DNA of 64,000 bases from an uncultured bacterium (GCA_963827235.1 CAWHAE010000018.1:64001-128000), one strand, 5' to 3'; counted from the stretch's first letter, positions 1 through 64,000 are shown. Numbers and translations: made by a program. The notes: a model not told the origin generated them from the sequence alone.

Positions 1-221
1 TTCTGCCCGGCTCCGTCGATACGCCGACGTTCCGCGCCAACCTGCGCGCCGAAGGCGAAGAGGAGGAGCGCTACCGCGTCACCGCGGACGCCATTCCGCT
101 TGCCCGGATCGGCCGCCCACTGGACATCGCCTACGCGGCGCTCTATCTTGCCAGCGACGAAGCGAGCTTCGTCACCGGCACCCCGCTCCTGGTCGACGGC
201 GGCAAGGTGGCCGCCCTGTGA
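1..221 (+). CDS. Short-chain dehydrogenase/reductase, C-terminal part (5' end outside window)
   Basis: Frame 3 reads LPGSVDTP...[37 protein letters not shown], a classic SDR C-terminus. TGA at 219-221 overlaps the next GTG. Confidence 0.9.
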
Positions 222-1433
222 GCGTTCACCAGGAGGAGGTTGAGGTGGTGGAGGATCTTGTCCGGCGGTCGAGAACGCAGCAGGCGATGCAGCAGCAGGA
301 CCTCGACGCGCTGATCTGCCGCCTGCCGGAGAACGTGCTGCTGCTGACGGGCCACTGGCCTCTCAGCTCGTTCGCCTTCGTGGTCTACCGTCGCGCGGGC
401 CTGCCGGCGCTGGTAGCGGTGGAATCGGAAGTGCAAGGTGTTCCGCTGCAGGCCTTCGAGGCCGTGCGCACGTTCGCCTGGGGAGTCGTCGAGGCTACCG
501 ATCCCTACGGCTCGGTACGGCGCCACCTGGCCGACCTCGCCAAAGAGCTGACGGTGGACGGCGGCACGATCGGGTATGAGGGTGCCTTCGAAGCCGTGGC
601 TCCTGGTCACATGGCAGGTGAGGTGCTGGTACCCGCCGCGCTCACCCAGGCGACCATCCGCGCCGCCGTCCCGAAGGCCACTCTGGTCGACGCCACGGCC
701 TTTCTGCACCGCTTGCGAGCCCGCAAGACGCCCGCCGAACTGGCCAAGCTCCGGCTGGCCAACGAGAATCGCCGCTCTGGGTCTGGCTGCCTTCCGCGAC
801 GTGTTCGGGCCGGGCCGCACCGAGGCCGAGGTCGCCGCGCAGGTGGAAGCGGCCATCATGTCCCGCGGCATCGGCTACAAGGGTGCCCGGCAGGTACGCG
901 CCTGGGCTCAGCTCATGACCGGTCCCGAGTCCGCTCTGGCCTATACACCGCATCCCGCGACGTCCGCGCGGCGTATCGAGCAGGGGGATGCCGGTCTCTT
1001 GGAGTTGGCGACGGTCGTGGACGGCTACTGGTCCGACCTCACGCGGACGCTCGTGGCCGGTAGGCCCGACGCGCGGCAGCACGAGATCTACGACGCGGTG
1101 CTGGCGGCATCCAAGGCAGCCATCCGCGGCGCCCGGCCGGGCATGACAGGCGCCGAGGTGGACGCGTTGGCCCGCCAGGAGATACGGCTGCGCGGCTTCG
1201 GCACGGCGTTCCTCCACCACACGGGCCACGGCCTCGGCTTCAGATACCACGAGCCTCACCCGTTTCTTCATCCGGCCAATGCGGAGCCGATCGAGGAAGG
1301 CATGGTCAGCAGTGTCGAGCCGGGCATCTATGTGGCGGGCTACGGCGGGTTCCGCCTGGAGGAGAACGTGTGCTTCACGGAGGACGGCGTCGAGGTGCTG
1401 TCGCGCTACGAGACCGGCCTGGGTACTCTCTAG
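218..1433 (+). CDS. M24 family (Xaa-Pro) peptidase/creatinase-like protein, frameshifted near 767
   Basis: Creatinase N-domain in ORF 218-1063 up to [18 protein letters not shown]24 catalytic domain ([33 protein letters not shown]) in ORF 576-1433. One extra A in aacgagaatcgcc joins the two. Confidence 0.85.
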
Positions 1434-1468
1434 CGTGAATTGTTGAGACCTAATAGGGGAGAGAAGGC

Positions 1469-2656
1469 ATGGCCGCTGCACTGGAGGGCATCCGCGTACT
1501 CGACTTCTCGCAGATGATGATGGGTCCGTGGGCTACACAGCTCCTGGGCGATCTCGGTGCGGACATCATCAAAGTGGAGCGCCCCAAGGTGGGCGAATGG
1601 GAGCGCGGGCTGGAGACGATGGGGCGGCTGCTCCACGGCGACAGCCCCTTCTTCCTGGCCATGAACCGGAACAAGCGCAGCCTGGCGGTGAACCTGAAGC
1701 ATCCGAGCGCGCACACCGTGCTCGACGCGCTCGTCGAGCGAGTTGACGTGGTGGTGGAGAACTTCAGGCCCGGCGTGCTTACCCGACTGGGCTTCGGCTA
1801 CGAGCGGCTGTCACAGATAAACCCGCGCCTCATCTACTGCTCGGCCAGCGGCTTCGGCTCCAGCGGGCCCTACGTACACCGGCCGGGCCAGGACCTACTC
1901 ATTCAGGCCCTATCGGGCCTGGCCGCCCACGGTGGCCGGGCGAGCGATCCGCCGACGCCCGCGGGCACGGCACTCTGCGATGCCATGGCCTCGATGATGG
2001 TGGCGGTCGGCATTCTCGCCGCCCTGCAGGCTCGCTCCCATACCGGGCGCGGGCAGTTGGTGGAAGTCGACCTGCTTAGTACCGCGATCGCCGCTCAGTG
2101 CCAGGAAGCCGTCGCATACCTCAACGGGCTGCCGCGCTGGGAACGCAGCGAAGCGGGCATAGCCCAACCGTGGCTGGGGGCTCCATACGGTATCTACCCC
2201 ACCGCGGACGGTCATCTCGCGCTGGCCATGAACTCGCTGGGTACCCTGGGCGAGCTGCTCAACCTGCAGGAAGTGGCAGACTACGATGGCGACGCCGAGG
2301 GCGCCTATCGCGATCGCGATCAGATCAAGCGCATGCTGGAGACGCGTCTGCGGGAGCGCTCCACCGCCGAATGGCTGTCGATCCTCGAGCTGCACGACGT
2401 GTGGTGCAGCGATGTGAAGGACTTCGACGGTGTGTTCAGCGATCCGCAAGTGCTGGATCAGCAGGTGGTGGCGGAGCTCGAGCACCCGCGTATCGGTCCC
2501 CTCAAGGTGATACGCGCACCGCTCAAGATGAGCGACACGCCACCGGAGATGCGGCTGCCGCCACCACTCGTGGGCCAGCACACGGCTGAGATCCTGCGCG
2601 AGCTTGGCTACGACGACGAGGCCGTGGAGGCTCTGGCCGCCGAGGGAATGTTCTGA
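1469..2656 (+). CDS. CaiB/BaiF family III CoA-transferase
   Basis: LEGIRVLDFS, LGADIIKVE, NRNKRSLAVNLK, ENFRPG, PGQDLLIQA, PPLVGQHT motifs. RBS upstream. Confidence 0.95.
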   Translation: MAAALEGIRVLDFSQMMMGPWATQLLGDLGADIIKVERPKVGEWERGLETMGRLLHGDSPFFLAMNRNKRSLAVNLKHPSAHTVLDALVERVDVVVENFRPGVLTRLGFGYERLSQINPRLIYCSASGFGSSGPYVHRPGQDLLIQALSGLAAHGGRASDPPTPAGTALCDAMASMMVAVGILAALQARSHTGRGQLVEVDLLSTAIAAQCQEAVAYLNGLPRWERSEAGIAQPWLGAPYGIYPTADGHLALAMNSLGTLGELLNLQEVADYDGDAEGAYRDRDQIKRMLETRLRERSTAEWLSILELHDVWCSDVKDFDGVFSDPQVLDQQVVAELEHPRIGPLKVIRAPLKMSDTPPEMRLPPPLVGQHTAEILRELGYDDEAVEALAAEGMF

Positions 2657-3435
2657 TGGATAAAGACCTGGTCGTATTCCGAGCCGAGCCGCCCGCCGGC
2701 ATCATCCGCGTCAATCGCGAGCGCAAGCTAAACGCGATGAACCGCGCCGTCCTCGACGCTATCATGGCCTGCCTGGAGCAGACCGCTGCCGATCCGGCGT
2801 TGCAGGCCACGATCATCACCGGCACCGGTCGCGCCTTCATTGCCGGCGCGGACATCGGCGAATACTGGCAACGGGGTCAGAGCGTGTTCGTCGAGTACCA
2901 GCGACTGGGACGGCTGCTGCTGGAGCGGATAGAGCGGCATCCCAAGCCCGTGTTTGCCGCGGTCAACGGGGTGGCGCTGGGCGGCGGCTTCGAGATCGCC
3001 CTGGCCTGCGATCTGATCGTGGCCGCCGAGAGCGCCGTCTTCGGTCTCCCCGAGCCGCGGCTCGGCCTGGTCCCCGGCGGAGGGGGCACGCAGCGGTTGA
3101 CCCGCACGGTCGGCCGCTACCGTGCCAAGGAGATTCTGCTTTTGGGAAAGCAGCTATCCGCGCAGGAGGCACAGGTCTGGGGGCTGGTCGCCGCCGTGGC
3201 GGCACAGGGCACGGAGGTGCGGGTGGCCCAGGATCTGGCCGAGCGTCTCGCCCGCCTGGCGCCGCTGGCCGTGCGCGCGGCGAAACGGCTCGTCAACGAA
3301 GGCGAGGACGCGTCGCTCGACGTGGCGCTCTCCTACGAGCAGCAGACCCTGATCGCCCTCTATGGCACCGCGGATGGACAGGAGGGGATCAACGCCTTCA
3401 TGGAGAAGCGCGCCGCCGCCTTCACCGGCATGTAG
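2656..3435 (+). CDS. Enoyl-CoA hydratase/isomerase (crotonase family)
   Basis: AFIAGADI, GGGFEIALACD, FGLPEPRLGLVPGGGGTQRL. TGATG coupling with the CoA-transferase. Confidence 0.95.
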   Translation: MDKDLVVFRAEPPAGIIRVNRERKLNAMNRAVLDAIMACLEQTAADPALQATIITGTGRAFIAGADIGEYWQRGQSVFVEYQRLGRLLLERIERHPKPVFAAVNGVALGGGFEIALACDLIVAAESAVFGLPEPRLGLVPGGGGTQRLTRTVGRYRAKEILLLGKQLSAQEAQVWGLVAAVAAQGTEVRVAQDLAERLARLAPLAVRAAKRLVNEGEDASLDVALSYEQQTLIALYGTADGQEGINAFMEKRAAAFTGM

Positions 3436-3451
3436 GAGGTCGAGATCGTCC

Positions 3452-4621
3452 ATGACGGAATTGCGCGGCATCACCTGGGACCATCCGCGCGGCTTGGCGC
3501 CGGTGCGCGCTACCTCTGCTGCCTACGAGACGGCGCATCCCGAGGTGCGCATCATCTGGGAGACACGGTCGCTGCAAGCCTTCGGCGACCAGCCACTGGC
3601 GGAATTGTCCGCGCGCTACGACCTGCTGGTGATCGACCACCCGTTTGCAGGCGCGGCCGCGCGGGGAGGCTGGCTGTGCCCTCTGGACGAATGGCTGCCC
3701 GAGGCATTTCTGGACGAGCAGGCGTCGCAAAGCGTCGGGCTCAGCCACGAAAGCTATCGCCATGCCGGCCACCAGTGGGCACTCGCCATCGATGCGGCGG
3801 CGCAGGTCGCCGCCTATCGCCCGGATCTGCTTCGGCGACAGGACCTTGCCTGCCCGCGCACGTGGGACGAAGTGCTGGCCCTGGCGCGCCGCCCGGCCGG
3901 GCCCAAAGTGCTGATGCCGCTGACACCCGTCAACGCCGTGTGCAGCTTTCTCTCCCTGTGCGCGATCTACGGCGACCCGCCCGGCAGAGATCGCGACCGC
4001 CTGGCCGATCGCTCGGTTGGCCTGCAGGCGCTTGCTATCCTTCGCGAGCTCGCGGCCCATGGGCACGCTGCATCGCTGGAGCTCGATCCGCCGCGGACGC
4101 TCGACTTGATGACGCACCAGGACGAGATAGCATACTGCCCGCTGCTGTTCGGCTACTCGAACTACAGCCGGCCCGGCTTCTCTCCGCGCCTCTGCCGCTT
4201 CACCAACATTCCCACGCCGGAGCGTGGTTCGCCGCCGGCCGGTGCGATACTGGGCGGGACGGGGCTTGCCGTCTCGTCGCACTGCCGGGTGGTTGAGGTA
4301 GCGTGCGACTATGCGCGCTATACGGCGAGCGCCGCCTGCCAGCGCACCGTATACGCGGAGTCCGGCGGCCAGCCGGGGAACCGTGTCGCCTGGCTGGATC
4401 CGCGGGTCAACGCCGACGCCGGCAACTTCTTTCTCGACACCTTGGACACGCTGGATCGCGCCTATCTGCGGCCACGGCACGACGGATTCATCGGTTTTCA
4501 AGACCGGGCCGGCACCGTGCTGCACACCGGCTTGCGCGATGGCGGCGAGGATTCCCACCTGTTGGATCGTCTCGACACTCTGTTCCGCGAGAGCTACCAG
4601 TCCGGCGCGGCGGACGCCTGA
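3452..4621 (+). CDS. Solute-binding-protein fold (sugar ABC SBP-like) without a signal peptide
   Basis: ATG 3452 after AGGAGG. MTELRGITWDHPRG, YDLLVIDHP, ALAIDAAAQVAAYRPDLL, PRTWDEV, LGGTGLAVS. Confidence 0.8.
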   Translation: MTELRGITWDHPRGLAPVRATSAAYETAHPEVRIIWETRSLQAFGDQPLAELSARYDLLVIDHPFAGAAARGGWLCPLDEWLPEAFLDEQASQSVGLSHESYRHAGHQWALAIDAAAQVAAYRPDLLRRQDLACPRTWDEVLALARRPAGPKVLMPLTPVNAVCSFLSLCAIYGDPPGRDRDRLADRSVGLQALAILRELAAHGHAASLELDPPRTLDLMTHQDEIAYCPLLFGYSNYSRPGFSPRLCRFTNIPTPERGSPPAGAILGGTGLAVSSHCRVVEVACDYARYTASAACQRTVYAESGGQPGNRVAWLDPRVNADAGNFFLDTLDTLDRAYLRPRHDGFIGFQDRAGTVLHTGLRDGGEDSHLLDRLDTLFRESYQSGAADA

Positions 4622-4715
4622 TGAAACGGTCACTACCATGTGCAGGCTGCTCGATAGCGTGCTCTGACTGCCGGTCTGGACCTGGTTGGCTTTGCGATGG
4701 GAGGTGTAAGGAAGA

Positions 4716-5891
4716 ATGGTTATGACGTCGAAACAACGATTCCTGGCAGCACTGCAGCGGCAGCAGCCCGATCGGCTGCCCGTGACTACCCACCACCTGA
4801 TGACGAGCTTTCTTGCGAAGACCAATCACGACATGTCCACTCAGGAGTTCTTCGATCGGTTCGAGTTGGATCCGATCCTCTGGATCGCTCCGATGAAGCC
4901 GGCGACCGGCCAGTACTTCGACCCCGAACACCCGTCCGCCGACTTGACGGTGTTCGGGGAGGCCCGCCGCATCGTCAGCGACCAATGGCGCGTCTACTCC
5001 GAGGATCTGCCCGGTCACGAGTTCGCGACCACCCGCTTCAACTACGTCACACCCAAGGGCACGCTCACCTCGGTCGTGCAATCCAACGAGCACACGACCT
5101 GGGTCACGGAATACCCGATCAAGCGCAAGGAGGACATTGAGCTCATTGCCGAGTTCATGCCGGTGCCGGTCTGCGACGTCGAGGCTGTCAACAAGGCGGC
5201 CGATTCGTTTGGCTCACGCGGCCTCGTACGCGGCGCCGGCTTGTACTTTGACATCTTCTACGGACAGCCGGGCTGCTGGCAAGATGCTGCTTGCCTGATG
5301 GATATCCAGGAGCTCATCCTGGCCACCTTCGACGATCCGGACTGGGTGCACGAGCTGCTGGCCATTCTGCAGGGCATGAAGAAGACGTACATCGCCTCGC
5401 TGAAAGGTGCGCGCTACGACCTGATCGAGCTTGGCGGCGGCGCCGCCTCGTCTACCGTCATCTCGCCAAAGGTGTTCGACCGCTTCGTCGCCCGCTACGA
5501 TGGCGAGCTTATCGATGCCTTCCATGCCGCCGGCCAGCGAGTCGTCTATCACACCTGCGGCGGCATGATGCCTCTGCTGGAGCACGTGGTGTCGATGCAG
5601 CCGGACGCCATGGAGACGTTCACGCCCCCGGCCATGGGCGCCGACGTCGACCTGGCAGAAGCCAAGCGGAGAATCGGAGACAAAGTCTGCCTGATCGGCG
5701 GCTTTGACCAGTTCCATTTCTTCGTCGGCTGCACGCCCGAAGAGACCAGAGCCGAAGTGCGCCGCTGTTTCGAGGCGGCCGGCGGGGGAGGCGGCTATAT
5801 CCTGTGCCCGTCGGACCACTTCTTCGAGGCCGATCCGGAGCTGCTGCAGGCCTTTTCCGCGGAAGCGCGCGCCTGCACCTACTCCGGCTGA
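4716..5891 (+). CDS. Uroporphyrinogen decarboxylase/MtaA-CmuA-like TIM-barrel protein
   Basis: MTSKQRFLAAL...QPDRLPV N-terminus, ISPKVFDRF, YHTCGG, GTPEE-like CTPEETRAEV, GGGYIL. Confidence 0.85.
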   Translation: MVMTSKQRFLAALQRQQPDRLPVTTHHLMTSFLAKTNHDMSTQEFFDRFELDPILWIAPMKPATGQYFDPEHPSADLTVFGEARRIVSDQWRVYSEDLPGHEFATTRFNYVTPKGTLTSVVQSNEHTTWVTEYPIKRKEDIELIAEFMPVPVCDVEAVNKAADSFGSRGLVRGAGLYFDIFYGQPGCWQDAACLMDIQELILATFDDPDWVHELLAILQGMKKTYIASLKGARYDLIELGGGAASSTVISPKVFDRFVARYDGELIDAFHAAGQRVVYHTCGGMMPLLEHVVSMQPDAMETFTPPAMGADVDLAEAKRRIGDKVCLIGGFDQFHFFVGCTPEETRAEVRRCFEAAGGGGGYILCPSDHFFEADPELLQAFSAEARACTYSG

Positions 5892-5897
5892 GCACGA

Positions 5898-5933
5898 GAC
5901 GAGGCACAGGCCCGCTCGAGCCTGTGCCTCGTC
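5898..5933. terminator. Stem-loop between convergent genes (probable bidirectional terminator)
   Basis: gacgaggcacaggc / gcctgtgcctcgtc, a 14-bp perfect stem. No long U-tract. Confidence 0.6.
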
Positions 5934-5952
5934 GCCGGCAGTGCGCCCGCGG

Positions 5953-7143
5953 TTATCGCCTGCGCACTGCCGCTGCCATCGAGCGCACGATCTCGGTCAG
6001 GATGGCACGCGTGGTGGCGAAGTTCAGCCGCACGCAGCCTCGGCCCGCCGCGCCGAAGGTCGCGCCGTCGTTCACGGCGACTTTCGCCTCCTGCAGGAAG
6101 AATGCGGCCGGGTTCTCCATCCCGAGCTCTCGGCAGTCCAGCCAGGCAAGATAGGTGGCCTCCGGCATCGTGTAGCGCACCTGGGGCAGATGCTCGGCGA
6201 GGAGCGAAGCAAGAAGCCTGCGATTGCCGTCCAGGTAGTTCAGCACGCGGCGAATGTGGGGCTGCCCTTGCTCGTACGCGGTCCGGTTGGCCAGTATGCC
6301 GAGAATGCTGGCACCGTGTGTCTGCAGCCATGACAGCTTGTCCCATTGCGCGAGGTCCTCGTCGTTGGAAAACACCACCTGGGCACACTTGAGTCCCGGG
6401 ATGTTCCATCCCTTCGAGGCCGACATCAGAGTCACCGCGTGCCGGGCCGCGGCCTCCGATATCCTGGCGTACGGGATATGCTTCCCCGGGGCATACACCA
6501 GCGGGGCGTGAATCTCGTCCACCACGGTACGGGCACCATAGGTTTCTACAAGGGCGGCGAGAGCGCCCAGCTCGTCTGACGTGTAGACGCGCCCAAGCGG
6601 ATTGTGCGGGTTACACAGGACGACGGTGCCCGCGCCGGCCTTCAGCGCCGCTTCCACGCCGTCAAGGTCGATATTCCAGCCTCCGGCCATCCTTGTCATC
6701 GGCACTTCGACGATCTCTCCCGCGCATTGCCGGGCGATCTCGAAGAACGGCGGATAGGCCGGCGTCATCAGCACGACGGCGCTGTTGGGACGCGAATACG
6801 TCCGGATCGCCATTTCGACACCCCGCAGCACGTCGGGGACAGAGCGGATCCGGCGCGGCTCGACGGTGCCACCGAAGCTCGACGCTATCCATGATGCGCA
6901 TGCGGCGGCCAGCGCGGCTTCCGACGTACCGCTCGTGTAGCCGCTGCACCCGTGGTCTACGGCGGCGTGGAGCGCGGCGCGAATCTCGGGCGCCAGCGGG
7001 TAATCCATCTCCGCCACCCAGGCAGCCAGGACGTCGGGCGCGAAGTGCGCCCACTTCTCGGTGCCGCGGAGGCGGATCTCGTCGATCGTGAGACTGTCGA
7101 ATTCGTGTGCGTCCTGGCTCGGAAGCACCGTGTCGCTCGGCAT
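5953..7143 (-). CDS. MalY/PatB family PLP-dependent cystathionine beta-lyase / C-S lyase
   Basis: KW...AWVAEMDY, LCNPHNPLGRV, DEIHAPL, SASKGWNIPGLK (PLP Lys), EATYLAWLD, RLNFAT. ATG 7143 with AAGGAG RBS. Confidence 0.92.
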   Translation of the reverse strand: MPSDTVLPSQDAHEFDSLTIDEIRLRGTEKWAHFAPDVLAAWVAEMDYPLAPEIRAALHAAVDHGCSGYTSGTSEAALAAACASWIASSFGGTVEPRRIRSVPDVLRGVEMAIRTYSRPNSAVVLMTPAYPPFFEIARQCAGEIVEVPMTRMAGGWNIDLDGVEAALKAGAGTVVLCNPHNPLGRVYTSDELGALAALVETYGARTVVDEIHAPLVYAPGKHIPYARISEAAARHAVTLMSASKGWNIPGLKCAQVVFSNDEDLAQWDKLSWLQTHGASILGILANRTAYEQGQPHIRRVLNYLDGNRRLLASLLAEHLPQVRYTMPEATYLAWLDCRELGMENPAAFFLQEAKVAVNDGATFGAAGRGCVRLNFATTRAILTEIVRSMAAAVRRR

Positions 7144-7343
7144 GGAGGACTCTCCTTCAAAAAGGCAGATTGCAGACGCAGAATGACCTGAGCGCGGGGC
7201 GAGAGCCGTAGCGACGCCACGAGAGCGCGCAGGCCTGCGCCAGCGATCATATCGCCAAACAGCAATCTTCGTACAAGTCGCGCTCGGCGCCTGAGCCTCG
7301 TTCCAGAGATTCGACACCATACTGTCGGATGGATGCGCTCGCC

Positions 7344-7766
7344 CTAGTGGACGCCCTTGCTCCGCAGGAATGAGCCAAGTCTGACGTCGGCTTCCTTGAT
7401 GTGCTGGCTCAGCCATGACCGGAGGAAGGTGACCAGCGCCTCGTCGACCTTGATCTGACCCGCCGCACAGCGGCGCTGGACCTCGGTCACCCGCTGCAAC
7501 AGACCATCGTGCTCGGCTTTGTGCCGCGCGAAGCCCGGGTATCTGATGGCCGCCATGAGGCGCTCTTCGGTCGCGAAGTGACACGTGGACCCGTCGACAA
7601 AAGCGCTCAGTAGTGTCAGGAGCGGTCCGGGGGGCTCGCTATCGCGCAGCGCGTTGCGCAGCTTGCCAAGCAGGCCGGTCAGCAGCTTGTGCTGCCCATC
7701 CAGGATGCGGACATCGTTGGTGAGATCATCGTTCCACTCTTGATCGATCATGACCGCCCCCGACAC
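7344..7766 (-). CDS. Single-domain bacteriohemerythrin
   Basis: W..LDGQHKLL..HFATEERLM..YP..HKAEH..WLSQHIKEAD, with all di-iron ligands present. Start may be ATG 7751. Confidence 0.9.
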   Translation of the reverse strand: MSGAVMIDQEWNDDLTNDVRILDGQHKLLTGLLGKLRNALRDSEPPGPLLTLLSAFVDGSTCHFATEERLMAAIRYPGFARHKAEHDGLLQRVTEVQRRCAAGQIKVDEALVTFLRSWLSQHIKEADVRLGSFLRSKGVH

Positions 7767-8038
7767 TGTACCGACTCGCTACAGCCAGTCTAGTCGACAC
7801 GGCTCCCCGGTCAATCCCCTGGCTTGCAACACGAGTGAATTCGACGTGCTCGGCATCGCGCGAGGGCCAGCACCCGGTGAGATAGCACATGCGCTTGAGG
7901 CCGGCGCAGCCACCAGGCGCTTGATCGTCCTTGCGAAGCGGCGTCCCGAGCACCGCCGCGGGAATCGCGATGCCGATAGCCGGAAGGCCGACATATGGGC
8001 TGGCCCTAAAGTGCTCGTTCCTATGGCCCCAATGGGTA

Positions 8039-8067
8039 CTGAAAACGTGATTCCGCTCCGATATAGT
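8039..8067 (+). promoter_or_regulatory. Putative sigma70-type promoter for the small-peptide ORF
   Basis: CTGAAA-N17-TATAGT, 9 nt before ATG 8077. Imperfect direct repeats tggccc(t/c)aa(a/t)g at 8001 and 8024 lie just upstream. Confidence 0.45.
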
Positions 8068-8076
8068 TGAGTAGCC

Positions 8077-8259
8077 ATGGCAGAGCTATTCGTGTGGATT
8101 GGACGTTTTGCGAATGCGAGGCCCACCTTGAACCGCGTTACCTCCGGCGTCCGGTACGGCCACATCTGGAGCAACCACGTAGTACAGCGCGTCGTCATAG
8201 CCATGGGCTCCATCGCCGCATTCGTGGCGGCATCCGGAGCCGGCACCCACTGGTTCTAG
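8077..8259 (+). CDS. Small hydrophobic peptide ending ...IAAFVAASGAGTHWF (candidate signalling-peptide precursor)
   Basis: 60-aa ORF (alternative TTG start 8128 after GAGG gives 43 aa). Hydrophobic stretch then a GAGxxWF tail. Sits directly upstream of DUF5317. Confidence 0.6.
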   Translation: MAELFVWIGRFANARPTLNRVTSGVRYGHIWSNHVVQRVVIAMGSIAAFVAASGAGTHWF

Positions 8260-8414
8260 CCTATTAGAACAGAGTATCAAGCCGGGCGGGGCGCGGGTGC
8301 GCATACCTCCGCCCCGTCCGCACAACCGGCTACACGCGCAATGCCAGATGATTTGATACCCGAGTCCCGGCTCGCCGGCAGAGGCTGCGCGCAGCCGGCA
8401 CTGCCGGAGGCCGC

Positions 8415-9014
8415 GTGCTTCTCGTTCTACCGGTACTCGTTGCGATGCTCCTCGCGATTCTGCGCGGCGGCGCGCTGAGCCATCTGGCAACGCTGCCCAT
8501 ACGAGGGAGCGGGTTCCTGATCGGCTCGCTGGCCGTGCAGCTGGCGGTCTACGCTCCGGGGTTGCGCGGTTCAGCGTTCGTGCTGCATCAGTCGGGCGCG
8601 ATCTATGCCGGCGCCCTGGGTTTGGTGGCGATCGGCGCCCTGCGCAACTGGCAGCTGGGCGCAGCGTTCCGTGTCGCCACGGTTGGACTGGCACTGAACG
8701 TGACGGTGATCGTCCTGAACGGCGGTCATATGCCGGTCGATGCCGGAGCGATGGCCGCGGCAAAGGGCCAGGCGAAGGTACAGGAAATTGCCGCCCAACG
8801 CGTCTACGACAACACCGGCATCGCCACGCCGTCCAGCGAGCTGCCGTGGCTGGGCGATGTTATCCCGGTCCGCCTTGGTTTCGGCTGCGGCAACGTGTTC
8901 AGTGTTGGCGACGTGTTGCTCGCCAGCGGGGCGTCCGTCGCAGCGTACGGAGCGGTGCGCAGGCCGTTTGGCGGGGCAAGCGTTCAGTACTTAGTTGCGG
9001 AGCGTTCCACATAG
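8415..9014 (+). CDS. DUF5317 family membrane protein
   Basis: RGG..L..L N-terminus, LALNVTVIVLNGGHMPV, WLGDVIP, FSVGDVL. About 5 hydrophobic segments. Confidence 0.88.
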   Translation: MLLVLPVLVAMLLAILRGGALSHLATLPIRGSGFLIGSLAVQLAVYAPGLRGSAFVLHQSGAIYAGALGLVAIGALRNWQLGAAFRVATVGLALNVTVIVLNGGHMPVDAGAMAAAKGQAKVQEIAAQRVYDNTGIATPSSELPWLGDVIPVRLGFGCGNVFSVGDVLLASGASVAAYGAVRRPFGGASVQYLVAERST

Positions 9015-9393
9015 CCCGCCAACAGCGAAACCGTCGATTGCCTTGCCTGCCGCCGGGCCCGGCCCGCCGAGCGGGCGGTGGCGGCGATCCCGCATCCAAC
9101 TATCGCAAGCCACGGCGTAGCTGTCCATTGAGCCAGAACGCGCGGCGAGCCCGCTGAACCGCTGCATCCCGCCCGGCTAGCCCGGCCGAGCGCACGGCCT
9201 AGTACGCTATGGCGGTGCCCTGCCGCCCATACGGCGGGCGCGTACAAGCGCCGAGTCCGGCATAGTAGTGACTGGCAACCGGCCACGCATCGGCCGATAT
9301 GTCGATAGAGCATTCCGTGCCGGCCGCAGGGAAGCCGCAATACCGTGCGGGGAAGCCACCCCTGCTTCCCCGGTGTTTGAGCAGGACAGTAGT

Positions 9394-9768
9394 ATGAGCG
9401 TGCCGATCGAGGCACTCGAAACGTACACGAGCCCCGATAGGGAGCTCTCAGCCGGCAGTACCCTGGGCAGCGCGAAGCTTTGCCTGGTGCTGAAAGCCAC
9501 GGGCTCCATCGACCGAGTGTACAGCGTCGACTGGGCCGAGAACGCCTTCTGTGCCGATTATGTCGAATCCTCCGTTGCTCGCCGGAGCTTGCTGGGCTTC
9601 GTCGAACAGCAGAAGCCCAGCCGCATGAACGTGGAATTCAGCTCCGCGCTGGCGTGGGCGATCCGCAAGATCCTCGCCATGCCTGCCGGAGCGGGGAGTC
9701 CGCTGGCGCGTGTCCGGGCCCGGCCTGAGCAGGAGCCGCGCACGATCAGCACGGGCCGCGGGCTGTGA
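9394..9768 (+). pseudogene. Probable internally deleted gene remnant (glycoside hydrolase/debranching-enzyme-like?)
   Basis: ATG after AGGA. Protein-like N-terminus (ELSAGSTLGS..KATGSIDRVYS) abruptly joined to ARRSLLGFVEQQKPS..VEF, then degenerate. The family guess is from memory only. Confidence 0.3.
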
Positions 9769-11075
9769 GTACGGCGACGGATGCTCTTCAGAACAAGCAG
9801 GAGCACGCCCCAGGGCCTCGCCGCGGCGCGTCAAGCACGGAGCTGTCGGCTATCATTGGTAGGCGCCTGCGGGCGCGCTCCGGCGGCACCGTCGGCCGAA
9901 TTCACGATCTCGTGGCGCGGCTCGGAGACGAGCGGCGGCCGGGAATCGCGGCCATCGTGATCGCCCGCCATCGCAGAAGATGGCGGTTGGAAGCCGGCAG
10001 CGACCTGGATCGAGCGAGCAATCTGGGCGACCTGCGCCTCACGCGCACCGAGCTCAGCCCGGCTCGCCGTGGAGCCGGCGAGATCTTCCTGGCACGCGAC
10101 CTCCTCGACCAGCAGGTGGTCGACGTGCGATCGGCGCGCGTCGTACGGGTCAACGACGTGCTGTTGCAGATCGAGGACTCTGCCTGGACAGTACAGGGAA
10201 TCGACGCCGGTCTGCCTGCGTTGCTGGCCCGCTTGCTGCCGTCGTTTCTCCGCCGCCGGCCCGAGAAACGCAGCGTCATTCCCTGGAGCGACCTCGAGCT
10301 CCTGGCCACGAACATCCCCAACGAGCAGCTTCAGGTCGGTCACACTGGGCTGGCTCGCCTGCACCCGGCCGACATCGCACGGATCGCAGACGCCTTGCCG
10401 CCGCGCCAGGCCACCGAGATCGTGGTCTCGCTCGACGACGGGCTGGCTGCCGACGTGGTGGAGGAGATGGTGGGTGAGCGTCAGGCCGACGTCGTTCTTC
10501 GGCTGGAGAGCTCTCGCGCGGCACAAATCCTTTCGAGCATGGCTCCCGACGCCGCGGCAGACGTGCTGGCAAGGCTGGAGCACGAACGCGTGGAGAGTTT
10601 GCTCAAGCCGATGCCCCAAGCGATTAGCGACAACTTGCACGCCCTTCTGACCTACCCGGCGGATACGGCAGGTGGGATGATGACCACCGATTACGTCTAT
10701 GTGCCTCGCGGTCTCACCGTCGGCGAGGCCGTGTCGTTTCTCCGCCCGCAGATGGAAACTCCCGACTGGGTGTACTACGTCTATGTCGTGGAGGGCGAGC
10801 TCGATCGGCGCCTTCTCGGCGTTCTAACCTTGCGTGACCTCTTTATTGCCGCCGCCGGTCGAACTATCGACGACCTCTTCAAGGCCGCCCCGAGACATGC
10901 CTTCACGAACACACCTGCACGTGAGGTAGCGCGAATGATGTCCGCATACAACTTGGTGGCGCTGCCGGTGACGAGCAATGGCGGTCACCTCCTCGGCATC
11001 GTCAGCGTCGACGACGCGTTTGCCGCGACCCTGCCGGCGGGCCTGCGCCGCCAGCTACCGCGCGTGTTCAGCTAG
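9765..11075 (+). CDS. MgtE N-terminal/CBS-pair cytoplasmic protein (PRC-barrel + MgtE_N + CBS, no membrane domain)
   Basis: LARDLLDQQVVDV..VVRVND, LHPADIA, MAPDAAADVL, YPADTAGGMMTTDY, YYVYVV, YNLVALPV, LGIVSVDD. Confidence 0.9.
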   Translation: MSTATDALQNKQEHAPGPRRGASSTELSAIIGRRLRARSGGTVGRIHDLVARLGDERRPGIAAIVIARHRRRWRLEAGSDLDRASNLGDLRLTRTELSPARRGAGEIFLARDLLDQQVVDVRSARVVRVNDVLLQIEDSAWTVQGIDAGLPALLARLLPSFLRRRPEKRSVIPWSDLELLATNIPNEQLQVGHTGLARLHPADIARIADALPPRQATEIVVSLDDGLAADVVEEMVGERQADVVLRLESSRAAQILSSMAPDAAADVLARLEHERVESLLKPMPQAISDNLHALLTYPADTAGGMMTTDYVYVPRGLTVGEAVSFLRPQMETPDWVYYVYVVEGELDRRLLGVLTLRDLFIAAAGRTIDDLFKAAPRHAFTNTPAREVARMMSAYNLVALPVTSNGGHLLGIVSVDDAFAATLPAGLRRQLPRVFS

Positions 11076-12470
11076 GTGGACAGCATGGAGTCGGAGCCAC
11101 GTATGCCCTCGCCGTCCCTCCGGCATGCATCTCGCCCGCACAGCGGAAGCGAGGCGCCGCTCGGTCGCAGGCTCGAGCCGCTGGGCCGGGCGCGCCGCTT
11201 CTCCGCTCGCGTGCGCGTGCCGCGAACGGGCCTGCCGGCCTACCTCGTGGCCCTCGGTCCGGGTCTCATCGCCGCCAACGCCGGAAACGACGCCGGCGGC
11301 ATCGCCACCTATGCTTCGGTCGGCGCCTCCTACGGCTACAGCTTGCTCTGGATGCTGGTCGTGATCACGGTGTCCCTTGGCCTGATCCAGGAAATGTGCG
11401 CGCGTATGGGTGCCGTCACGAACAAGGGGCTGGCGACCCTGATGCGGGAGCGGTTCGACATCCGGCTGGTGGCAGTGGCCATGCTGGCGCTGCTCGTGGC
11501 GAACGGGGGTACCGCCATCTCCGAGTTCGTGGGCATCGGTGCCGCGCTCAGCCTGTTCGGCGTCCCGACGATCGTGGGCGTGCCCGCAGCGGCCGTTCTT
11601 CTCTGGTGGCTCGTCGTTCGCGGCTCGTACAGGCGAGTGGAAATCATCTTTCTCTTGATGACTCTGGCTTTCTTCGCCTATCCGATCTCCGCCTTCCTCG
11701 CGGGCCCGCATTGGGGTGAGGTCGCCCGGCAGACCGTCGTGCCGTCGTTCCGGCTCAGAAGTGGGTACATCTTCACGTTCGTCGCCACGGTCGGTACGAC
11801 CATCACCCCCTACATGCAGATCTACGTGCAGTCGAGCGTGGCGGAGAAGAACGTCTCGGTCCATACGTACCGCTATACTCGACTTGACGCGTACAGCGGT
11901 GCACTCTTCGGCAACCTGGTGGCGGCATTCATCATTATCTGTACGGGCGCCACGCTCTACACGCACCACGTCTCAATCCAGTTCGCCGATGACGCGGCGC
12001 GTGCCCTCTCACCCTTGGTCGGCTCGTACGCGAAGCCGGTCTTCGCCGTCGGCCTGCTGGGTGCCTCCGTGCTGGCCGCGGCCGTACTTCCCCTGGCCAC
12101 GGGCTATTCGCTGTCGGAAGCGATGGGATTGGAGCGCGGCGTGGCCATGCCGTTACGCCAGGCTCCCCTGTTCTGGGGCATCTTCACCGCGCTCGTCGTC
12201 GTCGGCACGGCTGTCGGGGTACTCATACCACGAGGCGCGGTCGTGCACCTGTTGCTGCTGGTCCAGGTAGTGAACGGCGTGCTGTTGCCCGTGCTGTTGG
12301 TCTTCATCATCCGGCTCGTCAACGACCCCGAGGTCATGGGCACCCACACAAATGGCCGCATCTACAACGCGGTGGCGTGGGCAACCGTGGGTGCCGTGGC
12401 AACGCTGTCGCTGCTCATGGTGGCGACGACCGCACTGCCCGCTCTGGGCCTGCATTTCCTTCAGAGCTGA
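11076..12470 (+). CDS. NRAMP-related divalent metal transporter (NRMT/Mg-type signature)
   Basis: GPGLIAANAGNDAGGIATY, QEMCARMGAVT.KG, VGTTITPYMQ. About 11 TM segments. Start may be ATG 11085 or 11103. Confidence 0.9.
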   Translation: MDSMESEPRMPSPSLRHASRPHSGSEAPLGRRLEPLGRARRFSARVRVPRTGLPAYLVALGPGLIAANAGNDAGGIATYASVGASYGYSLLWMLVVITVSLGLIQEMCARMGAVTNKGLATLMRERFDIRLVAVAMLALLVANGGTAISEFVGIGAALSLFGVPTIVGVPAAAVLLWWLVVRGSYRRVEIIFLLMTLAFFAYPISAFLAGPHWGEVARQTVVPSFRLRSGYIFTFVATVGTTITPYMQIYVQSSVAEKNVSVHTYRYTRLDAYSGALFGNLVAAFIIICTGATLYTHHVSIQFADDAARALSPLVGSYAKPVFAVGLLGASVLAAAVLPLATGYSLSEAMGLERGVAMPLRQAPLFWGIFTALVVVGTAVGVLIPRGAVVHLLLLVQVVNGVLLPVLLVFIIRLVNDPEVMGTHTNGRIYNAVAWATVGAVATLSLLMVATTALPALGLHFLQS

Positions 12471-12743
12471 GATGCAGACAATTCGCTCTAGGGCGCGCGG
12501 GTGCCTGAACCGACAATCAACGCCGTTCCACCGATCGCTCGCAGAACCGGATCTGCCTAGGCCGGCCCGGCATGGTGGCTCCGTCCTTTGGCGGAAGCGA
12601 CCCAAGCCACCTGATGCCATACTGCATATCGGCGGCAGCCCGATCCTGCGTTCGCCCCGCGCAATTTGCGCCGCGAGCCACCCACCGGAGAGTGCCGGCC
12701 GCCGCGTCAGCGCCACAGGTCAACCTGAAGGAGTGAGATCACA

Positions 12744-12902
12744 ATGATTCGAGCGGTCCTCTTGACGGTCGCCGCCGTGCTCGCGGCGTTCTGGATTGTC
12801 GGTCTGGCGGTGCATCTCCTGGGAGCGGCGATACACGTGTTTATCGTGGCGGCAATCGTCGTCGCCCTTGGTAGCTTCTTGCTCGGCCGCGAAGCAGCAT
12901 AG
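12744..12902 (+). CDS. lmo0937/DUF5670-like small membrane protein (52 aa, not in ORF track)
   Basis: AAGGAG RBS. MIRAVLLTVAAVLAAFWIVGLAVHLLGAAIHVFIVAAIVVALGSFLLGREAA. Confidence 0.8.
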   Translation: MIRAVLLTVAAVLAAFWIVGLAVHLLGAAIHVFIVAAIVVALGSFLLGREAA

Positions 12903-13384
12903 CCCGGCGGCAGAGCTTCGCCGCCGGCCGCCGGGTGGCAGCGCCCGCACGGCGCGGAGTAGCGCGGCGCGGATGTGAAGCCCCGCGATCGCGTGGTATG
13001 TCACGCGGCGGTCAACGCGTGGCGCAGTGCCCCTGCCTTCAATGGGCTGGAAGCCCTGTTCCCCGGCCTCAATCCGGCCGCGACTCGCATTGCTCCTCCC
13101 GACCCTGCCATCCTCACCACGGCTAGTGGTACCGCGCCCCGTCCTAGTTGTCCGCCACGGCTGGAGGCTTCGTTCCACAGGGATCACTGCGTGCGGATTC
13201 GATCGCGTGCAGGGATCAACGCGTCAATTCGCGCCATGCTACCATATCCTGCACGGTGGACGCAGGCACGGACACCACATGCTTATCATGCAGCCTTGCA
13301 TGCGGCTTGCAGTCGCGTGCCCATATCGTTGCTCCTCGCCTTGCCGTTACCGAGATGGTTCTGTAGCTTCGTGGGGAGAAACGC

Positions 13385-15769
13385 GTGCTCCACGCAGACG
13401 ATCAGCGGACTGCTTCAGGCCCACAGCGCCTCGCTGCCTCGCTTTCTTATGTGAGCGAGCTCGTCGCTCTTCTCGACGGCGAAGGCAGTATTGAATATGC
13501 CAGCCCGTCGTACGCGACGTGTCTGGGTCTGCAGCCGGAGGCGCTGCGGGGCACCGATCTGCTCGAGCTCGTTCACCCTGATGACCGGGATCAGGTGCGG
13601 TCGACATGGACAATTCTGCAGGCGCAACCTGCCGAGACGCGCGTCGTCACCGTCCGACAGCACCATGCCGATTCAACCTGGCGCACTTACCGGATCACGC
13701 TGCACAATCGCCTATTCGATCCCCTCCTGCGCGCCATCGTGGCGGTCTCCCAGGATACGACCGGACTCCAGGCAGCACGTGGGCAGGCCGAGGTAGCGAC
13801 CGCTCGCCTGCAGGCGCTACAGTCCGTCACCGACGCGGCCCTGTCCCATCTCAGTCTCGACGCACTGCTTCGCCATGTGCTCGATCGCATCAAAGAGGTG
13901 CTGCGTGTCGACAACGCGGCAATCCTGCTGCTGGACGAAGCAGCGGGAGAGCTCACGGTGCACGTGGCCCGCGGACCGGAGGAGCAGGTGGAAGGTCGGG
14001 TTCGCGTCCCGCTCGGCCAGGGTTTGGCCGGGCAGATAGCGGCGCGCAACGCACCGATGGTGGTGGAGGACCTGGCCGCCGTGCCGGTCGTCAACCGGCT
14101 TCTCCAGGAGCAGCTACGCTCCTTCATGGGCGTGCCCCTGCGCGTCGCGGGTAAGGTGATCGGAGTGCTGCACGCCGCCACTCGCGCACCCTTCCGGTTC
14201 AGCGACGAGGACGTACAGTGGCTGGAGGTGATGGCAGATCGCATCGCGCTGGCCATTCGCCATGCTCAGATCTTTCGCGCCGAGCAGGATGCGCGAGCGG
14301 AGGCAGTAGCCCGTGCCGGCGAGACCGATGCCGTCGTGGAAGCCGTAGCCGACGCGGTCTTCGTGTATGACCTGAACGCCGGGATAGTGCGCGCCAATGC
14401 GGCGGCACGCGGTCTCCTCGGCATCACGAGCCAATCCGACTACGCTCAGCTCCCACTAGCCGAACGTCTTGCGCGGACGAGCACGAGCGACGTGCATGGC
14501 GCTCCGCTGCCTCGCGAGCAGTGGCCGCAGCTGCGCGTCCTGCGTGGCCAGCGGTTCACCGGCGCCGATGCCATGGAGGTGCTGATCCACACGCTCGACG
14601 GTCGCCCCGTGCGCGTCAGCGTGAGCGGCGCTCCCATCCGCGACGCCAAAGGTGACATCGCCGGCGGCGTGCTGGTGCTGCGGGACGTAACCGCTCGCTG
14701 GGACGCGGAGGAGACGGTCCGGCAACAAGCCGCTCTGCTCGCTCTCGCACGGGATGCGATCATCGTGCGTGCTCCCACCGGGGTGATCCTCCGCTGGAAC
14801 GCCGGCGCGGAAGCGCTCTACGGCTGGACCGCTGAAGAGGCATCGGGTAAGGTCACGCACGACCTGCTCCAGACGAGAGTCGTGGGCGCAGACGCAGGCG
14901 TTCGCACGGGAGCCGACGTCGACGCCGTCGTCGTTGCCTGCGGCACCTGGGAAGGCACGCAGGAGCACACGCGGCGCGACGGAGCCAAGCTCACGGTGGA
15001 GAGCCGCCAAGCGCTGCTCCGCGACGACAGCCAGCGGCCGATCGCCATCCTGGAGATCAACCGCGACGTGACGGCGCGGGATGCCTTCCTCGCTGCCGTG
15101 GCACACGACTTGAAGACGCCACTTACGAGCATCCGGGGACATGCCCAGCTTGCCCGCAGGCGCCTAAGCCGCCGGCCGACGGACGTGGCAGCGCTCGAGC
15201 TACCGCTTCTGCAGATCGAACAGGGCACGCGGCACGCTCAGCGCTTGATCGACGAGTTGTCCGACGTGACGCGCGTGCGGTCCGGCGCCACGCTCGAGCT
15301 CGAGCGGCAATCGGCGGATCTGGTGGCCCTCGTGCGTGCCGCCGTGGCACAGCAGGAGGGTATCACCAGGCACCGCATCGAGGTGACTGCCGGCGTGCCC
15401 GAGATCGAGGCGATGGTGGACGTGCCGCGAATCGAGCGCGTGCTCGGTAATCTGCTCTCCAACGCCGTCAAGTATAGCCGGGAAACGTCCAGCATCAGCG
15501 TCGAAATCGACTGCGTGAACGGCGATCGCGGACCGATGGCAGCAATCGTAGTGCGCGACCAGGGAGTCGGCATCCCGGCAGACGACCTGCCCTACATCTT
15601 CGATCGATTCCACCGCGGCGCGAACGTGGTCCGATCGGTGCCCGGCACCGGAGTGGGCCTGGCCAGCGTGAGAACGATCGTCGAGCAGCACGGCGGCACG
15701 ATCAGGGTCGACAGTGCCGAGTCCTCCGGCACCACGTTCACGGTGCTTCTCCCGTTGCAAGCATCTTGA
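13385..15769 (+). CDS. Cytoplasmic PAS-GAF-PAS-PAS sensor histidine kinase
   Basis: VHPDDR PAS, GAF (GQGLAGQIA, SFMGVPL), AHDLKTPLTSI H-box, NLLSNAVKYS, DQGVGI, GTGVGLA. Confidence 0.93.
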   Translation: MLHADDQRTASGPQRLAASLSYVSELVALLDGEGSIEYASPSYATCLGLQPEALRGTDLLELVHPDDRDQVRSTWTILQAQPAETRVVTVRQHHADSTWRTYRITLHNRLFDPLLRAIVAVSQDTTGLQAARGQAEVATARLQALQSVTDAALSHLSLDALLRHVLDRIKEVLRVDNAAILLLDEAAGELTVHVARGPEEQVEGRVRVPLGQGLAGQIAARNAPMVVEDLAAVPVVNRLLQEQLRSFMGVPLRVAGKVIGVLHAATRAPFRFSDEDVQWLEVMADRIALAIRHAQIFRAEQDARAEAVARAGETDAVVEAVADAVFVYDLNAGIVRANAAARGLLGITSQSDYAQLPLAERLARTSTSDVHGAPLPREQWPQLRVLRGQRFTGADAMEVLIHTLDGRPVRVSVSGAPIRDAKGDIAGGVLVLRDVTARWDAEETVRQQAALLALARDAIIVRAPTGVILRWNAGAEALYGWTAEEASGKVTHDLLQTRVVGADAGVRTGADVDAVVVACGTWEGTQEHTRRDGAKLTVESRQALLRDDSQRPIAILEINRDVTARDAFLAAVAHDLKTPLTSIRGHAQLARRRLSRRPTDVAALELPLLQIEQGTRHAQRLIDELSDVTRVRSGATLELERQSADLVALVRAAVAQQEGITRHRIEVTAGVPEIEAMVDVPRIERVLGNLLSNAVKYSRETSSISVEIDCVNGDRGPMAAIVVRDQGVGIPADDLPYIFDRFHRGANVVRSVPGTGVGLASVRTIVEQHGGTIRVDSAESSGTTFTVLLPLQAS

Positions 15770-15838
15770 GGGGCCAGACCACCCGGTGATCGTGCGGCCG
15801 TCCCTATCGCCGGTACGATGCCTGCGGTCTTTCTTGCC

Positions 15839-16096
15839 TCAGGTAGTGCTCTTGGCCGCTCCGGCCACCTTCGCCATCGACGACTTGATCGTGGACGGCG
15901 AGCCACCTTGGCGGGTCAGGCAGCCTTCCATCAGCTGCGCGTGACGGCGGGTCTGATCGAGATGCATTCTGAGGCCGGCTTGCAGGTCCGGAAATCGCCC
16001 GGCATCGCCGATGTGCTCCTCGAGCGCGGAAATCAGGCACACCTCCGTGCTGTGCGCATCACTCAGCCAGCTCACAAAGACATCATTACCGTTCAT
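15839..16096 (-). pseudogene. Truncated DUF892/YciE-F ferritin-like protein
   Basis: GGAGG RBS. WLSDAHSTE..L..H..HLDQTRRHAQLMEGCL..GGSPS.IK is the N-terminal half only, stopping after 85 aa. Confidence 0.7.
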
Positions 16097-16549
16097 AAAG
16101 AACCTCCGGCATGCTCCGTATCGATCGCACCGGCTAGCTCTCCGGCTCAGTTCCCAGGGTCGCAGACGTGACGGCTCCTCACATCGCCCGGAATGCTGAG
16201 AGGGTGCTCGCTCCCGGCCTAGCCCCGGCATTAGGCAATGTGGGGGCCGTTACCGGTCAATCAGTCGACGGCGCCATCCGCCCACTCGCTCGCTGGAATG
16301 TGGCCGGCGATTTGCTGCGGCAGCATGTTCTTCCGGGCAAGGGCCGCGAGGTGATCTAGCGTCGAGCGATTCCTTTTCGGCCACGATCTAGTCTTGTTTA
16401 CTCGATCGCAGGCTGCGAATCACGCGGCCCCGAGTCGAGCGTCCGCGGCGTCGATGTTCAGCAGGATGACGCCGTGTACGTGCGTGCCAAGAGCGATATT
16501 CATGCTTCTGCATCTCTGTCCCACTGCCTGTGCTTCGGAACCGGGCTGC

Positions 16550-16708
16550 CTAGAGCGCACCGACGAAGAACAACACCAGCATGATCACGAGGAGCAGCCC
16601 AAGGGGCGAGAAGCTCCAGTAGCCGTACCCGGGCTGCGAATAGCCCCATCCGCCGCCGATCAGCGAGAACACGGCCAGGACGATCAGGATCAACAACAGT
16701 GCCGACAT
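16550..16708 (-). CDS. DUF3309-like small membrane protein (not in ORF track)
   Basis: GAAAGG RBS. MSALLLILIVLAVFSLIGGGWGYSQPGYGYWSFSPLGLLLVIMLVLFFVGAL. In-frame ATG also at 16717. Confidence 0.75.
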   Translation of the reverse strand: MSALLLILIVLAVFSLIGGGWGYSQPGYGYWSFSPLGLLLVIMLVLFFVGAL

Positions 16709-17046
16709 AGGAGTCATCCTTTCTCAACGTGTCACGGGAACCGGCCGACTCCCCTATAAGCCGGGGATTCAGGGTGCCGCCGGCTCCAGCGACAGATCCA
16801 GTGTCGCGCACCGAGCAGCCTTCGCCGTCCGCCATTCGGCTGGAGTGCGCCGCGAGACAGCGTTAGGTCATTTGGGCGTTCCGTCCTGAATCGCACACGC
16901 CGATCTCGCGTCGTTTGTCGAGCGCGTCTCGAGGCAAGGTGCCCGCTTCGACGCTAATACGAAGCGCCGATCGGTCGGAGGAAGCGCAGCGATAGCTTTC
17001 ACGCGTTTGGAGAGCGTGCCAGGAAGGAAAGGCAATGCCGGCAGAT

Positions 17047-19932
17047 CTATGCGGTCGCGGCCCGCGATCCGGCGAAGGGGCTCTCACCGGTGGACAGGAA
17101 CGTGCCCAGCTCCTTGTCCATCACCTTGATGTGGTCGGTCAGCCAGTCGCGCAGGAACTCGGTCAGCGGCAGCGTAACCACCACCTCGCCGCGTTGGAAG
17201 GCGGCGTGAAGCTGCGCCACCTGCGCGGTGAAGACGTCGTGGGCAGCCTTGTGACGGTAGTAGAGAGGATACGTGTGCCGCAGCATGAGCTGCTCCTCCG
17301 TGGCGAAGTGTGTGCTCGTATAGTCCAGCAGCCCCACCAGCACTTCGCCGACCACGTCGCGGTCCCGACCCCGATTCATTGCCTCGTGAAGATGGTTGAT
17401 CAACCCTACCAGCCGCCGGTGCTGGTCGTCGATCTCCGCGTTGCCGACCGAAAGGCTCATACTCCAGGTGATGATCGGCTTCAGAATGGCCTCGGCCGGC
17501 ACCGGGCGCGACATATAGTACCCTTGCGCCTGATCGGCGCCGAGCTGCGCGAGCATGGCCCACGTCTCCGCGTCCTCCACGCCCTCTGTGACCACCTCCA
17601 TGCCCAGAGAGTGGGCGAGTCCGATGGTCAGTGCCACGATCACCTGGCTCTCCGACTGCGTTCGCATGCCCTGCACGAACGATCGGTCGATCTTGAGCTC
17701 GTTAACGGGCAGAGTCGCGAGGTAGGACAGTGAGGAGTAGCCCGTACCAAAATCGTCGATCGCCAGCCTCACTCCCAGGGCAGCAAGCTGCGAGAGAGTG
17801 GCCTGTGTGCCGCGAACATCCGCCATGATCGTCGACTCCGTGAGCTCCAGGCAGAGCAGACGCGGCGGTATGCCGTGGTGCCGCAGCAGCCGCTCCACGG
17901 TAGCCACGATCGTGGAGTCCCGCAGGTTACGCATGGAGAGATTGACCGCCATCTGCAGCTCCAGCCCCTCCGCCGCCCAAGCCGCGCACTGGGCCACCGC
18001 GGCGTCCAGCACCCAGGCGGTGAGAGGCCCGATCAAACCGGTCTTTTCGGCCAGAGGAACGAAGCGATCGGGAGGGATGAGTCCCTTCCTGGCATGCGGC
18101 CAGCGGACCAGCGCTTCCACGCCGCAAAGCTGGCCGGTGGCGATGGCGACCTTGGGCTGGTAGTGAAGCACCAGGCTACCGCGGTCCAGGCTCTCACGCA
18201 AATCCGTAAGCAACGTGAGCTGCTCTGGATCGGTAGCGTCGAGAGCAGGGTCGTAGAGAGTAAACGTACTCTGATCGCGCTTGGCAACATGCATGGCTAC
18301 GTCCGCGCGCTGCAGTAGGAGCGTGGCGCTTTCGCCTTGCTGGGTCGAGATTGCCGCCCCGACAGTCGCTCCCACCGAGACCGCGTGGTCTTGCACCACG
18401 TAGGGCGGTTTCAGCGAGAGCATGATCGCTGTCACCACGTCGTTGACCTGCTCGACATCTCCGCCGGGCAGCAGCACGGCGAACTCGTCGCTGCCCTGGC
18501 GGGCCAGGCTGGCAGATGGCGGTACGGCGGCTCGAAGCCGCATGGACGCCTCCTTCAGCAAGAGGTCGCCGAACCGGTGTCCGAGCACGTCGTTGACTTC
18601 TCTGAAGCGGTCGAGATCGAGCAGCAGCAGGGCGCATGCCACGCCCGTTCGCTCTGCGGCACTGAGCGCCGCACGCAACGTGTCCTGCATCGCCACGCGG
18701 TTCGGCAGGCCGGTCAGGGCATCATGCCTCATCTGGTGGCGCAAACTGCGCTCGCTGGCACGCAGCTCCTCCGTGAGCCGGCTGTTCTCGACCAGCGCGA
18801 TGAGCTGCCGTACGAACACCAGGCTGGCCAGCACGCCGTCGCAGGCGATCGTGCCGTCGACCATCCGGCGGCCGTCCGCCCACCAGCTTACCGCGGCGGC
18901 GAGCGCGGCAAGCGGCAGCAGCGCGGTCGGCAGCAGCACGCGCCAGACCGCGGTGGCACCGTCTCCGAGCTCGATGCGCTGCGGCCTGGGAAGCTCCAAC
19001 GTCTGCATGCGCGCGGCCGTCTCGCACCGGATCACCGACGCCGCCAAGCCGCAGAACAGCAGCCCTACCGGCCAGCCGGCATCGGAGAGGTCGCCAGTCT
19101 GGTAGGTGCCCAGTAGCGTCGAGTAGATGTTCGAGGTGAGCGCCGCGGCCAGAATGGCGCCGGCCAGAGTGAACAGTGTGAGCGCCGTTCTTCGCCGCGG
19201 CTCGCGGGTGCGCATCCACGCCAGCACAAGGCAGGCAAGGACCAGACAGCTGAGCACGGGGTAGCTTGAGTAGACCACCTTGGCCCACGGACCCGCCGTC
19301 GCGTGCTGCAGCGTCGGGCCAAGCACGGGCGCCCAGGCGCAGGCGATAGTGGCACTGATCACGATCACGCCATCCAGCAGGGATCGCACGCTATGCCCGA
19401 GAGAAGGAGCCCCTCCGGCTAGCAGCCAGATAGCTGGCAGGAAGAGGGTATAGCCGCCCAGGAACAGCGGGTCATCCCAGTACGGCGTCGGCGTGTCATG
19501 CCCGGTAAGCACAGTATGACCAAGCTCGACGACCAAGCCCGCGAGAATCATGAGCATTGCCGCGGCCACGATGCGGGGCACATGCGCCACCCGGTCTGCT
19601 TCGCCTGGCGCAGGATCGGCGCTGGACCGGGTGAACGACCGACCGTTCCAGAAGCTTAGCGCGATAGCTCCGAGAACCGCGAATCCCTGCAGGCCCTGGT
19701 CCAGCCCTTTGGTGAGGTCCCTACCGCCCGGCCTGAGCAGGAGCACCCCGAGCAGCACCACGCCGTAAAGCAGAACGGCTATCAGAGCGCGAAAAAGGCG
19801 ACGCTCGCTGGCCCTCTGGCAACACGACTCACCCTCCGGGCGGGCCGGCAAACGCTGCCAGTCTCGACGGCTCGCCGACTTCTGGATAGCATCGACAACC
19901 GACTCATCCGGCGGCGAGACGGAACGCAGCAT
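17047..19932 (-). CDS. Membrane sensor - GGDEF(degenerate) - EAL - bacteriohemerythrin fusion, c-di-GMP phosphodiesterase
   Basis: Multi-TM N-terminus. HDALTGLPNR, GSDEF. EAL motifs GVEALVRW, ELTES, DDFGTGYSS, KIDRSF, EGVE, QGY. C-terminal IDDQH..HFATEE..HKAAH..HIKVMD. Confidence 0.93.
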   Translation of the reverse strand: MLRSVSPPDESVVDAIQKSASRRDWQRLPARPEGESCCQRASERRLFRALIAVLLYGVVLLGVLLLRPGGRDLTKGLDQGLQGFAVLGAIALSFWNGRSFTRSSADPAPGEADRVAHVPRIVAAAMLMILAGLVVELGHTVLTGHDTPTPYWDDPLFLGGYTLFLPAIWLLAGGAPSLGHSVRSLLDGVIVISATIACAWAPVLGPTLQHATAGPWAKVVYSSYPVLSCLVLACLVLAWMRTREPRRRTALTLFTLAGAILAAALTSNIYSTLLGTYQTGDLSDAGWPVGLLFCGLAASVIRCETAARMQTLELPRPQRIELGDGATAVWRVLLPTALLPLAALAAAVSWWADGRRMVDGTIACDGVLASLVFVRQLIALVENSRLTEELRASERSLRHQMRHDALTGLPNRVAMQDTLRAALSAAERTGVACALLLLDLDRFREVNDVLGHRFGDLLLKEASMRLRAAVPPSASLARQGSDEFAVLLPGGDVEQVNDVVTAIMLSLKPPYVVQDHAVSVGATVGAAISTQQGESATLLLQRADVAMHVAKRDQSTFTLYDPALDATDPEQLTLLTDLRESLDRGSLVLHYQPKVAIATGQLCGVEALVRWPHARKGLIPPDRFVPLAEKTGLIGPLTAWVLDAAVAQCAAWAAEGLELQMAVNLSMRNLRDSTIVATVERLLRHHGIPPRLLCLELTESTIMADVRGTQATLSQLAALGVRLAIDDFGTGYSSLSYLATLPVNELKIDRSFVQGMRTQSESQVIVALTIGLAHSLGMEVVTEGVEDAETWAMLAQLGADQAQGYYMSRPVPAEAILKPIITWSMSLSVGNAEIDDQHRRLVGLINHLHEAMNRGRDRDVVGEVLVGLLDYTSTHFATEEQLMLRHTYPLYYRHKAAHDVFTAQVAQLHAAFQRGEVVVTLPLTEFLRDWLTDHIKVMDKELGTFLSTGESPFAGSRAATA

Positions 19933-20293
19933 CCTCTACATTGCCCTTTTGCTGCCGCCGGCGCCTGCCCCCGGCCGCGCGGTTCTCACGATCAAGGCGC
20001 TCGCCGGTGTTGGATCGCCGACGCTCCGCTACAGCATAGACGCGCCTACCGGCAACTGCACTCCCCCACTTGTTCGTGCGGGAAAGCGCGACGTCGCGAG
20101 ACACCGCGCCGGGACCGGCCATTCCGGCAGCAGCCGCGAGGCGCCAAACTCGTCGATATCGGTGCGGCCCTTCCTGCTGCCGGGACACCCGGGTCATGAC
20201 GCGGTCCACGTCAGCCGCTGCTCGCTGCCGGGCCGCCGAGCCTGCGGACCGCTTCGGCGTACCCCTGAGTCCGCTCCTGGCCGATGGCTCCGC

Positions 20294-20827
20294 CTACAGC
20301 GCGGCCGGATCCAGCCGGGAGCGCAAATCCTCGATGAATGCCTCGCGGCGGTCGACGCTGATCACGACCTCGCGCACTTTCCAGAAAGGGAGCAGATGGA
20401 ACACGCGGAAGCGTTGCGGCTTTCGCAGCCGGATCTCGACCAGATTGGCAGGCCAGAGAGCCAGAAACAGGCTGTGGCGATAGAGACGAAGCGGGAACTC
20501 CGTCGGCTTTCGCTCGGTAGCATGGACAGAGGCGATGTTCCGGTAGTCTATCGACCCGCTAAAGTACAGACCTAGTCTCAGCACCGCGTGGTCCGCGCGC
20601 AGCTCGTGAGCCGTGAGCCATGGACTGATGAAGGCGGCGGTGAGCACGCCCGTTCCAACCACGTGCCGGCGCACGCTCTCGCCCTTCAGCAGGCGGACTC
20701 CGCGTGTGACCAGGACGAGTCCCGAGAGCGGTTGGAGCAGGAGACCGGCCGTATGCGCACTCCACCCTCGCGCGACGGCGGGAGCGCGGTGGTAGGTGTA
20801 GCGAACAGTATCAACAATGGCTATCAT
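20294..20827 (-). CDS. Hypothetical membrane protein with probable PH-like C-terminal domain, third gene of the ECF operon
   Basis: Two hydrophobic segments, then LRLGLYFSGSIDYRNIASV..VISVDRREAFIEDL. Overlaps the anti-sigma stop. Confidence 0.6.
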   Translation of the reverse strand: MIAIVDTVRYTYHRAPAVARGWSAHTAGLLLQPLSGLVLVTRGVRLLKGESVRRHVVGTGVLTAAFISPWLTAHELRADHAVLRLGLYFSGSIDYRNIASVHATERKPTEFPLRLYRHSLFLALWPANLVEIRLRKPQRFRVFHLLPFWKVREVVISVDRREAFIEDLRSRLDPAAL

Positions 20828-21292
20828 TCTCCTGGTGCCGAGCTTCGCCGCTCAGCCACGCGTACTCCTGCAGGGTCCGTACGTCGCGAAACATCTCGAC
20901 GTAGAGCCCGCTCAGCGCGAAGAGCGGCAGGACGGCGCTGAGCGACCGCGCGAGCCGGAACCACCGTGGGTACTCTGTGCTCCATACGAGCCGCAGATCG
21001 CGCAGGAGGCTCCCCGCCGTAGAGACGAACAGCAGGACTCCTCCCCCCATCAGGCCGCCGTACGTGCCCTGCCGGCGCAGCCGCGCCCGGATATCACGCC
21101 GCATGTCCGGCGCTCGCGGCGCTTCCGGCAGCGCGCCCAGCGCCGCGGCGGAAGACCGCAAATCGGCCAGTTCCTGCCGGCAGGCGGCACAGTTCGCCAG
21201 ATGTGAATCGACGAGATGGCGGCGGGGGGGTCAAGCTCGCCGTCCAGGTATGCAGAAAGCAGAGGTCCGGCCAGTGTACGCGGCGCGTTCAT
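20811..21292 (-). CDS. Zinc-finger (zf-HC2/ZAS) membrane anti-sigma factor, frameshifted in the G7 run near 21224-21230
   Basis: LLSAYLDGELD in one frame. HLANCAACRQEL (HxxxCxxC) and two TM segments in the frame ending at 20811. Confidence 0.8.
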
Positions 21293-21928
21293 CGTGTTCC
21301 GCCCTTCTGCGTTTCTCTATAGGCATCCCGAAAGGCCTGGCGGGCGCGATGGATCAGCGACGTGACTGCGTCCACCGAGATGCCCATGACCTCGCCAATC
21401 TCTACGTAGCTGAGGCCCTGAAACTGGCGCAGCGCCAGTATCTGCCGGTGCCTCGCCGGCAGAGCGTGCAGCGCCGCCTGCACTTCCCGCTGCTGCTCGC
21501 GCCGCAATTGACTTTCCAATGGGTCATCGTCCGACTGTGGCGGCACCGCCTCCAGCCCGTCCTCTTCCGGCGCGACGCATGGGTGCCGTGCCTCGCGGCG
21601 GTGGGCATCGATGCAGGTGGTCGTGGCAATGCGGTAGATCCAGGCGCGAAAGCTGATGCTGCCACGGTCACGGCGCAGGTGCAGGAACGCCTTGAGGAAG
21701 ACATCCTGAGTGAGCTCCTCCGCGATGGCGGCGCCTCCCATGCTTCGATAGACGTAGCCGAAGATCGGTTGGCGATAGCGCTCGAACACACGATCGAACG
21801 CCTGCACGTCGCCGCGCCGGAACGACGCGACCAGATCCTCGTCGGCAATCGTGTTTGCCGTGTCCGCGGGACCGTTACCATCGGCCGCGACCGCCGTGCC
21901 CTTCGCGCACCACGCGAACGTGACTCAT
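21289..21928 (-). CDS. ECF RNA polymerase sigma factor (true start probably ATG 21928, with a frameshift near 21900)
   Basis: DEDLVASFRRGDVQAF, AEELTQDVFLKA, FRAWIYRIA, LSYVEIGEVMG..VTSLIHRAR. Removing one G from gaaggg joins MSHVRVVRE to the sigma frame. Confidence 0.9.
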
Positions 21929-21955
21929 CCACCCTTCAAGCGCTACCACAGGTTG

Positions 21956-21982
21956 TAACGCCGGAAGCGCGAAAAGCTTTCG
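21956..21982 (-). promoter_or_regulatory. Putative ECF-dependent autoregulatory promoter
   Basis: Minus strand CGAAAG-N16-CGTTA, resembling the SigW-type TGAAAC-N16-CGTA, about 28 nt above the sigma ATG. Confidence 0.45.
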
Positions 21983-22146
21983 CGGCCGGGATCGGCGCCG
22001 CGCACCAAGTCCGAGGTCGCCACTGCGGCGGCGCGCTCGATCTGTCGCCTCGTAGGAGACCGTGGCAGCGCCCGGAAGAAAGCGCCTCCGCGAACTGCCA
22101 CCTGCGGCGGCAGCTCGCGGACGCTTGGCACTCGAGCCCCTGCGGA

Positions 22147-25100
22147 CTACTTGCCGATTGTGTACGTGTAGGGGATTGCTTGCAGCTCGTCGCCGCTGGT
22201 GCTGCTGGCATTGAACGTGTCCAGGTAGAGGAATCCGCGCACCACAGTGCCTGGTGCGCCGCTCGGCGTGAAGCGGATGCCGAATCTCGCCCGAGTGCTT
22301 GGGGGCCAGGGTAAGCGCCTGGAACTGCGTCGCGAAGGGCGACCAGATATCGCCGGTCGTCGTGTCAACCTGGCGATCGAACGGCTGCCCGATCGCCGAG
22401 GCGGTGATATCGACCGTGCTCGGCGCCGCACCGTCGCTGCCAAACGGACCAAACTGCTCGGGCGCCACCGCCCATATGCCCGGCGCCACTTCAGGCGTGT
22501 TCAAGGCGACCGTCGCCACGTAGTCGCCGGACATCGGGTCGAGGGTCGAGCCGCTCGATTGGTAGATATCCGGATTGCCAGTGCCGCCAAACGGAGGCGC
22601 GCCGTTGGCCAGCATGGCATCAAAGGCCACCGGCGACGGTGAATGCGCCGTGAACGTCAGCGTGCTCACCTCGGGCGGCACGACGAAAGGCGGCAGCGCC
22701 TGGCTCCTGGTAATCGGCAGGGTCACGCTGAATCCGTCGGGTGCCTCCAGCGGTACGCGCGCCGTGGTGGCCAGGCGTGGATCGAGCAGAAGGTGCTCGT
22801 CGGTGACGCCCGTGTTGCTCACCAGAATCGCCGCGATGATCGGCTTGCCGGCTCGCAGCACCGTGCGTTTGCTGCTGGGTATGCCATGCGTGAGCACGCG
22901 GACTCCATTGAAGGTGATCGTGGCGTGGAACGGCTGTGCCGTGGCCGCGCTACCGACCGCGTCGTTGATCAGCAGTACGAACAGCCACCGGCCGGCCAGA
23001 GGATCGCGCCGGAAGAACTGCATGGCGCCGGTGTAGAACGTGGGCACGCCCGTCGAGCTGACCGCACTCGCCGTCGTCTGCACATCGACAGGCTGGCCGT
23101 TCGGGTCGACCAGGACACCTTCCAGGTTGCTGCTCGGATCGGTGATGCGCAGACCCAGGTCCAGATCCCGCAGCCCCGACGGCACGTCGAACTGGTAACT
23201 GAGGGTCTGGCCGGGCGAGCCGAATCGCCCGTTGCCCCCGGTGAGCGTACCCGAGAACGAGCCTCCGCCGCGTGTCAACGTCACCAGCGAGCGCAGGCTG
23301 ACCGGTATGGCGCCGATCAGCGAGCCGCTGCCGCTTGAGGTCGGAAACGCGATTTCCTCGTCGAGATCGCCCGGGCTCGCAGGCGTGCGGGTGACCACGG
23401 TGAACGTCGCGGTGTGGCCGGGTGCCAGCACCACCGCCGCAGGGGTCACCTTGCCGGTCGTCGCGGAGCGCGAGCCGTTGATCGAGAGCTGAACCTTGCC
23501 GAAGTACGATCCGGTGGCCGACGTGGACCGCGTCCAGATCACCGCCGTCCACACGCCAGCGCCCGGATTCCGCACGCTGACCTGGCCGAAGCCGCTGCTG
23601 TACCCGGGCTCATTCTGCGGATCCGAGAAGGCCGCGAAGCGGCCCGACGGATCGAACAGGTCGAGGCGGACCACCGACGACGACTCCTGCAGAGCGAGCC
23701 AGGCGATGGCCGCGTTCAGATGCTGGACACCAGCCGGAACCCGGAAGGTCTGTGTGACGAAGGCTCGGCCCAAGCCGAACTGATCGAGGAACGTGGCGGA
23801 ATCACTGATTGGATCCAGGTGCAGCGTATAGTCGGCGTGAAACACGGTCTTCCCCGCGGTGCGCAGTTTCGGCGCCACGCGCTGGCTCTGACCGCCAACG
23901 TTGCTCACGCTGAAGCTGAGCCGCTCAGATGTGTTGGGCTTGTCGGAAGCAGTGAAGGCCGTGGTGTCGGTCACCAGGAGGCTGCCGGCGCGCGGCGACG
24001 GGCTGGCCACGGCGTCCTGATAGGACAGCGCGGCTTGTACCGCTCGATAGCTGTTTATGAGGCCGGCTCCCTGCTCGGAGGCCGGTAGGCCAAGGTCGGT
24101 AGCCGTGCTGGTGATGATCTGTTTGACCAGCAGCGGGGTGGGCGACGCACCGTGATGGGTGCTGCGATAGGCCTGGATGACCAGCGCCGCCTCGCCCGCG
24201 GTGAGCGGGGCCGACTCGCTCGTGCCGCCAGTGAACTCGATCGAGGCCGGGGTAGACTGGTCGGCGTCCACGCAATCGGAGTAGGCCATCGGCTTTACCC
24301 GGCTGGGCGTGCACAGGGCCCAGCCAGCGTCACCCGGCGCCACGACGTCGACAGTGCGTGGCCCGAGCTGCGTGAAGCCACCGGAACTGATGGCGGCGAC
24401 ATTGTTGTCGACATAGCCGCCGCTGCCCAGTGTGATGCCGGCCGCACCAACCTGCGTATAAGCACGGAACTGCGTGCTGGCGCCCACCAGGATGACGCCG
24501 GGGTCGCTGCCCGGCGACCCGATGGTGCTGGCAGCACCCGCGTCGCCGCTGGAGACCGTGACGGTCACGCCGGCAGAGACGGCATTGCTGTTGGCGATGC
24601 TGATCGGGTCGTTCTGGTAATCCGGGAAGGGGTTGCCGCCGAATGACTCGTTGAGCACGTCGACTTCGTCGACCGAAATCGCGTAATCTATCGCCTGCAC
24701 GAAAGCCGATGTGGTCGTGGCATTGGACTGGCCGAACACCTTGAGTCCGATTAGCTGAGCGCCGGGTGCCATGCCGAGAATGCGGATTGGGCAGGCTTTG
24801 GGCAGCGGATTGACCCGATAGCTGTTCACGTCATATACGTGACGGCCTTGCGCGGCGATCGAGCTGGCGTCGAGAAACGCTTCCCCGCCGGCGGTCGGCG
24901 CGGTCGGCCCATCGCCGCTGAAGTCCTTGTAGTCCACGAAGACGGTCTTGCCGTTGCGCATGAAGTCCGGGTTGTAGATATCCACGCCGTCGGCAATGAA
25001 GGCTACCTTTACGCCCTGACCATTGATCAAGGCGCCGGTGCCCGAGCGTAGCTGCTGCGCCTGCGCCACGCGAGAATCGGCGTAGGCAGTATTGGTCAGC

Positions 25101-25645
25101 TGCAGTGCTTCGGGCTCCAGGGACGGCGTCTTGCTGGTCGTGCAGGCAGGCATCGGGGGATCGCTCGCGCTCGACGCCGCGCGGCCGCTGCCGGCCGCCG
25201 AAGCCGCGGGCGTCAGGTCAGGGGATGGCGAGAGGAGATGAATCACCCGGTCGGGAACCACGTCGAGCACGGCCGGATCGGCACGCAGCCGCGCCGCCTC
25301 GGCTGAGGAAACCGTGGCACTCACGGCATTGACGACCTTGTACGGATGCACCGCGCGCGCACCCACCCGGCCCAGCTCTTGCAGCACAGCGGACTGTGAT
25401 GCCGGAGCCACCGAACTGTGCTGCGCGCTCCTGTCCGCCGGATACTGGTCGCGCATGATGACGACGACGTGGTCAGTCTCCGACAGCGAGAGTTGCCGTG
25501 TCTGGGCAGCCGTGAGCGCCGGAAAGGCCTGCCTGGCAGACTGCGGCTGCGCGGCTGCCTGTGGTATGGATCGGAGGGGCGGGAGCTGGATCAGGGCCAG
25601 AAGCGAGATGCCGGCGAGCAGGACACGGCCAGGAGGGAGTGCCAT
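22147..25645 (-). CDS. Secreted subtilase (S8/S53-like) with I9 prodomain and beta-sandwich C-terminal domains, frameshift near 22283
   Basis: Signal-like N-terminus from ATG 25645 (GAGGAG RBS). VAFIADGVD, GGEAFLDASSIAA, GMAPGA, SSGDAG, DVVAPG, GGTSESAP. C-terminal IRFTPSG..PYTYTIGK is in a shifted frame. Confidence 0.88.
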
Positions 25646-26006
25646 GAATGATTTCTCCTCTAGTTCTGCGGGCACAAAGAGAGCCCGAGACACCTCAAAG
25701 GTAACGCCGAGGACTTCCGAGCCGAGACAGGGTGCCGGAATCCGGCAGAGGCGGGCCGGCAGAAAACCCGCCGCTTGACCGTACCGGCCATACAGGTCGA
25801 TTCTCTTATAACATAGCTGCGCGCGGCGCAAGTGGTCGTTGCTGCCGAACGCAGGGTGCCGGTCTCAGCGGAGAGCCTGGTACGCCATCGCTCGCCGCAG
25901 CAGCTCCAGGGCTTGACGCGGCGCAGCCGGTAGACTGATCTGGTCTACCGCTCCATCCCGCGGGCACCCAATCGCGTCGTTTGCTTGCCCCCCAGTGCGT
26001 ACGCCC

Positions 26007-28620
26007 CTAGGAGACGCGCGTCTGGGGCGCGTCTGACGCTTTCACCTGCTGGCGTAGACCGAGCTCCTGGTAAAGCGCGGTCACAGCCGGATCGGCGTCG
26101 GCGTCGAGCTCCTGGCGCATCGATCGGCGATGCTGGAGATAGGTCGCACGCATGCCGCCGGCGTCGCCGAGAGCGGCGTAACGGCGGAGCACGCGCTGGA
26201 CCAGGAGGGCGTCGTCGGCGCAGAAATCTACTTCGCGCTGCAGGCAGGCAAGCGCATCCATCGGTCGTCGCACCCGTTCACAGAGCGAGGCGGCTCTGTC
26301 CAGGGCTTCCACGGCCTCGCGTTCCCAATAGTATCGAAAGGGTCGCGTCCAGTCGGCGCCAATATCGGCCAGGTATCGGCCGGCTGCCCCTGCGATCAGC
26401 TCGCTCACCACGCCGAGGTCACCTCGCTCGAGACGAGCTCGATGCTCGGTCAAGCGTAGCAGGTCGGACGTCACCTCCGGGGCCAGGTCGGCAAGCGCGC
26501 AGCGCACGTGCCGGTCGTGCTCTGCCACTCGCCCCAGTTCGCCGGGCGTGGCACGCAGTATCCTGCGAAGCTCGTAGAGCAGGTTGCGCAGCGCGCGGGC
26601 GGCGGATACCATGTCGGACTCCGGAAACAGATGCGCGCATGCCTCGTCGCGTGAGAAGCCGTCCCTGCCGTGAGCCAGCGCGTACCAGAACAGCTCGCGC
26701 ACTTTGGACTGCTGCCACCATGCGCTGCCCAGCGGACGGCCGTCCGCGAACGCGGCGGCATGGCCGAAGAAGTGCAGATCGAGCCGCACGGCGGCCGGTG
26801 GAGCGCCGATTGCGATCGGGCCGCGAGGCGGCCTGATCAGCGGTCCGAGAATGGTTGTCTCTCGAGGCGTAAGCGGGTACGCGTCGTCCTCGCCCCGCCG
26901 CCTGGCCAGGACCCGTGCCTCGACGTCTCTGCCCTCGCGAGCATACAGGCGCGCCAGATGCGCCTGGGCCTGGGCACGCAGGGAACGGTCCGCACCGCAC
27001 TCATCGACTATCTGCTCGATAGTCGCAACCGGCGAGAACTGCTTGTGGTCGCCGAGAACGGCACGGGCCAAGCGCCCGGCGGGAAGCAGTCCCGCGCGGC
27101 CCGTCGCGGCGACACGGGCCGCCAAGTCGTTGCCGAGCTCGGCCAGCATCAGCGCCTGCGCTGCCTGTACGAGGTCGGACAGTCCATAGGGGTCGGCAAG
27201 CTCGAGCTCGCCTTGGGCAGTGGCCAGCAGATCGCCCGCTGTAGCCTTGTCCGCGAGGGCGAGCAATGCTTCGGCCAGGGTGAGGCGGAGCAACGGCCGC
27301 AGACCGAGAGCGGCGCACCAGGGCGCTGCCAGCGCTCGCCGGCGCATGCCGGCACTTTCCTCGTGCTTGCCGCACTGCTCCAGCAGGATGGCACGGTTGT
27401 TGAGCAGCTCGAGCGACGCCGGCCCCTCAGCCTCGGCATCCTGGTCAGGGTTGGGCTGCTCGAAGAGCCGTGACGCCGCGCACAGATCGCCGCGACGGCG
27501 CTCGGTGACGGCCAGCGTGTGCATGGCCGGCCGTCGCAGCAGCGCGGAAGGTGAGCCATCGACGCCATCTGGTGCGGTTGGCCAGGGCTGCGCGAAGCGC
27601 TACCGCGGCTTGCTCGTTCTCGCCAAGCAGCCCAAGGACGGCGCCAAGTGAAGCCAGCGCGAAGGCGCGCTCTCGCGGGAGGGTCACCGGCTGCTCGCCG
27701 AAGGCGAATCGTTGCAGGAGCCGCGATGCGCGGCGCAGACTGGCGGACCGCCCCAGTGCCGCGCAACACGGGGCCAGCAGCCTGAGCCGCTCCACGCGCT
27801 CGTCGACGGTAGCCGCACGCTGCCCAGCCGGCAGCAGGAACGGCCACGCCGCTCGCGGGCCTCCGTCCAGCAGGCGCCGGTTCGCCACGACCAGGGCGAG
27901 CGGACCGGACAGCCGCACGGTCGCCGGGTTCAGGCCGTCCGCAATCTGCAGGGCAACGGCTTGCCGGCGGTACCACTGCCAGAGTCCCACCCTGCGGGAC
28001 ACGTGCATGGCTCGGGCGCCGCCACCGCTTTCCGCTAGCAGCTGCGCGGCGAAGACCGGCTCTTCGGTAGCCAGGCGCTCGGCCACGCGGGCCTGCAGCG
28101 CCGCCAATCCCGAGGCACCAAGGCTCACGATCACGGCGTCGCGCGCCGCGCCGCTCAGGCGGTACCGTCCGACCTCGAGCCGGTCGAGCAGGATAGTCTC
28201 CTCGCTCAAACGCCGGAGCTGGGCTTCGACGCGGGCCGCCGGACAGCCCATGGCGCTCGCCAGCACGGCCGCGGATGCCGCCGGAAGAACCGCCAGATGT
28301 TGGAACGCACACCGGGCATCGTCCTCCAGCGACGGCAGCACGCCCCGGGCCAGGCCCTCCAGTAGGGCCGGCCGCCCGCCCGGCCGGTATTCGACCGCCC
28401 AGTCTCCACCCTCTTGCGCCACGCAGACACGGAATCGCGCACGCTCGTCTTCGTCAAGCCGGAGCAGATCGGCACCGAAACGCGCCAGTTGTCCCCGATC
28501 CTCCCACCAGGCGCACATGGCCGGCAGCTCTGCCGGCATGGAATCTTCCGCTGACCACGACGGATATGCACGCGGGTAAGTAGGTGAGGAGCCGCTCCAG
28601 GACCACCGGGGCAGTCGGGC
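26007..28620 (-). CDS. MalT-like/BTAD (SARP-type) transcriptional regulator, multiply frameshifted (near 27580 and 28540) with a degraded N-terminus
   Basis: LERLLTYLP..VVVSGR, then GQLARFGADLLRLDEDE, TPR-like helices, LHFFGHAAAFADG..W..SKVRELFWY..ALRNLLYELRR, and a BTAD end (ELDADADPAVTALYQEL), spread over three frames. Confidence 0.7.
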
Positions 28621-28882
28621 TGCCTGTCGACGCTGGTCGAGGCCGCCGTGCGCGACCGGCCGGTGGACGGCGACGCGACAACGAGGGGCGCCACAAGCCG
28701 CCCTGAGCGCATGCGGAGCGAGCAGCAGGTAGCACAGTCACGCGCCTGACCATCCCACCGGCGGGTGGCGACGGTCGCCCGGCACGACGGTATTCAATCT
28801 GAGCAGTCACCACCGCAATGAGGCTTGGCTCCCCTACTGCAGCGGACGAGCACACGGAGCTCGCACGATACGGAGGCCACGC

Positions 28883-30846
28883 ATGAACGTGGCGCTGATT
28901 GGCGCAGAGCTGGAAGAGAACCTTGGTCTGCGCTACATCGCATCGTCGCTCGAGGCCAGGGGCCACCAGGTAGCCATCGTTCCCTTCAACTTCGCACAAG
29001 ACGCCGAACGGGCGGTTCGAGAGACGATCGCGCTCGCCCCGGACATCGCCGGCTTGTCCATGGTCTTTACGTCCCGCGGCCGCGAATTCTGCGATCTGGC
29101 GGCACAGCTTCGCGAGGCAGGATTCCGCGGTCACCTGATCGCCGGTGGACTGTTCGCCTCATTCAACTGCGAGAAGCTGTTGCGCGAGTTTCCTGCCTTC
29201 GACTCGGTCGCACTCGGCGAAGGCGAGGAGCTGATGTGCCTGCTGGCCAATCGCCCGGATCGGCTCGACACGGTGCCGGGTCTCTGCTATCGCGGGTCTG
29301 ACGGCCGGCCGTCGATCAACCCTGCCGTCGGCAATCCGGACAAGCTCGACGAGCTGCCGTGGCCCAAGCGCACCACGTTTCACAGCTACTTCGACAAGCC
29401 GATCGCGAGCGTCCTGACCAGCCGCGGCTGCTGGCGGGATTGCGCGTTCTGCAGCATCAACGCCTGGTCGGATCGCAGCGGCGGCAAGAAGTTCCGCACC
29501 CGCGGCGTCGACAACATCGTGGAGGAAGTGGCCGACCTCTATCACCGGCACGGCGTGCGCATCTACAACTTTCAGGATGACAACTTCTTCCTGCCCAACG
29601 CCGAAAGGGCCGTGGAGCGATTCGCCGCGATTCGCGATGGACTGGCAGACGCCGGCGTCACCGGCATCGCCATGGCCGTCAAGGCGCGGCCGACAGCATA
29701 ACCGAGGAGTCCATACGCATCCTCGACGGGCTCGGCCTGTTCCGCGTCTTTCTTGGCGTGGAAAACGCCTCCGAAAACGGCCTCCGCAACCTGAATCGCA
29801 AGAACACGCTCGCCCAGATATTGAACGCGCTCCGCATCCTGAACGACTTCGGCGTCCACGTGGCCTACAACCTGCTGATGTTCGAGCCGGATACGTCGAT
29901 GGACGATATTCTGGTCAATCTGCGCTTCATGGGGCGCCACGTCGAGAACCCCTTCAACTTCTGCCGTGCCGAGGCCTATCCGGGTACCGGGCTGGAATCC
30001 AAGCTGATGACGGAAGGATGTCTGCTCGGCGATGCCTTCGGCTATGACTACCGTCTGAAAGATCCGCGATCGGAGGCGTTCCACCAGATCGCCAACTATG
30101 CCTTCTTCGACCGCAACTTCAGCGACTTCGGCCTGCACTACTTCAATATGCAGGTCGACTTCTACTTTCAGTTGCTGCGCCGGTTCTATCCCGACACGCT
30201 GAGCGAGACATTGCGCGCCGGCGTGCGAAGCTTCATCAAAGAGACAAACCTGGACACCTACTGGCGGCTCTGCGGGATCTACGACTTCTTGGTGGACTGC
30301 GATCCGGGCGACACCGCCTCCCTGCGCGCCTTCGCCGGCCGCGTGCGCTACCACGTGGACCTCGGCAGCGCCGATCTGCTCACCCGTGGCGAACGCGTGC
30401 TGAACCGGATTGAAGACGCGTACGCCCGCAAGTCGGCCTGGCTTCCGCGGCAGGCCCCAGAGGTCGACCAGCCGGCGACCCCTGCATTTGCCCCACATGG
30501 CGATAGGGGCAGCATCCCGGGCGTCACCGGTCGCCAAGCGTGGACAGGGCTTGTTCAAGGCGGTCCCGTACCTCGCCGGCCAGACCCGCGATTTCCGGCC
30601 GCGGCATCAGTGCCAGCACGGCCCGAGGGTCCATCGCCTCCACTACCGTGTCCTCGCCGTCCTCATACAGCACGACGTTGCATGGCAGCAGCAGGCCCAC
30701 TTCGAGGTCGACCGTCAGAGCGCGATGCGCGAACGGCGGGTTGCAGGCGCCCAGGATGGTGTAGCGGCGGAAGTCGACTCCCAGCTTCTCCTTCATCGTC
30801 TTCCGCACGTCGATCTCGGTCAGCACGCCGAACCCCTGCTCCTTGA
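28883..30846 (+). CDS. Cobalamin-binding radical SAM protein, frameshift near 29691; 3' end uncertain
   Basis: EENLGLRYIAS B12 domain, SRGCWRDCAFC (CxxxCxxC), FQDDNF. Adding one base gives KARPDSITEE..FLGVENAS. The tail overlaps DUF302 on the opposite strand. Confidence 0.85.
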
Positions 30847-30934
30847 GCGCCGCGCGCGTCTGCTCCATTACCGTCTCGAACGGCATGGCCAGCCGCCGGC
30901 CGAAACCCAGCGTACTCGTGATCTCACTCGCCAT
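30524..30934 (-). CDS. DUF302 domain protein
   Basis: LKEQGFGVLTEIDV..YTILGACNP..VGLLLPCNVVLYE. Confidence 0.92.
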   Translation of the reverse strand: MASEITSTLGFGRRLAMPFETVMEQTRAALKEQGFGVLTEIDVRKTMKEKLGVDFRRYTILGACNPPFAHRALTVDLEVGLLLPCNVVLYEDGEDTVVEAMDPRAVLALMPRPEIAGLAGEVRDRLEQALSTLGDR

Positions 30935-31170
30935 GGTCGTTGCCCTCTCCTCCAACCCCGATCTCTACCGTTCGGTCGCGTCGTCGCGGCCGCGCCCTGG
31001 ACTGAGACTGGTTCCCGCTTGTCTGAACCGTAGCCGTTGAGGCGATGCATCGGGTGTTCCGACGTCATCACCTGCTCCTCCGGACCCGGCACCGCGGGCA
31101 ACGCTCGACCGTGCCGGTCGCTCCATGCATATGCCTGAGCGTGCACGACCCGGCAGGCTGTGCCACGCGA

Positions 31171-31518
31171 CTATTGCATCGGCAGTCCAGCCCGGCGCCA
31201 GGCGCTGGTACCGCCCTGCACGTTGCGCACGTCGCTGAACTCCGCCTTCTGCAACAGGGATTGCGCCGAGCGGCTGCGGCCCCCGCTCTGGCATATCACC
31301 AGGACGGTCTTGTCCGGCTTCAGCTCACCCATCCGCTGCTTGAGTTGGCTGAGCGGGATGCTCTTGGCTCCCCGAGCGTGGCCGGAACGGAACTCCGAAG
31401 GCTCTCGCACGTCAATCAGCAGTGCCCCTTCTTGCTGCAGCGTGCGTGCTTGGGTGACGTCGACGCTGGTGGTCGGATCTGAGGTGCCGAGAAGAGCGGA
31501 GAACAGGTCTTTGAACAT
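31171..31518 (-). CDS. Single-domain rhodanese (sulfurtransferase)
   Basis: LIDVREPSEF..GH..IPL..VICQSGGRS..GGTSAW..GLP. Confidence 0.93.
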   Translation of the reverse strand: MFKDLFSALLGTSDPTTSVDVTQARTLQQEGALLIDVREPSEFRSGHARGAKSIPLSQLKQRMGELKPDKTVLVICQSGGRSRSAQSLLQKAEFSDVRNVQGGTSAWRRAGLPMQ

Positions 31519-31521
31519 GGC

Positions 31522-31980
31522 TCAGACCGCCGCCATCGCTGCGGCCGGCACGGCCACCGCTACCTCGTCCTCGACCAGGCTGAACGACGTGCGAATCGCG
31601 GCCATGCCGCGGATGGTCGCGGCGACGGAGCAGTACTTGTTCAGCGAAAGGTCGATGGCCCGCTCGACCGCCTGGGCATTGAGCCGGCGGCCCCGCACCT
31701 CATAGTGCAGGTGAATGTCGGTAAATGCCCAAGGCGGATCGGCCCGCTGCTCGCCGGTCGCCGAGATGCGCAACCCGCTGAACGCCTGCCGCTTCTTATG
31801 CAGGATGTCGACGGTGTCAACCGCCGTGCAGCCGGCGAGCGCCACGAGCAAGAGCTCGCTCGGCTTGAACCCCTGCCATGCCTCGCGGCCGGCAGGCGCA
31901 TCGAGCACGATGCTGTGCCCGCCGCTGCCGGAGCCGACGAACTGCTGTCCCTGTACCCACGTGATACTGACTTCGCCCAT
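31522..31980 (-). CDS. OsmC/YhfA-like peroxiredoxin
   Basis: PSELLLVALAGCTAVD..ILHKKRQ..SLNKYCSV. Confidence 0.9.
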   Translation of the reverse strand: MGEVSITWVQGQQFVGSGSGGHSIVLDAPAGREAWQGFKPSELLLVALAGCTAVDTVDILHKKRQAFSGLRISATGEQRADPPWAFTDIHLHYEVRGRRLNAQAVERAIDLSLNKYCSVAATIRGMAAIRTSFSLVEDEVAVAVPAAAMAAV

Positions 31981-32041
31981 TGCTTTGAATCTCCTGAATA
32001 TCGTGCAGCTGGCTGTGCGCTCCCGGCGCCCTTACATGTCC

Positions 32042-32071
32042 AGTATATTCCATACCTGGGTAGGGTATCAA
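32042..32071 (-). promoter_or_regulatory. sigma70 promoter of osmC-rhodanese with an embedded CsoR/CstR-type operator
   Basis: Minus strand TTGATA-N18-TATACT. ATACC-tgggtag-GGTAT inverted repeat at 32052-32068. Confidence 0.65.
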
Positions 32072-32144
32072 GCCCATATGAGTGAGCCCAGTCTCGCGCG
32101 GGAAAGCAGCGATGCACCTCGTCGCGGTGCGCCGGGCGAACGGC

Positions 32145-32621
32145 TCAGATGAACAGATTGACGTTTGCCTCGTCCGCTTCGCCCAGGTAGGTCGCCACGC
32201 CCGCGAACTCGAGGCCGTCGATAAGCTCCTCCTCCTTGAGGCCCATGACGTCCATGGACATGGTGCAGGCAACCAGCTTTATACCTTGCTCCTTGGCCGT
32301 GGCCAGCAGCTCCTCCAGCGAGGAGACGTTCTGCCCCTTCATCACCTTCTTCATCATCATGGCGCCCATGCCGCCATAGTTCATCTTCGAGAGACCGAGA
32401 CGCCTGGGGCCGCGGGGCATCATCATGCCGAACATGGCCTGCAGGAAGCTCTTCTTTGCCTTCACCTTCTGGCTCTTGCGCAGGATGTTCAGGCCCCAGA
32501 ACGTGAAGAACATGGTCACTTCATCGCCCATGGCGGCGGCGCCGTTGGCGATGATGAATGCCGCCAGCGCGCGGTCCAAATCCCCGCTAAAGACAATCAG
32601 CGTTTTCTTGTCGGTGCGCAC
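32145..32621 (-). CDS. DsrE2-like (DsrE/F/DrsE_2) sulfur-relay protein
   Basis: GTG after AAGGAGG. IVFSGDLDRALAAFIIANGAAAMG..MFFTFWGL..LVACTMSMDVMG..AGVATYL..NLFI. Confidence 0.92.
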   Translation of the reverse strand: MRTDKKTLIVFSGDLDRALAAFIIANGAAAMGDEVTMFFTFWGLNILRKSQKVKAKKSFLQAMFGMMMPRGPRRLGLSKMNYGGMGAMMMKKVMKGQNVSSLEELLATAKEQGIKLVACTMSMDVMGLKEEELIDGLEFAGVATYLGEADEANVNLFI

Positions 32622-32650
32622 CGTATCCTCCTTCTCCGATTTCGCGACGT

Positions 32651-33610
32651 CTAGGCGCTGTAAGCGCGCCGGAGATACTCCGAGATGTCCGTGATTCTCA
32701 TGCTCTGGCCGGCCGCCTTCCGCAGATTGACCAGGCAGAGCGGGCACATGGTCACTGCTTCCGGAGCTGCCCGGCGAAGCTGCTCCACCCGCTTCTGCGC
32801 CGTGGCCGCCGCCTTGCCCGGGTACAGTGACTCGAGCGGGCCGCCGCAGCACCAGGTGAAGCGCCGGCTGTTCTCCGGCTCCACAACCGCCGCTCCTGCC
32901 TGCTCGAGCAGCCGTCGAGGCTCGTCGATGACGCCTTCATAGCGGGCGAACACGCACGAGTCGTGCAGCACCATGCTCGCGTTCAGCGGCGAGCGTACGG
33001 CCGGTGCTCGCTCGGCAAGCACCTCCAGGTAGCTGCGCACGCGCACGTCGTAGACCGGCACGAGGCGCGGATACACCGATCGCAGCATGGTGGTCGTGTG
33101 CGGATCGACGGTGATCACGTTTCTCACCCCGTACCGCTTGAACAGGCGGGCGATCCGGCGGGCCTGTACGCGCACCGCCGCGTCGACTCCGAGATCGTGG
33201 ACCAGGGCTCCCGAGTACAGCTCTTCCTCGTAGAGATAGCCGAAGGTGACGCCGGCCGCGCGGAGCAGCCGCGCCACGTTCACGAGCACGTCGTCGTGCG
33301 CTTCACGGCTGCGAGCCGGCGGGCGCCCCATGAACGCCGCGACATTCACGAACCGGTTTATCCGTCTGCCCAGTGGCGTGAGGCCCGCCAGCGGCGACCC
33401 GCCGAGCCGCTCCTGCAGAGCGACCATGTGCTCGATATAGGGGATGAGCTGGTACATCAGGCCGGTGTACAGCACTGTCTCTCCGCCGCGCGGCAGATCG
33501 AGGCCGTGGGCCCATCTTGTGGCGCTTCGCCCGGAAATAGGCATCACGGACTTGCGCAGGCGCAGGTTGTCCGCCAGGATGCCTATGACGTCGCCCTTTT
33601 CCAGTGGCAT
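32651..33610 (-). CDS. HdrB/HdrD-like CCG-domain Fe-S protein (one intact CCG domain)
   Basis: C-terminal HDSC..CCGG..CPLC. The N-terminal domain is Cys-less (YTG..ELYSG..VDPH). Confidence 0.85.
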   Translation of the reverse strand: MPLEKGDVIGILADNLRLRKSVMPISGRSATRWAHGLDLPRGGETVLYTGLMYQLIPYIEHMVALQERLGGSPLAGLTPLGRRINRFVNVAAFMGRPPARSREAHDDVLVNVARLLRAAGVTFGYLYEEELYSGALVHDLGVDAAVRVQARRIARLFKRYGVRNVITVDPHTTTMLRSVYPRLVPVYDVRVRSYLEVLAERAPAVRSPLNASMVLHDSCVFARYEGVIDEPRRLLEQAGAAVVEPENSRRFTWCCGGPLESLYPGKAAATAQKRVEQLRRAAPEAVTMCPLCLVNLRKAAGQSMRITDISEYLRRAYSA

Positions 33611-33619
33611 GGCGCTCTC

Positions 33620-33928
33620 CTATACCGAAAAGACCGCGCGGTTGACGAAGCGTCGCAGCACGCGCACGTTCTCCGCGATGTGCACGCCGGCCGGGCAGTT
33701 GGCCTCGCAAAGCTTGCACAGCAGGCAGGAGTACACTGCTTCGTCTTCCTGCAGCACCTTGTCCTCCATGCCGAGCAACACGTAGCGGAACAGCTTGCGC
33801 GGCAGCACCGCGATACCCATGGGGCACACGGCACTGCACACGCCGCAGTTCATGCACGCCGATGCGTTGAACTCGGCGGACCTGCTGCCGACCCTCTCCG
33901 CGAGGTCCGGACGCAGAAGCACGGTCAT
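33620..33928 (-). CDS. HdrC-like 2x[4Fe-4S] protein
   Basis: CMNCGVCSAVCP and CLLCKLCEANCP. Confidence 0.88.
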   Translation of the reverse strand: MTVLLRPDLAERVGSRSAEFNASACMNCGVCSAVCPMGIAVLPRKLFRYVLLGMEDKVLQEDEAVYSCLLCKLCEANCPAGVHIAENVRVLRRFVNRAVFSV

Positions 33929-34173
33929 GTCTCCTCCCTGTTCAGAGCGCGGTACTGGTAGTAGCCCTCGTCGGTGGGCTCCGCGAGCGGCACGACGTAG
34001 CCGTACTTGCGCATGCCCATCATCCAGAACATCACCTCGCCTGCCGGCCGTCCCACGACCGCCGCGACCTCGGGCACGGTAAGTGGCCCATCCTGTAGAG
34101 CCTGCAGTATGGGACGGCGCATCAGGTGCTCGTCCCGGATGACCTCGCGCATGTCCCGGATTTCGGCGCTCAT
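33925..34173 (-). CDS. Small winged-helix-like protein (82 aa) inside the Hdr cluster
   Basis: ATG 34173 overlaps the hdrA stop (ATGA). ILQALQDGPLTVPEVAAVVG..VMFWMMGMRKYG..YYQY. Confidence 0.8.
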   Translation of the reverse strand: MSAEIRDMREVIRDEHLMRRPILQALQDGPLTVPEVAAVVGRPAGEVMFWMMGMRKYGYVVPLAEPTDEGYYQYRALNREET

Positions 34174-35906
34174 GACGCCACCCCTGCCAGCAAGCCGTCT
34201 ATCATCCCTTTGACCTGTCCGTCCGTGTATCCCTGAAGGTCGATGGCGTCCAGCGGGCACATGGGGACGCAGCCGCCGCAGCCCTTGCAGCCGGCCTGAT
34301 CGATGACGGCGGTTTCCTTGCCGTCCACGACCGCCATGCTGATCGCCGCGTACGGGCAGCCATCGCGGCACTTTCCGCACCAGGCGCAGGCGTCGGCATT
34401 GACCCTGGCCACCTGCGGATCGAGCTGGGCCACGCGCTTCATGAGCACGGCGGCGCTCTGACTCACCGCGGCAAGGCCCGACGCCACGCTTTCCGCCGAG
34501 TTCTTCGGTCCCTGGCAGGCGCCGCACACGTAGACGCCGTCGACCACCGTCTCCACCGGCCGCAGCTTGGGGTGGATTTCGTTGAAGAATCCGTCCGTGC
34601 CCACCGGCAGCTTGAGCACCTTGACCAGATCCTCGACCGGCCGGGGCACCATGCCGGTGACCAACACCGCCAGATCGGCGCCGATCGCGACCTCCTCGCC
34701 GTCGCTGAGCAGATCGCGCACGGTCACGACCAAGCCGCCGGAGCCGTCGCGCTCCACAGTTGGCGGCGCCTGGTCAGCGAACTTGAGGTACAGCGACCCC
34801 TTCTCGCGCGACTCGGCGAACATCGTCTCGTACCGCCCGTACGTACGCATGTCGCGGTACAGATGATACTGGTGCGCTCCGGCGTCCCTGGACGCCACCT
34901 CGAGCGACGCGTGTACGGCGGCGGCGCAGCAATATCGGGAGCAGTAGGAATGCCCGTGATTCGTTCCGGCTTCCTGCCTGCTGCCCACGCAGTAGATATA
35001 GGCGACGCTTCGCACCGGCCTGCCGCGATAGATCGGCGGGCCGGATGATGCGTCGAGCATTCTCTTGAATTCGGGCAGAGTGAGCACGCCGTCGACGCCG
35101 TAGCCGAGCTCGCCGATCTCCGGCTGGTAAGTATCGAATCCGGTTGCCACGATGATGGCACCCACCTGCACGTGAATCGTGTCCGGCCTTTCGCCGTTCA
35201 GGCGAATGCCGGCCTGGTAGTTGCCGAAGCTGCCCGACTTGCTCACCAGCTCGGCGGCGGTGAATATCGTGACCTCCGGCCGCCGGCGCACGGCGTCCAT
35301 CAGCCTTTCGACCAGCTCACGGCCGTTCTTGCCGTGCGGATACATGCCGGCGAAGCCGCCGACCCAACCACCCAGCCGCTCTGCCTTTTCCACCAGGTAG
35401 ACCGCCAGGCCGAGTTCGGCCAGGGCCAAGGCCGCACGCAGTCCGGCAATGCCGCCGCCGATCACCACCGCGCCAGGCACCGTCTCCACGGAAAGCGGCT
35501 CCAGCGGCGTGCTGAGACGCGTGCGGCCGACCCCGCCGCGCACCAGCCTCGCCGCCTTGATCGTGGCCCCGGCCTTGTCGTCGGTGTGAGCCCACGAGCA
35601 CTGCTCGCGAATGTTCACCTGCGTGTACTGGTACGGATTCAGTCCGGCCCGCCGCGCTACCTCCCGGAAGGTCGTGGTGTGCAGCTTGGGCGAGCACGAG
35701 GCAACCACGATGCCGTCGAGATGCTGCTCCTGAATGTCGCGCACGATGTCCTGTTGCGTGGCATCGGAGCAGGTGAACATCGCCGTGCGGGCCACCGTCA
35801 CCCCCGGCTCACCCTGCACCTCTGCCACCACGCGCTCCACGTCGACGTAGTCCGAGATGTTCCCGCCGCAGTGGCAAATATAGACGCCGATTCTCCGCTC
35901 GCTCAT
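34170..35906 (-). CDS. hdrA: Heterodisulfide reductase subunit A-like flavoprotein
   Basis: RIGVYICHCGGNI, ASCSP, NIREQCSW, VIGGGIAG, YCVGSR..CSRYCC, HPKLRPVET..GACQGPK, and a C-terminal 2x[4Fe-4S]. Confidence 0.92.
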   Translation of the reverse strand: MSERRIGVYICHCGGNISDYVDVERVVAEVQGEPGVTVARTAMFTCSDATQQDIVRDIQEQHLDGIVVASCSPKLHTTTFREVARRAGLNPYQYTQVNIREQCSWAHTDDKAGATIKAARLVRGGVGRTRLSTPLEPLSVETVPGAVVIGGGIAGLRAALALAELGLAVYLVEKAERLGGWVGGFAGMYPHGKNGRELVERLMDAVRRRPEVTIFTAAELVSKSGSFGNYQAGIRLNGERPDTIHVQVGAIIVATGFDTYQPEIGELGYGVDGVLTLPEFKRMLDASSGPPIYRGRPVRSVAYIYCVGSRQEAGTNHGHSYCSRYCCAAAVHASLEVASRDAGAHQYHLYRDMRTYGRYETMFAESREKGSLYLKFADQAPPTVERDGSGGLVVTVRDLLSDGEEVAIGADLAVLVTGMVPRPVEDLVKVLKLPVGTDGFFNEIHPKLRPVETVVDGVYVCGACQGPKNSAESVASGLAAVSQSAAVLMKRVAQLDPQVARVNADACAWCGKCRDGCPYAAISMAVVDGKETAVIDQAGCKGCGGCVPMCPLDAIDLQGYTDGQVKGMIDGLLAGVAS

Positions 35907-38602
35907 ACAGGTATCCTGGCTTTTTCTAGGTGCGCCGCGGCCTGTGCTACCGCGGCTCCCGCGTGCAGAATGGAGTCGGGGATGTCCTTTGCCCCGGAGG
36001 CCGCGCCGGCCACGAACACGCCGGGCATGCCCGTCCAGCCGGGGTTCATGTCCTCGTCGGGCTCGTCTATGTACCCGTAACGATCGGGCTTCAGCTCGCC
36101 GTCCGGGAAGATCTGCCGTGGGTCCAGGTTGGGCTGAACGCCCACAGCCAGCACCACGAGGTCGTACTCGGCCTCGGTGACGACGCCCCCGTGGTCGACG
36201 TCCTCGTAATGGAGAATCAGGTTGCCGTCGTCCTTCTCCGTAATCCCGGAGACGCGGCCCTTGACGAACGCGGCGCCCATCGCACTGGCCTGCTGGTAAA
36301 ACTCGTCGTAGCCTTTGCCCACGGCGCGCATGTCGACGTAGTGCACGGTGACGTCGGCAAGCGGCAGCGCACCCATGATCAGTTGGTTCTGCTTGATCGA
36401 GTACATGCAGCAGATCTTGGAGCAAAGGGGGTTCTCGACCGTCAAGTCGCGAGAGCCGGTGCACATGACGAAGGCGATGCGGTCCGGGACCTTGCCGTCG
36501 CCCGGGCGTAGCACCGTGTTGTACGGGCGGGTAGGCGCCAGCAGGCGGTCCATCTGCATGCCCGTGATCACGTTCTTGTACTTGCCGTAGCCGTATTGGG
36601 GCTTGAGGTCGGCAGGAAACAGCTTGAACCCGGTGGAGATAATCACCGCGCCTACCTCGGCCTCGATGTGCCTATCACCCATGCCCAGGTCGATGGCTCC
36701 GGCCGGGCAGGCGTGCACGCACTCGTGGCACTCCGAGCAGACGCCGCAGTCCAGGCATCGCCCGGCGCCGTAGCGCGCCTCGTCTTCGGAGAGCGGCGGC
36801 TCGATCTCCGCGAAATCCGCCGGGCCGGCACTGAGAGCCTTGGGCGCCGGCAGAGGATCGCGGCGCTCGTAGTGCTGCTGGCGGCCGATCACCTCGCCCT
36901 TCTCGATCGGGGGCAGCGAAGGCTCGCGACCGGCCGCTTTGAGATCCTCGCCGCGCAGCCAGCAGTCAATCATGGTAGCAGCGCGCCGGCCTTCGCCGGC
37001 GGCCTGCGTGATCATGGACGGCCCCGACACCACGTCGCCGGCCGCGAAGATGTAGGGCACTTCCGTCTGCAGCGTACGCGGGTTCGCCTGCACGGTGCCG
37101 TTGCGATTGACCGGCAGCGCGGGAGTGAAGGCGCCGCCCTCCGCCAGCATGCCGATCGCCAGGATAACGGCGTCACACGCAAGGTCCTCGCGGGCCGTCT
37201 CGTCGTACTGGGGACTGAATCTGCCCGAGGCATCGAAGACGGCTGTGCAGCGCTGCAGCTCCAGTCCCCGCACGGTTCCGTGTCCGTGGAACCGCCTGAC
37301 GCCCCACGAATGGTGGGGCACGATGCCCTCGGCAAGGGCTTCCTCGACCTCGAACGCGTGCGCGGGCATCTCAGGGCGCGTTTCCAGGCTGACCAGGTGC
37401 ACCGCGCTCGCCCCCAGGCGCCGGGCCGAGCGTGCGGCGTCGATGGCGACGTTGCCGCCGCCAATCACGGCCACGGTCTTGCCCGTCAGGTCGTCCGGCT
37501 GGCCCAGCTTGAGCGCCCGCAAGAAGGCCAGCGCACTGCCGATTCCGGCTTGATCGGCGCCCGGCACCTTGAGGTCGACGGCCTTGTGCGTGCCCGTTGC
37601 CAAAAGGATCGCGTCGTACCCGTCTTGCCTGAGCTCCTCGAGGTTCTCGACCCGCGTGCCCGTCGCCACCTCGATTCCCAATGCCGTCACATTGTCCACG
37701 TCCTGATCGACGACGGCGTTCGGCAGCCGATACTCGGGGATGGCCAGGCGCAGCATGCCGCCCGGACGGGGCGCCGCCTCGAACAGCTTCACACGGTAGC
37801 CCAGTCGCGCTAGTTGCCACGCCGCCGTCAGCCCGGCCGGTCCCGAGCCCACCACGGCCACCGACTTGCCGTTCGGAGCCTGAACAGGTATCCTCTTGCC
37901 GCTGTCGGAGGCGTAATGCGTGTCGGCGACGAACCGCTTGAGCCTGCGAATCGGCACCGGCCCCTCCAGGCTGCCCCGGCTGCAGGCCCCTTCGCAGGGA
38001 GCGTAGCATGCTCGACCGAGACTCCCGACCAGAGGGGTGGCCTCCGCCACGAGAGCGAACGCTTCCTCGTACTTGCCGCTGCGTACCAGCGCCACGTAGC
38101 CGTGGGCCTTGATGCCGGCAGGGCAGTCGAACGTGCAGGGCGACGTGCCTGCTCTCTCGATCACCGCTTTCTTTGGCACGGCCTGCGGGAAGGCAATGTA
38201 GGCCGCCCGGCGAGAGACCATATCGGCATTGAACTGGTCCGGCACGGCAACGCTGCAGACCATCTCACAGTCCCGGCAGCCCGTGCATAGGGCGTCGTCG
38301 ACATAGCGCGCCTTCTGCCGTACGCTTGCCATGAAGCGGCCGCTGCCGTCCCGGCGAATGTGCTCGACCTCGGTGTAGGTCAGCACCGTCACGTTCGGAT
38401 GATGAATGGTGGCACCCATCTTGGGTGTGGAGATGCAGCTCGCGCAGTCCAGCGTGGGGAACACTTTGCTGAGCAGAATCATCCTGCCGCCCACGCTGGC
38501 TTCCCTCTCCACGAGCAGCACCTTGTAGCCCATGTCGCCGAGCTTCAGCGCGGACTCCATACCGCCTATGCCGGCACCGACCACCAGCGCGTCGTAGTCC
38601 AT
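35903..38602 (-). CDS. HdrL-type protein: HdrA core with an inserted GltD-like NAD(P)H-binding flavin module
   Basis: VVGAGIGG..KVFPTLDCASC, CTGCRDCEMVC, SPCTFDCP..GRACYAPCEGAC, VGSGPAG, IGGGNVAIDAAR, RCLDCGVCSEC..CP, CTGSRD..CSKICCMYSIK, GAKDIPDS. Confidence 0.9.
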   Translation of the reverse strand: MDYDALVVGAGIGGMESALKLGDMGYKVLLVEREASVGGRMILLSKVFPTLDCASCISTPKMGATIHHPNVTVLTYTEVEHIRRDGSGRFMASVRQKARYVDDALCTGCRDCEMVCSVAVPDQFNADMVSRRAAYIAFPQAVPKKAVIERAGTSPCTFDCPAGIKAHGYVALVRSGKYEEAFALVAEATPLVGSLGRACYAPCEGACSRGSLEGPVPIRRLKRFVADTHYASDSGKRIPVQAPNGKSVAVVGSGPAGLTAAWQLARLGYRVKLFEAAPRPGGMLRLAIPEYRLPNAVVDQDVDNVTALGIEVATGTRVENLEELRQDGYDAILLATGTHKAVDLKVPGADQAGIGSALAFLRALKLGQPDDLTGKTVAVIGGGNVAIDAARSARRLGASAVHLVSLETRPEMPAHAFEVEEALAEGIVPHHSWGVRRFHGHGTVRGLELQRCTAVFDASGRFSPQYDETAREDLACDAVILAIGMLAEGGAFTPALPVNRNGTVQANPRTLQTEVPYIFAAGDVVSGPSMITQAAGEGRRAATMIDCWLRGEDLKAAGREPSLPPIEKGEVIGRQQHYERRDPLPAPKALSAGPADFAEIEPPLSEDEARYGAGRCLDCGVCSECHECVHACPAGAIDLGMGDRHIEAEVGAVIISTGFKLFPADLKPQYGYGKYKNVITGMQMDRLLAPTRPYNTVLRPGDGKVPDRIAFVMCTGSRDLTVENPLCSKICCMYSIKQNQLIMGALPLADVTVHYVDMRAVGKGYDEFYQQASAMGAAFVKGRVSGITEKDDGNLILHYEDVDHGGVVTEAEYDLVVLAVGVQPNLDPRQIFPDGELKPDRYGYIDEPDEDMNPGWTGMPGVFVAGAASGAKDIPDSILHAGAAVAQAAAHLEKARIPV

Positions 38603-38605
38603 CGC

Positions 38606-39034
38606 CTATTCCTCCTTGGACGGCGCCAGCACGGCGAGCGAATCAGAGAAGTCGCGCATGTAGCTGGTGAACGGCTCCGCGCAGACCGAGCAGATGGCAC
38701 CCATGCGCACGCGCCCAGGATCCAGCCCGTGGTCCCGCAGCAGCGTCTGCGCCTCGGCAATGATACGCGCTGCGCGCTCCGAGCAATCCGGCAGGTACGC
38801 GCACTCGTCGCCGTCGGCGGCAATGAACACTCCATCGCAGCCGTGTTGCAGCGCATACAGCACCCAGGCCGGCTTGATGCCGCTCGTGCATGGCAGGCTA
38901 AGCACCATTACGTTCGGCGAATAGTGCAGATGGGAGCTGCCCGCAAGGTCGATGCCGGGGTCCGAAATGTTGTTGGTCGAGAAGACGAGGATCTTGGGAT
39001 CCGGGGCGGCAGTGGCGTGGAATGGGACGGCCAC
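38606..39034 (-). CDS. mvhD: MvhD/FlpD-like iron-sulfur subunit (variant Cys pattern)
   Basis: PKILVF..DLAG..YSPNV..LPCTSGI..ALQHGCDGVFIA..EC..GLDPGRVRM..ICSVC. GTG start. Confidence 0.85.
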   Translation of the reverse strand: MAVPFHATAAPDPKILVFSTNNISDPGIDLAGSSHLHYSPNVMVLSLPCTSGIKPAWVLYALQHGCDGVFIAADGDECAYLPDCSERAARIIAEAQTLLRDHGLDPGRVRMGAICSVCAEPFTSYMRDFSDSLAVLAPSKEE

Positions 39035-39289
39035 TTACTTCAGCTTCTTGACATAGAGCTTCCAGCTGCCGGCGTCTTCGACTACGCCCAGGAACTCGTG
39101 GCCCATCTTCTTGGCCCAGGCGGGGAGATCCTTCTGCGTGCCCCGGTCGGTCGCCAGAACCTCCATGATCTGCCCGACCTTGACCTCGGCAATGCCCTTC
39201 TTGGCTGCCAGGATCGGCCCCGGGCACGAGGTCCCGCGCGCGTCCACTACCTTGTCGACGTGAATGTTCTGCAGCATGTCCGTGGCCAT
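39035..39289 (-). CDS. tusA: TusA family sulfur carrier
   Basis: VDARGTSCPGPIL..EVLATD.G..DLPAWAKKMGHE. GGGAG RBS. Confidence 0.93.
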   Translation of the reverse strand: MATDMLQNIHVDKVVDARGTSCPGPILAAKKGIAEVKVGQIMEVLATDRGTQKDLPAWAKKMGHEFLGVVEDAGSWKLYVKKLK

Positions 39290-39373
39290 CTCGTCTCACT
39301 CCCTATCGTCGGCTGCCCGAGCGGGCATTTCGCATTGGTACTGAGGATCGACGGTCACATGATGCGCCCAGGG

Positions 39374-39388
39374 TACCGTACCCGGGTA
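39374..39388. promoter_or_regulatory. Second CsoR/CstR-type operator candidate upstream of tusA
   Basis: TACC-gtacccg-GGTA. Its reverse complement matches the site at 32053-32067 at 13 of 15 positions. Confidence 0.5.
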
Positions 39389-39563
39389 GGGCCAAAGGCA
39401 ACGAGTCGGCGGGCCGTTGGTCCCGACTGCGACGCGGCTCCGAGCAATCGGCGAAGCAGGCTGGACAGGGCCGTCCCCGCCTCGCGGGCAGCGAGCCTGG
39501 GACCGTTAGGCGCGCAGACGGCGGCGGAGCCTCGGGCAGGGCGAAGACGCGGACATTCGGCGC

Positions 39564-40598
39564 TTACGGGTTGATGATCACCTTGTTCCGGTCCGGGCTG
39601 GCCATCACCTCCATGGCCTTGTGAATGTCCTGCAGCGGGAAGCGGTGGGAGACGATCTTCTCGATATCCACCAGCCCGGTTTCCATCAGGCGAATAGCGC
39701 TTTGCATGGCGAGTGGCGTGGTGCTGAAGCTGGCGTCCATGCGAGCCTCGAGGAAGTGAGCCAGCCCGCCGTCAAGCTCAAACTTCTCATGTGTGGTGAT
39801 GCCGAACACGTTCCAGTGCGTGCCGCGCCGTAACAGATCGACCATCAGCCTGACCGCTTCTATGGGCCCGGCGGCCTCGACCACCAGATCCGGACCGTTG
39901 GGAATGATGCCGTACACGAGCTTCTTGACCTCCGGGTCGCTCGCGTTGACGGCGTGTGTGGCACCGAGCGTCAGGGCATGCGCGAGGGCGTGGGGACTGG
40001 TGTCCACGGCGATCAGCCTGCCGGCGCCCGCGGCGCGGGCTACCATCAGGCAAAGCAGCCCGATTCCTCCCACGCCGATCACCACGACGTCGTCGCCAAC
40101 TGTCATCTCGCTGTGCTGGATCACGCCCTTCCAGGCACCTGAGAGGGGCTCGGTCTCCGCGGCGGCGTCAAATGAGATGCTGGCCGGCTTGTGGTACAGG
40201 CAGTTCTCCTTGGTCAGCATGTACTCCGCGAAGGCGCCGGGCCAGATGTCCACGGGACCGTCACCGCCCGTGGTGAAGGCGCGCTCGCAGTAGTGGGACT
40301 TGCCCATGCGGCAGTCGCGGCAGAAGCCGCAGTACCCCGAGGGCGAGCAGATCACTTCGTCCCCGACCTTGAAGTGATCGACGCCGGGACCGATTTCGGC
40401 CACCACGCCGGAGGGCTCGTGCCCGGCGATGAACGGGAAGCTCACGTTGCGCCGGATGCCCTTGACGGCCTTGTAGTCGGTAGCACAGATGCCGCACGAC
40501 CTGACTTTCACCAGCACGGTCCCCGGCACGGTGGGCTCGGGAATGGGAACATCTTCCAGTCGCAGGTCGTTGAAATCGTGGAGGACGGCGGCAAGCAT
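39564..40598 (-). CDS. Zinc-dependent alcohol/polyol dehydrogenase (MDR family)
   Basis: CGICATD, GHEPSG, CGFCRDC..C, IGVGGIGL. ATG 40598 after AGGAG. Confidence 0.93.
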   Translation of the reverse strand: MLAAVLHDFNDLRLEDVPIPEPTVPGTVLVKVRSCGICATDYKAVKGIRRNVSFPFIAGHEPSGVVAEIGPGVDHFKVGDEVICSPSGYCGFCRDCRMGKSHYCERAFTTGGDGPVDIWPGAFAEYMLTKENCLYHKPASISFDAAAETEPLSGAWKGVIQHSEMTVGDDVVVIGVGGIGLLCLMVARAAGAGRLIAVDTSPHALAHALTLGATHAVNASDPEVKKLVYGIIPNGPDLVVEAAGPIEAVRLMVDLLRRGTHWNVFGITTHEKFELDGGLAHFLEARMDASFSTTPLAMQSAIRLMETGLVDIEKIVSHRFPLQDIHKAMEVMASPDRNKVIINP

Positions 40599-40665
40599 CG
40601 GTCTCTCCTGTCCTGTCTCGGGGACTTCACCGGAAAGCCGGCCGGACCACCCGGTCGCGTCCATC

Positions 40666-40707
40666 CCCGGTAGCTCATAATACCAGCTGGTATTATGAGC
40701 TACCGGG
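40666..40707. repeat. Perfect 42-bp palindrome overlapping the dehydrogenase promoter
   Basis: cccggtagctcataataccag|ctggtattatgagctaccggg. Confidence 0.97.
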
Positions 40708-40720
40708 TTGAGCTTGTCAA
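40692..40720 (-). promoter_or_regulatory. sigma70 promoter of the Zn dehydrogenase
   Basis: Minus strand TTGACA-N17-CATAAT. Confidence 0.8.
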
Positions 40721-40777
40721 GGCAGCGCCGATCGGCGCACGCCTGGTCAACCTGCTGTCGCGCCCGGTGGTCTTCGC

Positions 40778-42052
40778 TCACTGCAACGGATAGGCGCGAG
40801 AGCGGCGAACCGCGTCGTAGAGCGCCAGCAGGTTCTCCGTCGGAATGCCTGCCTGCACGTTGTGAATGGTGGTGAACACGAAGCCTCCGCCCGGCCCAAA
40901 GACGCGCATGCGCTCCCGCACCATCGCCCGCACTTCTTCCGGCGTGCCGAAGGGCAGGACGCGCTGCGTGTCGATGCCGCCGCCCCACAGCGTTACCCGC
41001 TGTCCGTACCTGGCCTTGACCGCCGCCGGATCCATGTCGGCGGCCGACGTCTGGATCGGGTTGACGATGTCGAAGCCCGCCTCCACGATGTCGTCCAGCA
41101 GCCGCCAGACGGAGCCGCAGGAGTGAATGAAGGTCTTCCAGCCCGTCTGCTGGTGGATCCAGCCGTTCAGTCGGGTGTGGAACGGCTTGAACAGCTCCCG
41201 GTACATCTTCGGCGAGACCAGGGGCCCGCTCTGTGCGCCGAAGTCCGTGCCGGTGACGAACGCCACGCTCACGCGGTCGCCCACGACCTGGTAGATGCGC
41301 GCCAGGTTCCGCAGCGCGATCTCCGTCTGGCGATCGAACAGCTCGTACACGAAGTCACGGCGAGCGCTCAGGCTCATGTACCATTCCGCCACGCCACGGA
41401 TGCCTCTGGGATGCTTCAGTCCCATGCCGCAGACCCGCGTGATGTCGCCGAGACTCGTACCGCCGAACGAGCCCACGATGGCCCGGCCGGTGGCTGCGAG
41501 GCGCTCCGTCTCGTCGCGCAGGAAGCCGAGGTCCTGGTCGGTGATCGGGCCCACTTCCTCCAGATTGTCGTCGACCGTGAGGGTTTCCTCGTCAATCGGT
41601 TCCTGCCGCTCGATGGCGTCGAAGTACAATCCACCGCTCGGCATGCGCGCCGAGGGCGGCGCCGAGCGGTCTCCCTCCGGATACATCAGCAGATCGCCGT
41701 TCGGCTCCCGCTCGGTGTTGAACCCTGCGGGAACCAAAGTCGGCGTGCCGTCGAACGCCGTCCACGGCTTCCAGCCTTCGTTGCGATAGCCGTACCGGGT
41801 GACAGGCAGCGTCAGGCCGACGACATCCACCCCGAGCGCATCCAGCAGGTCCTGCGCGATCTCGCCCAGCATGTGATAGGGATCGATCACCTTGACCGGG
41901 GTGCCGGGTGGATCGAGTCTCAGGGCCTGACGCAGCAGGTAGACGGAGTTTACTACCATGCCGGAGGCGCCGGTGGCGCCCAGATCGAGCGGCACCATGT
42001 CGGGCTCCTTGTGGTCGAGTGCCAGTGCGACCCGCTCTAGCGACGTGTGCAT
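40778..42052 (-). CDS. Uroporphyrinogen decarboxylase/methyltransferase-like protein
   Basis: TSLERV..ALDHKEPD.VPLDLG, GTDFGAQSGPLVSP, FIHSCGS, NPIQTSA, WGGGIDTQ..LPFGTPEEV, GGGFVFTTIHN. Confidence 0.88.
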   Translation of the reverse strand: MHTSLERVALALDHKEPDMVPLDLGATGASGMVVNSVYLLRQALRLDPPGTPVKVIDPYHMLGEIAQDLLDALGVDVVGLTLPVTRYGYRNEGWKPWTAFDGTPTLVPAGFNTEREPNGDLLMYPEGDRSAPPSARMPSGGLYFDAIERQEPIDEETLTVDDNLEEVGPITDQDLGFLRDETERLAATGRAIVGSFGGTSLGDITRVCGMGLKHPRGIRGVAEWYMSLSARRDFVYELFDRQTEIALRNLARIYQVVGDRVSVAFVTGTDFGAQSGPLVSPKMYRELFKPFHTRLNGWIHQQTGWKTFIHSCGSVWRLLDDIVEAGFDIVNPIQTSAADMDPAAVKARYGQRVTLWGGGIDTQRVLPFGTPEEVRAMVRERMRVFGPGGGFVFTTIHNVQAGIPTENLLALYDAVRRSRAYPLQ

Positions 42053-42121
42053 CTGCAGGTTCTCCCCTCACATGTATGGTGTGCCGCCCCTAGGGGGCGG
42101 TACACCATATGTCAGTCCAAT

Positions 42122-42176
42122 TGGTCATACCAGCCGAGCTACTGTGGACTCTAGTCGGCCGGGTAGCCGTTGTCAA
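42122..42176 (-). promoter_or_regulatory. sigma70 promoter plus FadR-type operator
   Basis: Minus strand TTGACA-N17-TAGAGT (42176-42148). TGGTCATACCA at 42122-42132. Confidence 0.75.
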
Positions 42177-42328
42177 GAGTGCCTGCCACGTGGTGCAGCG
42201 ATGCGCCTGCTCGAGACCGAGGATATCTTGTCCGGCGCCGTTCGCCGCCGCTCCCAGGCGAAAAGACCGCTCGCGGCGCCGGCAGGCCGCCACTGCCGAC
42301 GCCCAACGGGAGATTCGCCAAGCGTGGC

Positions 42329-43090
42329 TCAGCTGTCGGTGAACGATGCCGCGCTCTCCGGCTCCTGATCGATCCTGAACCCCTGGGCCAGGAAATCGCC
42401 CTCGGTATGGGCGAGATGGACGCGCATGGCGTCGCGTGCTGCCTCGTAGTCGTGCCGCTCGATCGCATGCAGAATCGCGGCGTGCTCGTGCACGGTGCGG
42501 TCGATGGAGACGGCACCCCGGAAGCTCGCGATGCGGCTGGCACGCAAGAGGTCGGTGATTGGATGAGTCACCGTCGTGAGCAGCCGATTGCGGGCCGCGC
42601 GAATGATCAGCTGGTGGAACTCGAAATCCGCCTGCACGTAACCCTCGGGCGACCCGGGCTGCGTCTCCAGTTCGTGCACCGAACGGCTCATCGCGGCGTG
42701 ATCGGAGGGGAGAGAGCGCTGCGCGGCCAGTCCTGCTACCTCGACCTCCAGCAGCCTGCGCACCTCCAGCAGCTCGGCGAGCGTGACGCCTTCGCGCCGG
42801 AGCAGCAGCTCGAGGAAGTCGCGCATCGGCCCGCCAGAAGGGCTGCCCACCAGGACGCCGGTGCCCTGCCTGATGGTCACGATTCCCCGCGCGGCCAGCA
42901 CCTGCAGCGCCTCGCGGATGACCGTGCGGCTGACGCCCAGCATGCTGCAAAGCTCGCGCTCGGAGGGCAGGAGCGTGCCCGTGGCGAAGCGCTCCTGGGT
43001 AATCATATCGATGAGCTTACCGACCACCTGCCGCGACAGGGTCTCGCCGGTGGCGCGCTTTCGGCGCTGCATCGGCTCGATCTCGGCCAT
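42329..43090 (-). CDS. GntR family, FadR subfamily transcriptional regulator
   Basis: LPSERELC..LGVSRTVIREAL..QGTG. FCD domain LLEVRRLLE..DFEFH..N..EH..I..AMRVHL. Confidence 0.95.
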   Translation of the reverse strand: MAEIEPMQRRKRATGETLSRQVVGKLIDMITQERFATGTLLPSERELCSMLGVSRTVIREALQVLAARGIVTIRQGTGVLVGSPSGGPMRDFLELLLRREGVTLAELLEVRRLLEVEVAGLAAQRSLPSDHAAMSRSVHELETQPGSPEGYVQADFEFHQLIIRAARNRLLTTVTHPITDLLRASRIASFRGAVSIDRTVHEHAAILHAIERHDYEAARDAMRVHLAHTEGDFLAQGFRIDQEPESAASFTDS

Positions 43091-43297
43091 GTCCGCCCTC
43101 CTCCGTAGGCCACTGCCGAAAGTGCATCGGCCCGGTCCGCCCTCTCCGTGGCGGCCATCCCCGTTCGCGCGGCCGGCCGTGCGGATCGCTCCCCAGCGGC
43201 AGGCGCGAAGCGCCATACTGGCAAGGAGCCGGCCTGCCTCGGGCGCCGCCCGGCCACTCGCGCGATCCTCAAGGCCGCAGCTCCCACTGTAACAGGT

Positions 43298-43327
43298 ATG
43301 ATAGCCCGGTTCTACCTCCGTTGTCAA
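43298..43327 (-). promoter_or_regulatory. sigma70 promoter of the FadR gene
   Basis: Minus strand TTGACA-N18-TATCAT. Confidence 0.65.
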
Positions 43328-43369
43328 AGTCACGCTTGGTAGGTTCTGGTAGTTGATGCCCCGAACCGA

Positions 43370-43415
43370 TTGACAACCCTATTCACCGGACATATAATAC
43401 CTTCCTGTTATACCA
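43370..43415 (+). promoter_or_regulatory. Perfect-consensus sigma70 promoter with a downstream FadR-like half site
   Basis: TTGACA(43370)-N17-TATAAT(43393), then ctgttatacca. Confidence 0.85.
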
Positions 43416-43762
43416 CCTGATAGTACTTGATCGAGCGTCCCGCGCGGCTCACCTGCCGCCTCTCATGGCGGCGCCCTTATTGCCGGCTATCGTCAGGTGC
43501 CCTCTGCCACCGGCCACATCGCCGGTCGCGAGCTTAGCCATATCCGTCTGGAAGCAGACTGAAGGAGCGGGTACCAGTGACTGCTGACCATCCTCGTCTC
43601 ATCAGCCGCGGCGCAGGTAGCCCGGCTGGCCCGGCACCCCTCGCCCTGCGAAAGCAGACAGCACGCGCAATCGCCAAGCAGCTTCGCGGACCGCTCCAGA
43701 CCGTGGAAACGCCGGCTGCCCGGCGCAGTGCGAGGCACTGCGAATTCCTTTGCCATGACGCC

Positions 43763-43820
43763 TTGACACGGCTTCCCTGGTAGCTCATAATACCAGTTGG
43801 TTATACCATCTGTTGTACCA
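43763..43820 (+). promoter_or_regulatory. sigma70 promoter and FadR operator of the SDR-ABC operon
   Basis: TTGACA-N17-CATAAT. TGGTTATACCA at 43798-43808. Three TACCA half-sites. Confidence 0.8.
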
Positions 43821-43872
43821 CCTGCCGGATTGATGCGTGCACCGCCCTGTGTGGCGTGAAGGAGCGTTCAGC

Positions 43873-44640
43873 ATGGGTGCCCTGGATGGCAAGCTCGTAC
43901 TGGTGACCGGGGCCGGCATCGGCATAGGACATGGTATCGCCCTCGAATGCGCCGCCGCGGGCGCAAGCGTCGTGTTCCACTACGCGTCCAGCGGCAAGGG
44001 AGCCCAGGATGCAGTGGAGAAACTGGCCGGCGAGGGCGTCCGAGCTACGGCGATTCAGGCTGATCTCAGCCGCGTGGACGAATGCACACGACTCGTGGAC
44101 GAAGCCGCGACTTTCCTGGGCGGCCTCGACATCCTGATCAACAATGCCGGCGTCAGCCGTATCAAGCCCTTTCTCGAAACCACGCCCGAAGAATACGAAT
44201 TCACCCTTAACCTGAACTTGCGCGGCTACTTCTTCAGCGCGCAGCGCGCCGTGCACTACATGCTCGAGCGCGGGGGTGGCTCCATTCTCAACATCTCCTC
44301 CGGCCAGGCGATCATCGGTATCGCCGGGCACGCCGCCTACGCCAGTACCAAGGGCGCCATCGTCAGCTTCAGCCGCGAGCTCGCCGTCGAGCTGGCACCA
44401 AAGCGCATCCGCGTCAACGCCCTCGGCCCGGGGCTGATCGAAGTGCCCAGGCTCTTCACCGACGTGCCAGGCTATACGCGCGAGCGTGGCGCCGCACAGA
44501 TTCCTTGGGGCCGGATCGGCTTTCCAGAAGACATCGGCCGGGTAGCCGTGTTCGTGGTATCGGACGCGGCCGACTTCATCACCGGCCAGATGCTGTACGT
44601 CGACGGAGGTACGACCGCGACGATTCCAAACGTGGTATGA
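43873..44640 (+). CDS. SDR family sugar/polyol dehydrogenase
   Basis: TGAGIGIG, NNAG, YASTK, NALGPG, GQMLYVDGG. AAGGAG RBS. Confidence 0.95.
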   Translation: MGALDGKLVLVTGAGIGIGHGIALECAAAGASVVFHYASSGKGAQDAVEKLAGEGVRATAIQADLSRVDECTRLVDEAATFLGGLDILINNAGVSRIKPFLETTPEEYEFTLNLNLRGYFFSAQRAVHYMLERGGGSILNISSGQAIIGIAGHAAYASTKGAIVSFSRELAVELAPKRIRVNALGPGLIEVPRLFTDVPGYTRERGAAQIPWGRIGFPEDIGRVAVFVVSDAADFITGQMLYVDGGTTATIPNVV

Positions 44641-44886
44641 GCACTGGGCTTCGGGAGGGAGGTGAGTAGGCCCGGTCGTACTCTCGTCGGGTGCGGCTCG
44701 ACAAATTGCGTACAGGAAGCACTTGATGTTGGCACTGGTGGTTTGCCCAGGAGATGCCCTGCGCGCCGGCGCCTGCCCAGGCATGCCGTCGTGAGGATGC
44801 GAACGGATGCCGGGGAGCCCGAACGACGCAGTGATCCGCCGCAGTCAGGCCACCAGTATATGGTTCCAGGGAAAGGCAGAGTTGCA

Positions 44887-46155
44887 ATGCACACCACTCT
44901 ACGAGTGATTGCGGCGACCGCTATCATCGCCACTATGGCCCTTGGATCGCAAGCCACAGGCGCGGCGATGCATCCATCCAAGGCAGAAGCAGCCAACGCC
45001 TCGTTGATCCAGTGGTATCACCAGTACGGCGAGCAAGGTACTCGCGAAGCCGTGAATCGATACGCACAACAGTATCAAAAGCAGACCGGCGTCAACGTTA
45101 GCGTGCAATGGGCCCTGGGCGACTGGGCGACGAAGATAGCCACCGAGCTGCTCAGCAATAACCCGCCGGACGTCTGGGAGACCGAGTATGTGACGCTTGC
45201 CAACATCCGCGCCGGCAACCTCACTCCGCTCGACGACCTGCTGACCCCGGCGGAGAAGGCCGACTTCGATCCGCGCTCGCTGCAGATCAATACCTGGAAC
45301 GGCCATCTCTACGCGATGCCGATGATCACCGATGTGCGGATCCTGTACTACCGGAAGAGCATGTTCCAGAAAGCCGGCATCAGCCATCCGCCCACCACGT
45401 TCGCGGAACTGCTGGCGGACGCCAAGCTGCTGAACAAGGGCGGTGTAAAGGGCATCTACCTGGGCAACAGCGGTGGCGCCGATGGTCTTGAGGGCGTTCT
45501 GGAGTTCTCGGCCGGCAACAACATCATCAACGGCAACAAAGTGGTGTTCGACACTCCGCGGGTGGACGCCGCGATGCAAGAGCTGCGCACGCTCAACAAT
45601 GCCGGCGTCTTGCTGCTCGGGGCGCCGACCGACTGGTTCGATCCGTCGGCCTTCATCCAGGGGTTGGACGCAATGCAGTGGTGCGGCCTGTGGGCCATGC
45701 CGGCAATCAAGAAGGCCCTTGGCGATGATTTTGGCGTCATCCCCTGGCCGGCGCTCGACAACCAGAGCAAGCCTGCTCTCTGGTGGCTCGGCTGGAACGA
45801 GGCAGTGAACGGCCATAGCAAGAACCTGGCCGCGGCCAAGGCCTTCGTGAAGTGGGAGTGGGTGCAGCAAACCGCCATCCAGGCCGACTGGGCAGTAGGT
45901 TACGGCTTCCATGTGCCGCCGCGGAAGTCCGCCGTTGCCGCGGCCTCCAAGCTGAAGAGCGGAGAGCCGGCGGTCGCGGTGTCCGACCTGTACCAGTACG
46001 CGCATACCACGCCGCCGACCTATGACGCGGCGATCTCCACCGATCTCACCGACGCCGCCTCCGCGGCGCTCAAGACCAATCAATCGATCTCGTCCCTGGT
46101 GCACACCGCCGCCGTCAAGGCTCAGGCGGAGCTCGACAAGGAACTCAAGGGCTAA
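44887..46155 (+). CDS. Carbohydrate ABC transporter substrate-binding protein
   Basis: Signal peptide. QWYHQYGE, LYAMPMITDVRILYYRKSMF, PTTFAEL. Confidence 0.92.
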   Translation: MHTTLRVIAATAIIATMALGSQATGAAMHPSKAEAANASLIQWYHQYGEQGTREAVNRYAQQYQKQTGVNVSVQWALGDWATKIATELLSNNPPDVWETEYVTLANIRAGNLTPLDDLLTPAEKADFDPRSLQINTWNGHLYAMPMITDVRILYYRKSMFQKAGISHPPTTFAELLADAKLLNKGGVKGIYLGNSGGADGLEGVLEFSAGNNIINGNKVVFDTPRVDAAMQELRTLNNAGVLLLGAPTDWFDPSAFIQGLDAMQWCGLWAMPAIKKALGDDFGVIPWPALDNQSKPALWWLGWNEAVNGHSKNLAAAKAFVKWEWVQQTAIQADWAVGYGFHVPPRKSAVAAASKLKSGEPAVAVSDLYQYAHTTPPTYDAAISTDLTDAASAALKTNQSISSLVHTAAVKAQAELDKELKG

Positions 46156-46265
46156 CGCGTCCGGCCGTCCGCGCTCGCGGCCCATCGTCCTCATGGCGCA
46201 TGTCCTGAGGGATGGGCCGTGTGGCCGGCGGCAACGGGGCTGGACCGAGAAAAGGGGCACGGAAG

Positions 46266-47225
46266 ATGTCCGGAGGCGTCGCGGGGATCACAACAGCGGG
46301 TGGCAGCAGCGCGCGGCGGCGCCAACAGTGGAGTACCGCGCTCTCCTTCTGGATATTTGTCGGGCCGCTCCTGGCCGGCTTGCTCGTATTTACCGCCGTG
46401 CCCATCGTCTGGGGCTTCGTGCTCAGCCTGCAAGATGCGCGGGGCTCCATCTCCGGACAGAAGTGGATCGGTCTGACCAACTACGCCGACATCCTCAACG
46501 ACCCGGCCTTCGTGGACTCGCTGCGCACAATCTCCATCTTTGCCGTGCTGATCGTGCCCACCACCTTTGCCGTGGGCCTGGCCCTGGCCCTGCTGGTCAA
46601 CTCGGCTCGGCATGGCCAGGCCTTCTTCCGCTCCGTCTTCTTTGTGCCCACGGCCTGTTCGTACGTCTGCGCTTCGCTCATCTGGCGCATGGGGCTGTTC
46701 AACGGCGTGCGCTTTGGCATCGTCAACACTGTGCTGGGCACCTTCTTCGGCATCGACCCCATCGCCTGGACGTTCTCCTCCCCCTACCGCTGGGTGGTGC
46801 TGGTCACCGTCCGTCTCTGGCTGCAGCTGGGGCTGGTAATGATTCTGTTCCTGGCCGGGCTGCAGGAGATCCCGAGTACGCTCTACGAGGCGGCGCGGGT
46901 GGATGGGGCTGAGCATGGCTGGGCCACCTTCCGGCACATCACATTTCCCTTGCTGCGTAACACCTCCATTTTCGTGCTCTTCATCCAGGTGATCGCGGCC
47001 TTTCAAGCCTTTGACGAGTTCTATAACGTGCTCGGCACTGGCCAGAGCGGCTCGAGCGCGGGTATCGGTGCCCGGCCGCCGCTCTGGTACCTGTACGACG
47101 TGGCCTTCGGGCAGCAGGACTACGGCATGGCCAGCGCGGGCGCGTTCATCATCGCCGGCATGATCCTGATCGTGTCCATCCTGCAGGTCAGTGCGTTTGG
47201 TCTTGGTCGATCGGAGCAGGGGTAA
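46266..47225 (+). CDS. Carbohydrate ABC permease (MalF-like)
   Basis: WIGLTNY, FFRSVFFVP, LAGLQEIP..LYEAARVDGA. Confidence 0.95.
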   Translation: MSGGVAGITTAGGSSARRRQQWSTALSFWIFVGPLLAGLLVFTAVPIVWGFVLSLQDARGSISGQKWIGLTNYADILNDPAFVDSLRTISIFAVLIVPTTFAVGLALALLVNSARHGQAFFRSVFFVPTACSYVCASLIWRMGLFNGVRFGIVNTVLGTFFGIDPIAWTFSSPYRWVVLVTVRLWLQLGLVMILFLAGLQEIPSTLYEAARVDGAEHGWATFRHITFPLLRNTSIFVLFIQVIAAFQAFDEFYNVLGTGQSGSSAGIGARPPLWYLYDVAFGQQDYGMASAGAFIIAGMILIVSILQVSAFGLGRSEQG

Positions 47226-47227
47226 GC

Positions 47228-48100
47228 ATGAACCCATACAGCCGTCAGGTTGGCGGTACCGCGCAGCGTCGCCGCCTGCCGAGGGGCAGAATGCTCGCCA
47301 TCTATGCGGTGCTTGTCGTGCTCAGCGCGATCTTCCTGTTTCCGTTCTATGTCATGCTGCGAAATGCCTTCCTGACCGATCTGGACATTACCAGCCCAGG
47401 CTTTGTCTGGCTGCCAAATCCACCGCATCTCGAGAACTTCTCCGAGCTCTTCTCGGACCCCGACGTCCCGATTCTGACCGGCCTGCGCAATTCTGCCATC
47501 GTCGCCGTCAGCACGACCATTTGCCAGATGGCCTTTGCCTGTATGGCCGGCTACGGCCTGGCCCGTGTCCCAGCTCGAGGCAAGGGCGTTGTGCTCGCCA
47601 TTATCCTGGGCACAATGATGATCCCGACGGCGGCCCTGTTCGTGCCCAGGTACGTGCTGGTGGACGATTTCGGCTGGGTCAACACCCTGCAAGGGATCAT
47701 CGTGCCCGATCTCTTCAGCGCCTTCTCCACATTCATGTTCCGCCAGTTCTATCTCGACTTTCCGCGAGAGATGGAAGAGGCCGGCCGCGCCGACGGTCTC
47801 GGCTACATGGGTCTGTTCTGGTTCCTGGCCCTGCCGAACTCCAAGGGCGTGATCACGGCCCTGGGACTGCTGGCGTTTATCTGGAGCTGGAATTCGTTCC
47901 TCTGGCCGCTCGTCATCGGACAGACCTCTGACCTGTGGACTGTTCAGGTTGACGTGTCCGCGTTCTTGACGGCCCAGACAGTCAATCTGCATGAGATATT
48001 CCTTTCTTCGGTCGTCGCCATTTTTCCTGTAGCCGTGCTGTTCGTCTTCGTGCAGCGCTGGATCGTCGAGGGCGTCAAACTGCAGGGCAGCAAGGGTTAG
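47228..48100 (+). CDS. Carbohydrate ABC permease (MalG-like)
   Basis: AGYGLAR, FPREMEEAGRADG, WNSFLWPL. Confidence 0.95.
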   Translation: MNPYSRQVGGTAQRRRLPRGRMLAIYAVLVVLSAIFLFPFYVMLRNAFLTDLDITSPGFVWLPNPPHLENFSELFSDPDVPILTGLRNSAIVAVSTTICQMAFACMAGYGLARVPARGKGVVLAIILGTMMIPTAALFVPRYVLVDDFGWVNTLQGIIVPDLFSAFSTFMFRQFYLDFPREMEEAGRADGLGYMGLFWFLALPNSKGVITALGLLAFIWSWNSFLWPLVIGQTSDLWTVQVDVSAFLTAQTVNLHEIFLSSVVAIFPVAVLFVFVQRWIVEGVKLQGSKG

Positions 48101-48188
48101 GTGGCGTGCAGCGGGACAGTATGACAAGGTGTTTCAGCCCGCAACGGGCTGGCGTGTGCCGCAGAAGCAGAGGGAGCAGAGCACAAAC

Positions 48189-49952
48189 ATGTTGACACGT
48201 CCAACTGCCGAGAGTGCGCAGGAGTCCCGCAGCGGCCGCTGGCTGAACCGCCTCGATTTCGAAGGCTGGGCGCAGCGAGGTTGTCTGAAAGCCGAGGGCT
48301 TTGCGGAAGTCTCGTTCCGAAATCGCCCGGTGATCGGTATCTGCAACACGTGGAGTGAGCTCGTACATTGCAACGCTCACCTGCGCGACGTCGCGGAAGC
48401 CGTCAAGCGAGGCGTGCTGCAGGCCGGAGGATTTCCCCTGGAGTTTCCGGTTATGTCTCTCGGCGAGCCCTTCATGAAGCCGACCACCATGCTCTTCCGG
48501 AATCTGATGGCGATGGACGTCGAGGAGTCGATCAGAGCCTATCCGCTCGACGGCGTGGTCCTGCTCGTCGGGTGCGACAAGACGACGGCCGCCTGCCTGA
48601 TGGGCGCGGCAAGCGCCGATATCCCCAGCATCGTGGTGCCCGGTGGGCCGCAGCTCAATGCCTACTGGCGCGGACAGCCGATCGGCAACTGCACGGACTG
48701 CTGGCGATACTCTGAAGAATTCCGCGCCGGGCGAATCACCCTGGCGGAATGGCGTGAGCTCGAGGACTCGGCAGTGCGCTCGCCCGGCCACTGCATGACC
48801 ATGGGCACCGCCTCGACCATGGCCTGCCTCACCGAGGCGCTTGGCATGGCGCTACCCGGAACGGCGGCGATCCCGGCGGCGGACTCGCGGCTGAAACGCG
48901 GCGCCGAGCAAGCAGGCCGTGCGATAGTAGACCTGGTAGGGCGCGGCACCAGGCCGTCCGACATCCTCACTCGGCAGGCGTTCGAGAATGCCGCGCGCAC
49001 CCTGCACGCGATCGGCGGCTCGACCAATGGCATCATTCATCTGATCGCGCTTGCCGGGCGTCTGGGACTCGATCTGCCGCTCGAGACCTTTGAGCGGCTG
49101 AGCGCCACGACGCCCTGGCTGGTCAATCTCAAGCCCTCCGGCAAATATCTGATGGAAGACTTCTTCTATGCAGGTGGCCTGCCCGCGGTGCTTGGACAGT
49201 TACGCGATCTGCTTCACCTGGACGCGCCAACCGTCTCGGGACGAACGCTGGGCGAGGGGCTGGATGGCGCGACAATCTTCAATTCGGACGTCATAGCGCC
49301 GCGCGATCGTCCCCTCACGGAGCGTGGCGCGCTCAACGTGCTCCACGGCAATCTGTGCCCGGATGGTGCGGTGATCAAGGTGTCGGCAGCGAGAGGGGAC
49401 CTGCTGGTGCACGAAGGTAGCGCGGTGGTGTTCGAGGACCTTGCCGATCTGGAAGCGCGCCTGGACGATCCAGCGCTCGAGGTGGAAGCGTCCAGCGTGC
49501 TCGTGCTCAAGAACAGCGGTCCAAAAGGCGCGCCGGGCATGCCGGAGTCCGGCCATCTGCCCATACCTGCCAAGCTGTTGCGGGCCGGTGTCGGCGACAT
49601 GGTGCGCATAAGTGACGCGCGCATGAGCGGAACCGCCTACGGCACGGTCGTCCTGCACATCGCGCCGGAATCCGCAGTGGGCGGCCCACTGGCTGTGGTG
49701 CGGAACGGCGACCGCATACGCCTGGACGTACCGGGCCGGCGTCTCGACCTGTTGGTTTCCGAGGCCGAGCTGGCTGAGCGCCGCCTGGCCTGGCGGCCGG
49801 CTCCCCCGCATTTCCAGCGCGGCTTCGGCAGGCTCTTCGAGGAGCACGTGCTCCAGGCCAACCTCGGCTGCGATTTCGACTTTCTGCGCAGCGTGAACGT
49901 CGCGCATGGCGCTGGGTCGATCGGGCGGCCGGGTACGGTCGGGACGACCTGA
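48189..49952 (+). CDS. IlvD/Edd family sugar-acid dehydratase (arabinonate/xylonate dehydratase-like)
   Basis: IGICNTWSELVHCNAHL, PTTMLFRNLMAMD, GCDKT, GHCMTMGTASTM, GGSTN, SDARMSGTAYG. Confidence 0.93.
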   Translation: MLTRPTAESAQESRSGRWLNRLDFEGWAQRGCLKAEGFAEVSFRNRPVIGICNTWSELVHCNAHLRDVAEAVKRGVLQAGGFPLEFPVMSLGEPFMKPTTMLFRNLMAMDVEESIRAYPLDGVVLLVGCDKTTAACLMGAASADIPSIVVPGGPQLNAYWRGQPIGNCTDCWRYSEEFRAGRITLAEWRELEDSAVRSPGHCMTMGTASTMACLTEALGMALPGTAAIPAADSRLKRGAEQAGRAIVDLVGRGTRPSDILTRQAFENAARTLHAIGGSTNGIIHLIALAGRLGLDLPLETFERLSATTPWLVNLKPSGKYLMEDFFYAGGLPAVLGQLRDLLHLDAPTVSGRTLGEGLDGATIFNSDVIAPRDRPLTERGALNVLHGNLCPDGAVIKVSAARGDLLVHEGSAVVFEDLADLEARLDDPALEVEASSVLVLKNSGPKGAPGMPESGHLPIPAKLLRAGVGDMVRISDARMSGTAYGTVVLHIAPESAVGGPLAVVRNGDRIRLDVPGRRLDLLVSEAELAERRLAWRPAPPHFQRGFGRLFEEHVLQANLGCDFDFLRSVNVAHGAGSIGRPGTVGTT

Positions 49953-50008
49953 GCGGTCGGACGCGGCAGCTGTCGCTGCTTGCTGATAGTGAAAGGAGGG
50001 GATATCTG

Positions 50009-50908
50009 ATGCTTGGCGGCGTAGTTTGCCCGATGATGAGCCCGGTCAGGGAAAACGGCGAGATCGATCGAGTCGCGACTGCCGCGCTCCTGCGGCACGT
50101 GCTGGCCGGCCAGGTCGACGCCGTGCTGGTAGCGGGCACGACAGGCGAGTTTCCGTGCCTCTCCGACCGGGCATGGTCAACGCTGGTCGAGGTCGCCCTG
50201 CAGGAGATCGGCAACGCCGTTCCGGCCATAGTGAACGTGTCGCATTGCAGTCTGCGCACTGCGATCGAGCGCGCACGCTTCGCTGCGGCGCGCGGAGCGC
50301 CGTACGTGGCGTCGACTCCCCCGTACTACGTGCCGCTCGCCACCGACGACGTCGTGGCCTACTACCACCGGCTGGCCGATTCGTCCAGCGTGCCGCTCCT
50401 TCTGTACAACATTCCGCAGTTCACGCAATCCGATCTCACAGCCGTTCTGCCACGGCTCGCTGAGCATCCGAACATCTGCGGCATCAAGGATTCGTCCGGA
50501 TTGTACGAAGGAGTTGCCGCCATCCCGCGGCGCATCGAACGACCGTTCGTGCGCCTGGCCGGTACCGACGTCCTGCTCCCAGCGGCCGTGGCGCAGGACC
50601 TGGATGGTGTTGTACCTGGATTGGCCAATCTCGTGCCCGGCCTGTTCCACCGTTGGTGGGCTGCCCTTCGATGCGCGGACTCCGGCGCCGCCCGGCAGCA
50701 CGAAGCAGCCGTTCGCAGGTTCACCGACCTGTACGCCGTCGTCCCCGGCTCCGCTCCCTACATGCAGGTCTTCCGCTCCGGTCTTCGCCTGCTGGGCATA
50801 GATCCCGGCAGCCCCAGCGGCATCGAGAGCGAGATCGCCGGGCCTATTCATGAACGGCTTCGTGAGGCACTCGAGAGCACCGGCATGCAGGCGCGGTGTC
50901 CAGAGTAG
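50009..50908 (+). CDS. DHDPS/KDG aldolase family lyase
   Basis: AGTTGEF, PPYY, LYNIPQFT, GIKDSSG. Confidence 0.9.
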   Translation: MLGGVVCPMMSPVRENGEIDRVATAALLRHVLAGQVDAVLVAGTTGEFPCLSDRAWSTLVEVALQEIGNAVPAIVNVSHCSLRTAIERARFAAARGAPYVASTPPYYVPLATDDVVAYYHRLADSSSVPLLLYNIPQFTQSDLTAVLPRLAEHPNICGIKDSSGLYEGVAAIPRRIERPFVRLAGTDVLLPAAVAQDLDGVVPGLANLVPGLFHRWWAALRCADSGAARQHEAAVRRFTDLYAVVPGSAPYMQVFRSGLRLLGIDPGSPSGIESEIAGPIHERLREALESTGMQARCPE

Positions 50909-50967
50909 ACGGGAAAGCAGGCATCGCGGCACTACGTGCTTCGCGCGCGCCCGGTACGGCCGGCGCT

Positions 50968-53814
50968 CTAGCGTGCCTCTCGTGCCGGCTCCGCCGTCGC
51001 GACGGGCAGTCGCAGGCGGAACGTGCTCCCCTGCGGTCCTGTATCTTCGAGGTCCAGATCGCCGCCCATCGCCTCCGCCAATCCCCGGCTGATATAGAGG
51101 CCGAGGCCGGTCCCGACATGCCCGGCACGGATGCGGCTCCCCACCACTCGGCCGAACCGCGTGAAGAGCTGCTCGCGGCCGCTCTCGGGGATGCCGGGCC
51201 CGTGGTCGCGCACCCGTACCACCGCCTGCTTTCCTTCCGGACCCCACGAAACGGCGATGGCGCTTCCCTCCGGCGAATACTTGGCCGCATTGTCGAGCAG
51301 GTTCGTCAGCACCTGCGAGGCGCGCGCCGCGTCGACCCACACCCTGAGATCGGCGGCACCCTCCGCGATCACGTGCTGTCCAGGGTAGCTGACCTGCAGC
51401 TCCGCGACGACCTGTCTCAGCAGGGTAGCCAGGTAAGCAGAGGCGCTCTGCGTGATCAGGCTGGTCGCGTCCAGCCGGCTGACCAGCAGCAGATCCTCTA
51501 CCAGCCGGCGCTGCCGATTGGCGGCCGCGACAATCTGGTTGATCCGCTCCAGCCGGAGTGCCTCGCTGAATTCTCCCCAATGCACCTGCAAGAGCTCGCC
51601 AAAACCGATGATCGCCGTGAGCGGGGTGCGCAGCTCATGGCTCACTCTGGCCACGAAATCGCTTTGCAGGCCGGCCAGCTCCTGCGCGGCTGCCTTCGCC
51701 TTCTCGAGGGCGCCTTCCACCTGCTTGTGGTCGCTGATGTCCAGAACCTGCGCGATCACGTACTGCGGATCGCCGGTGCCACCTCGTAGTAGAGACGCGG
51801 AAAGAAGCACCCACACCTGCGAGCCGTCCTTCCGGATGTAGCGCTTCTCCCAGCGGCAGACCGCGACCTCACCGGCCACCAGGTCACGCAGGCGATCCAC
51901 ATCCACGCCCAGGTCGTCGGCATGGGTGAAATCCTGGTTGGCGCGAACGAGCAGCTCCTCCTCCGTGTAGCCGAGCAAGATGCACAGCGCCGGGTTAACC
52001 CGAGTCCATCGCCCGTCGAGCGCCATGAGAGCCAGGCCGATCGGGGCGTGCTGCTCAACCTGCCGGTAGCGCTCCTCAGAGGCACGCAGCGCGGCTTCCG
52101 CTTCGACACGGTCCGTAATATCGCGACTGTTGAGCACGATTCCACGTACAGCCGGGTCGTCCAGCCGGCTCTGCATGACTGCTTCGAAGGTGTGATAGGT
52201 CCCGTCCGCATGCCGGATGCGGCTCACCAATCGATGGATCATTCCAGTCTCTACGACGGCCGCCAGGGTAGCGCGGGCCAGCGGCACCACCACGGGATCC
52301 ATGAACTCGAAGCTTGTGTGGCCAACCACTGCGGCCGGATCGACGCCCAGCACCCGGCTCTGCGAAGCGCTGGCGTAGCGAATGGTGCCGTCGACGTCCA
52401 GAATGCGCGTTACGTCGCCGGAGTGCTCGGTCAGTGCACGGAAGCGCGCTTCGCTCTCAGCCAGAGTCTCCGCTGCCGTGTGCCGCTCTGTAACGTCCAG
52501 CAGCATGCCGACAATGCTCTTCACGGCACCACCGGCGTCCCGGGTGGCAGACACGGAGAGCTGTGCCCACACGACACGGCCGTCCTTGTGCACGAAGCGC
52601 TTGTCCAGGCTGTAGGCGTCTCGCACGCCGGCCAGCACTTCCTGGAATAGCTTCCAGTCGGCTGCCTTGTCATCGGGATGAGTGATCTGCACGAATGTCA
52701 ATTGGCGTAGCTCGGCATCGTCGTAGCCGAGGATGCGCTGCACAGCCGCGTTCGCCAGCAGGATCCGTCCCTCAACATCTACCATCACCATGCCCATGGG
52801 CGCATGCTCGAATATGCCTCGGAATTGCAGCTCGCTCGCCAAGAGAGCCGCCTCCGCGCGGTTGCGCTCGCTGATGTCACGCGCTATCACGGCCGAGCCG
52901 ATCACCCTGCCGCTTTCATCGGTAATCGGCGACGCGCTGAAGGCGACATCGAACAGGCTGCCGTCCTTCCGTCTGCGCACGGTTTCGTAGCGGACGACGT
53001 GCTCGCCACGCTGCACGCTCTCGGCCACGATGCTGGCTTCCTCGAGGTCCTCGGGCCGTGCGGTCAGGATCCGGGGCACCTTGCCGGTGATTTCGCCGGC
53101 GGAATAGCCGAACATGCGCTCGGCGGCGGGGTTCCAGGTGTCGACCCTGCCGTCTGAGTCGGTGCTGAGAATCGCCTCGCCCGACGCGGCTACGACGGCG
53201 GCGTAACGCGCAAGCTGTCGGTTCCACTGACGATAGCGCTCGCGTCGTCCTGCCGCCTCGACAGCTTCAACGATCATGTGGCCTGCCAGGCGCAGTAAAG
53301 GCAGCTCGCCGTTCGGCGCCGCGCGTGGCTCGGCATGAAATGCGCAAAGCGCCCCATAGGGCCGGCCGTCGTCCCAGGCAAGTGGGACGGCGGTCAGGGC
53401 ACCGGCGCGCCACGGCTGGTCGCCGGCAAGGGCTGGGAAACCAGCGTATCCGGCGAGGTCCTCGACGACCAGGCATTGCATGCTGCCGTCAGCCGTAGTC
53501 ATCTCGAGCATTGCGCGGCCGGGTAGGGATTGCCCGACCCGCAAGCCTAGGCCGGTACGTTCGTGCAGGTGCTCGATCTGCCAAATGCCATCCACGATGC
53601 GCACGAGGCCGACGGTGCCCGCGTCTAGGCTGTCGGCCACCAGGATCAATATCCTGTCGATCTCTTCGCCGGCGTCTCGGTGCCGGCTTCCGGTGAACGC
53701 TGCAAGGCGTTCCAGCACGCTGGTCACGCGCTGCCGCGTGTTCTCGGCGCCCGCGATGGGGATCGCTCTGGAATCCGGGCTGGCAGGTGGGTTGACGTCC
53801 GGAGGCACCATCAC
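50968..53814 (-). CDS. Cytoplasmic GAF + four-PAS sensor histidine kinase
   Basis: GAF, repeated PAS/PAC, SHELRTPLT, NLLDNAAKYS, DHGPGI, GTGLGL. Confidence 0.93.
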   Translation of the reverse strand: MMVPPDVNPPASPDSRAIPIAGAENTRQRVTSVLERLAAFTGSRHRDAGEEIDRILILVADSLDAGTVGLVRIVDGIWQIEHLHERTGLGLRVGQSLPGRAMLEMTTADGSMQCLVVEDLAGYAGFPALAGDQPWRAGALTAVPLAWDDGRPYGALCAFHAEPRAAPNGELPLLRLAGHMIVEAVEAAGRRERYRQWNRQLARYAAVVAASGEAILSTDSDGRVDTWNPAAERMFGYSAGEITGKVPRILTARPEDLEEASIVAESVQRGEHVVRYETVRRRKDGSLFDVAFSASPITDESGRVIGSAVIARDISERNRAEAALLASELQFRGIFEHAPMGMVMVDVEGRILLANAAVQRILGYDDAELRQLTFVQITHPDDKAADWKLFQEVLAGVRDAYSLDKRFVHKDGRVVWAQLSVSATRDAGGAVKSIVGMLLDVTERHTAAETLAESEARFRALTEHSGDVTRILDVDGTIRYASASQSRVLGVDPAAVVGHTSFEFMDPVVVPLARATLAAVVETGMIHRLVSRIRHADGTYHTFEAVMQSRLDDPAVRGIVLNSRDITDRVEAEAALRASEERYRQVEQHAPIGLALMALDGRWTRVNPALCILLGYTEEELLVRANQDFTHADDLGVDVDRLRDLVAGEVAVCRWEKRYIRKDGSQVWVLLSASLLRGGTGDPQYVIAQVLDISDHKQVEGALEKAKAAAQELAGLQSDFVARVSHELRTPLTAIIGFGELLQVHWGEFSEALRLERINQIVAAANRQRRLVEDLLLVSRLDATSLITQSASAYLATLLRQVVAELQVSYPGQHVIAEGAADLRVWVDAARASQVLTNLLDNAAKYSPEGSAIAVSWGPEGKQAVVRVRDHGPGIPESGREQLFTRFGRVVGSRIRAGHVGTGLGLYISRGLAEAMGGDLDLEDTGPQGSTFRLRLPVATAEPAREAR

Positions 53815-54155
53815 CTGGAAGGAGCGGCATCCGCGCTGCCATCGCCGCCGCCGTGCCGGGCCGCTCGTCGCGTAGCCATTTTGACGGTTGTCCTGAATCT
53901 AGTGTGCCAAGCGTCGCGCTAGTCTCGGATCATGCTACCACACCGGCCAGACAGAATAATCACCCGGCCGGGGCATGCCTGCAAGCCGAGGCAGCAGACC
54001 TTGCCTGATCAGATCAGCCTGAGCATGGGCGCCGCCTTTGGTGGGGCATTCGGCACTTGTGGTGTGGCAGCAGGAGTGGTATCAGAGGAGGTGGGCACGG
54101 CGGCACCTACTGCGCGGCGAGCCTGCCATGCGAAGTGCTATTGGGAGAACGCCTC

Positions 54156-54863
54156 GTGAACGTGGAGATCTGGTCCGACATAGTCTGCCCGTGGTGCTAC
54201 ATCGGCAAGCGGCGCTTCGAGACGGCGCTTGCCGCTTTTGCCCACCGCGACGACGTCTCACTGACGTGGCGCAGCTTTGAGCTGGATCCGCGGGCACCGC
54301 GCCGGTCCGAAGACAGCCTCGACGAGCATCTGGCACGCAAGTACGGTCTGGCCCCGGCGCAGGCCGCGGCAATGAACGCGCACGTCACCTCGCTGGCATC
54401 CGCCGAAGGCCTGTCCTATCATCTCGAGCGAGCGAAGCACGGCAACACCTTCGATGCCCACCGCCTGCTCCACATGGCCGACCGCAGCGGATTGCAGGCC
54501 GCGGCCAAAGAGCGGCTGTTACGCGCCTACTTCACGGATGGACTTGCCATCGCAGAGACCGAGGTTCTGGTCGCACTCGCCGTCGAGATCGGCATGAACG
54601 GCGACGAAGTGCGCGCCGCGTTGGACGGGGAAACATGTGCGGACGAGGTACGCGCAGACGAAAGCCGGGCCGCTGCCTTCGGCATCAGCGGGGTTCCCTT
54701 CGCGGTCATCGACGAGAAGTACGGCGTCTCCGGCGCCCAGTCGCCTGATGTCTTTCTGCAGGCCCTGGAGCGGGCCTGGAACGAGTCCGGCGCCCACTCG
54801 AAGGCGAATGAAAAGGAGCAGTCCGGCTCCTGCGACGGGGACAGCTGCGCCTTTCCCGCCTGA
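54156..54863 (+). CDS. DsbA family FrnE-like dithiol-disulfide oxidoreductase
   Basis: WSDIVCPWCYIGKRRF, NTFDAHRL, GISGVPF, VSGAQ, and a C-terminal CDGDSC. Confidence 0.93.
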   Translation: MNVEIWSDIVCPWCYIGKRRFETALAAFAHRDDVSLTWRSFELDPRAPRRSEDSLDEHLARKYGLAPAQAAAMNAHVTSLASAEGLSYHLERAKHGNTFDAHRLLHMADRSGLQAAAKERLLRAYFTDGLAIAETEVLVALAVEIGMNGDEVRAALDGETCADEVRADESRAAAFGISGVPFAVIDEKYGVSGAQSPDVFLQALERAWNESGAHSKANEKEQSGSCDGDSCAFPA

Positions 54864-55105
54864 GAAGCGACCTCGACTTCCAAGCGGTGTCCGGCCCAGC
54901 ATCGTCACCGGGTCCGCCTGCACGACCGCGTCGCGAACCGTCTCAGCCTGCGATGCCATCTCCGGCACCTCGCCTCCGCGGGCGCCTCCAGATCAGACTC
55001 GTGCATTGATGATACCGAGGCCCCAGCGGCCGCTGCGTAGCGTGAGACGCCCATCCGCCGGCATGCGCCGCGGACGGCATCCTCTCGCCAACTTGCGACT
55101 GCTCC

Positions 55106-56428
55106 TTACTGGCAGGCCGCGGCGACCTCACTCGCTATCCGCGACCATTCCCAGATGCGATGGGGCTCGTAGCGAGCGGTACTGATGTCCTTCATGATCA
55201 CCTCCACGTGGCAGCCGTGCGCCCGTGCCTTTGCCAGCACGCTCTCCAGTTGCTCCCGCGCCTCGGTCGGGCGCCATACGTCGTCGGCGAATATTGCCGG
55301 GCTCGGCTTGTAGGAGAACACGTAGTGGTCTCCCACGTTGGCCACCGCTTCGTCGACGTTGATCCACGGGCTCATCGACACCTTGCGCAGGTTGGGCACG
55401 TTCGCCAGAATGGCCATTTTGCGATGCAGCGGATCGCAGCAGCCATAATAGCTGAGACCAAACCGGCTCATCCACCGCACTTCATATTGCAGGGCGAACT
55501 CCCAATGCATCCGAGGAGAGACATCCGAGAAGATCTGCGCCGTGCTGCTGCCCCAAAGGTCCTCTGCCCGCACGCGCGCCGGATCGTATCCGGGTCGAGG
55601 AAGCTCCTCCGTGTAGCCAAGACCCCCTGAGCCTACGCGGTGGTAGCCGTTGTTCAAGGTCAGCAGGTTCTGCTCTTCGAACTGATCGAGCATCCTCAAG
55701 TAGGCACTCGTCAGGCGGTCTATCGCCTTGTGGACCAACTCGGGCCGATCGTACAGGTCGGTCAGAAGCTCCGTGATACCCCACCAACGCACCAGTTCAT
55801 CCCACGGCGCGCACCAGAAGCAGAATCCGTTGACACCGCGCTTCTGCACGTCCAGCAGGTCGCCGAAGACATGGCGAAGCAGCTGGAAGCTCTGCTCCGA
55901 GGCACGCACGTCGTGCGTTACCACAGGGTTCTTGATCTTCTCGAGATCCTCTTCGCCGGCTATCTGCACGTTGAAGTGCCGGGAGACCACCGAATTCGCC
56001 CGGTCGGTGGCGACCACGTCCACATCCTCGTCGATGCCAAAGCCGGAGTTGTAGACCACGAGCGGCGAGTAGACGACCGGCTCGACGACCATGTCACACG
56101 GCATATGCTCCCAGTGGTAGATCAGCCTGCGCAGCTCACTTTCGTGATAGCGGCTCCATGCGCTAGTCGCCTGCAGTCGAAGCCGGCCGTCGTAATCCAT
56201 TTCATGCCAGGGAACCTCGTCGATCCAGACCATCGGCCTGACCGGCCGCAGTCCATTCAGCTCTCGCCACATGGCCGCCGTGTTCTTCTGCACCGGCAGA
56301 GCGGCGATCGCGGCAAGTCGTTCGCCCAGGGACCGCAGGACTGTCCTGTCGTGCTCGGAGATCTCGTCTGGGCAGGCCGGCGCGGAGATGCCCGGTGCTG
56401 GATCCTCGTGAGAGCTCACGCTGTACAT
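55106..56428 (-). CDS. Divergent UroD/MetE-like TIM-barrel hypothetical protein
   Basis: WGITELLTDLYDRPELVH, VSPRMHWEF, YYGCCDPLH, LRKVSMSPW, SYKPSP. Confidence 0.7.
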   Translation of the reverse strand: MYSVSSHEDPAPGISAPACPDEISEHDRTVLRSLGERLAAIAALPVQKNTAAMWRELNGLRPVRPMVWIDEVPWHEMDYDGRLRLQATSAWSRYHESELRRLIYHWEHMPCDMVVEPVVYSPLVVYNSGFGIDEDVDVVATDRANSVVSRHFNVQIAGEEDLEKIKNPVVTHDVRASEQSFQLLRHVFGDLLDVQKRGVNGFCFWCAPWDELVRWWGITELLTDLYDRPELVHKAIDRLTSAYLRMLDQFEEQNLLTLNNGYHRVGSGGLGYTEELPRPGYDPARVRAEDLWGSSTAQIFSDVSPRMHWEFALQYEVRWMSRFGLSYYGCCDPLHRKMAILANVPNLRKVSMSPWINVDEAVANVGDHYVFSYKPSPAIFADDVWRPTEAREQLESVLAKARAHGCHVEVIMKDISTARYEPHRIWEWSRIASEVAAACQ

Positions 56429-56996
56429 CGAATCGCCTCACTTCTTTGGCCGTCTGGCGTCGGGCAGGCGCGGTAGCCTGCTCGCTGCCAGGTTTTGGCA
56501 GCATGCGGCTCTCGACAGGCCAAGTCGAGCACGCGCAGACGACCCTGCTGAACATTGTACCCGTCGTGTAGCCGGCCACGAGCGGCTGAGTGGGACCGGA
56601 ACACTTCGTGGAACCAGCCGGGACCGCCACCAGGCCAACAGCGGCACGGCAGATTGCCGGCTTGCGCGATTCGGACTCGCCGGTCCACCAAACCGTGTCT
56701 TCCTGCCCAGCCGCCGGCCGAATCCCGGCCGCGGCACGGAGCTGCGGTGCAGGGCGGCCACGTTGTTTGCATGCGACGATGGTTGGATGTACAGGCGGTT
56801 CTCGGCCCCGTACCATGCATGAGGGGCATCTCGCCCCGGCGAAGCTGCGTGAGGGCTGAGACCGGTTCCTTGATTCTCGCACGGGCACGAACGCGCCGGC
56901 TCGCGCGCTCGCTGCCGTGCCGGTTACGGGCCGCCGGCACCGGGCCTTCGCTACTCATTTGTGCGGATCACCGCACCCGGGTACCCTTGAGCAGTC

Positions 56997-57728
56997 ATGG
57001 AACACCAACTCGCCATCGAGATCACCGACGTCACCAAGGATATTCCCGTCGGCCAAAGCGCGGTGCACGCTCTCCGTGGCGTGAGCGTCGCGGTTGCCCG
57101 GGGTGAGGTGGTAGCCGTCGTCGGCCCGAGCGGAAGCGGTAAGACCACGCTCCTTGGCCTGATCGGCGGACTCGACACCGTCAGCTCCGGCCGCATCGTC
57201 GTCAACGGAATGGACATCACGCACCTGTCGGAGAACAAGCTCGCCGGCATCCGCAATCGACAGATCGGCTTCGTATTCCAGTCTTTCAACCTCATTCCCA
57301 CGCTCACCGCGCTGGAGAACGTCGCCCTGCCCGTGCAGTTCGGGCGGGGACGTGACCCCGTTCGCAAGGCGGCCGAGGCCCTGGACGCGGTGGGCTTGTC
57401 CGACCGGCTGCACCACAAGCCGAACCAGATGTCGGGCGGCGAGCAGCAGCGCGTGGCTATCGCTCGCGCCCTGGCCAACGATCCGGCAATCATTCTGGCG
57501 GACGAGCCGACCGGCAATCTCGACTCCGCGAACGGAGAGCGCGTGATGGAGCAGCTGCTCGGACTGCGCTCGCGGTTGGGCAAGACGATCGTGATCGTTA
57601 CCCATGACCCGGCGATCGCCGTGCGCACCGACCGCATCGTCCACCTGCGAGACGGTCTGGTGGTGGAGAACGCGGGCGCGGAGTGGTCGAGACGGTTGGA
57701 AGCGCTCAGCCCGGTCGCGGCAGGCTAA
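56997..57728 (+). CDS. LolD/MacB-type ABC ATP-binding protein
   Basis: GPSGSGKTT, IGFVFQSFNL, MSGGEQQRVAIARAL, ADEPTGNLD. Confidence 0.96.
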   Translation: MEHQLAIEITDVTKDIPVGQSAVHALRGVSVAVARGEVVAVVGPSGSGKTTLLGLIGGLDTVSSGRIVVNGMDITHLSENKLAGIRNRQIGFVFQSFNLIPTLTALENVALPVQFGRGRDPVRKAAEALDAVGLSDRLHHKPNQMSGGEQQRVAIARALANDPAIILADEPTGNLDSANGERVMEQLLGLRSRLGKTIVIVTHDPAIAVRTDRIVHLRDGLVVENAGAEWSRRLEALSPVAAG

Positions 57729-57756
57729 TGCGCACGCGATCGCGTTAGCCTCTCAA

Positions 57757-60360
57757 ATGCTCGACGGCACCTTTGCCCTGGCCTATGCCTGGCGGAACCT
57801 CAAGAGAGGCGGCCGGCGGTCTCTGTTCGCCGCCTTCTGCGTGGCGGTCGGAGTTGCCGCCGTGGTGGGCATGCAGCTCCTGGCCCTCAACATCAGCGCA
57901 TCCGTGGACAAGGCGCCCAACCAGGCGAACGGCGGCGACATCTCCGTCGAGCCAATCTCCAACCCGTTCCAGCGCTCGGACATTGCCGCCGTCGAATCCC
58001 TGAAGAAGCGTGGCGAGATCGTCGACTACACGATCACGCTGAATGGGCAGCGGAACGGACTCGGCGTCAAGGCGACGGCCGGCGACCGCACCACGCTGAT
58101 CTCGGTGCGCGGCATCCAGACCACCAGCTACCCGCTCTACGGCACCTTCGATTCCGTCACGCCCAAGTCGCCGGTAGATGCGCTGCTGAAGTCGCCGACC
58201 GACGCGGTGATTACCTCGGACGTCTTCGCGCGTCTGCATCTGCGCGTCGGCGAACGGGTGGATCTCGCCACGCCGGCGCCGGAGCGGGTCACCATTCGCG
58301 GCGTGATCGATCCCGCGGGCCTGTTCCAGGGCGACTTCGGCATCGGTGGCACCATCTACCAGTCCATCCAGGGACTCTGGAGCGCCGAGCCTGGCATGAC
58401 CGGCGGCGCCCACGGAACAATTGCCAGCAGACTTTACGTGCGCACCCAGGACGACGCTCACACCGCCGCCGCGCTCAGCGCTCTGAAGCACGTGCTTGGG
58501 CCGCTCTACCGGTACACGACGGCAGCCGACGTGGCCAAGCAGGAGGCGACAAACACCGAGCGGATGCAGCAGCTCTTGCTGGCTTGCGGTCTGCTGGCCC
58601 TGCTGATCGGCGGCATCGGCATCGCCAACACCATGCTCGTGTCCGTGGGTCGGCGCACCAAGGAGATCGCCGTGCTCAAAGCCCTGGGCATGAAGAGCTA
58701 CCAGGTCATCCCGCTCTTCCTCCTGGAGGCGGTGCTGCTGGGCCTGGCGGGCAGTGCCCTCGGCATCCTCGGCGGCATTGGTCTGAGCGTGGGAGCGACC
58801 GCCATCGCCGTGCAGTTCGGCGCCCAGGTCTCCTGGGCTCTGCGGCCCAGCCCAATCCTCGTCGGCGTCACGCTGGGCGTGATCGCCACCGCGGTGTTCG
58901 GCTTTCTCCCCGTGCTGCGAGCAGGCAAGACCAGGCCTATCGGCGTGCTGCGCGATGAAGACGCGCCCCTTCCACGCATCGGTTGGGCGATTACCGGTCT
59001 GGTTACGTTCGTCCTGACCGGCAGCATGGGCATCGTTGCCGGCATCGTGCTGCACAACGTCCGGCTCGGCATTGCCCTGGCCTACGGCGTGGTGATCGGA
59101 TTCCTCATCTTCAGCGCCTTCTTTCTGCTGGTGGTCTCTGTCGCCAGCCGCGGACCCAGCTTCGGCATGCTGGGCCTCAACATGGGCTTGCGTAACTTGA
59201 CTCGCCAGAAGCGCCGGGTGGCCTCCACGATGGTCGCTCTCTGCATCGGCGTGTTGGCCGTTGGCACCGTGGTCGTGCTATCGCAGAACGTGCGGGCCGA
59301 GTTTCAGGGTCTCTTTGAAAGGGATTGGGGCTTCAACGTCGCCGCCTTCGGGCCGGTCGGCCAGGAGCAGAATATGCTGGCGGAGGTACGCAGACTGCCC
59401 GGCTTCGAGAAGGTCGAGCAGGGCCTTCTGGTCGGCGGACTGCGCCTGAACACCATCGACGGCCAGCCGGCCGGCCCTATCCTGGCGCGCGGTGCGGCAA
59501 GCAATACCGGCACAGGGGAAGACCGTGTGCGCCTCTCGGAAACCCTGGATGGGCGCGATCTTCGCGTCGCTCTGCTGAACGTCAAGGTGCTTGCCGGCGG
59601 AAGATCGCTCACGGCCGCGGACGAGGGAACCGACAACGTCGTCATACCGCAGGACTTCGCACAGGCATTAAAGCTGCAACCCGGCAGCATGCTGGGCTAC
59701 GCCGACCTGACCGGCAGCCAGATCGTGCTCCACGTGGTGGGCATCATCGACCCCACCAGTATCACGCCGACCTTCGGCGAGGGCATCCTCGCCTCTTCCT
59801 CGTATCTGCGCCGATTCGCGGCCGGCTCGCCGGCTGCCGGAAGCGTCCTCTACATACAGTTCCGATCCGGCCTGGACAGCGCGGCGGCCTCCGCTATTGA
59901 CCGCGACCTGCCGCAGGACTATGCCTTCGACATCAACTCGCTCATCCCGGTGGTCGACCAGATCCTGGAGCGCGCAACCGTGTTTCCGGTGCTACTCGCC
60001 GCGCTGTCCCTGTTTGCCGGCGGCGTGATTATCGCCAACACGGTAGCCCTAGCCGTGCTCGAGCGCCGGCGTGAGATAGGCGTCATGAAGGCACTGGGCG
60101 CGCGGGGCGGTACCGTGCTGCGTCTCCTGCTTCTGGAGAGCGGCATCGTGGGCTTCATGGGCGGGGCCATGGGCACGATCATGGCGGTGATTGCCTCTGC
60201 CCTGCTCGACAACCTGGTCCTCAACATTCCGTCGATCCTCGATCCGTGGGTGATCGGCGGTCTGATCGCCCTAGCCGTGGTCCTGGCTCTCGTCGCCAGC
60301 GTGATCTCCGCGTTGCCGGCATCGCGCGAGAAGCCGCTCATCGTGCTGCGCTACGAGTGA
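57757..60360 (+). CDS. FtsX/MacB-type double-domain ABC permease
   Basis: YAWRNL, RRTKEIAVLKALG, ERRREIGVMKALGA, VLRYE. The true start may be ATG 57728 (TAATG) with one G missing. Confidence 0.92.
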   Translation: MLDGTFALAYAWRNLKRGGRRSLFAAFCVAVGVAAVVGMQLLALNISASVDKAPNQANGGDISVEPISNPFQRSDIAAVESLKKRGEIVDYTITLNGQRNGLGVKATAGDRTTLISVRGIQTTSYPLYGTFDSVTPKSPVDALLKSPTDAVITSDVFARLHLRVGERVDLATPAPERVTIRGVIDPAGLFQGDFGIGGTIYQSIQGLWSAEPGMTGGAHGTIASRLYVRTQDDAHTAAALSALKHVLGPLYRYTTAADVAKQEATNTERMQQLLLACGLLALLIGGIGIANTMLVSVGRRTKEIAVLKALGMKSYQVIPLFLLEAVLLGLAGSALGILGGIGLSVGATAIAVQFGAQVSWALRPSPILVGVTLGVIATAVFGFLPVLRAGKTRPIGVLRDEDAPLPRIGWAITGLVTFVLTGSMGIVAGIVLHNVRLGIALAYGVVIGFLIFSAFFLLVVSVASRGPSFGMLGLNMGLRNLTRQKRRVASTMVALCIGVLAVGTVVVLSQNVRAEFQGLFERDWGFNVAAFGPVGQEQNMLAEVRRLPGFEKVEQGLLVGGLRLNTIDGQPAGPILARGAASNTGTGEDRVRLSETLDGRDLRVALLNVKVLAGGRSLTAADEGTDNVVIPQDFAQALKLQPGSMLGYADLTGSQIVLHVVGIIDPTSITPTFGEGILASSSYLRRFAAGSPAAGSVLYIQFRSGLDSAAASAIDRDLPQDYAFDINSLIPVVDQILERATVFPVLLAALSLFAGGVIIANTVALAVLERRREIGVMKALGARGGTVLRLLLLESGIVGFMGGAMGTIMAVIASALLDNLVLNIPSILDPWVIGGLIALAVVLALVASVISALPASREKPLIVLRYE

Positions 60361-60423
60361 GCCGCGAGCTCCGGCCAAGACCGCTACCGGGTGGTCAGGG
60401 AGAAGCTGCCCAGCCGCAGACAG

Positions 60424-60451
60424 GATGCCCCGCGGTGAACCGCGGGGCATC
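60424..60451. terminator. Stem-loop after the permease
   Basis: gatgccccgcgg-tgaa-ccgcggggcatc, a 12-bp perfect stem. Confidence 0.6.
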
Positions 60452-60847
60452 TCATGGCTCGCCAAGCGCGGAACTGATTCCGCCCGTCCTCAAGAGCTGA
60501 GCCTGTCTTATTGTATGAAGGTGGGCACGTCGTCGCAGACCAGGGTGTCCACGATGGGAACCGCCGTCTGAGCGTGATAGTCGCCGATGGCACAGGCCTG
60601 GAAGTGGTGATCGGTGGCACCATCCTGGCCAGCGGCTGAGGGTGCAAGACAAGGGAAGCTGCAGCGTGCAGTCAGGCAGGGCGACAAGGGTCGACGGGCC
60701 AAACGGCCCTCATCTTAGGCCTGTTCAGCAACTGACGCGGGCGGCGGCTCTCCCCGATGATAGGAGAGAGCGCCAGCTCGGGTCGCTCCTGATGATGCGG
60801 CGCGAGTGCGACGATAGACCGCACGTCATGTGTATGAGGAGGCTTGA

Positions 60848-61543
60848 ATGAGCCGTGAGCCACTGATCCTGATCCTGCTCGGCGCGCCCGGTGCCGGCAA
60901 GGGAACGTACAGCAAGCCGTTGATGGAGACGTACCACACGCCTCAGATCTCCACGGGCGACATGTTCCGCGCCCATCTGAAAATCGGATCGCCGCTGGGC
61001 GTTGAAGCGCGGTCCTACATGGACAGGGGAGCCCTCGTACCCGACAGCGTGGTAATCCGCATGGTCGAAGAGCGCATCACCCAGGCGGATTGCCAGAACG
61101 GCTTCATCCTGGACGGCTTCCCGCGCACGGTGGCACAGGCAGATGCCCTTGGTCAGCTGCTGGCGGGCAAGGGCTTGAGTCTGCGCTGCGCCGTGAACCT
61201 GGACGTGGACCGCGATATCCTGATGAAACGCCTGACCGGGCGGCGCATGTGCCGCGGCTGCGAGCGGGGCAACTTCAACATCTACACGTTGCCGCCGAAG
61301 GTCGAAGCCACGTGCGACTATTGCGGCGGCGCGCTCTATCAGCGCGACGACGACAAGGAAGAGGTCATCGTCAAGCGACTCGAGACCTACCAGAACCAGA
61401 CCCAGCCCTTGATCGAGTACTACAAGGCCAAGGGCCTGCTCGAGAACGTCGTCAGCAACGGTGACATCGCCGCCATGCTGCAGAAGATTATCAGCATCAT
61501 CGAGTCTCGCGCCGTGGAGGCTCGCCAGCCGGTCTTGGCTTGA
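60848..61543 (+). CDS. adk: Adenylate kinase with zinc-binding LID
   Basis: GAPGAGKGT, ISTGDMFR, GFILDGFPRT, CRGC..CDYC, QRDDD. Confidence 0.95.
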   Translation: MSREPLILILLGAPGAGKGTYSKPLMETYHTPQISTGDMFRAHLKIGSPLGVEARSYMDRGALVPDSVVIRMVEERITQADCQNGFILDGFPRTVAQADALGQLLAGKGLSLRCAVNLDVDRDILMKRLTGRRMCRGCERGNFNIYTLPPKVEATCDYCGGALYQRDDDKEEVIVKRLETYQNQTQPLIEYYKAKGLLENVVSNGDIAAMLQKIISIIESRAVEARQPVLA

Positions 61544-62300
61544 GCGTGTCCCGACAGATACCTGTGCAGACGCGGCCCACGACCGCCGGATCGACGGTCT
61601 GACTCTGACGCCGGCGTCGTGCGGCCGCGGCGCCGGCGGCCGGCGCGGGCCGTCACCTTACGCTGTGCTGCGCCTCGCCGGGTGCTGCGCCGAGGCGGTC
61701 GTCGTCATATCGAGCGAGATGTGCCCCGTGCTCTGGAGCCACATGATGCGGTAGCGGCTCGGGCGGCGACCGCCTCTGCACCGCCCCGATCCGTGCGCCG
61801 CCTCGGTCCACTGGTGCCGGCGACCGGATGAAGGTCCAGATCGCGCACGTGACCAGAACGAGAGGTCCGGCAACGGGATAGGCGTCCCAAACATGCTCCG
61901 CCGCACCTCCAGTCGCTTTGCGGGCGCGCGGGGATCGGCTGCGCCACGGCCGCTGCTTCACGGCGTGGCCGTCCGCAGAACGCTCGTTCCCGGCGCGACC
62001 GTCTCCCGTGCACACGGATGCCTGCAGGCGAGCAGCTTGCGGGACGTGCTGCCGCGCCGAAACGTCAGGCTGGGTAGCGGTATCACCGAGACGTTGCCCC
62101 CGGCCGGCTGCTAGATCCGATAGATCGGGCAGCCCAGAGGCCCGTTGGGCGAATCCCTGTGCTTTTACCTGGCCGGCCATGACTTTTGACCTACGGCATT
62201 TCACGGCCTCCTTCACTGTCGTGGTGGCACGTGCATCCTTATGCTGGTTTTGTTCGGGGGCGGTCCCCGAGGAAGCACGATCAATCGACGGGTGGATCTA

Positions 62301-63113
62301 ATGGCCATGAGGCGAGAAGCAGTGTCGACCCCGTGGGACGAGGGCAGGCTCGACCCCGCAAGCACCCTCGTATCGGTACGGCGTCTGACCAAGAGATTCG
62401 GCGATCGAACGGCCGTGGACGGGATCAGCTTCGATATCCGGCGCGGCGAGATCTTCGGCCTGCTGGGACCCAACGGAGCCGGCAAGAGCACTGTTGTGAA
62501 CATGCTCAGCACCTACACTCGGCCCGACGGCGGTGAAGTGCTAGTTGCCGGTCACGCGCTCGGCCGGGGCGATGCCGTAAAGCGCGCTATCGGCGTCGTG
62601 CCGCAGGAGCTGGCACTCTACGAAGAACTGAGCGCGCAGGAGAATTTGGCGTTCTACGCTCGCGTCTACGACCTGCCCAGGGTCGACCGCGCCTGCCGGG
62701 TGCAGGAAGTCCTGCGCCAGGTTGGGCTGGCCGATCGGGCGAGCGAACGCGTCGAGGCCTTCAGCGGAGGCATGAAACGGCGGCTCAATCTGGCGCTCGG
62801 TATTCTTCACCGGCCCGCGTTGTTGCTGCTGGACGAGCCGACGGTCGGCGTGGACCCGCAGTCGCGGGAGCGCATCTTCGAGATCCTACGCGACCTGCAA
62901 ACGGAGGGAACGACGCTGCTCTACACAACCCACTATATGGAGGAGGCCGAGCGGCTCTGCGACCGTATCGCCATCATCGACGACGGATGCATCGTGGCCG
63001 GTGGAACGCTCGAAGAGCTATTGCGGCTGCGCGTGGACGAGATCATCGAACAGCGGCCCCGCGGCCTGGAACAGCTTTTCATACAGCTCACCGGCAAGCG
63101 GTTGCGAGACTAA
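62301..63113 (+). CDS. ABC-2/DrrA-type exporter ATP-binding protein
   Basis: GPNGAGKST, FSGGMKRRL, LDEPTVGVDPQSR, TTHYMEEAE. Confidence 0.95.
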   Translation: MAMRREAVSTPWDEGRLDPASTLVSVRRLTKRFGDRTAVDGISFDIRRGEIFGLLGPNGAGKSTVVNMLSTYTRPDGGEVLVAGHALGRGDAVKRAIGVVPQELALYEELSAQENLAFYARVYDLPRVDRACRVQEVLRQVGLADRASERVEAFSGGMKRRLNLALGILHRPALLLLDEPTVGVDPQSRERIFEILRDLQTEGTTLLYTTHYMEEAERLCDRIAIIDDGCIVAGGTLEELLRLRVDEIIEQRPRGLEQLFIQLTGKRLRD

Positions 63114-63142
63114 CCAACACGACGACGAGGAGGCTCAACACG

Positions 63143-64000
63143 ATGCTTCGCAAGATCTGGTACGTGGCGGCGAAAGACCTGCTGCAGATGACGAAAGACC
63201 GCATGGGCCTGGTCTGGCTGATCGCACTGCCGCTCCTGGTGATGGGCATTATCGGCTCCATGGTATCGGGATCGCTCTCCGGATCGGCGGTCACGGCCAC
63301 ATTGCCGATCGTCAACGACGATGGAGGCTCGGGCGCCACCGCGCTGATCGCCGTGCTTCGCCAAACGGCGTCGCTCAAGGTGGAGTTGCGTACCGACGGA
63401 GCGGCGCTAGAAAAGGCAGTGCGAAACGGCGACCAGGTCGGTCTGCTGATCATTCCCAAGGGGTACTCGGTGGCCCTGCACTCTCCGCATCCGTCCGCAC
63501 ACGTGATCTACTATGCCGTGGACAACAATAGCGACCAGCGGGCCACCATCGCCAGCTACAGCGTGCGGGAAGTCGTGCAGCGGATGGCCTGGACCAGCGC
63601 GACCGGAGCGGCCGTCACCCAGGCTCAGCTACATGCCGGGGGCCACGACGATCCCGCGCTGACTTCGCGGCTCGTCACCGAGGCCGGGCAACGACTGTCA
63701 CAGGCTCCTCCGGTGGTGGTGCAGACAGAGAACGCTACGGGCAAGACCAATTACGAAGACCAAGCAGTGCCCGGCTACGCCCTGATGTTCGCGCTCTTCG
63801 GCGTCTCGGCCGGCGCAGGATCGATCCTGGACGAGAAGGAGAAAGGCACGTTCAAGCGCTTGCTGATCGCACCGTTGCCGCCGTACGCCGTGCTTGGCGG
63901 CAAAATGCTCTCGCAGTTCATCCAATCGGTTGTCCAGCTCACCCTCCTCTTCGCCATCGGCGCGGCTCTGTTCAGAATCGACCTCGGATCATCGCCTCTT
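63143..64000 (+). CDS. ABC-2 type permease (3' end outside window)
   Basis: GAGGAGG RBS. MLRKIWYVAAKDLLQ..DR..LP, VPGYALMFALF, EKEKGTFKRLLIAP..GK. Open to the window end. Confidence 0.9.
   Translation, partial: MLRKIWYVAAKDLLQMTKDRMGLVWLIALPLLVMGIIGSMVSGSLSGSAVTATLPIVNDDGGSGATALIAVLRQTASLKVELRTDGAALEKAVRNGDQVGLLIIPKGYSVALHSPHPSAHVIYYAVDNNSDQRATIASYSVREVVQRMAWTSATGAAVTQAQLHAGGHDDPALTSRLVTEAGQRLSQAPPVVVQTENATGKTNYEDQAVPGYALMFALFGVSAGAGSILDEKEKGTFKRLLIAPLPPYAVLGGKMLSQFIQSVVQLTLLFAIGAALFRIDLGSSPL

Follow-up and report, generated by a model that had tools for sequence, protein, structure and literature searches.

Hdr-type complexes hold a central place in methanogenesis, sulfate reduction and sulfur oxidation, yet few of the Hdr-like complexes of bacteria have a known substrate. 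In the methanogen complex HdrABC-MvhAGD (PDB 5ODC, 8RVU), HdrA combines N-terminal, flavin and C-terminal ferredoxin domains with an inserted ferredoxin domain, MvhD is a partner, HdrC has two [4Fe-4S] motifs, and the two-lobed HdrB has two CCG motifs and two noncubane [4Fe-4S] clusters. In sHdr systems, Hdr-like genes are wired to TusA and DsrE-family genes, with the layout hdrC1B1A-hyp-C2B2 and LbpA in type I and with EtfAB/EMO in type II. DsrK, part of DsrMKJOP, is a single-CCG-cluster subunit that acts on a protein-bound trisulfide (DsrC). NAD(P)H persulfide reductases (Npsr and the CoA-persulfide reductase of CstR regulons) carry out pyridine-nucleotide-driven persulfide clearance under a persulfide-sensing repressor; they are single flavoproteins of a family other than that of the Hdr-like operon described here. 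Published descriptions of HdrL, or type III HdrA, loci report a GltD domain inserted in HdrA, an adjoining mvhD, no hydrogenase and a proposed link to NAD(P)H (PMC2702500, PMC5947623, PMC12054007). These descriptions cover HdrABC/HdrL (Sfum_0819-0824) of Syntrophobacter fumaroxidans, HdrL1-3 of Desulfobacterium autotrophicum and HdrA9/10 of ANME-1 and Bathyarchaeota; according to them, the S. fumaroxidans complex was seen only with sulfate and DsrC is its proposed substrate.

The window analysed here is a stretch of 64,000 nucleotides from an uncultured bacterium (GCA_963827235.1 CAWHAE010000018.1:64001-128000). Pfam, NCBIfam and an ORF check found a minus-strand run of eleven genes at 30524-39289 (Table 1), and every gene that an earlier, sequence-only reading had named there was recovered with Pfam, on that strand and at those positions. 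The same reading had called the genes from tusA to dsrE2 tightly coupled. This is so: tusA and mvhD are adjacent, mvhD lies 3 bp upstream of hdrL, 4-bp overlaps (ATGA) join hdrL to hdrA, hdrA to the winged-helix gene and the latter to hdrC, and gaps of 9 bp (hdrC/ccg) and 29 bp (ccg/dsrE2) are the widest. It is not so for the tail, in which osmC follows dsrE2 after 164 bp, rhodanese follows osmC after 3 bp and DUF302 follows rhodanese after about 236 bp. The near-palindrome upstream of tusA is possibly an operator; the motif was not found in L049-L051. In agreement with that reading, none of the 54 window ORFs scanned with Pfam (22 + 32, several with no match) had a domain of a hydrogenase, a formate dehydrogenase, Dsr/Apr or a lipoyl carrier.

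Table 1. Genes and sequence features of the locus, with positions in the window
Feature	Position	Strand	Description
tusA	39035..39289	-	84 aa sulfur carrier, CPGP active-site cysteine; Pfam PF01206, 84.8 bits
mvhD-like	38606..39034	-	142 aa [2Fe-2S] electron-transfer protein; Pfam FlpD PF02662, 98 bits
hdrL	35903..38602	-	899 aa; Pyr_redox_2 (152.8 bits) and Fer4_20
hdrA	34170..35906	-	578 aa, methanogen-type, without inserted ferredoxin domain
wHTH	33925..34173	-	82 aa, small winged-helix protein; weak HTH_20 match (E 6.5e-4)
hdrC-like	33620..33928	-	102 aa, two CxxCxxCxxxC(P) motifs; Pfam Fer4_17/Fer4_8
ccg (HdrB-like)	32651..33610	-	319 aa; one Pfam CCG domain, 38.8 bits
dsrE2-type	32145..32621	-	158 aa sulfur carrier; Pfam DrsE_2 PF13686, 227.8 bits
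osmC-family	31522..31980	-	152 aa, local accessory; Pfam OsmC, 62.2 bits
rhodanese	31171..31518	-	115 aa, single-domain, local accessory; Pfam Rhodanese, 71.7 bits
DUF302	30524..30934	-	136 aa, local accessory; Pfam DUF302, 91.2 bits
near-palindrome	39368..39386		19 bp, about 80-100 bp upstream of the tusA start; arms 89% complementary

The eight-gene core is found again in 36 loci, which span at least seven bacterial phyla (Bacillota, Actinomycetota, Zixibacteria, Ignavibacteriales, Gemmatimonadales, Pseudomonadota and others), and the order tusA-mvhD-hdrL-hdrA-wHTH-hdrC-ccg is retained across these orthologous loci. The winged-helix gene, always between hdrA and hdrC, and hdrC itself are present in all 36, hdrA in 34, hdrL in 33 and mvhD in 31 (four misses are contig ends). 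The sequence-only reading had named, as one finding that would refute it, a failure to find sulfur carriers kept beside homologous Hdr genes. The carriers are kept across phyla: a DsrE-family gene occurs in 36/36 loci and tusA in 31/36, four of the five misses being contig ends, or in 31 of the 32 loci whose upstream DNA is on the contig. The genes osmC, rhodanese and DUF302, which had been listed after the coupled run, fall outside the conserved core, since they lie near it in one, one and none of the 36 loci; in L050 a rhodanese gene is about 5 kb downstream of the cluster and a DUF302 copy adjoins a CsoR-like gene. The host genome encodes a haem-copper oxidase, gave no dsrA match above the cut-off, and has a canonical hdrCBA-mvhDGA set elsewhere (G000:C16). 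Because the operon is carried by this genome and also by the strict anaerobes Desulfotruncus, Desulfoscipio and Desulfofundulus, its function appears to be independent of Dsr and of oxygen. On the sequence evidence, the operon is real and widely conserved, and its eight-gene core joins two small sulfur carriers to a predicted NAD(P)H-linked, Hdr-related iron-sulfur flavoenzyme. No description of it was found in the literature searched.

The electron-transfer proteins resemble those of the methanogen complex, with several rearrangements. The best NCBIfam match of the MvhD-like protein is the MvhD part of HdrA2. HdrA aligns with 5odc_A (E 4.4e-111) over residues 1-234 (to 1-234) and 239-573 (to 312-650), sharing its N-terminal, flavin and C-terminal ferredoxin domains, but has no counterpart of residues 235-311, the inserted ferredoxin domain. 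Unlike methanogen HdrA, it has also lost both bifurcation-linked residues: H replaces K409 and K replaces E356. Of 33 aligned HdrA sequences, the window copy included, 29 have H and 4 have F at the first position; the second is mostly K or R, with a few other residues. The operon further differs from the methanogen system in having a second HdrA-like protein, HdrL. Its residues 4-150 and 618-898 correspond to 5odc_A 145-290 and 289-571, respectively, and this alignment is split by residues 154-628, which match NfnB/GltD-type chains. These alignments predict that HdrL is an HdrA flavin core into which a GltD/NfnB-type NAD(P)H-FAD module has been inserted. HdrL keeps the K409 equivalent, and position E356 is D/E in 33/33 sequences. 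The complementary domain losses of HdrL and HdrA fit a heterodimer. The nucleotide motif of the GltD module reads GGGNxA, of the form GXGXXA, in the best 8 motif variants of the 33-sequence alignment. By a rule given in one published account, GXGXXA points to NADPH rather than NADH (PMC12054007), and the motif therefore suggests NADPH as the probable pyridine nucleotide of HdrL, in place of the NADH proposed by the earlier reading.

HdrC is only half as long as its methanogen counterpart and as the canonical HdrC of the host genome (205 aa), and scores under the cut-off of TIGR03290 HdrC (53.7 bits). It shares the two [4Fe-4S] motifs, whose eight cluster cysteines are all invariant in 32 sequences; assignment to QmoC was rejected (NCBIfam 34.7 bits, cut-off 300). 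The CCG subunit keeps one motif where methanogen HdrB has two. Its Pfam CCG domain covers residues 214-297 and only the C-terminal motif is intact; across 46 sequences C219, C254, C255, C289 and C292 never vary, and no cysteine is conserved in the N-terminal lobe. It aligns to the canonical HdrB of the host, which has two CCG matches, over the one motif only (E 1e-4). Its model (pLDDT 92.7) shares the two-lobed fold of HdrB (5odc_B, TMq 0.54) and matches EtfD (9ojn, Foldseek E 3.5e-14, TMq 0.71), which is also its only PDB sequence match (E 4.1e-6), and LutA (9a6l, E 3.1e-8). The nearest sequence outgroup, at 29-40% identity, adjoins LutB-like or GlcD-like genes. By its motif the CCG subunit is a one-cluster protein, and its modelled fold is closer to those of EtfD and LutA than to that of HdrB. 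In size it is much unlike EtfD of Mycobacterium smegmatis (PDB 9OJN), a 1042-residue chain. EtfD is membrane-bound and works with ETF, the partners of LutA are LutB/LutC, and neither EtfD nor LutA is known to be linked to sulfur carriers. Assignment of the CCG subunit to DsrK was rejected (NCBIfam 22.1 bits, cut-off 400). The winged-helix protein gave generic wHTH matches only (model pLDDT 89.7); it has no cysteine in the window copy and none conserved among orthologs, and R6, E15, T32, P34, W50, Y57 and Y74 are invariant. This core gene may encode a subunit or a regulator.

Both sulfur carriers have the domain and the cysteine expected of their families. TusA exceeds the Pfam cut-off of 28.6 bits and has the CPxP cysteine, and its orthologs are 82-88 aa long (84 aa in 26/31), all 31 keeping the motif ARG(T/V/A)(S/A)CPGP with the active cysteine. 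It was rejected as an equivalog of E. coli TusA (NCBIfam 52.4, cut-off 78). The DsrE2-type protein (PF13686, DsrE2B-like) falls below the NCBIfam DsrE2 equivalog cut-off (106.6 versus 210). It matches the solved DsrE2-type proteins 3pnx (E 2.4e-34) and 2qs7 (E 3.6e-19), and the conserved cysteine of its VACTMS motif aligns with theirs.

The sequence-only reading had regarded the system as distinct, and domain, motif and gene-content comparisons separate it from sHdr, methanogen Hdr, Flx-Hdr and Qmo. Unlike the methanogen system, the operon has no MvhAG hydrogenase or Fdh donor, either in the window or in the locus flanks, and it adds the winged-helix gene, TusA and DsrE2. With sHdr it shares the wiring of Hdr-like genes to TusA and DsrE-family genes and a small gene that separates hdrA from the hdrC/hdrB pair. 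It differs from sHdr in having one HdrC/HdrB-like pair instead of two, MvhD and HdrL, and a long HdrA with N- and C-terminal domains instead of the short sHdrA (about 350 aa). Neither LbpA nor a lipoate ligase turned up, and there was no lipoyl/GCV_H-type domain among 54 window and 151 flanking ORFs. Marker families of Flx-Hdr and Qmo (flxABCD, membrane QmoC by apr) were absent from the operon and flanks by Pfam. The type III loci, likened here by their published descriptions, share the GltD insertion, the adjoining mvhD and the absence of hydrogenase, but those descriptions name no TusA, DsrE or winged-helix gene. They also report an extra Fe-S protein at the S. fumaroxidans locus and place the D. 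autotrophicum HdrL loci with fdh or dsrABC genes, unlike the operon.

The 151 flanking ORFs (87 + 64) of the 36 loci included no Dsr, Sox, SQR, lipoyl-protein or hydrogenase family. With no other catalytic sulfur enzyme in the flanks, the module looks self-sufficient. The flanks scanned held neither another conserved substrate-specific enzyme nor the thiosulfate importer YeeE/YedE, and TauE/SafE sulfite-exporter genes occur near four loci (L009, L033, L034 and L050). Regulators within 9 kb belong to the CsoR family (9/36 loci), the ArsR family (13/36) and the sigma-54 activators (8/36), which we take to be the families that include the known persulfide sensors CstR, SqrR/BigR and FisR. Two cysteines are conserved in the CsoR-like copies and in most ArsR-like copies. 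The CsoR-like copies have the pattern C...CH, which differs from the C-H-C of CsoR and from the pattern of the CsoR-family chain 7mq1, presumably a persulfide sensor, and the ArsR-like copies with two cysteines are closer matches to SmtB and HlyU than to SqrR or BigR. No adjacent regulator of these three kinds was found in the window.

From the gene content, motifs, domain rearrangements and linkage to carriers and regulator families observed here, we infer a complex, its substrate, its direction and its role. The reading that we tentatively prefer, at slightly less than an even chance, is that the core encodes a soluble NAD(P)H-linked complex that reduces sulfane sulfur bound to TusA/DsrE to sulfide in the cytoplasm. 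The complex would consist of MvhD, HdrL, HdrA, HdrC and the one-cluster HdrB-like subunit, with the winged-helix protein as a subunit or regulator, and would take electrons from NAD(P)H on one side and deliver them on the other to a persulfide or polysulfide on TusA, the DsrE-family protein or both. NAD(P)H, probably NADPH, would reduce the FAD of the GltD/NfnB-like module by hydride transfer, and from this module electrons would move through the HdrL clusters to its HdrA-type flavin. An HdrL/HdrA heterodimer mimicking the methanogen HdrA homodimer, with MvhD attached, would pass them to the two [4Fe-4S] clusters of HdrC and on to the CCG subunit with its one noncubane [4Fe-4S] cluster. At this cluster the S-S bond of the carrier persulfide would be split in two one-electron steps, freeing sulfide and restoring the carrier thiol, much as DsrK is supposed to act on the DsrC trisulfide. 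DsrK and the persulfide reductases serve as a working analogy, and DsrK shares no homology with the operon beyond the CCG motif. The role would most likely be the oxygen-free removal or use of cytoplasmic sulfane sulfur. It is also conceivable, though improbable, that the complex is a bifurcating NADPH:ferredoxin/persulfide oxidoreductase, in which the HdrL flavin (K409, acidic 356) would split NADPH electron pairs between sulfane sulfur at the CCG cluster and ferredoxin, reached via the C-terminal ferredoxin domain of HdrA.

Several observations support reduction of carrier-bound persulfide: every part is present with cofactor motifs intact, the order is retained in 36 loci, the TusA cysteine is kept in 31/31 orthologs and the DsrE2 cysteine is aligned, and neighbouring regulators come from the presumed persulfide-sensor families (9, 13 and 8 of 36 loci). 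Other observations speak against it. NAD(P)H and the sulfur/sulfide couples have similar standard potentials, leaving a small driving force for persulfide reduction. The CCG subunit has a single cluster against two in HdrB, the CsoR-like cysteine pattern is unlike that of 7mq1, and the window copy lacks an adjacent regulator. In addition, TusA with DsrE beside Hdr-like genes is, in one published account, otherwise a hallmark of sulfur-oxidising systems, sHdr and rDsr (PMC11094781). The complex might then run in an sHdr-like oxidative direction, oxidising carrier sulfane sulfur to sulfite or to an intermediate that stays bound, with NAD(P)+ as the electron acceptor and perhaps with help from reduced ferredoxin by confurcation. 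This direction also draws on the sulfite exporters near four loci, on the aerobic capability of the host genome and on the order hdrA-small gene-hdrC-hdrB, which echoes the hdrA-hyp-hdrC2-hdrB2 half of shdr as described for HdrCBAHypHdrCB (PMC6397845). We nevertheless regard it as rather unlikely: the HdrA is of the long methanogen type and matches the short sHdrA 6tjr at only E 2.6e-29, there is a single HdrC/HdrB-like pair with one noncubane cluster, and strict anaerobes, sulfate reducers among them, carry the operon. Reduction of NAD(P)+ with sulfane sulfur is, moreover, thermodynamically hard. Finally, sHdr genes are described as inevitably linked to LbpA (PMC6067878), and neither a lipoate-binding protein nor a lipoate ligase was found in the window or in the 151 flanking ORFs of the 36 loci.

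The nearest folds of the CCG subunit, EtfD and LutA, are not disulfide reductases, and this, with the LutB-like or GlcD-like neighbours of its outgroup homologs, counts against persulfide reduction and raises the question of another substrate. The operon would in that case encode an NADPH-linked transfer or bifurcating module for ferredoxin, a small disulfide or an organic acid (LutA/EtfD-like), leaving TusA and DsrE a part in maturation, regulation or protection. HdrL/MvhD is described elsewhere as working with formate dehydrogenase, DsrAB and pyruvate:ferredoxin oxidoreductase genes (PMC2702500, PMC5947623). This reading, too, is improbable, given that two carrier families with conserved active cysteines are kept across phyla (TusA in 31 of 32 evaluable loci) and that the flanks hold no conserved enzyme specific for another substrate. 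We consider it very unlikely that the cargo is a thiosulfonate, with TusA/DsrE loaded from thiosulfate or tetrathionate and cleaved to sulfite and persulfide or sulfide in a cytoplasmic thiosulfate-reducing or disproportionating module. The sulfite exporters would suit such a module, as would the presence of the operon (L013) in Desulfofundulus thermobenzoicus, a species for which PMC4911364 lists a paper on thiosulfate disproportionation among its references. DsrE3A and TusA of Metallosphaera are likewise described as carrying thiosulfonate (PMC4175335), but in this operon the DsrE genes are of the DsrE2 or the plain DsrE type, and YeeE/YedE was missing from the flanks scanned.

Our study places the likely substrate carriers inside an Hdr-like operon, with which they move across phyla. 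Because the carriers belong to the operon itself, the question of its substrate is directly testable with a few recombinant proteins. If the complex were bifurcating, it would provide a membrane-independent, energy-saving sulfur reduction spread across many phyla by gene transfer, in which protein persulfides are the bacterial 'heterodisulfide'. Both the one-cluster CCG subunit and the asymmetry of the HdrL/HdrA pair would help to explain the workings of noncubane clusters and bifurcating flavins. If carrier sulfane sulfur is reduced with NAD(P)H, as we prefer to think, the operon would offer an oxygen-independent way of handling reactive sulfur species and might supply sulfide in organisms that lack Dsr.

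The gene content of the eleven-gene run described in the sequence-only reading was borne out by translation and start-codon inspection together with Pfam and NCBIfam searches, but its tail of osmC, rhodanese and DUF302 is only loosely attached. The junctions from tusA to dsrE2 are 4-bp overlaps or gaps of at most 29 bp, whereas 164 bp separate dsrE2 from osmC and about 236 bp separate rhodanese from DUF302. A promoter and terminator scan of 30000-40000 gave a single promoter-like site, between dsrE2 and osmC, which was not above shuffle expectation. The window has a G+C content of 66% and sits in contig C18 of an 8.0-Mb genome (G000; 21 contigs, completeness 95.9%, contamination 9%). According to Pfam, the remaining 32 ORFs scanned in the window have unrelated functions (CoA-transferase, transporters, sensor kinases, S8 protease and others). 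URO-D-family (methyltransferase-like) genes lie at 4716-5891 (+) and 40778-42052 (-), the latter a short distance upstream of the operon and flanked by genes for a zinc alcohol dehydrogenase (39564-40988) and a GntR/FCD regulator (42329-43333). The ORF at 28883-29701 (+) encodes a B12-binding domain followed at its end by the first 74 of 166 Radical_SAM profile positions; its extension met nine stop codons, and a frameshift or truncation of a B12-radical SAM gene is possible. The gene at 17047-19932 (-) encodes a GGDEF-EAL protein of 961 aa that ends in a hemerythrin domain, possibly a c-di-GMP enzyme that senses oxygen or iron.

Genes of the operon and its tail in the window, and number of orthologous loci in which each was found
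Gene	Position	Strand	Length (aa)	Loci
tusA	39035-39289	minus	84	31/36
mvhD	38606-39034	minus	142	31/36
hdrL	35903-38602	minus	899	33/36
hdrA	34170-35906	minus	578	34/36
Winged-helix gene	33925-34173	minus	82	36/36
hdrC	33620-33928	minus	102	36/36
CCG gene	32651-33610	minus	319	
dsrE2	32145-32621	minus	158	36/36 (any DsrE-family gene)
osmC	31522-31980	minus	152	1/36
rhodanese	31171-31518	minus	115	1/36
DUF302	30524-30934	minus	136	0/36

The CCG protein, an HdrB-like subunit with one CCG cluster motif, had 1896 matches among 8000 scored candidates in public data and 125 representatives in a representative library at E <= 1e-30. A genome scan gave 47 loci, in which every ORF was scored against the eleven window proteins; 36 loci with a CCG score of at least 300 bits were taken as orthologous and the other 11 as non-orthologous. 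Four of the five loci that lack tusA stop at a contig edge (L001, L014, L020, L023), and in the fifth, L031, the operon is truncated and adjoins arsenic-resistance genes. L031 (5387-11451) holds only the winged-helix gene, hdrC, ccg (as two separate ORFs) and dsrE2, and these immediately follow arsenic genes of the ArsA and ACR3 types. The DsrE-family gene is of the window's DsrE2 type at 27 of the 36 loci; at nine, a PF02635-type DsrE alone directly follows the CCG gene, mostly in Zixibacteria and Ignavibacteriales, with one Phycisphaerae MAG and one unclassified bacterium. Hosts of the operon include Desulfotruncus, Desulfoscipio, Desulfofundulus, Symbiobacterium, Actinomycetota MAGs, Zixibacteria, Ignavibacteriales, Gemmatimonadales, Betaproteobacteria, Rhodomicrobiaceae, one Spirochaetia MAG and one Phycisphaerae MAG. 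In the window's own phylum, a CCG ortholog was found in 5 of 201 sampled genomes (G000 counted); within the genus, it is present in only one of four further genomes. That relative carries the eight core genes and a CsoR-like gene, and lacks osmC, rhodanese and DUF302. Some loci are flanked by transposase genes, and the patchy distribution is as expected for a transferable accessory module.

Ten of the 11 non-orthologous loci are archaeal or Dehalococcoidia relatives with 29-40% identity, and the remaining one (L035) is a broken copy. Where neighbours of the ten were checked, the CCG genes adjoin genes for LutB-like (LUD plus Fer4) or FAD-oxidase proteins instead of Hdr genes. The distant archaeal homologs had been considered as sHdrB2 of Sulfolobales-type shdr clusters. 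They turned out to be LutA/GlcF-like, beside LUD-domain or FAD-oxidase genes, and the reading of the CCG protein as an sHdrB2 ortholog was given up.

The recurrent neighbours of the operon are regulators. CsoR-family genes lie within 9 kb at 9 of 36 loci, mostly divergent from tusA in Bacillota; ArsR-family genes at 13, often directly upstream; and sigma-54 PAS activators at 8, six of these also with DUF2173. The known persulfide sensors CstR, SqrR/BigR and FisR belong to these three families. The CsoR-like copies share two cysteines and one histidine (C...CH), unlike the copper-CsoR pattern and chain 7mq1. A CstR-type repressor was considered, but given the differing cysteine pattern family membership alone is claimed; one CsoR-family neighbour, beside a copper ATPase, resembles a genuine CsoR. 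Two cysteines are shared by the ArsR-like copies of Zixibacteria, Ignavibacteriales and Actinomycetota, which give better matches to SmtB and HlyU than to SqrR or BigR. The evidence from regulators is therefore no more than suggestive. No CsoR-, ArsR- or sigma-54-type neighbour was found in the window, where a near-palindrome of 19 bp (39368-39386) precedes tusA by 80-100 bp; this motif was absent from the three relatives compared. In Zixibacteria, Ignavibacteriales and one unclassified bacterium (L017-L020, L022, L024, L026 and L027), the operon ends with a PF02635 DsrE, and six loci have an ArsR gene directly before tusA. Most loci of this clade also carry, upstream or downstream, genes for a PF13189 cytidylate-kinase-like protein (6), a sigma-54 PAS activator (6) and DUF2173 (7). 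Accessory genes with a sulfur connection are sporadic: TauE/SafE (L009, L033, L034, L050), rhodanese (L001, L050), thioredoxin (L008), OsmC (L027, L032) and DUF302 (L050).

In HdrC, both four-cysteine motifs are invariant in 32 sequences, and the protein is half as long as the canonical HdrC of this genome. In two actinobacterial MAGs (L008:9699-10001, L034:9690-10001), the second cluster motif of HdrC contains an insertion with extra cysteines (a CCC run). In the CCG protein, the C-terminal motif alone is intact: C219, C254-C255 and C289-x-x-C292 are kept in all of 46 sequences with identities as low as 28%, and the N-terminal lobe has Y/T, YSG and DPH at the expected cysteine sites. Its alignment with the genome's canonical two-motif HdrB is limited to the C-terminal motif (E 1e-4). 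For the predicted structure (pLDDT 92.7), the best match was EtfD of M. smegmatis (E 3.5e-14, TMq 0.71), followed by LutA and then by HdrB chains (TMq 0.49-0.54). Conservation of the winged-helix protein is high (8 positions do not vary across 33 sequences). The protein has no cysteine in the window copy and none conserved among orthologs, and is predicted to be a minimal winged helix without the MarR/ArsR dimerisation helices. It matched no Pfam family above threshold; fold and atlas searches returned only generic MarR/ArsR-type winged-helix matches, and a PDB sequence search gave no meaningful match. A complex prediction for the CCG, HdrC and winged-helix proteins, all supplied as alignments and without controls, scored 0.00 and is uninformative on binding.

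Window HdrA strongly matches the methanogen HdrA chain 5odc_A (E 4.4e-111). Its residues 1-234 align with 1-234 and residues 239-573 with 312-650, so that the inserted ferredoxin domain is absent; comparison with the genome's own canonical HdrA gave the same outcome. Positions K409 and E356 have been proposed as markers of bifurcating HdrA flavin sites (PMC12054007). Window HdrA has H and K at these positions; in the 33-sequence alignment that includes it, position 409 is H (29 sequences) or F (4), and position 356 is mostly K or R. K409 is retained in HdrL, with D or E at position 356 in 33 of 33 sequences. HdrL consists of an HdrA flavin core (residues 4-150 and 618-898, aligned with 5odc_A 145-290 and 289-571) split by a GltD/NfnB-like module (residues 154-628, matching NfnB, GltD and related chains), and it lacks both the N-terminal domain and the C-terminal ferredoxin domain of HdrA. 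Because the domain sets are complementary, we infer that HdrL and HdrA pair as a heterodimer where methanogens have an HdrA homodimer. In the HdrL insert, the second nucleotide motif is GGGNxA in all top eight variants of the 33-sequence alignment. By a rule given in PMC12054007, GXGXXA is NADP-type, a weak hint, from sequence alone, that the insert may bind an NADP-type nucleotide.

G000 also has a canonical hdrC-hdrB-hdrA-mvhD-mvhG-mvhA set outside the window (L048; contig C16, 662000-680000), in which HdrB has two CCG motifs and HdrA has 664 aa; therefore, the tusA-linked operon gives this cell a different, second system of the Hdr type. Near the canonical set are hypF and genes for a hydrogenase protease and for another [NiFe] hydrogenase, which has NAD-binding and Fe-S subunits. 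The genome has a haem-copper oxidase, and no dsrA scored above cut-off in it (best 23.2 bits).

The conserved unit holds a pyridine-nucleotide entry module, a flavin and cluster chain leading to a single noncubane-cluster site, and two kinds of cysteine-persulfide carrier. No further catalytic partner is conserved in the flanks of the 36 loci. Pfam detected no Dsr, Apr, Sox, SQR, hydrogenase, formate dehydrogenase or lipoyl-protein family among 151 flanking ORFs of these loci (87 from ten loci and 64 from other loci, the latter picked from 107 within 2.8 kb of the core). The simplest reading would be that NAD(P)H exchanges electrons with sulfane sulfur bound to the carriers. As to direction, we tentatively favour reduction of the sulfane sulfur with NAD(P)H electrons, at slightly less than an even chance, because the operon is present in strict anaerobes as well as aerobes, the lipoate machinery of the sulfur-oxidising sHdr system is missing from it, the cluster is single as in DsrK-type sites, and thiol-based regulator families adjoin it. 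DsrK-type one-cluster sites reduce a protein trisulfide. Oxidation is unlikely. A non-sulfur redox substrate has a smaller probability still, and least probable is that the carriers bring thiosulfonate as the substrate. The complex may bifurcate electrons to ferredoxin, since HdrL retains the flavin-site signature and HdrA its C-terminal ferredoxin domain, but the small potential gap speaks against it.

A full-text literature search found no description of a tusA-mvhD-hdrL-hdrA-wHTH-hdrC-ccg-dsrE operon (wHTH, the winged-helix gene), although such loci may be listed in supplementary tables. The nearest described items are HdrL of D. autotrophicum (PMC2702500), the type III HdrA of ANME-1 and Bathyarchaeota (PMC12054007) and the S. 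fumaroxidans HdrABC/HdrL complex, which was detected only with sulfate and for which DsrC was proposed as substrate (PMC5947623). The operon belongs with the Hdr-like complexes, a known kind of system, and the question of its substrate is now open to direct testing.
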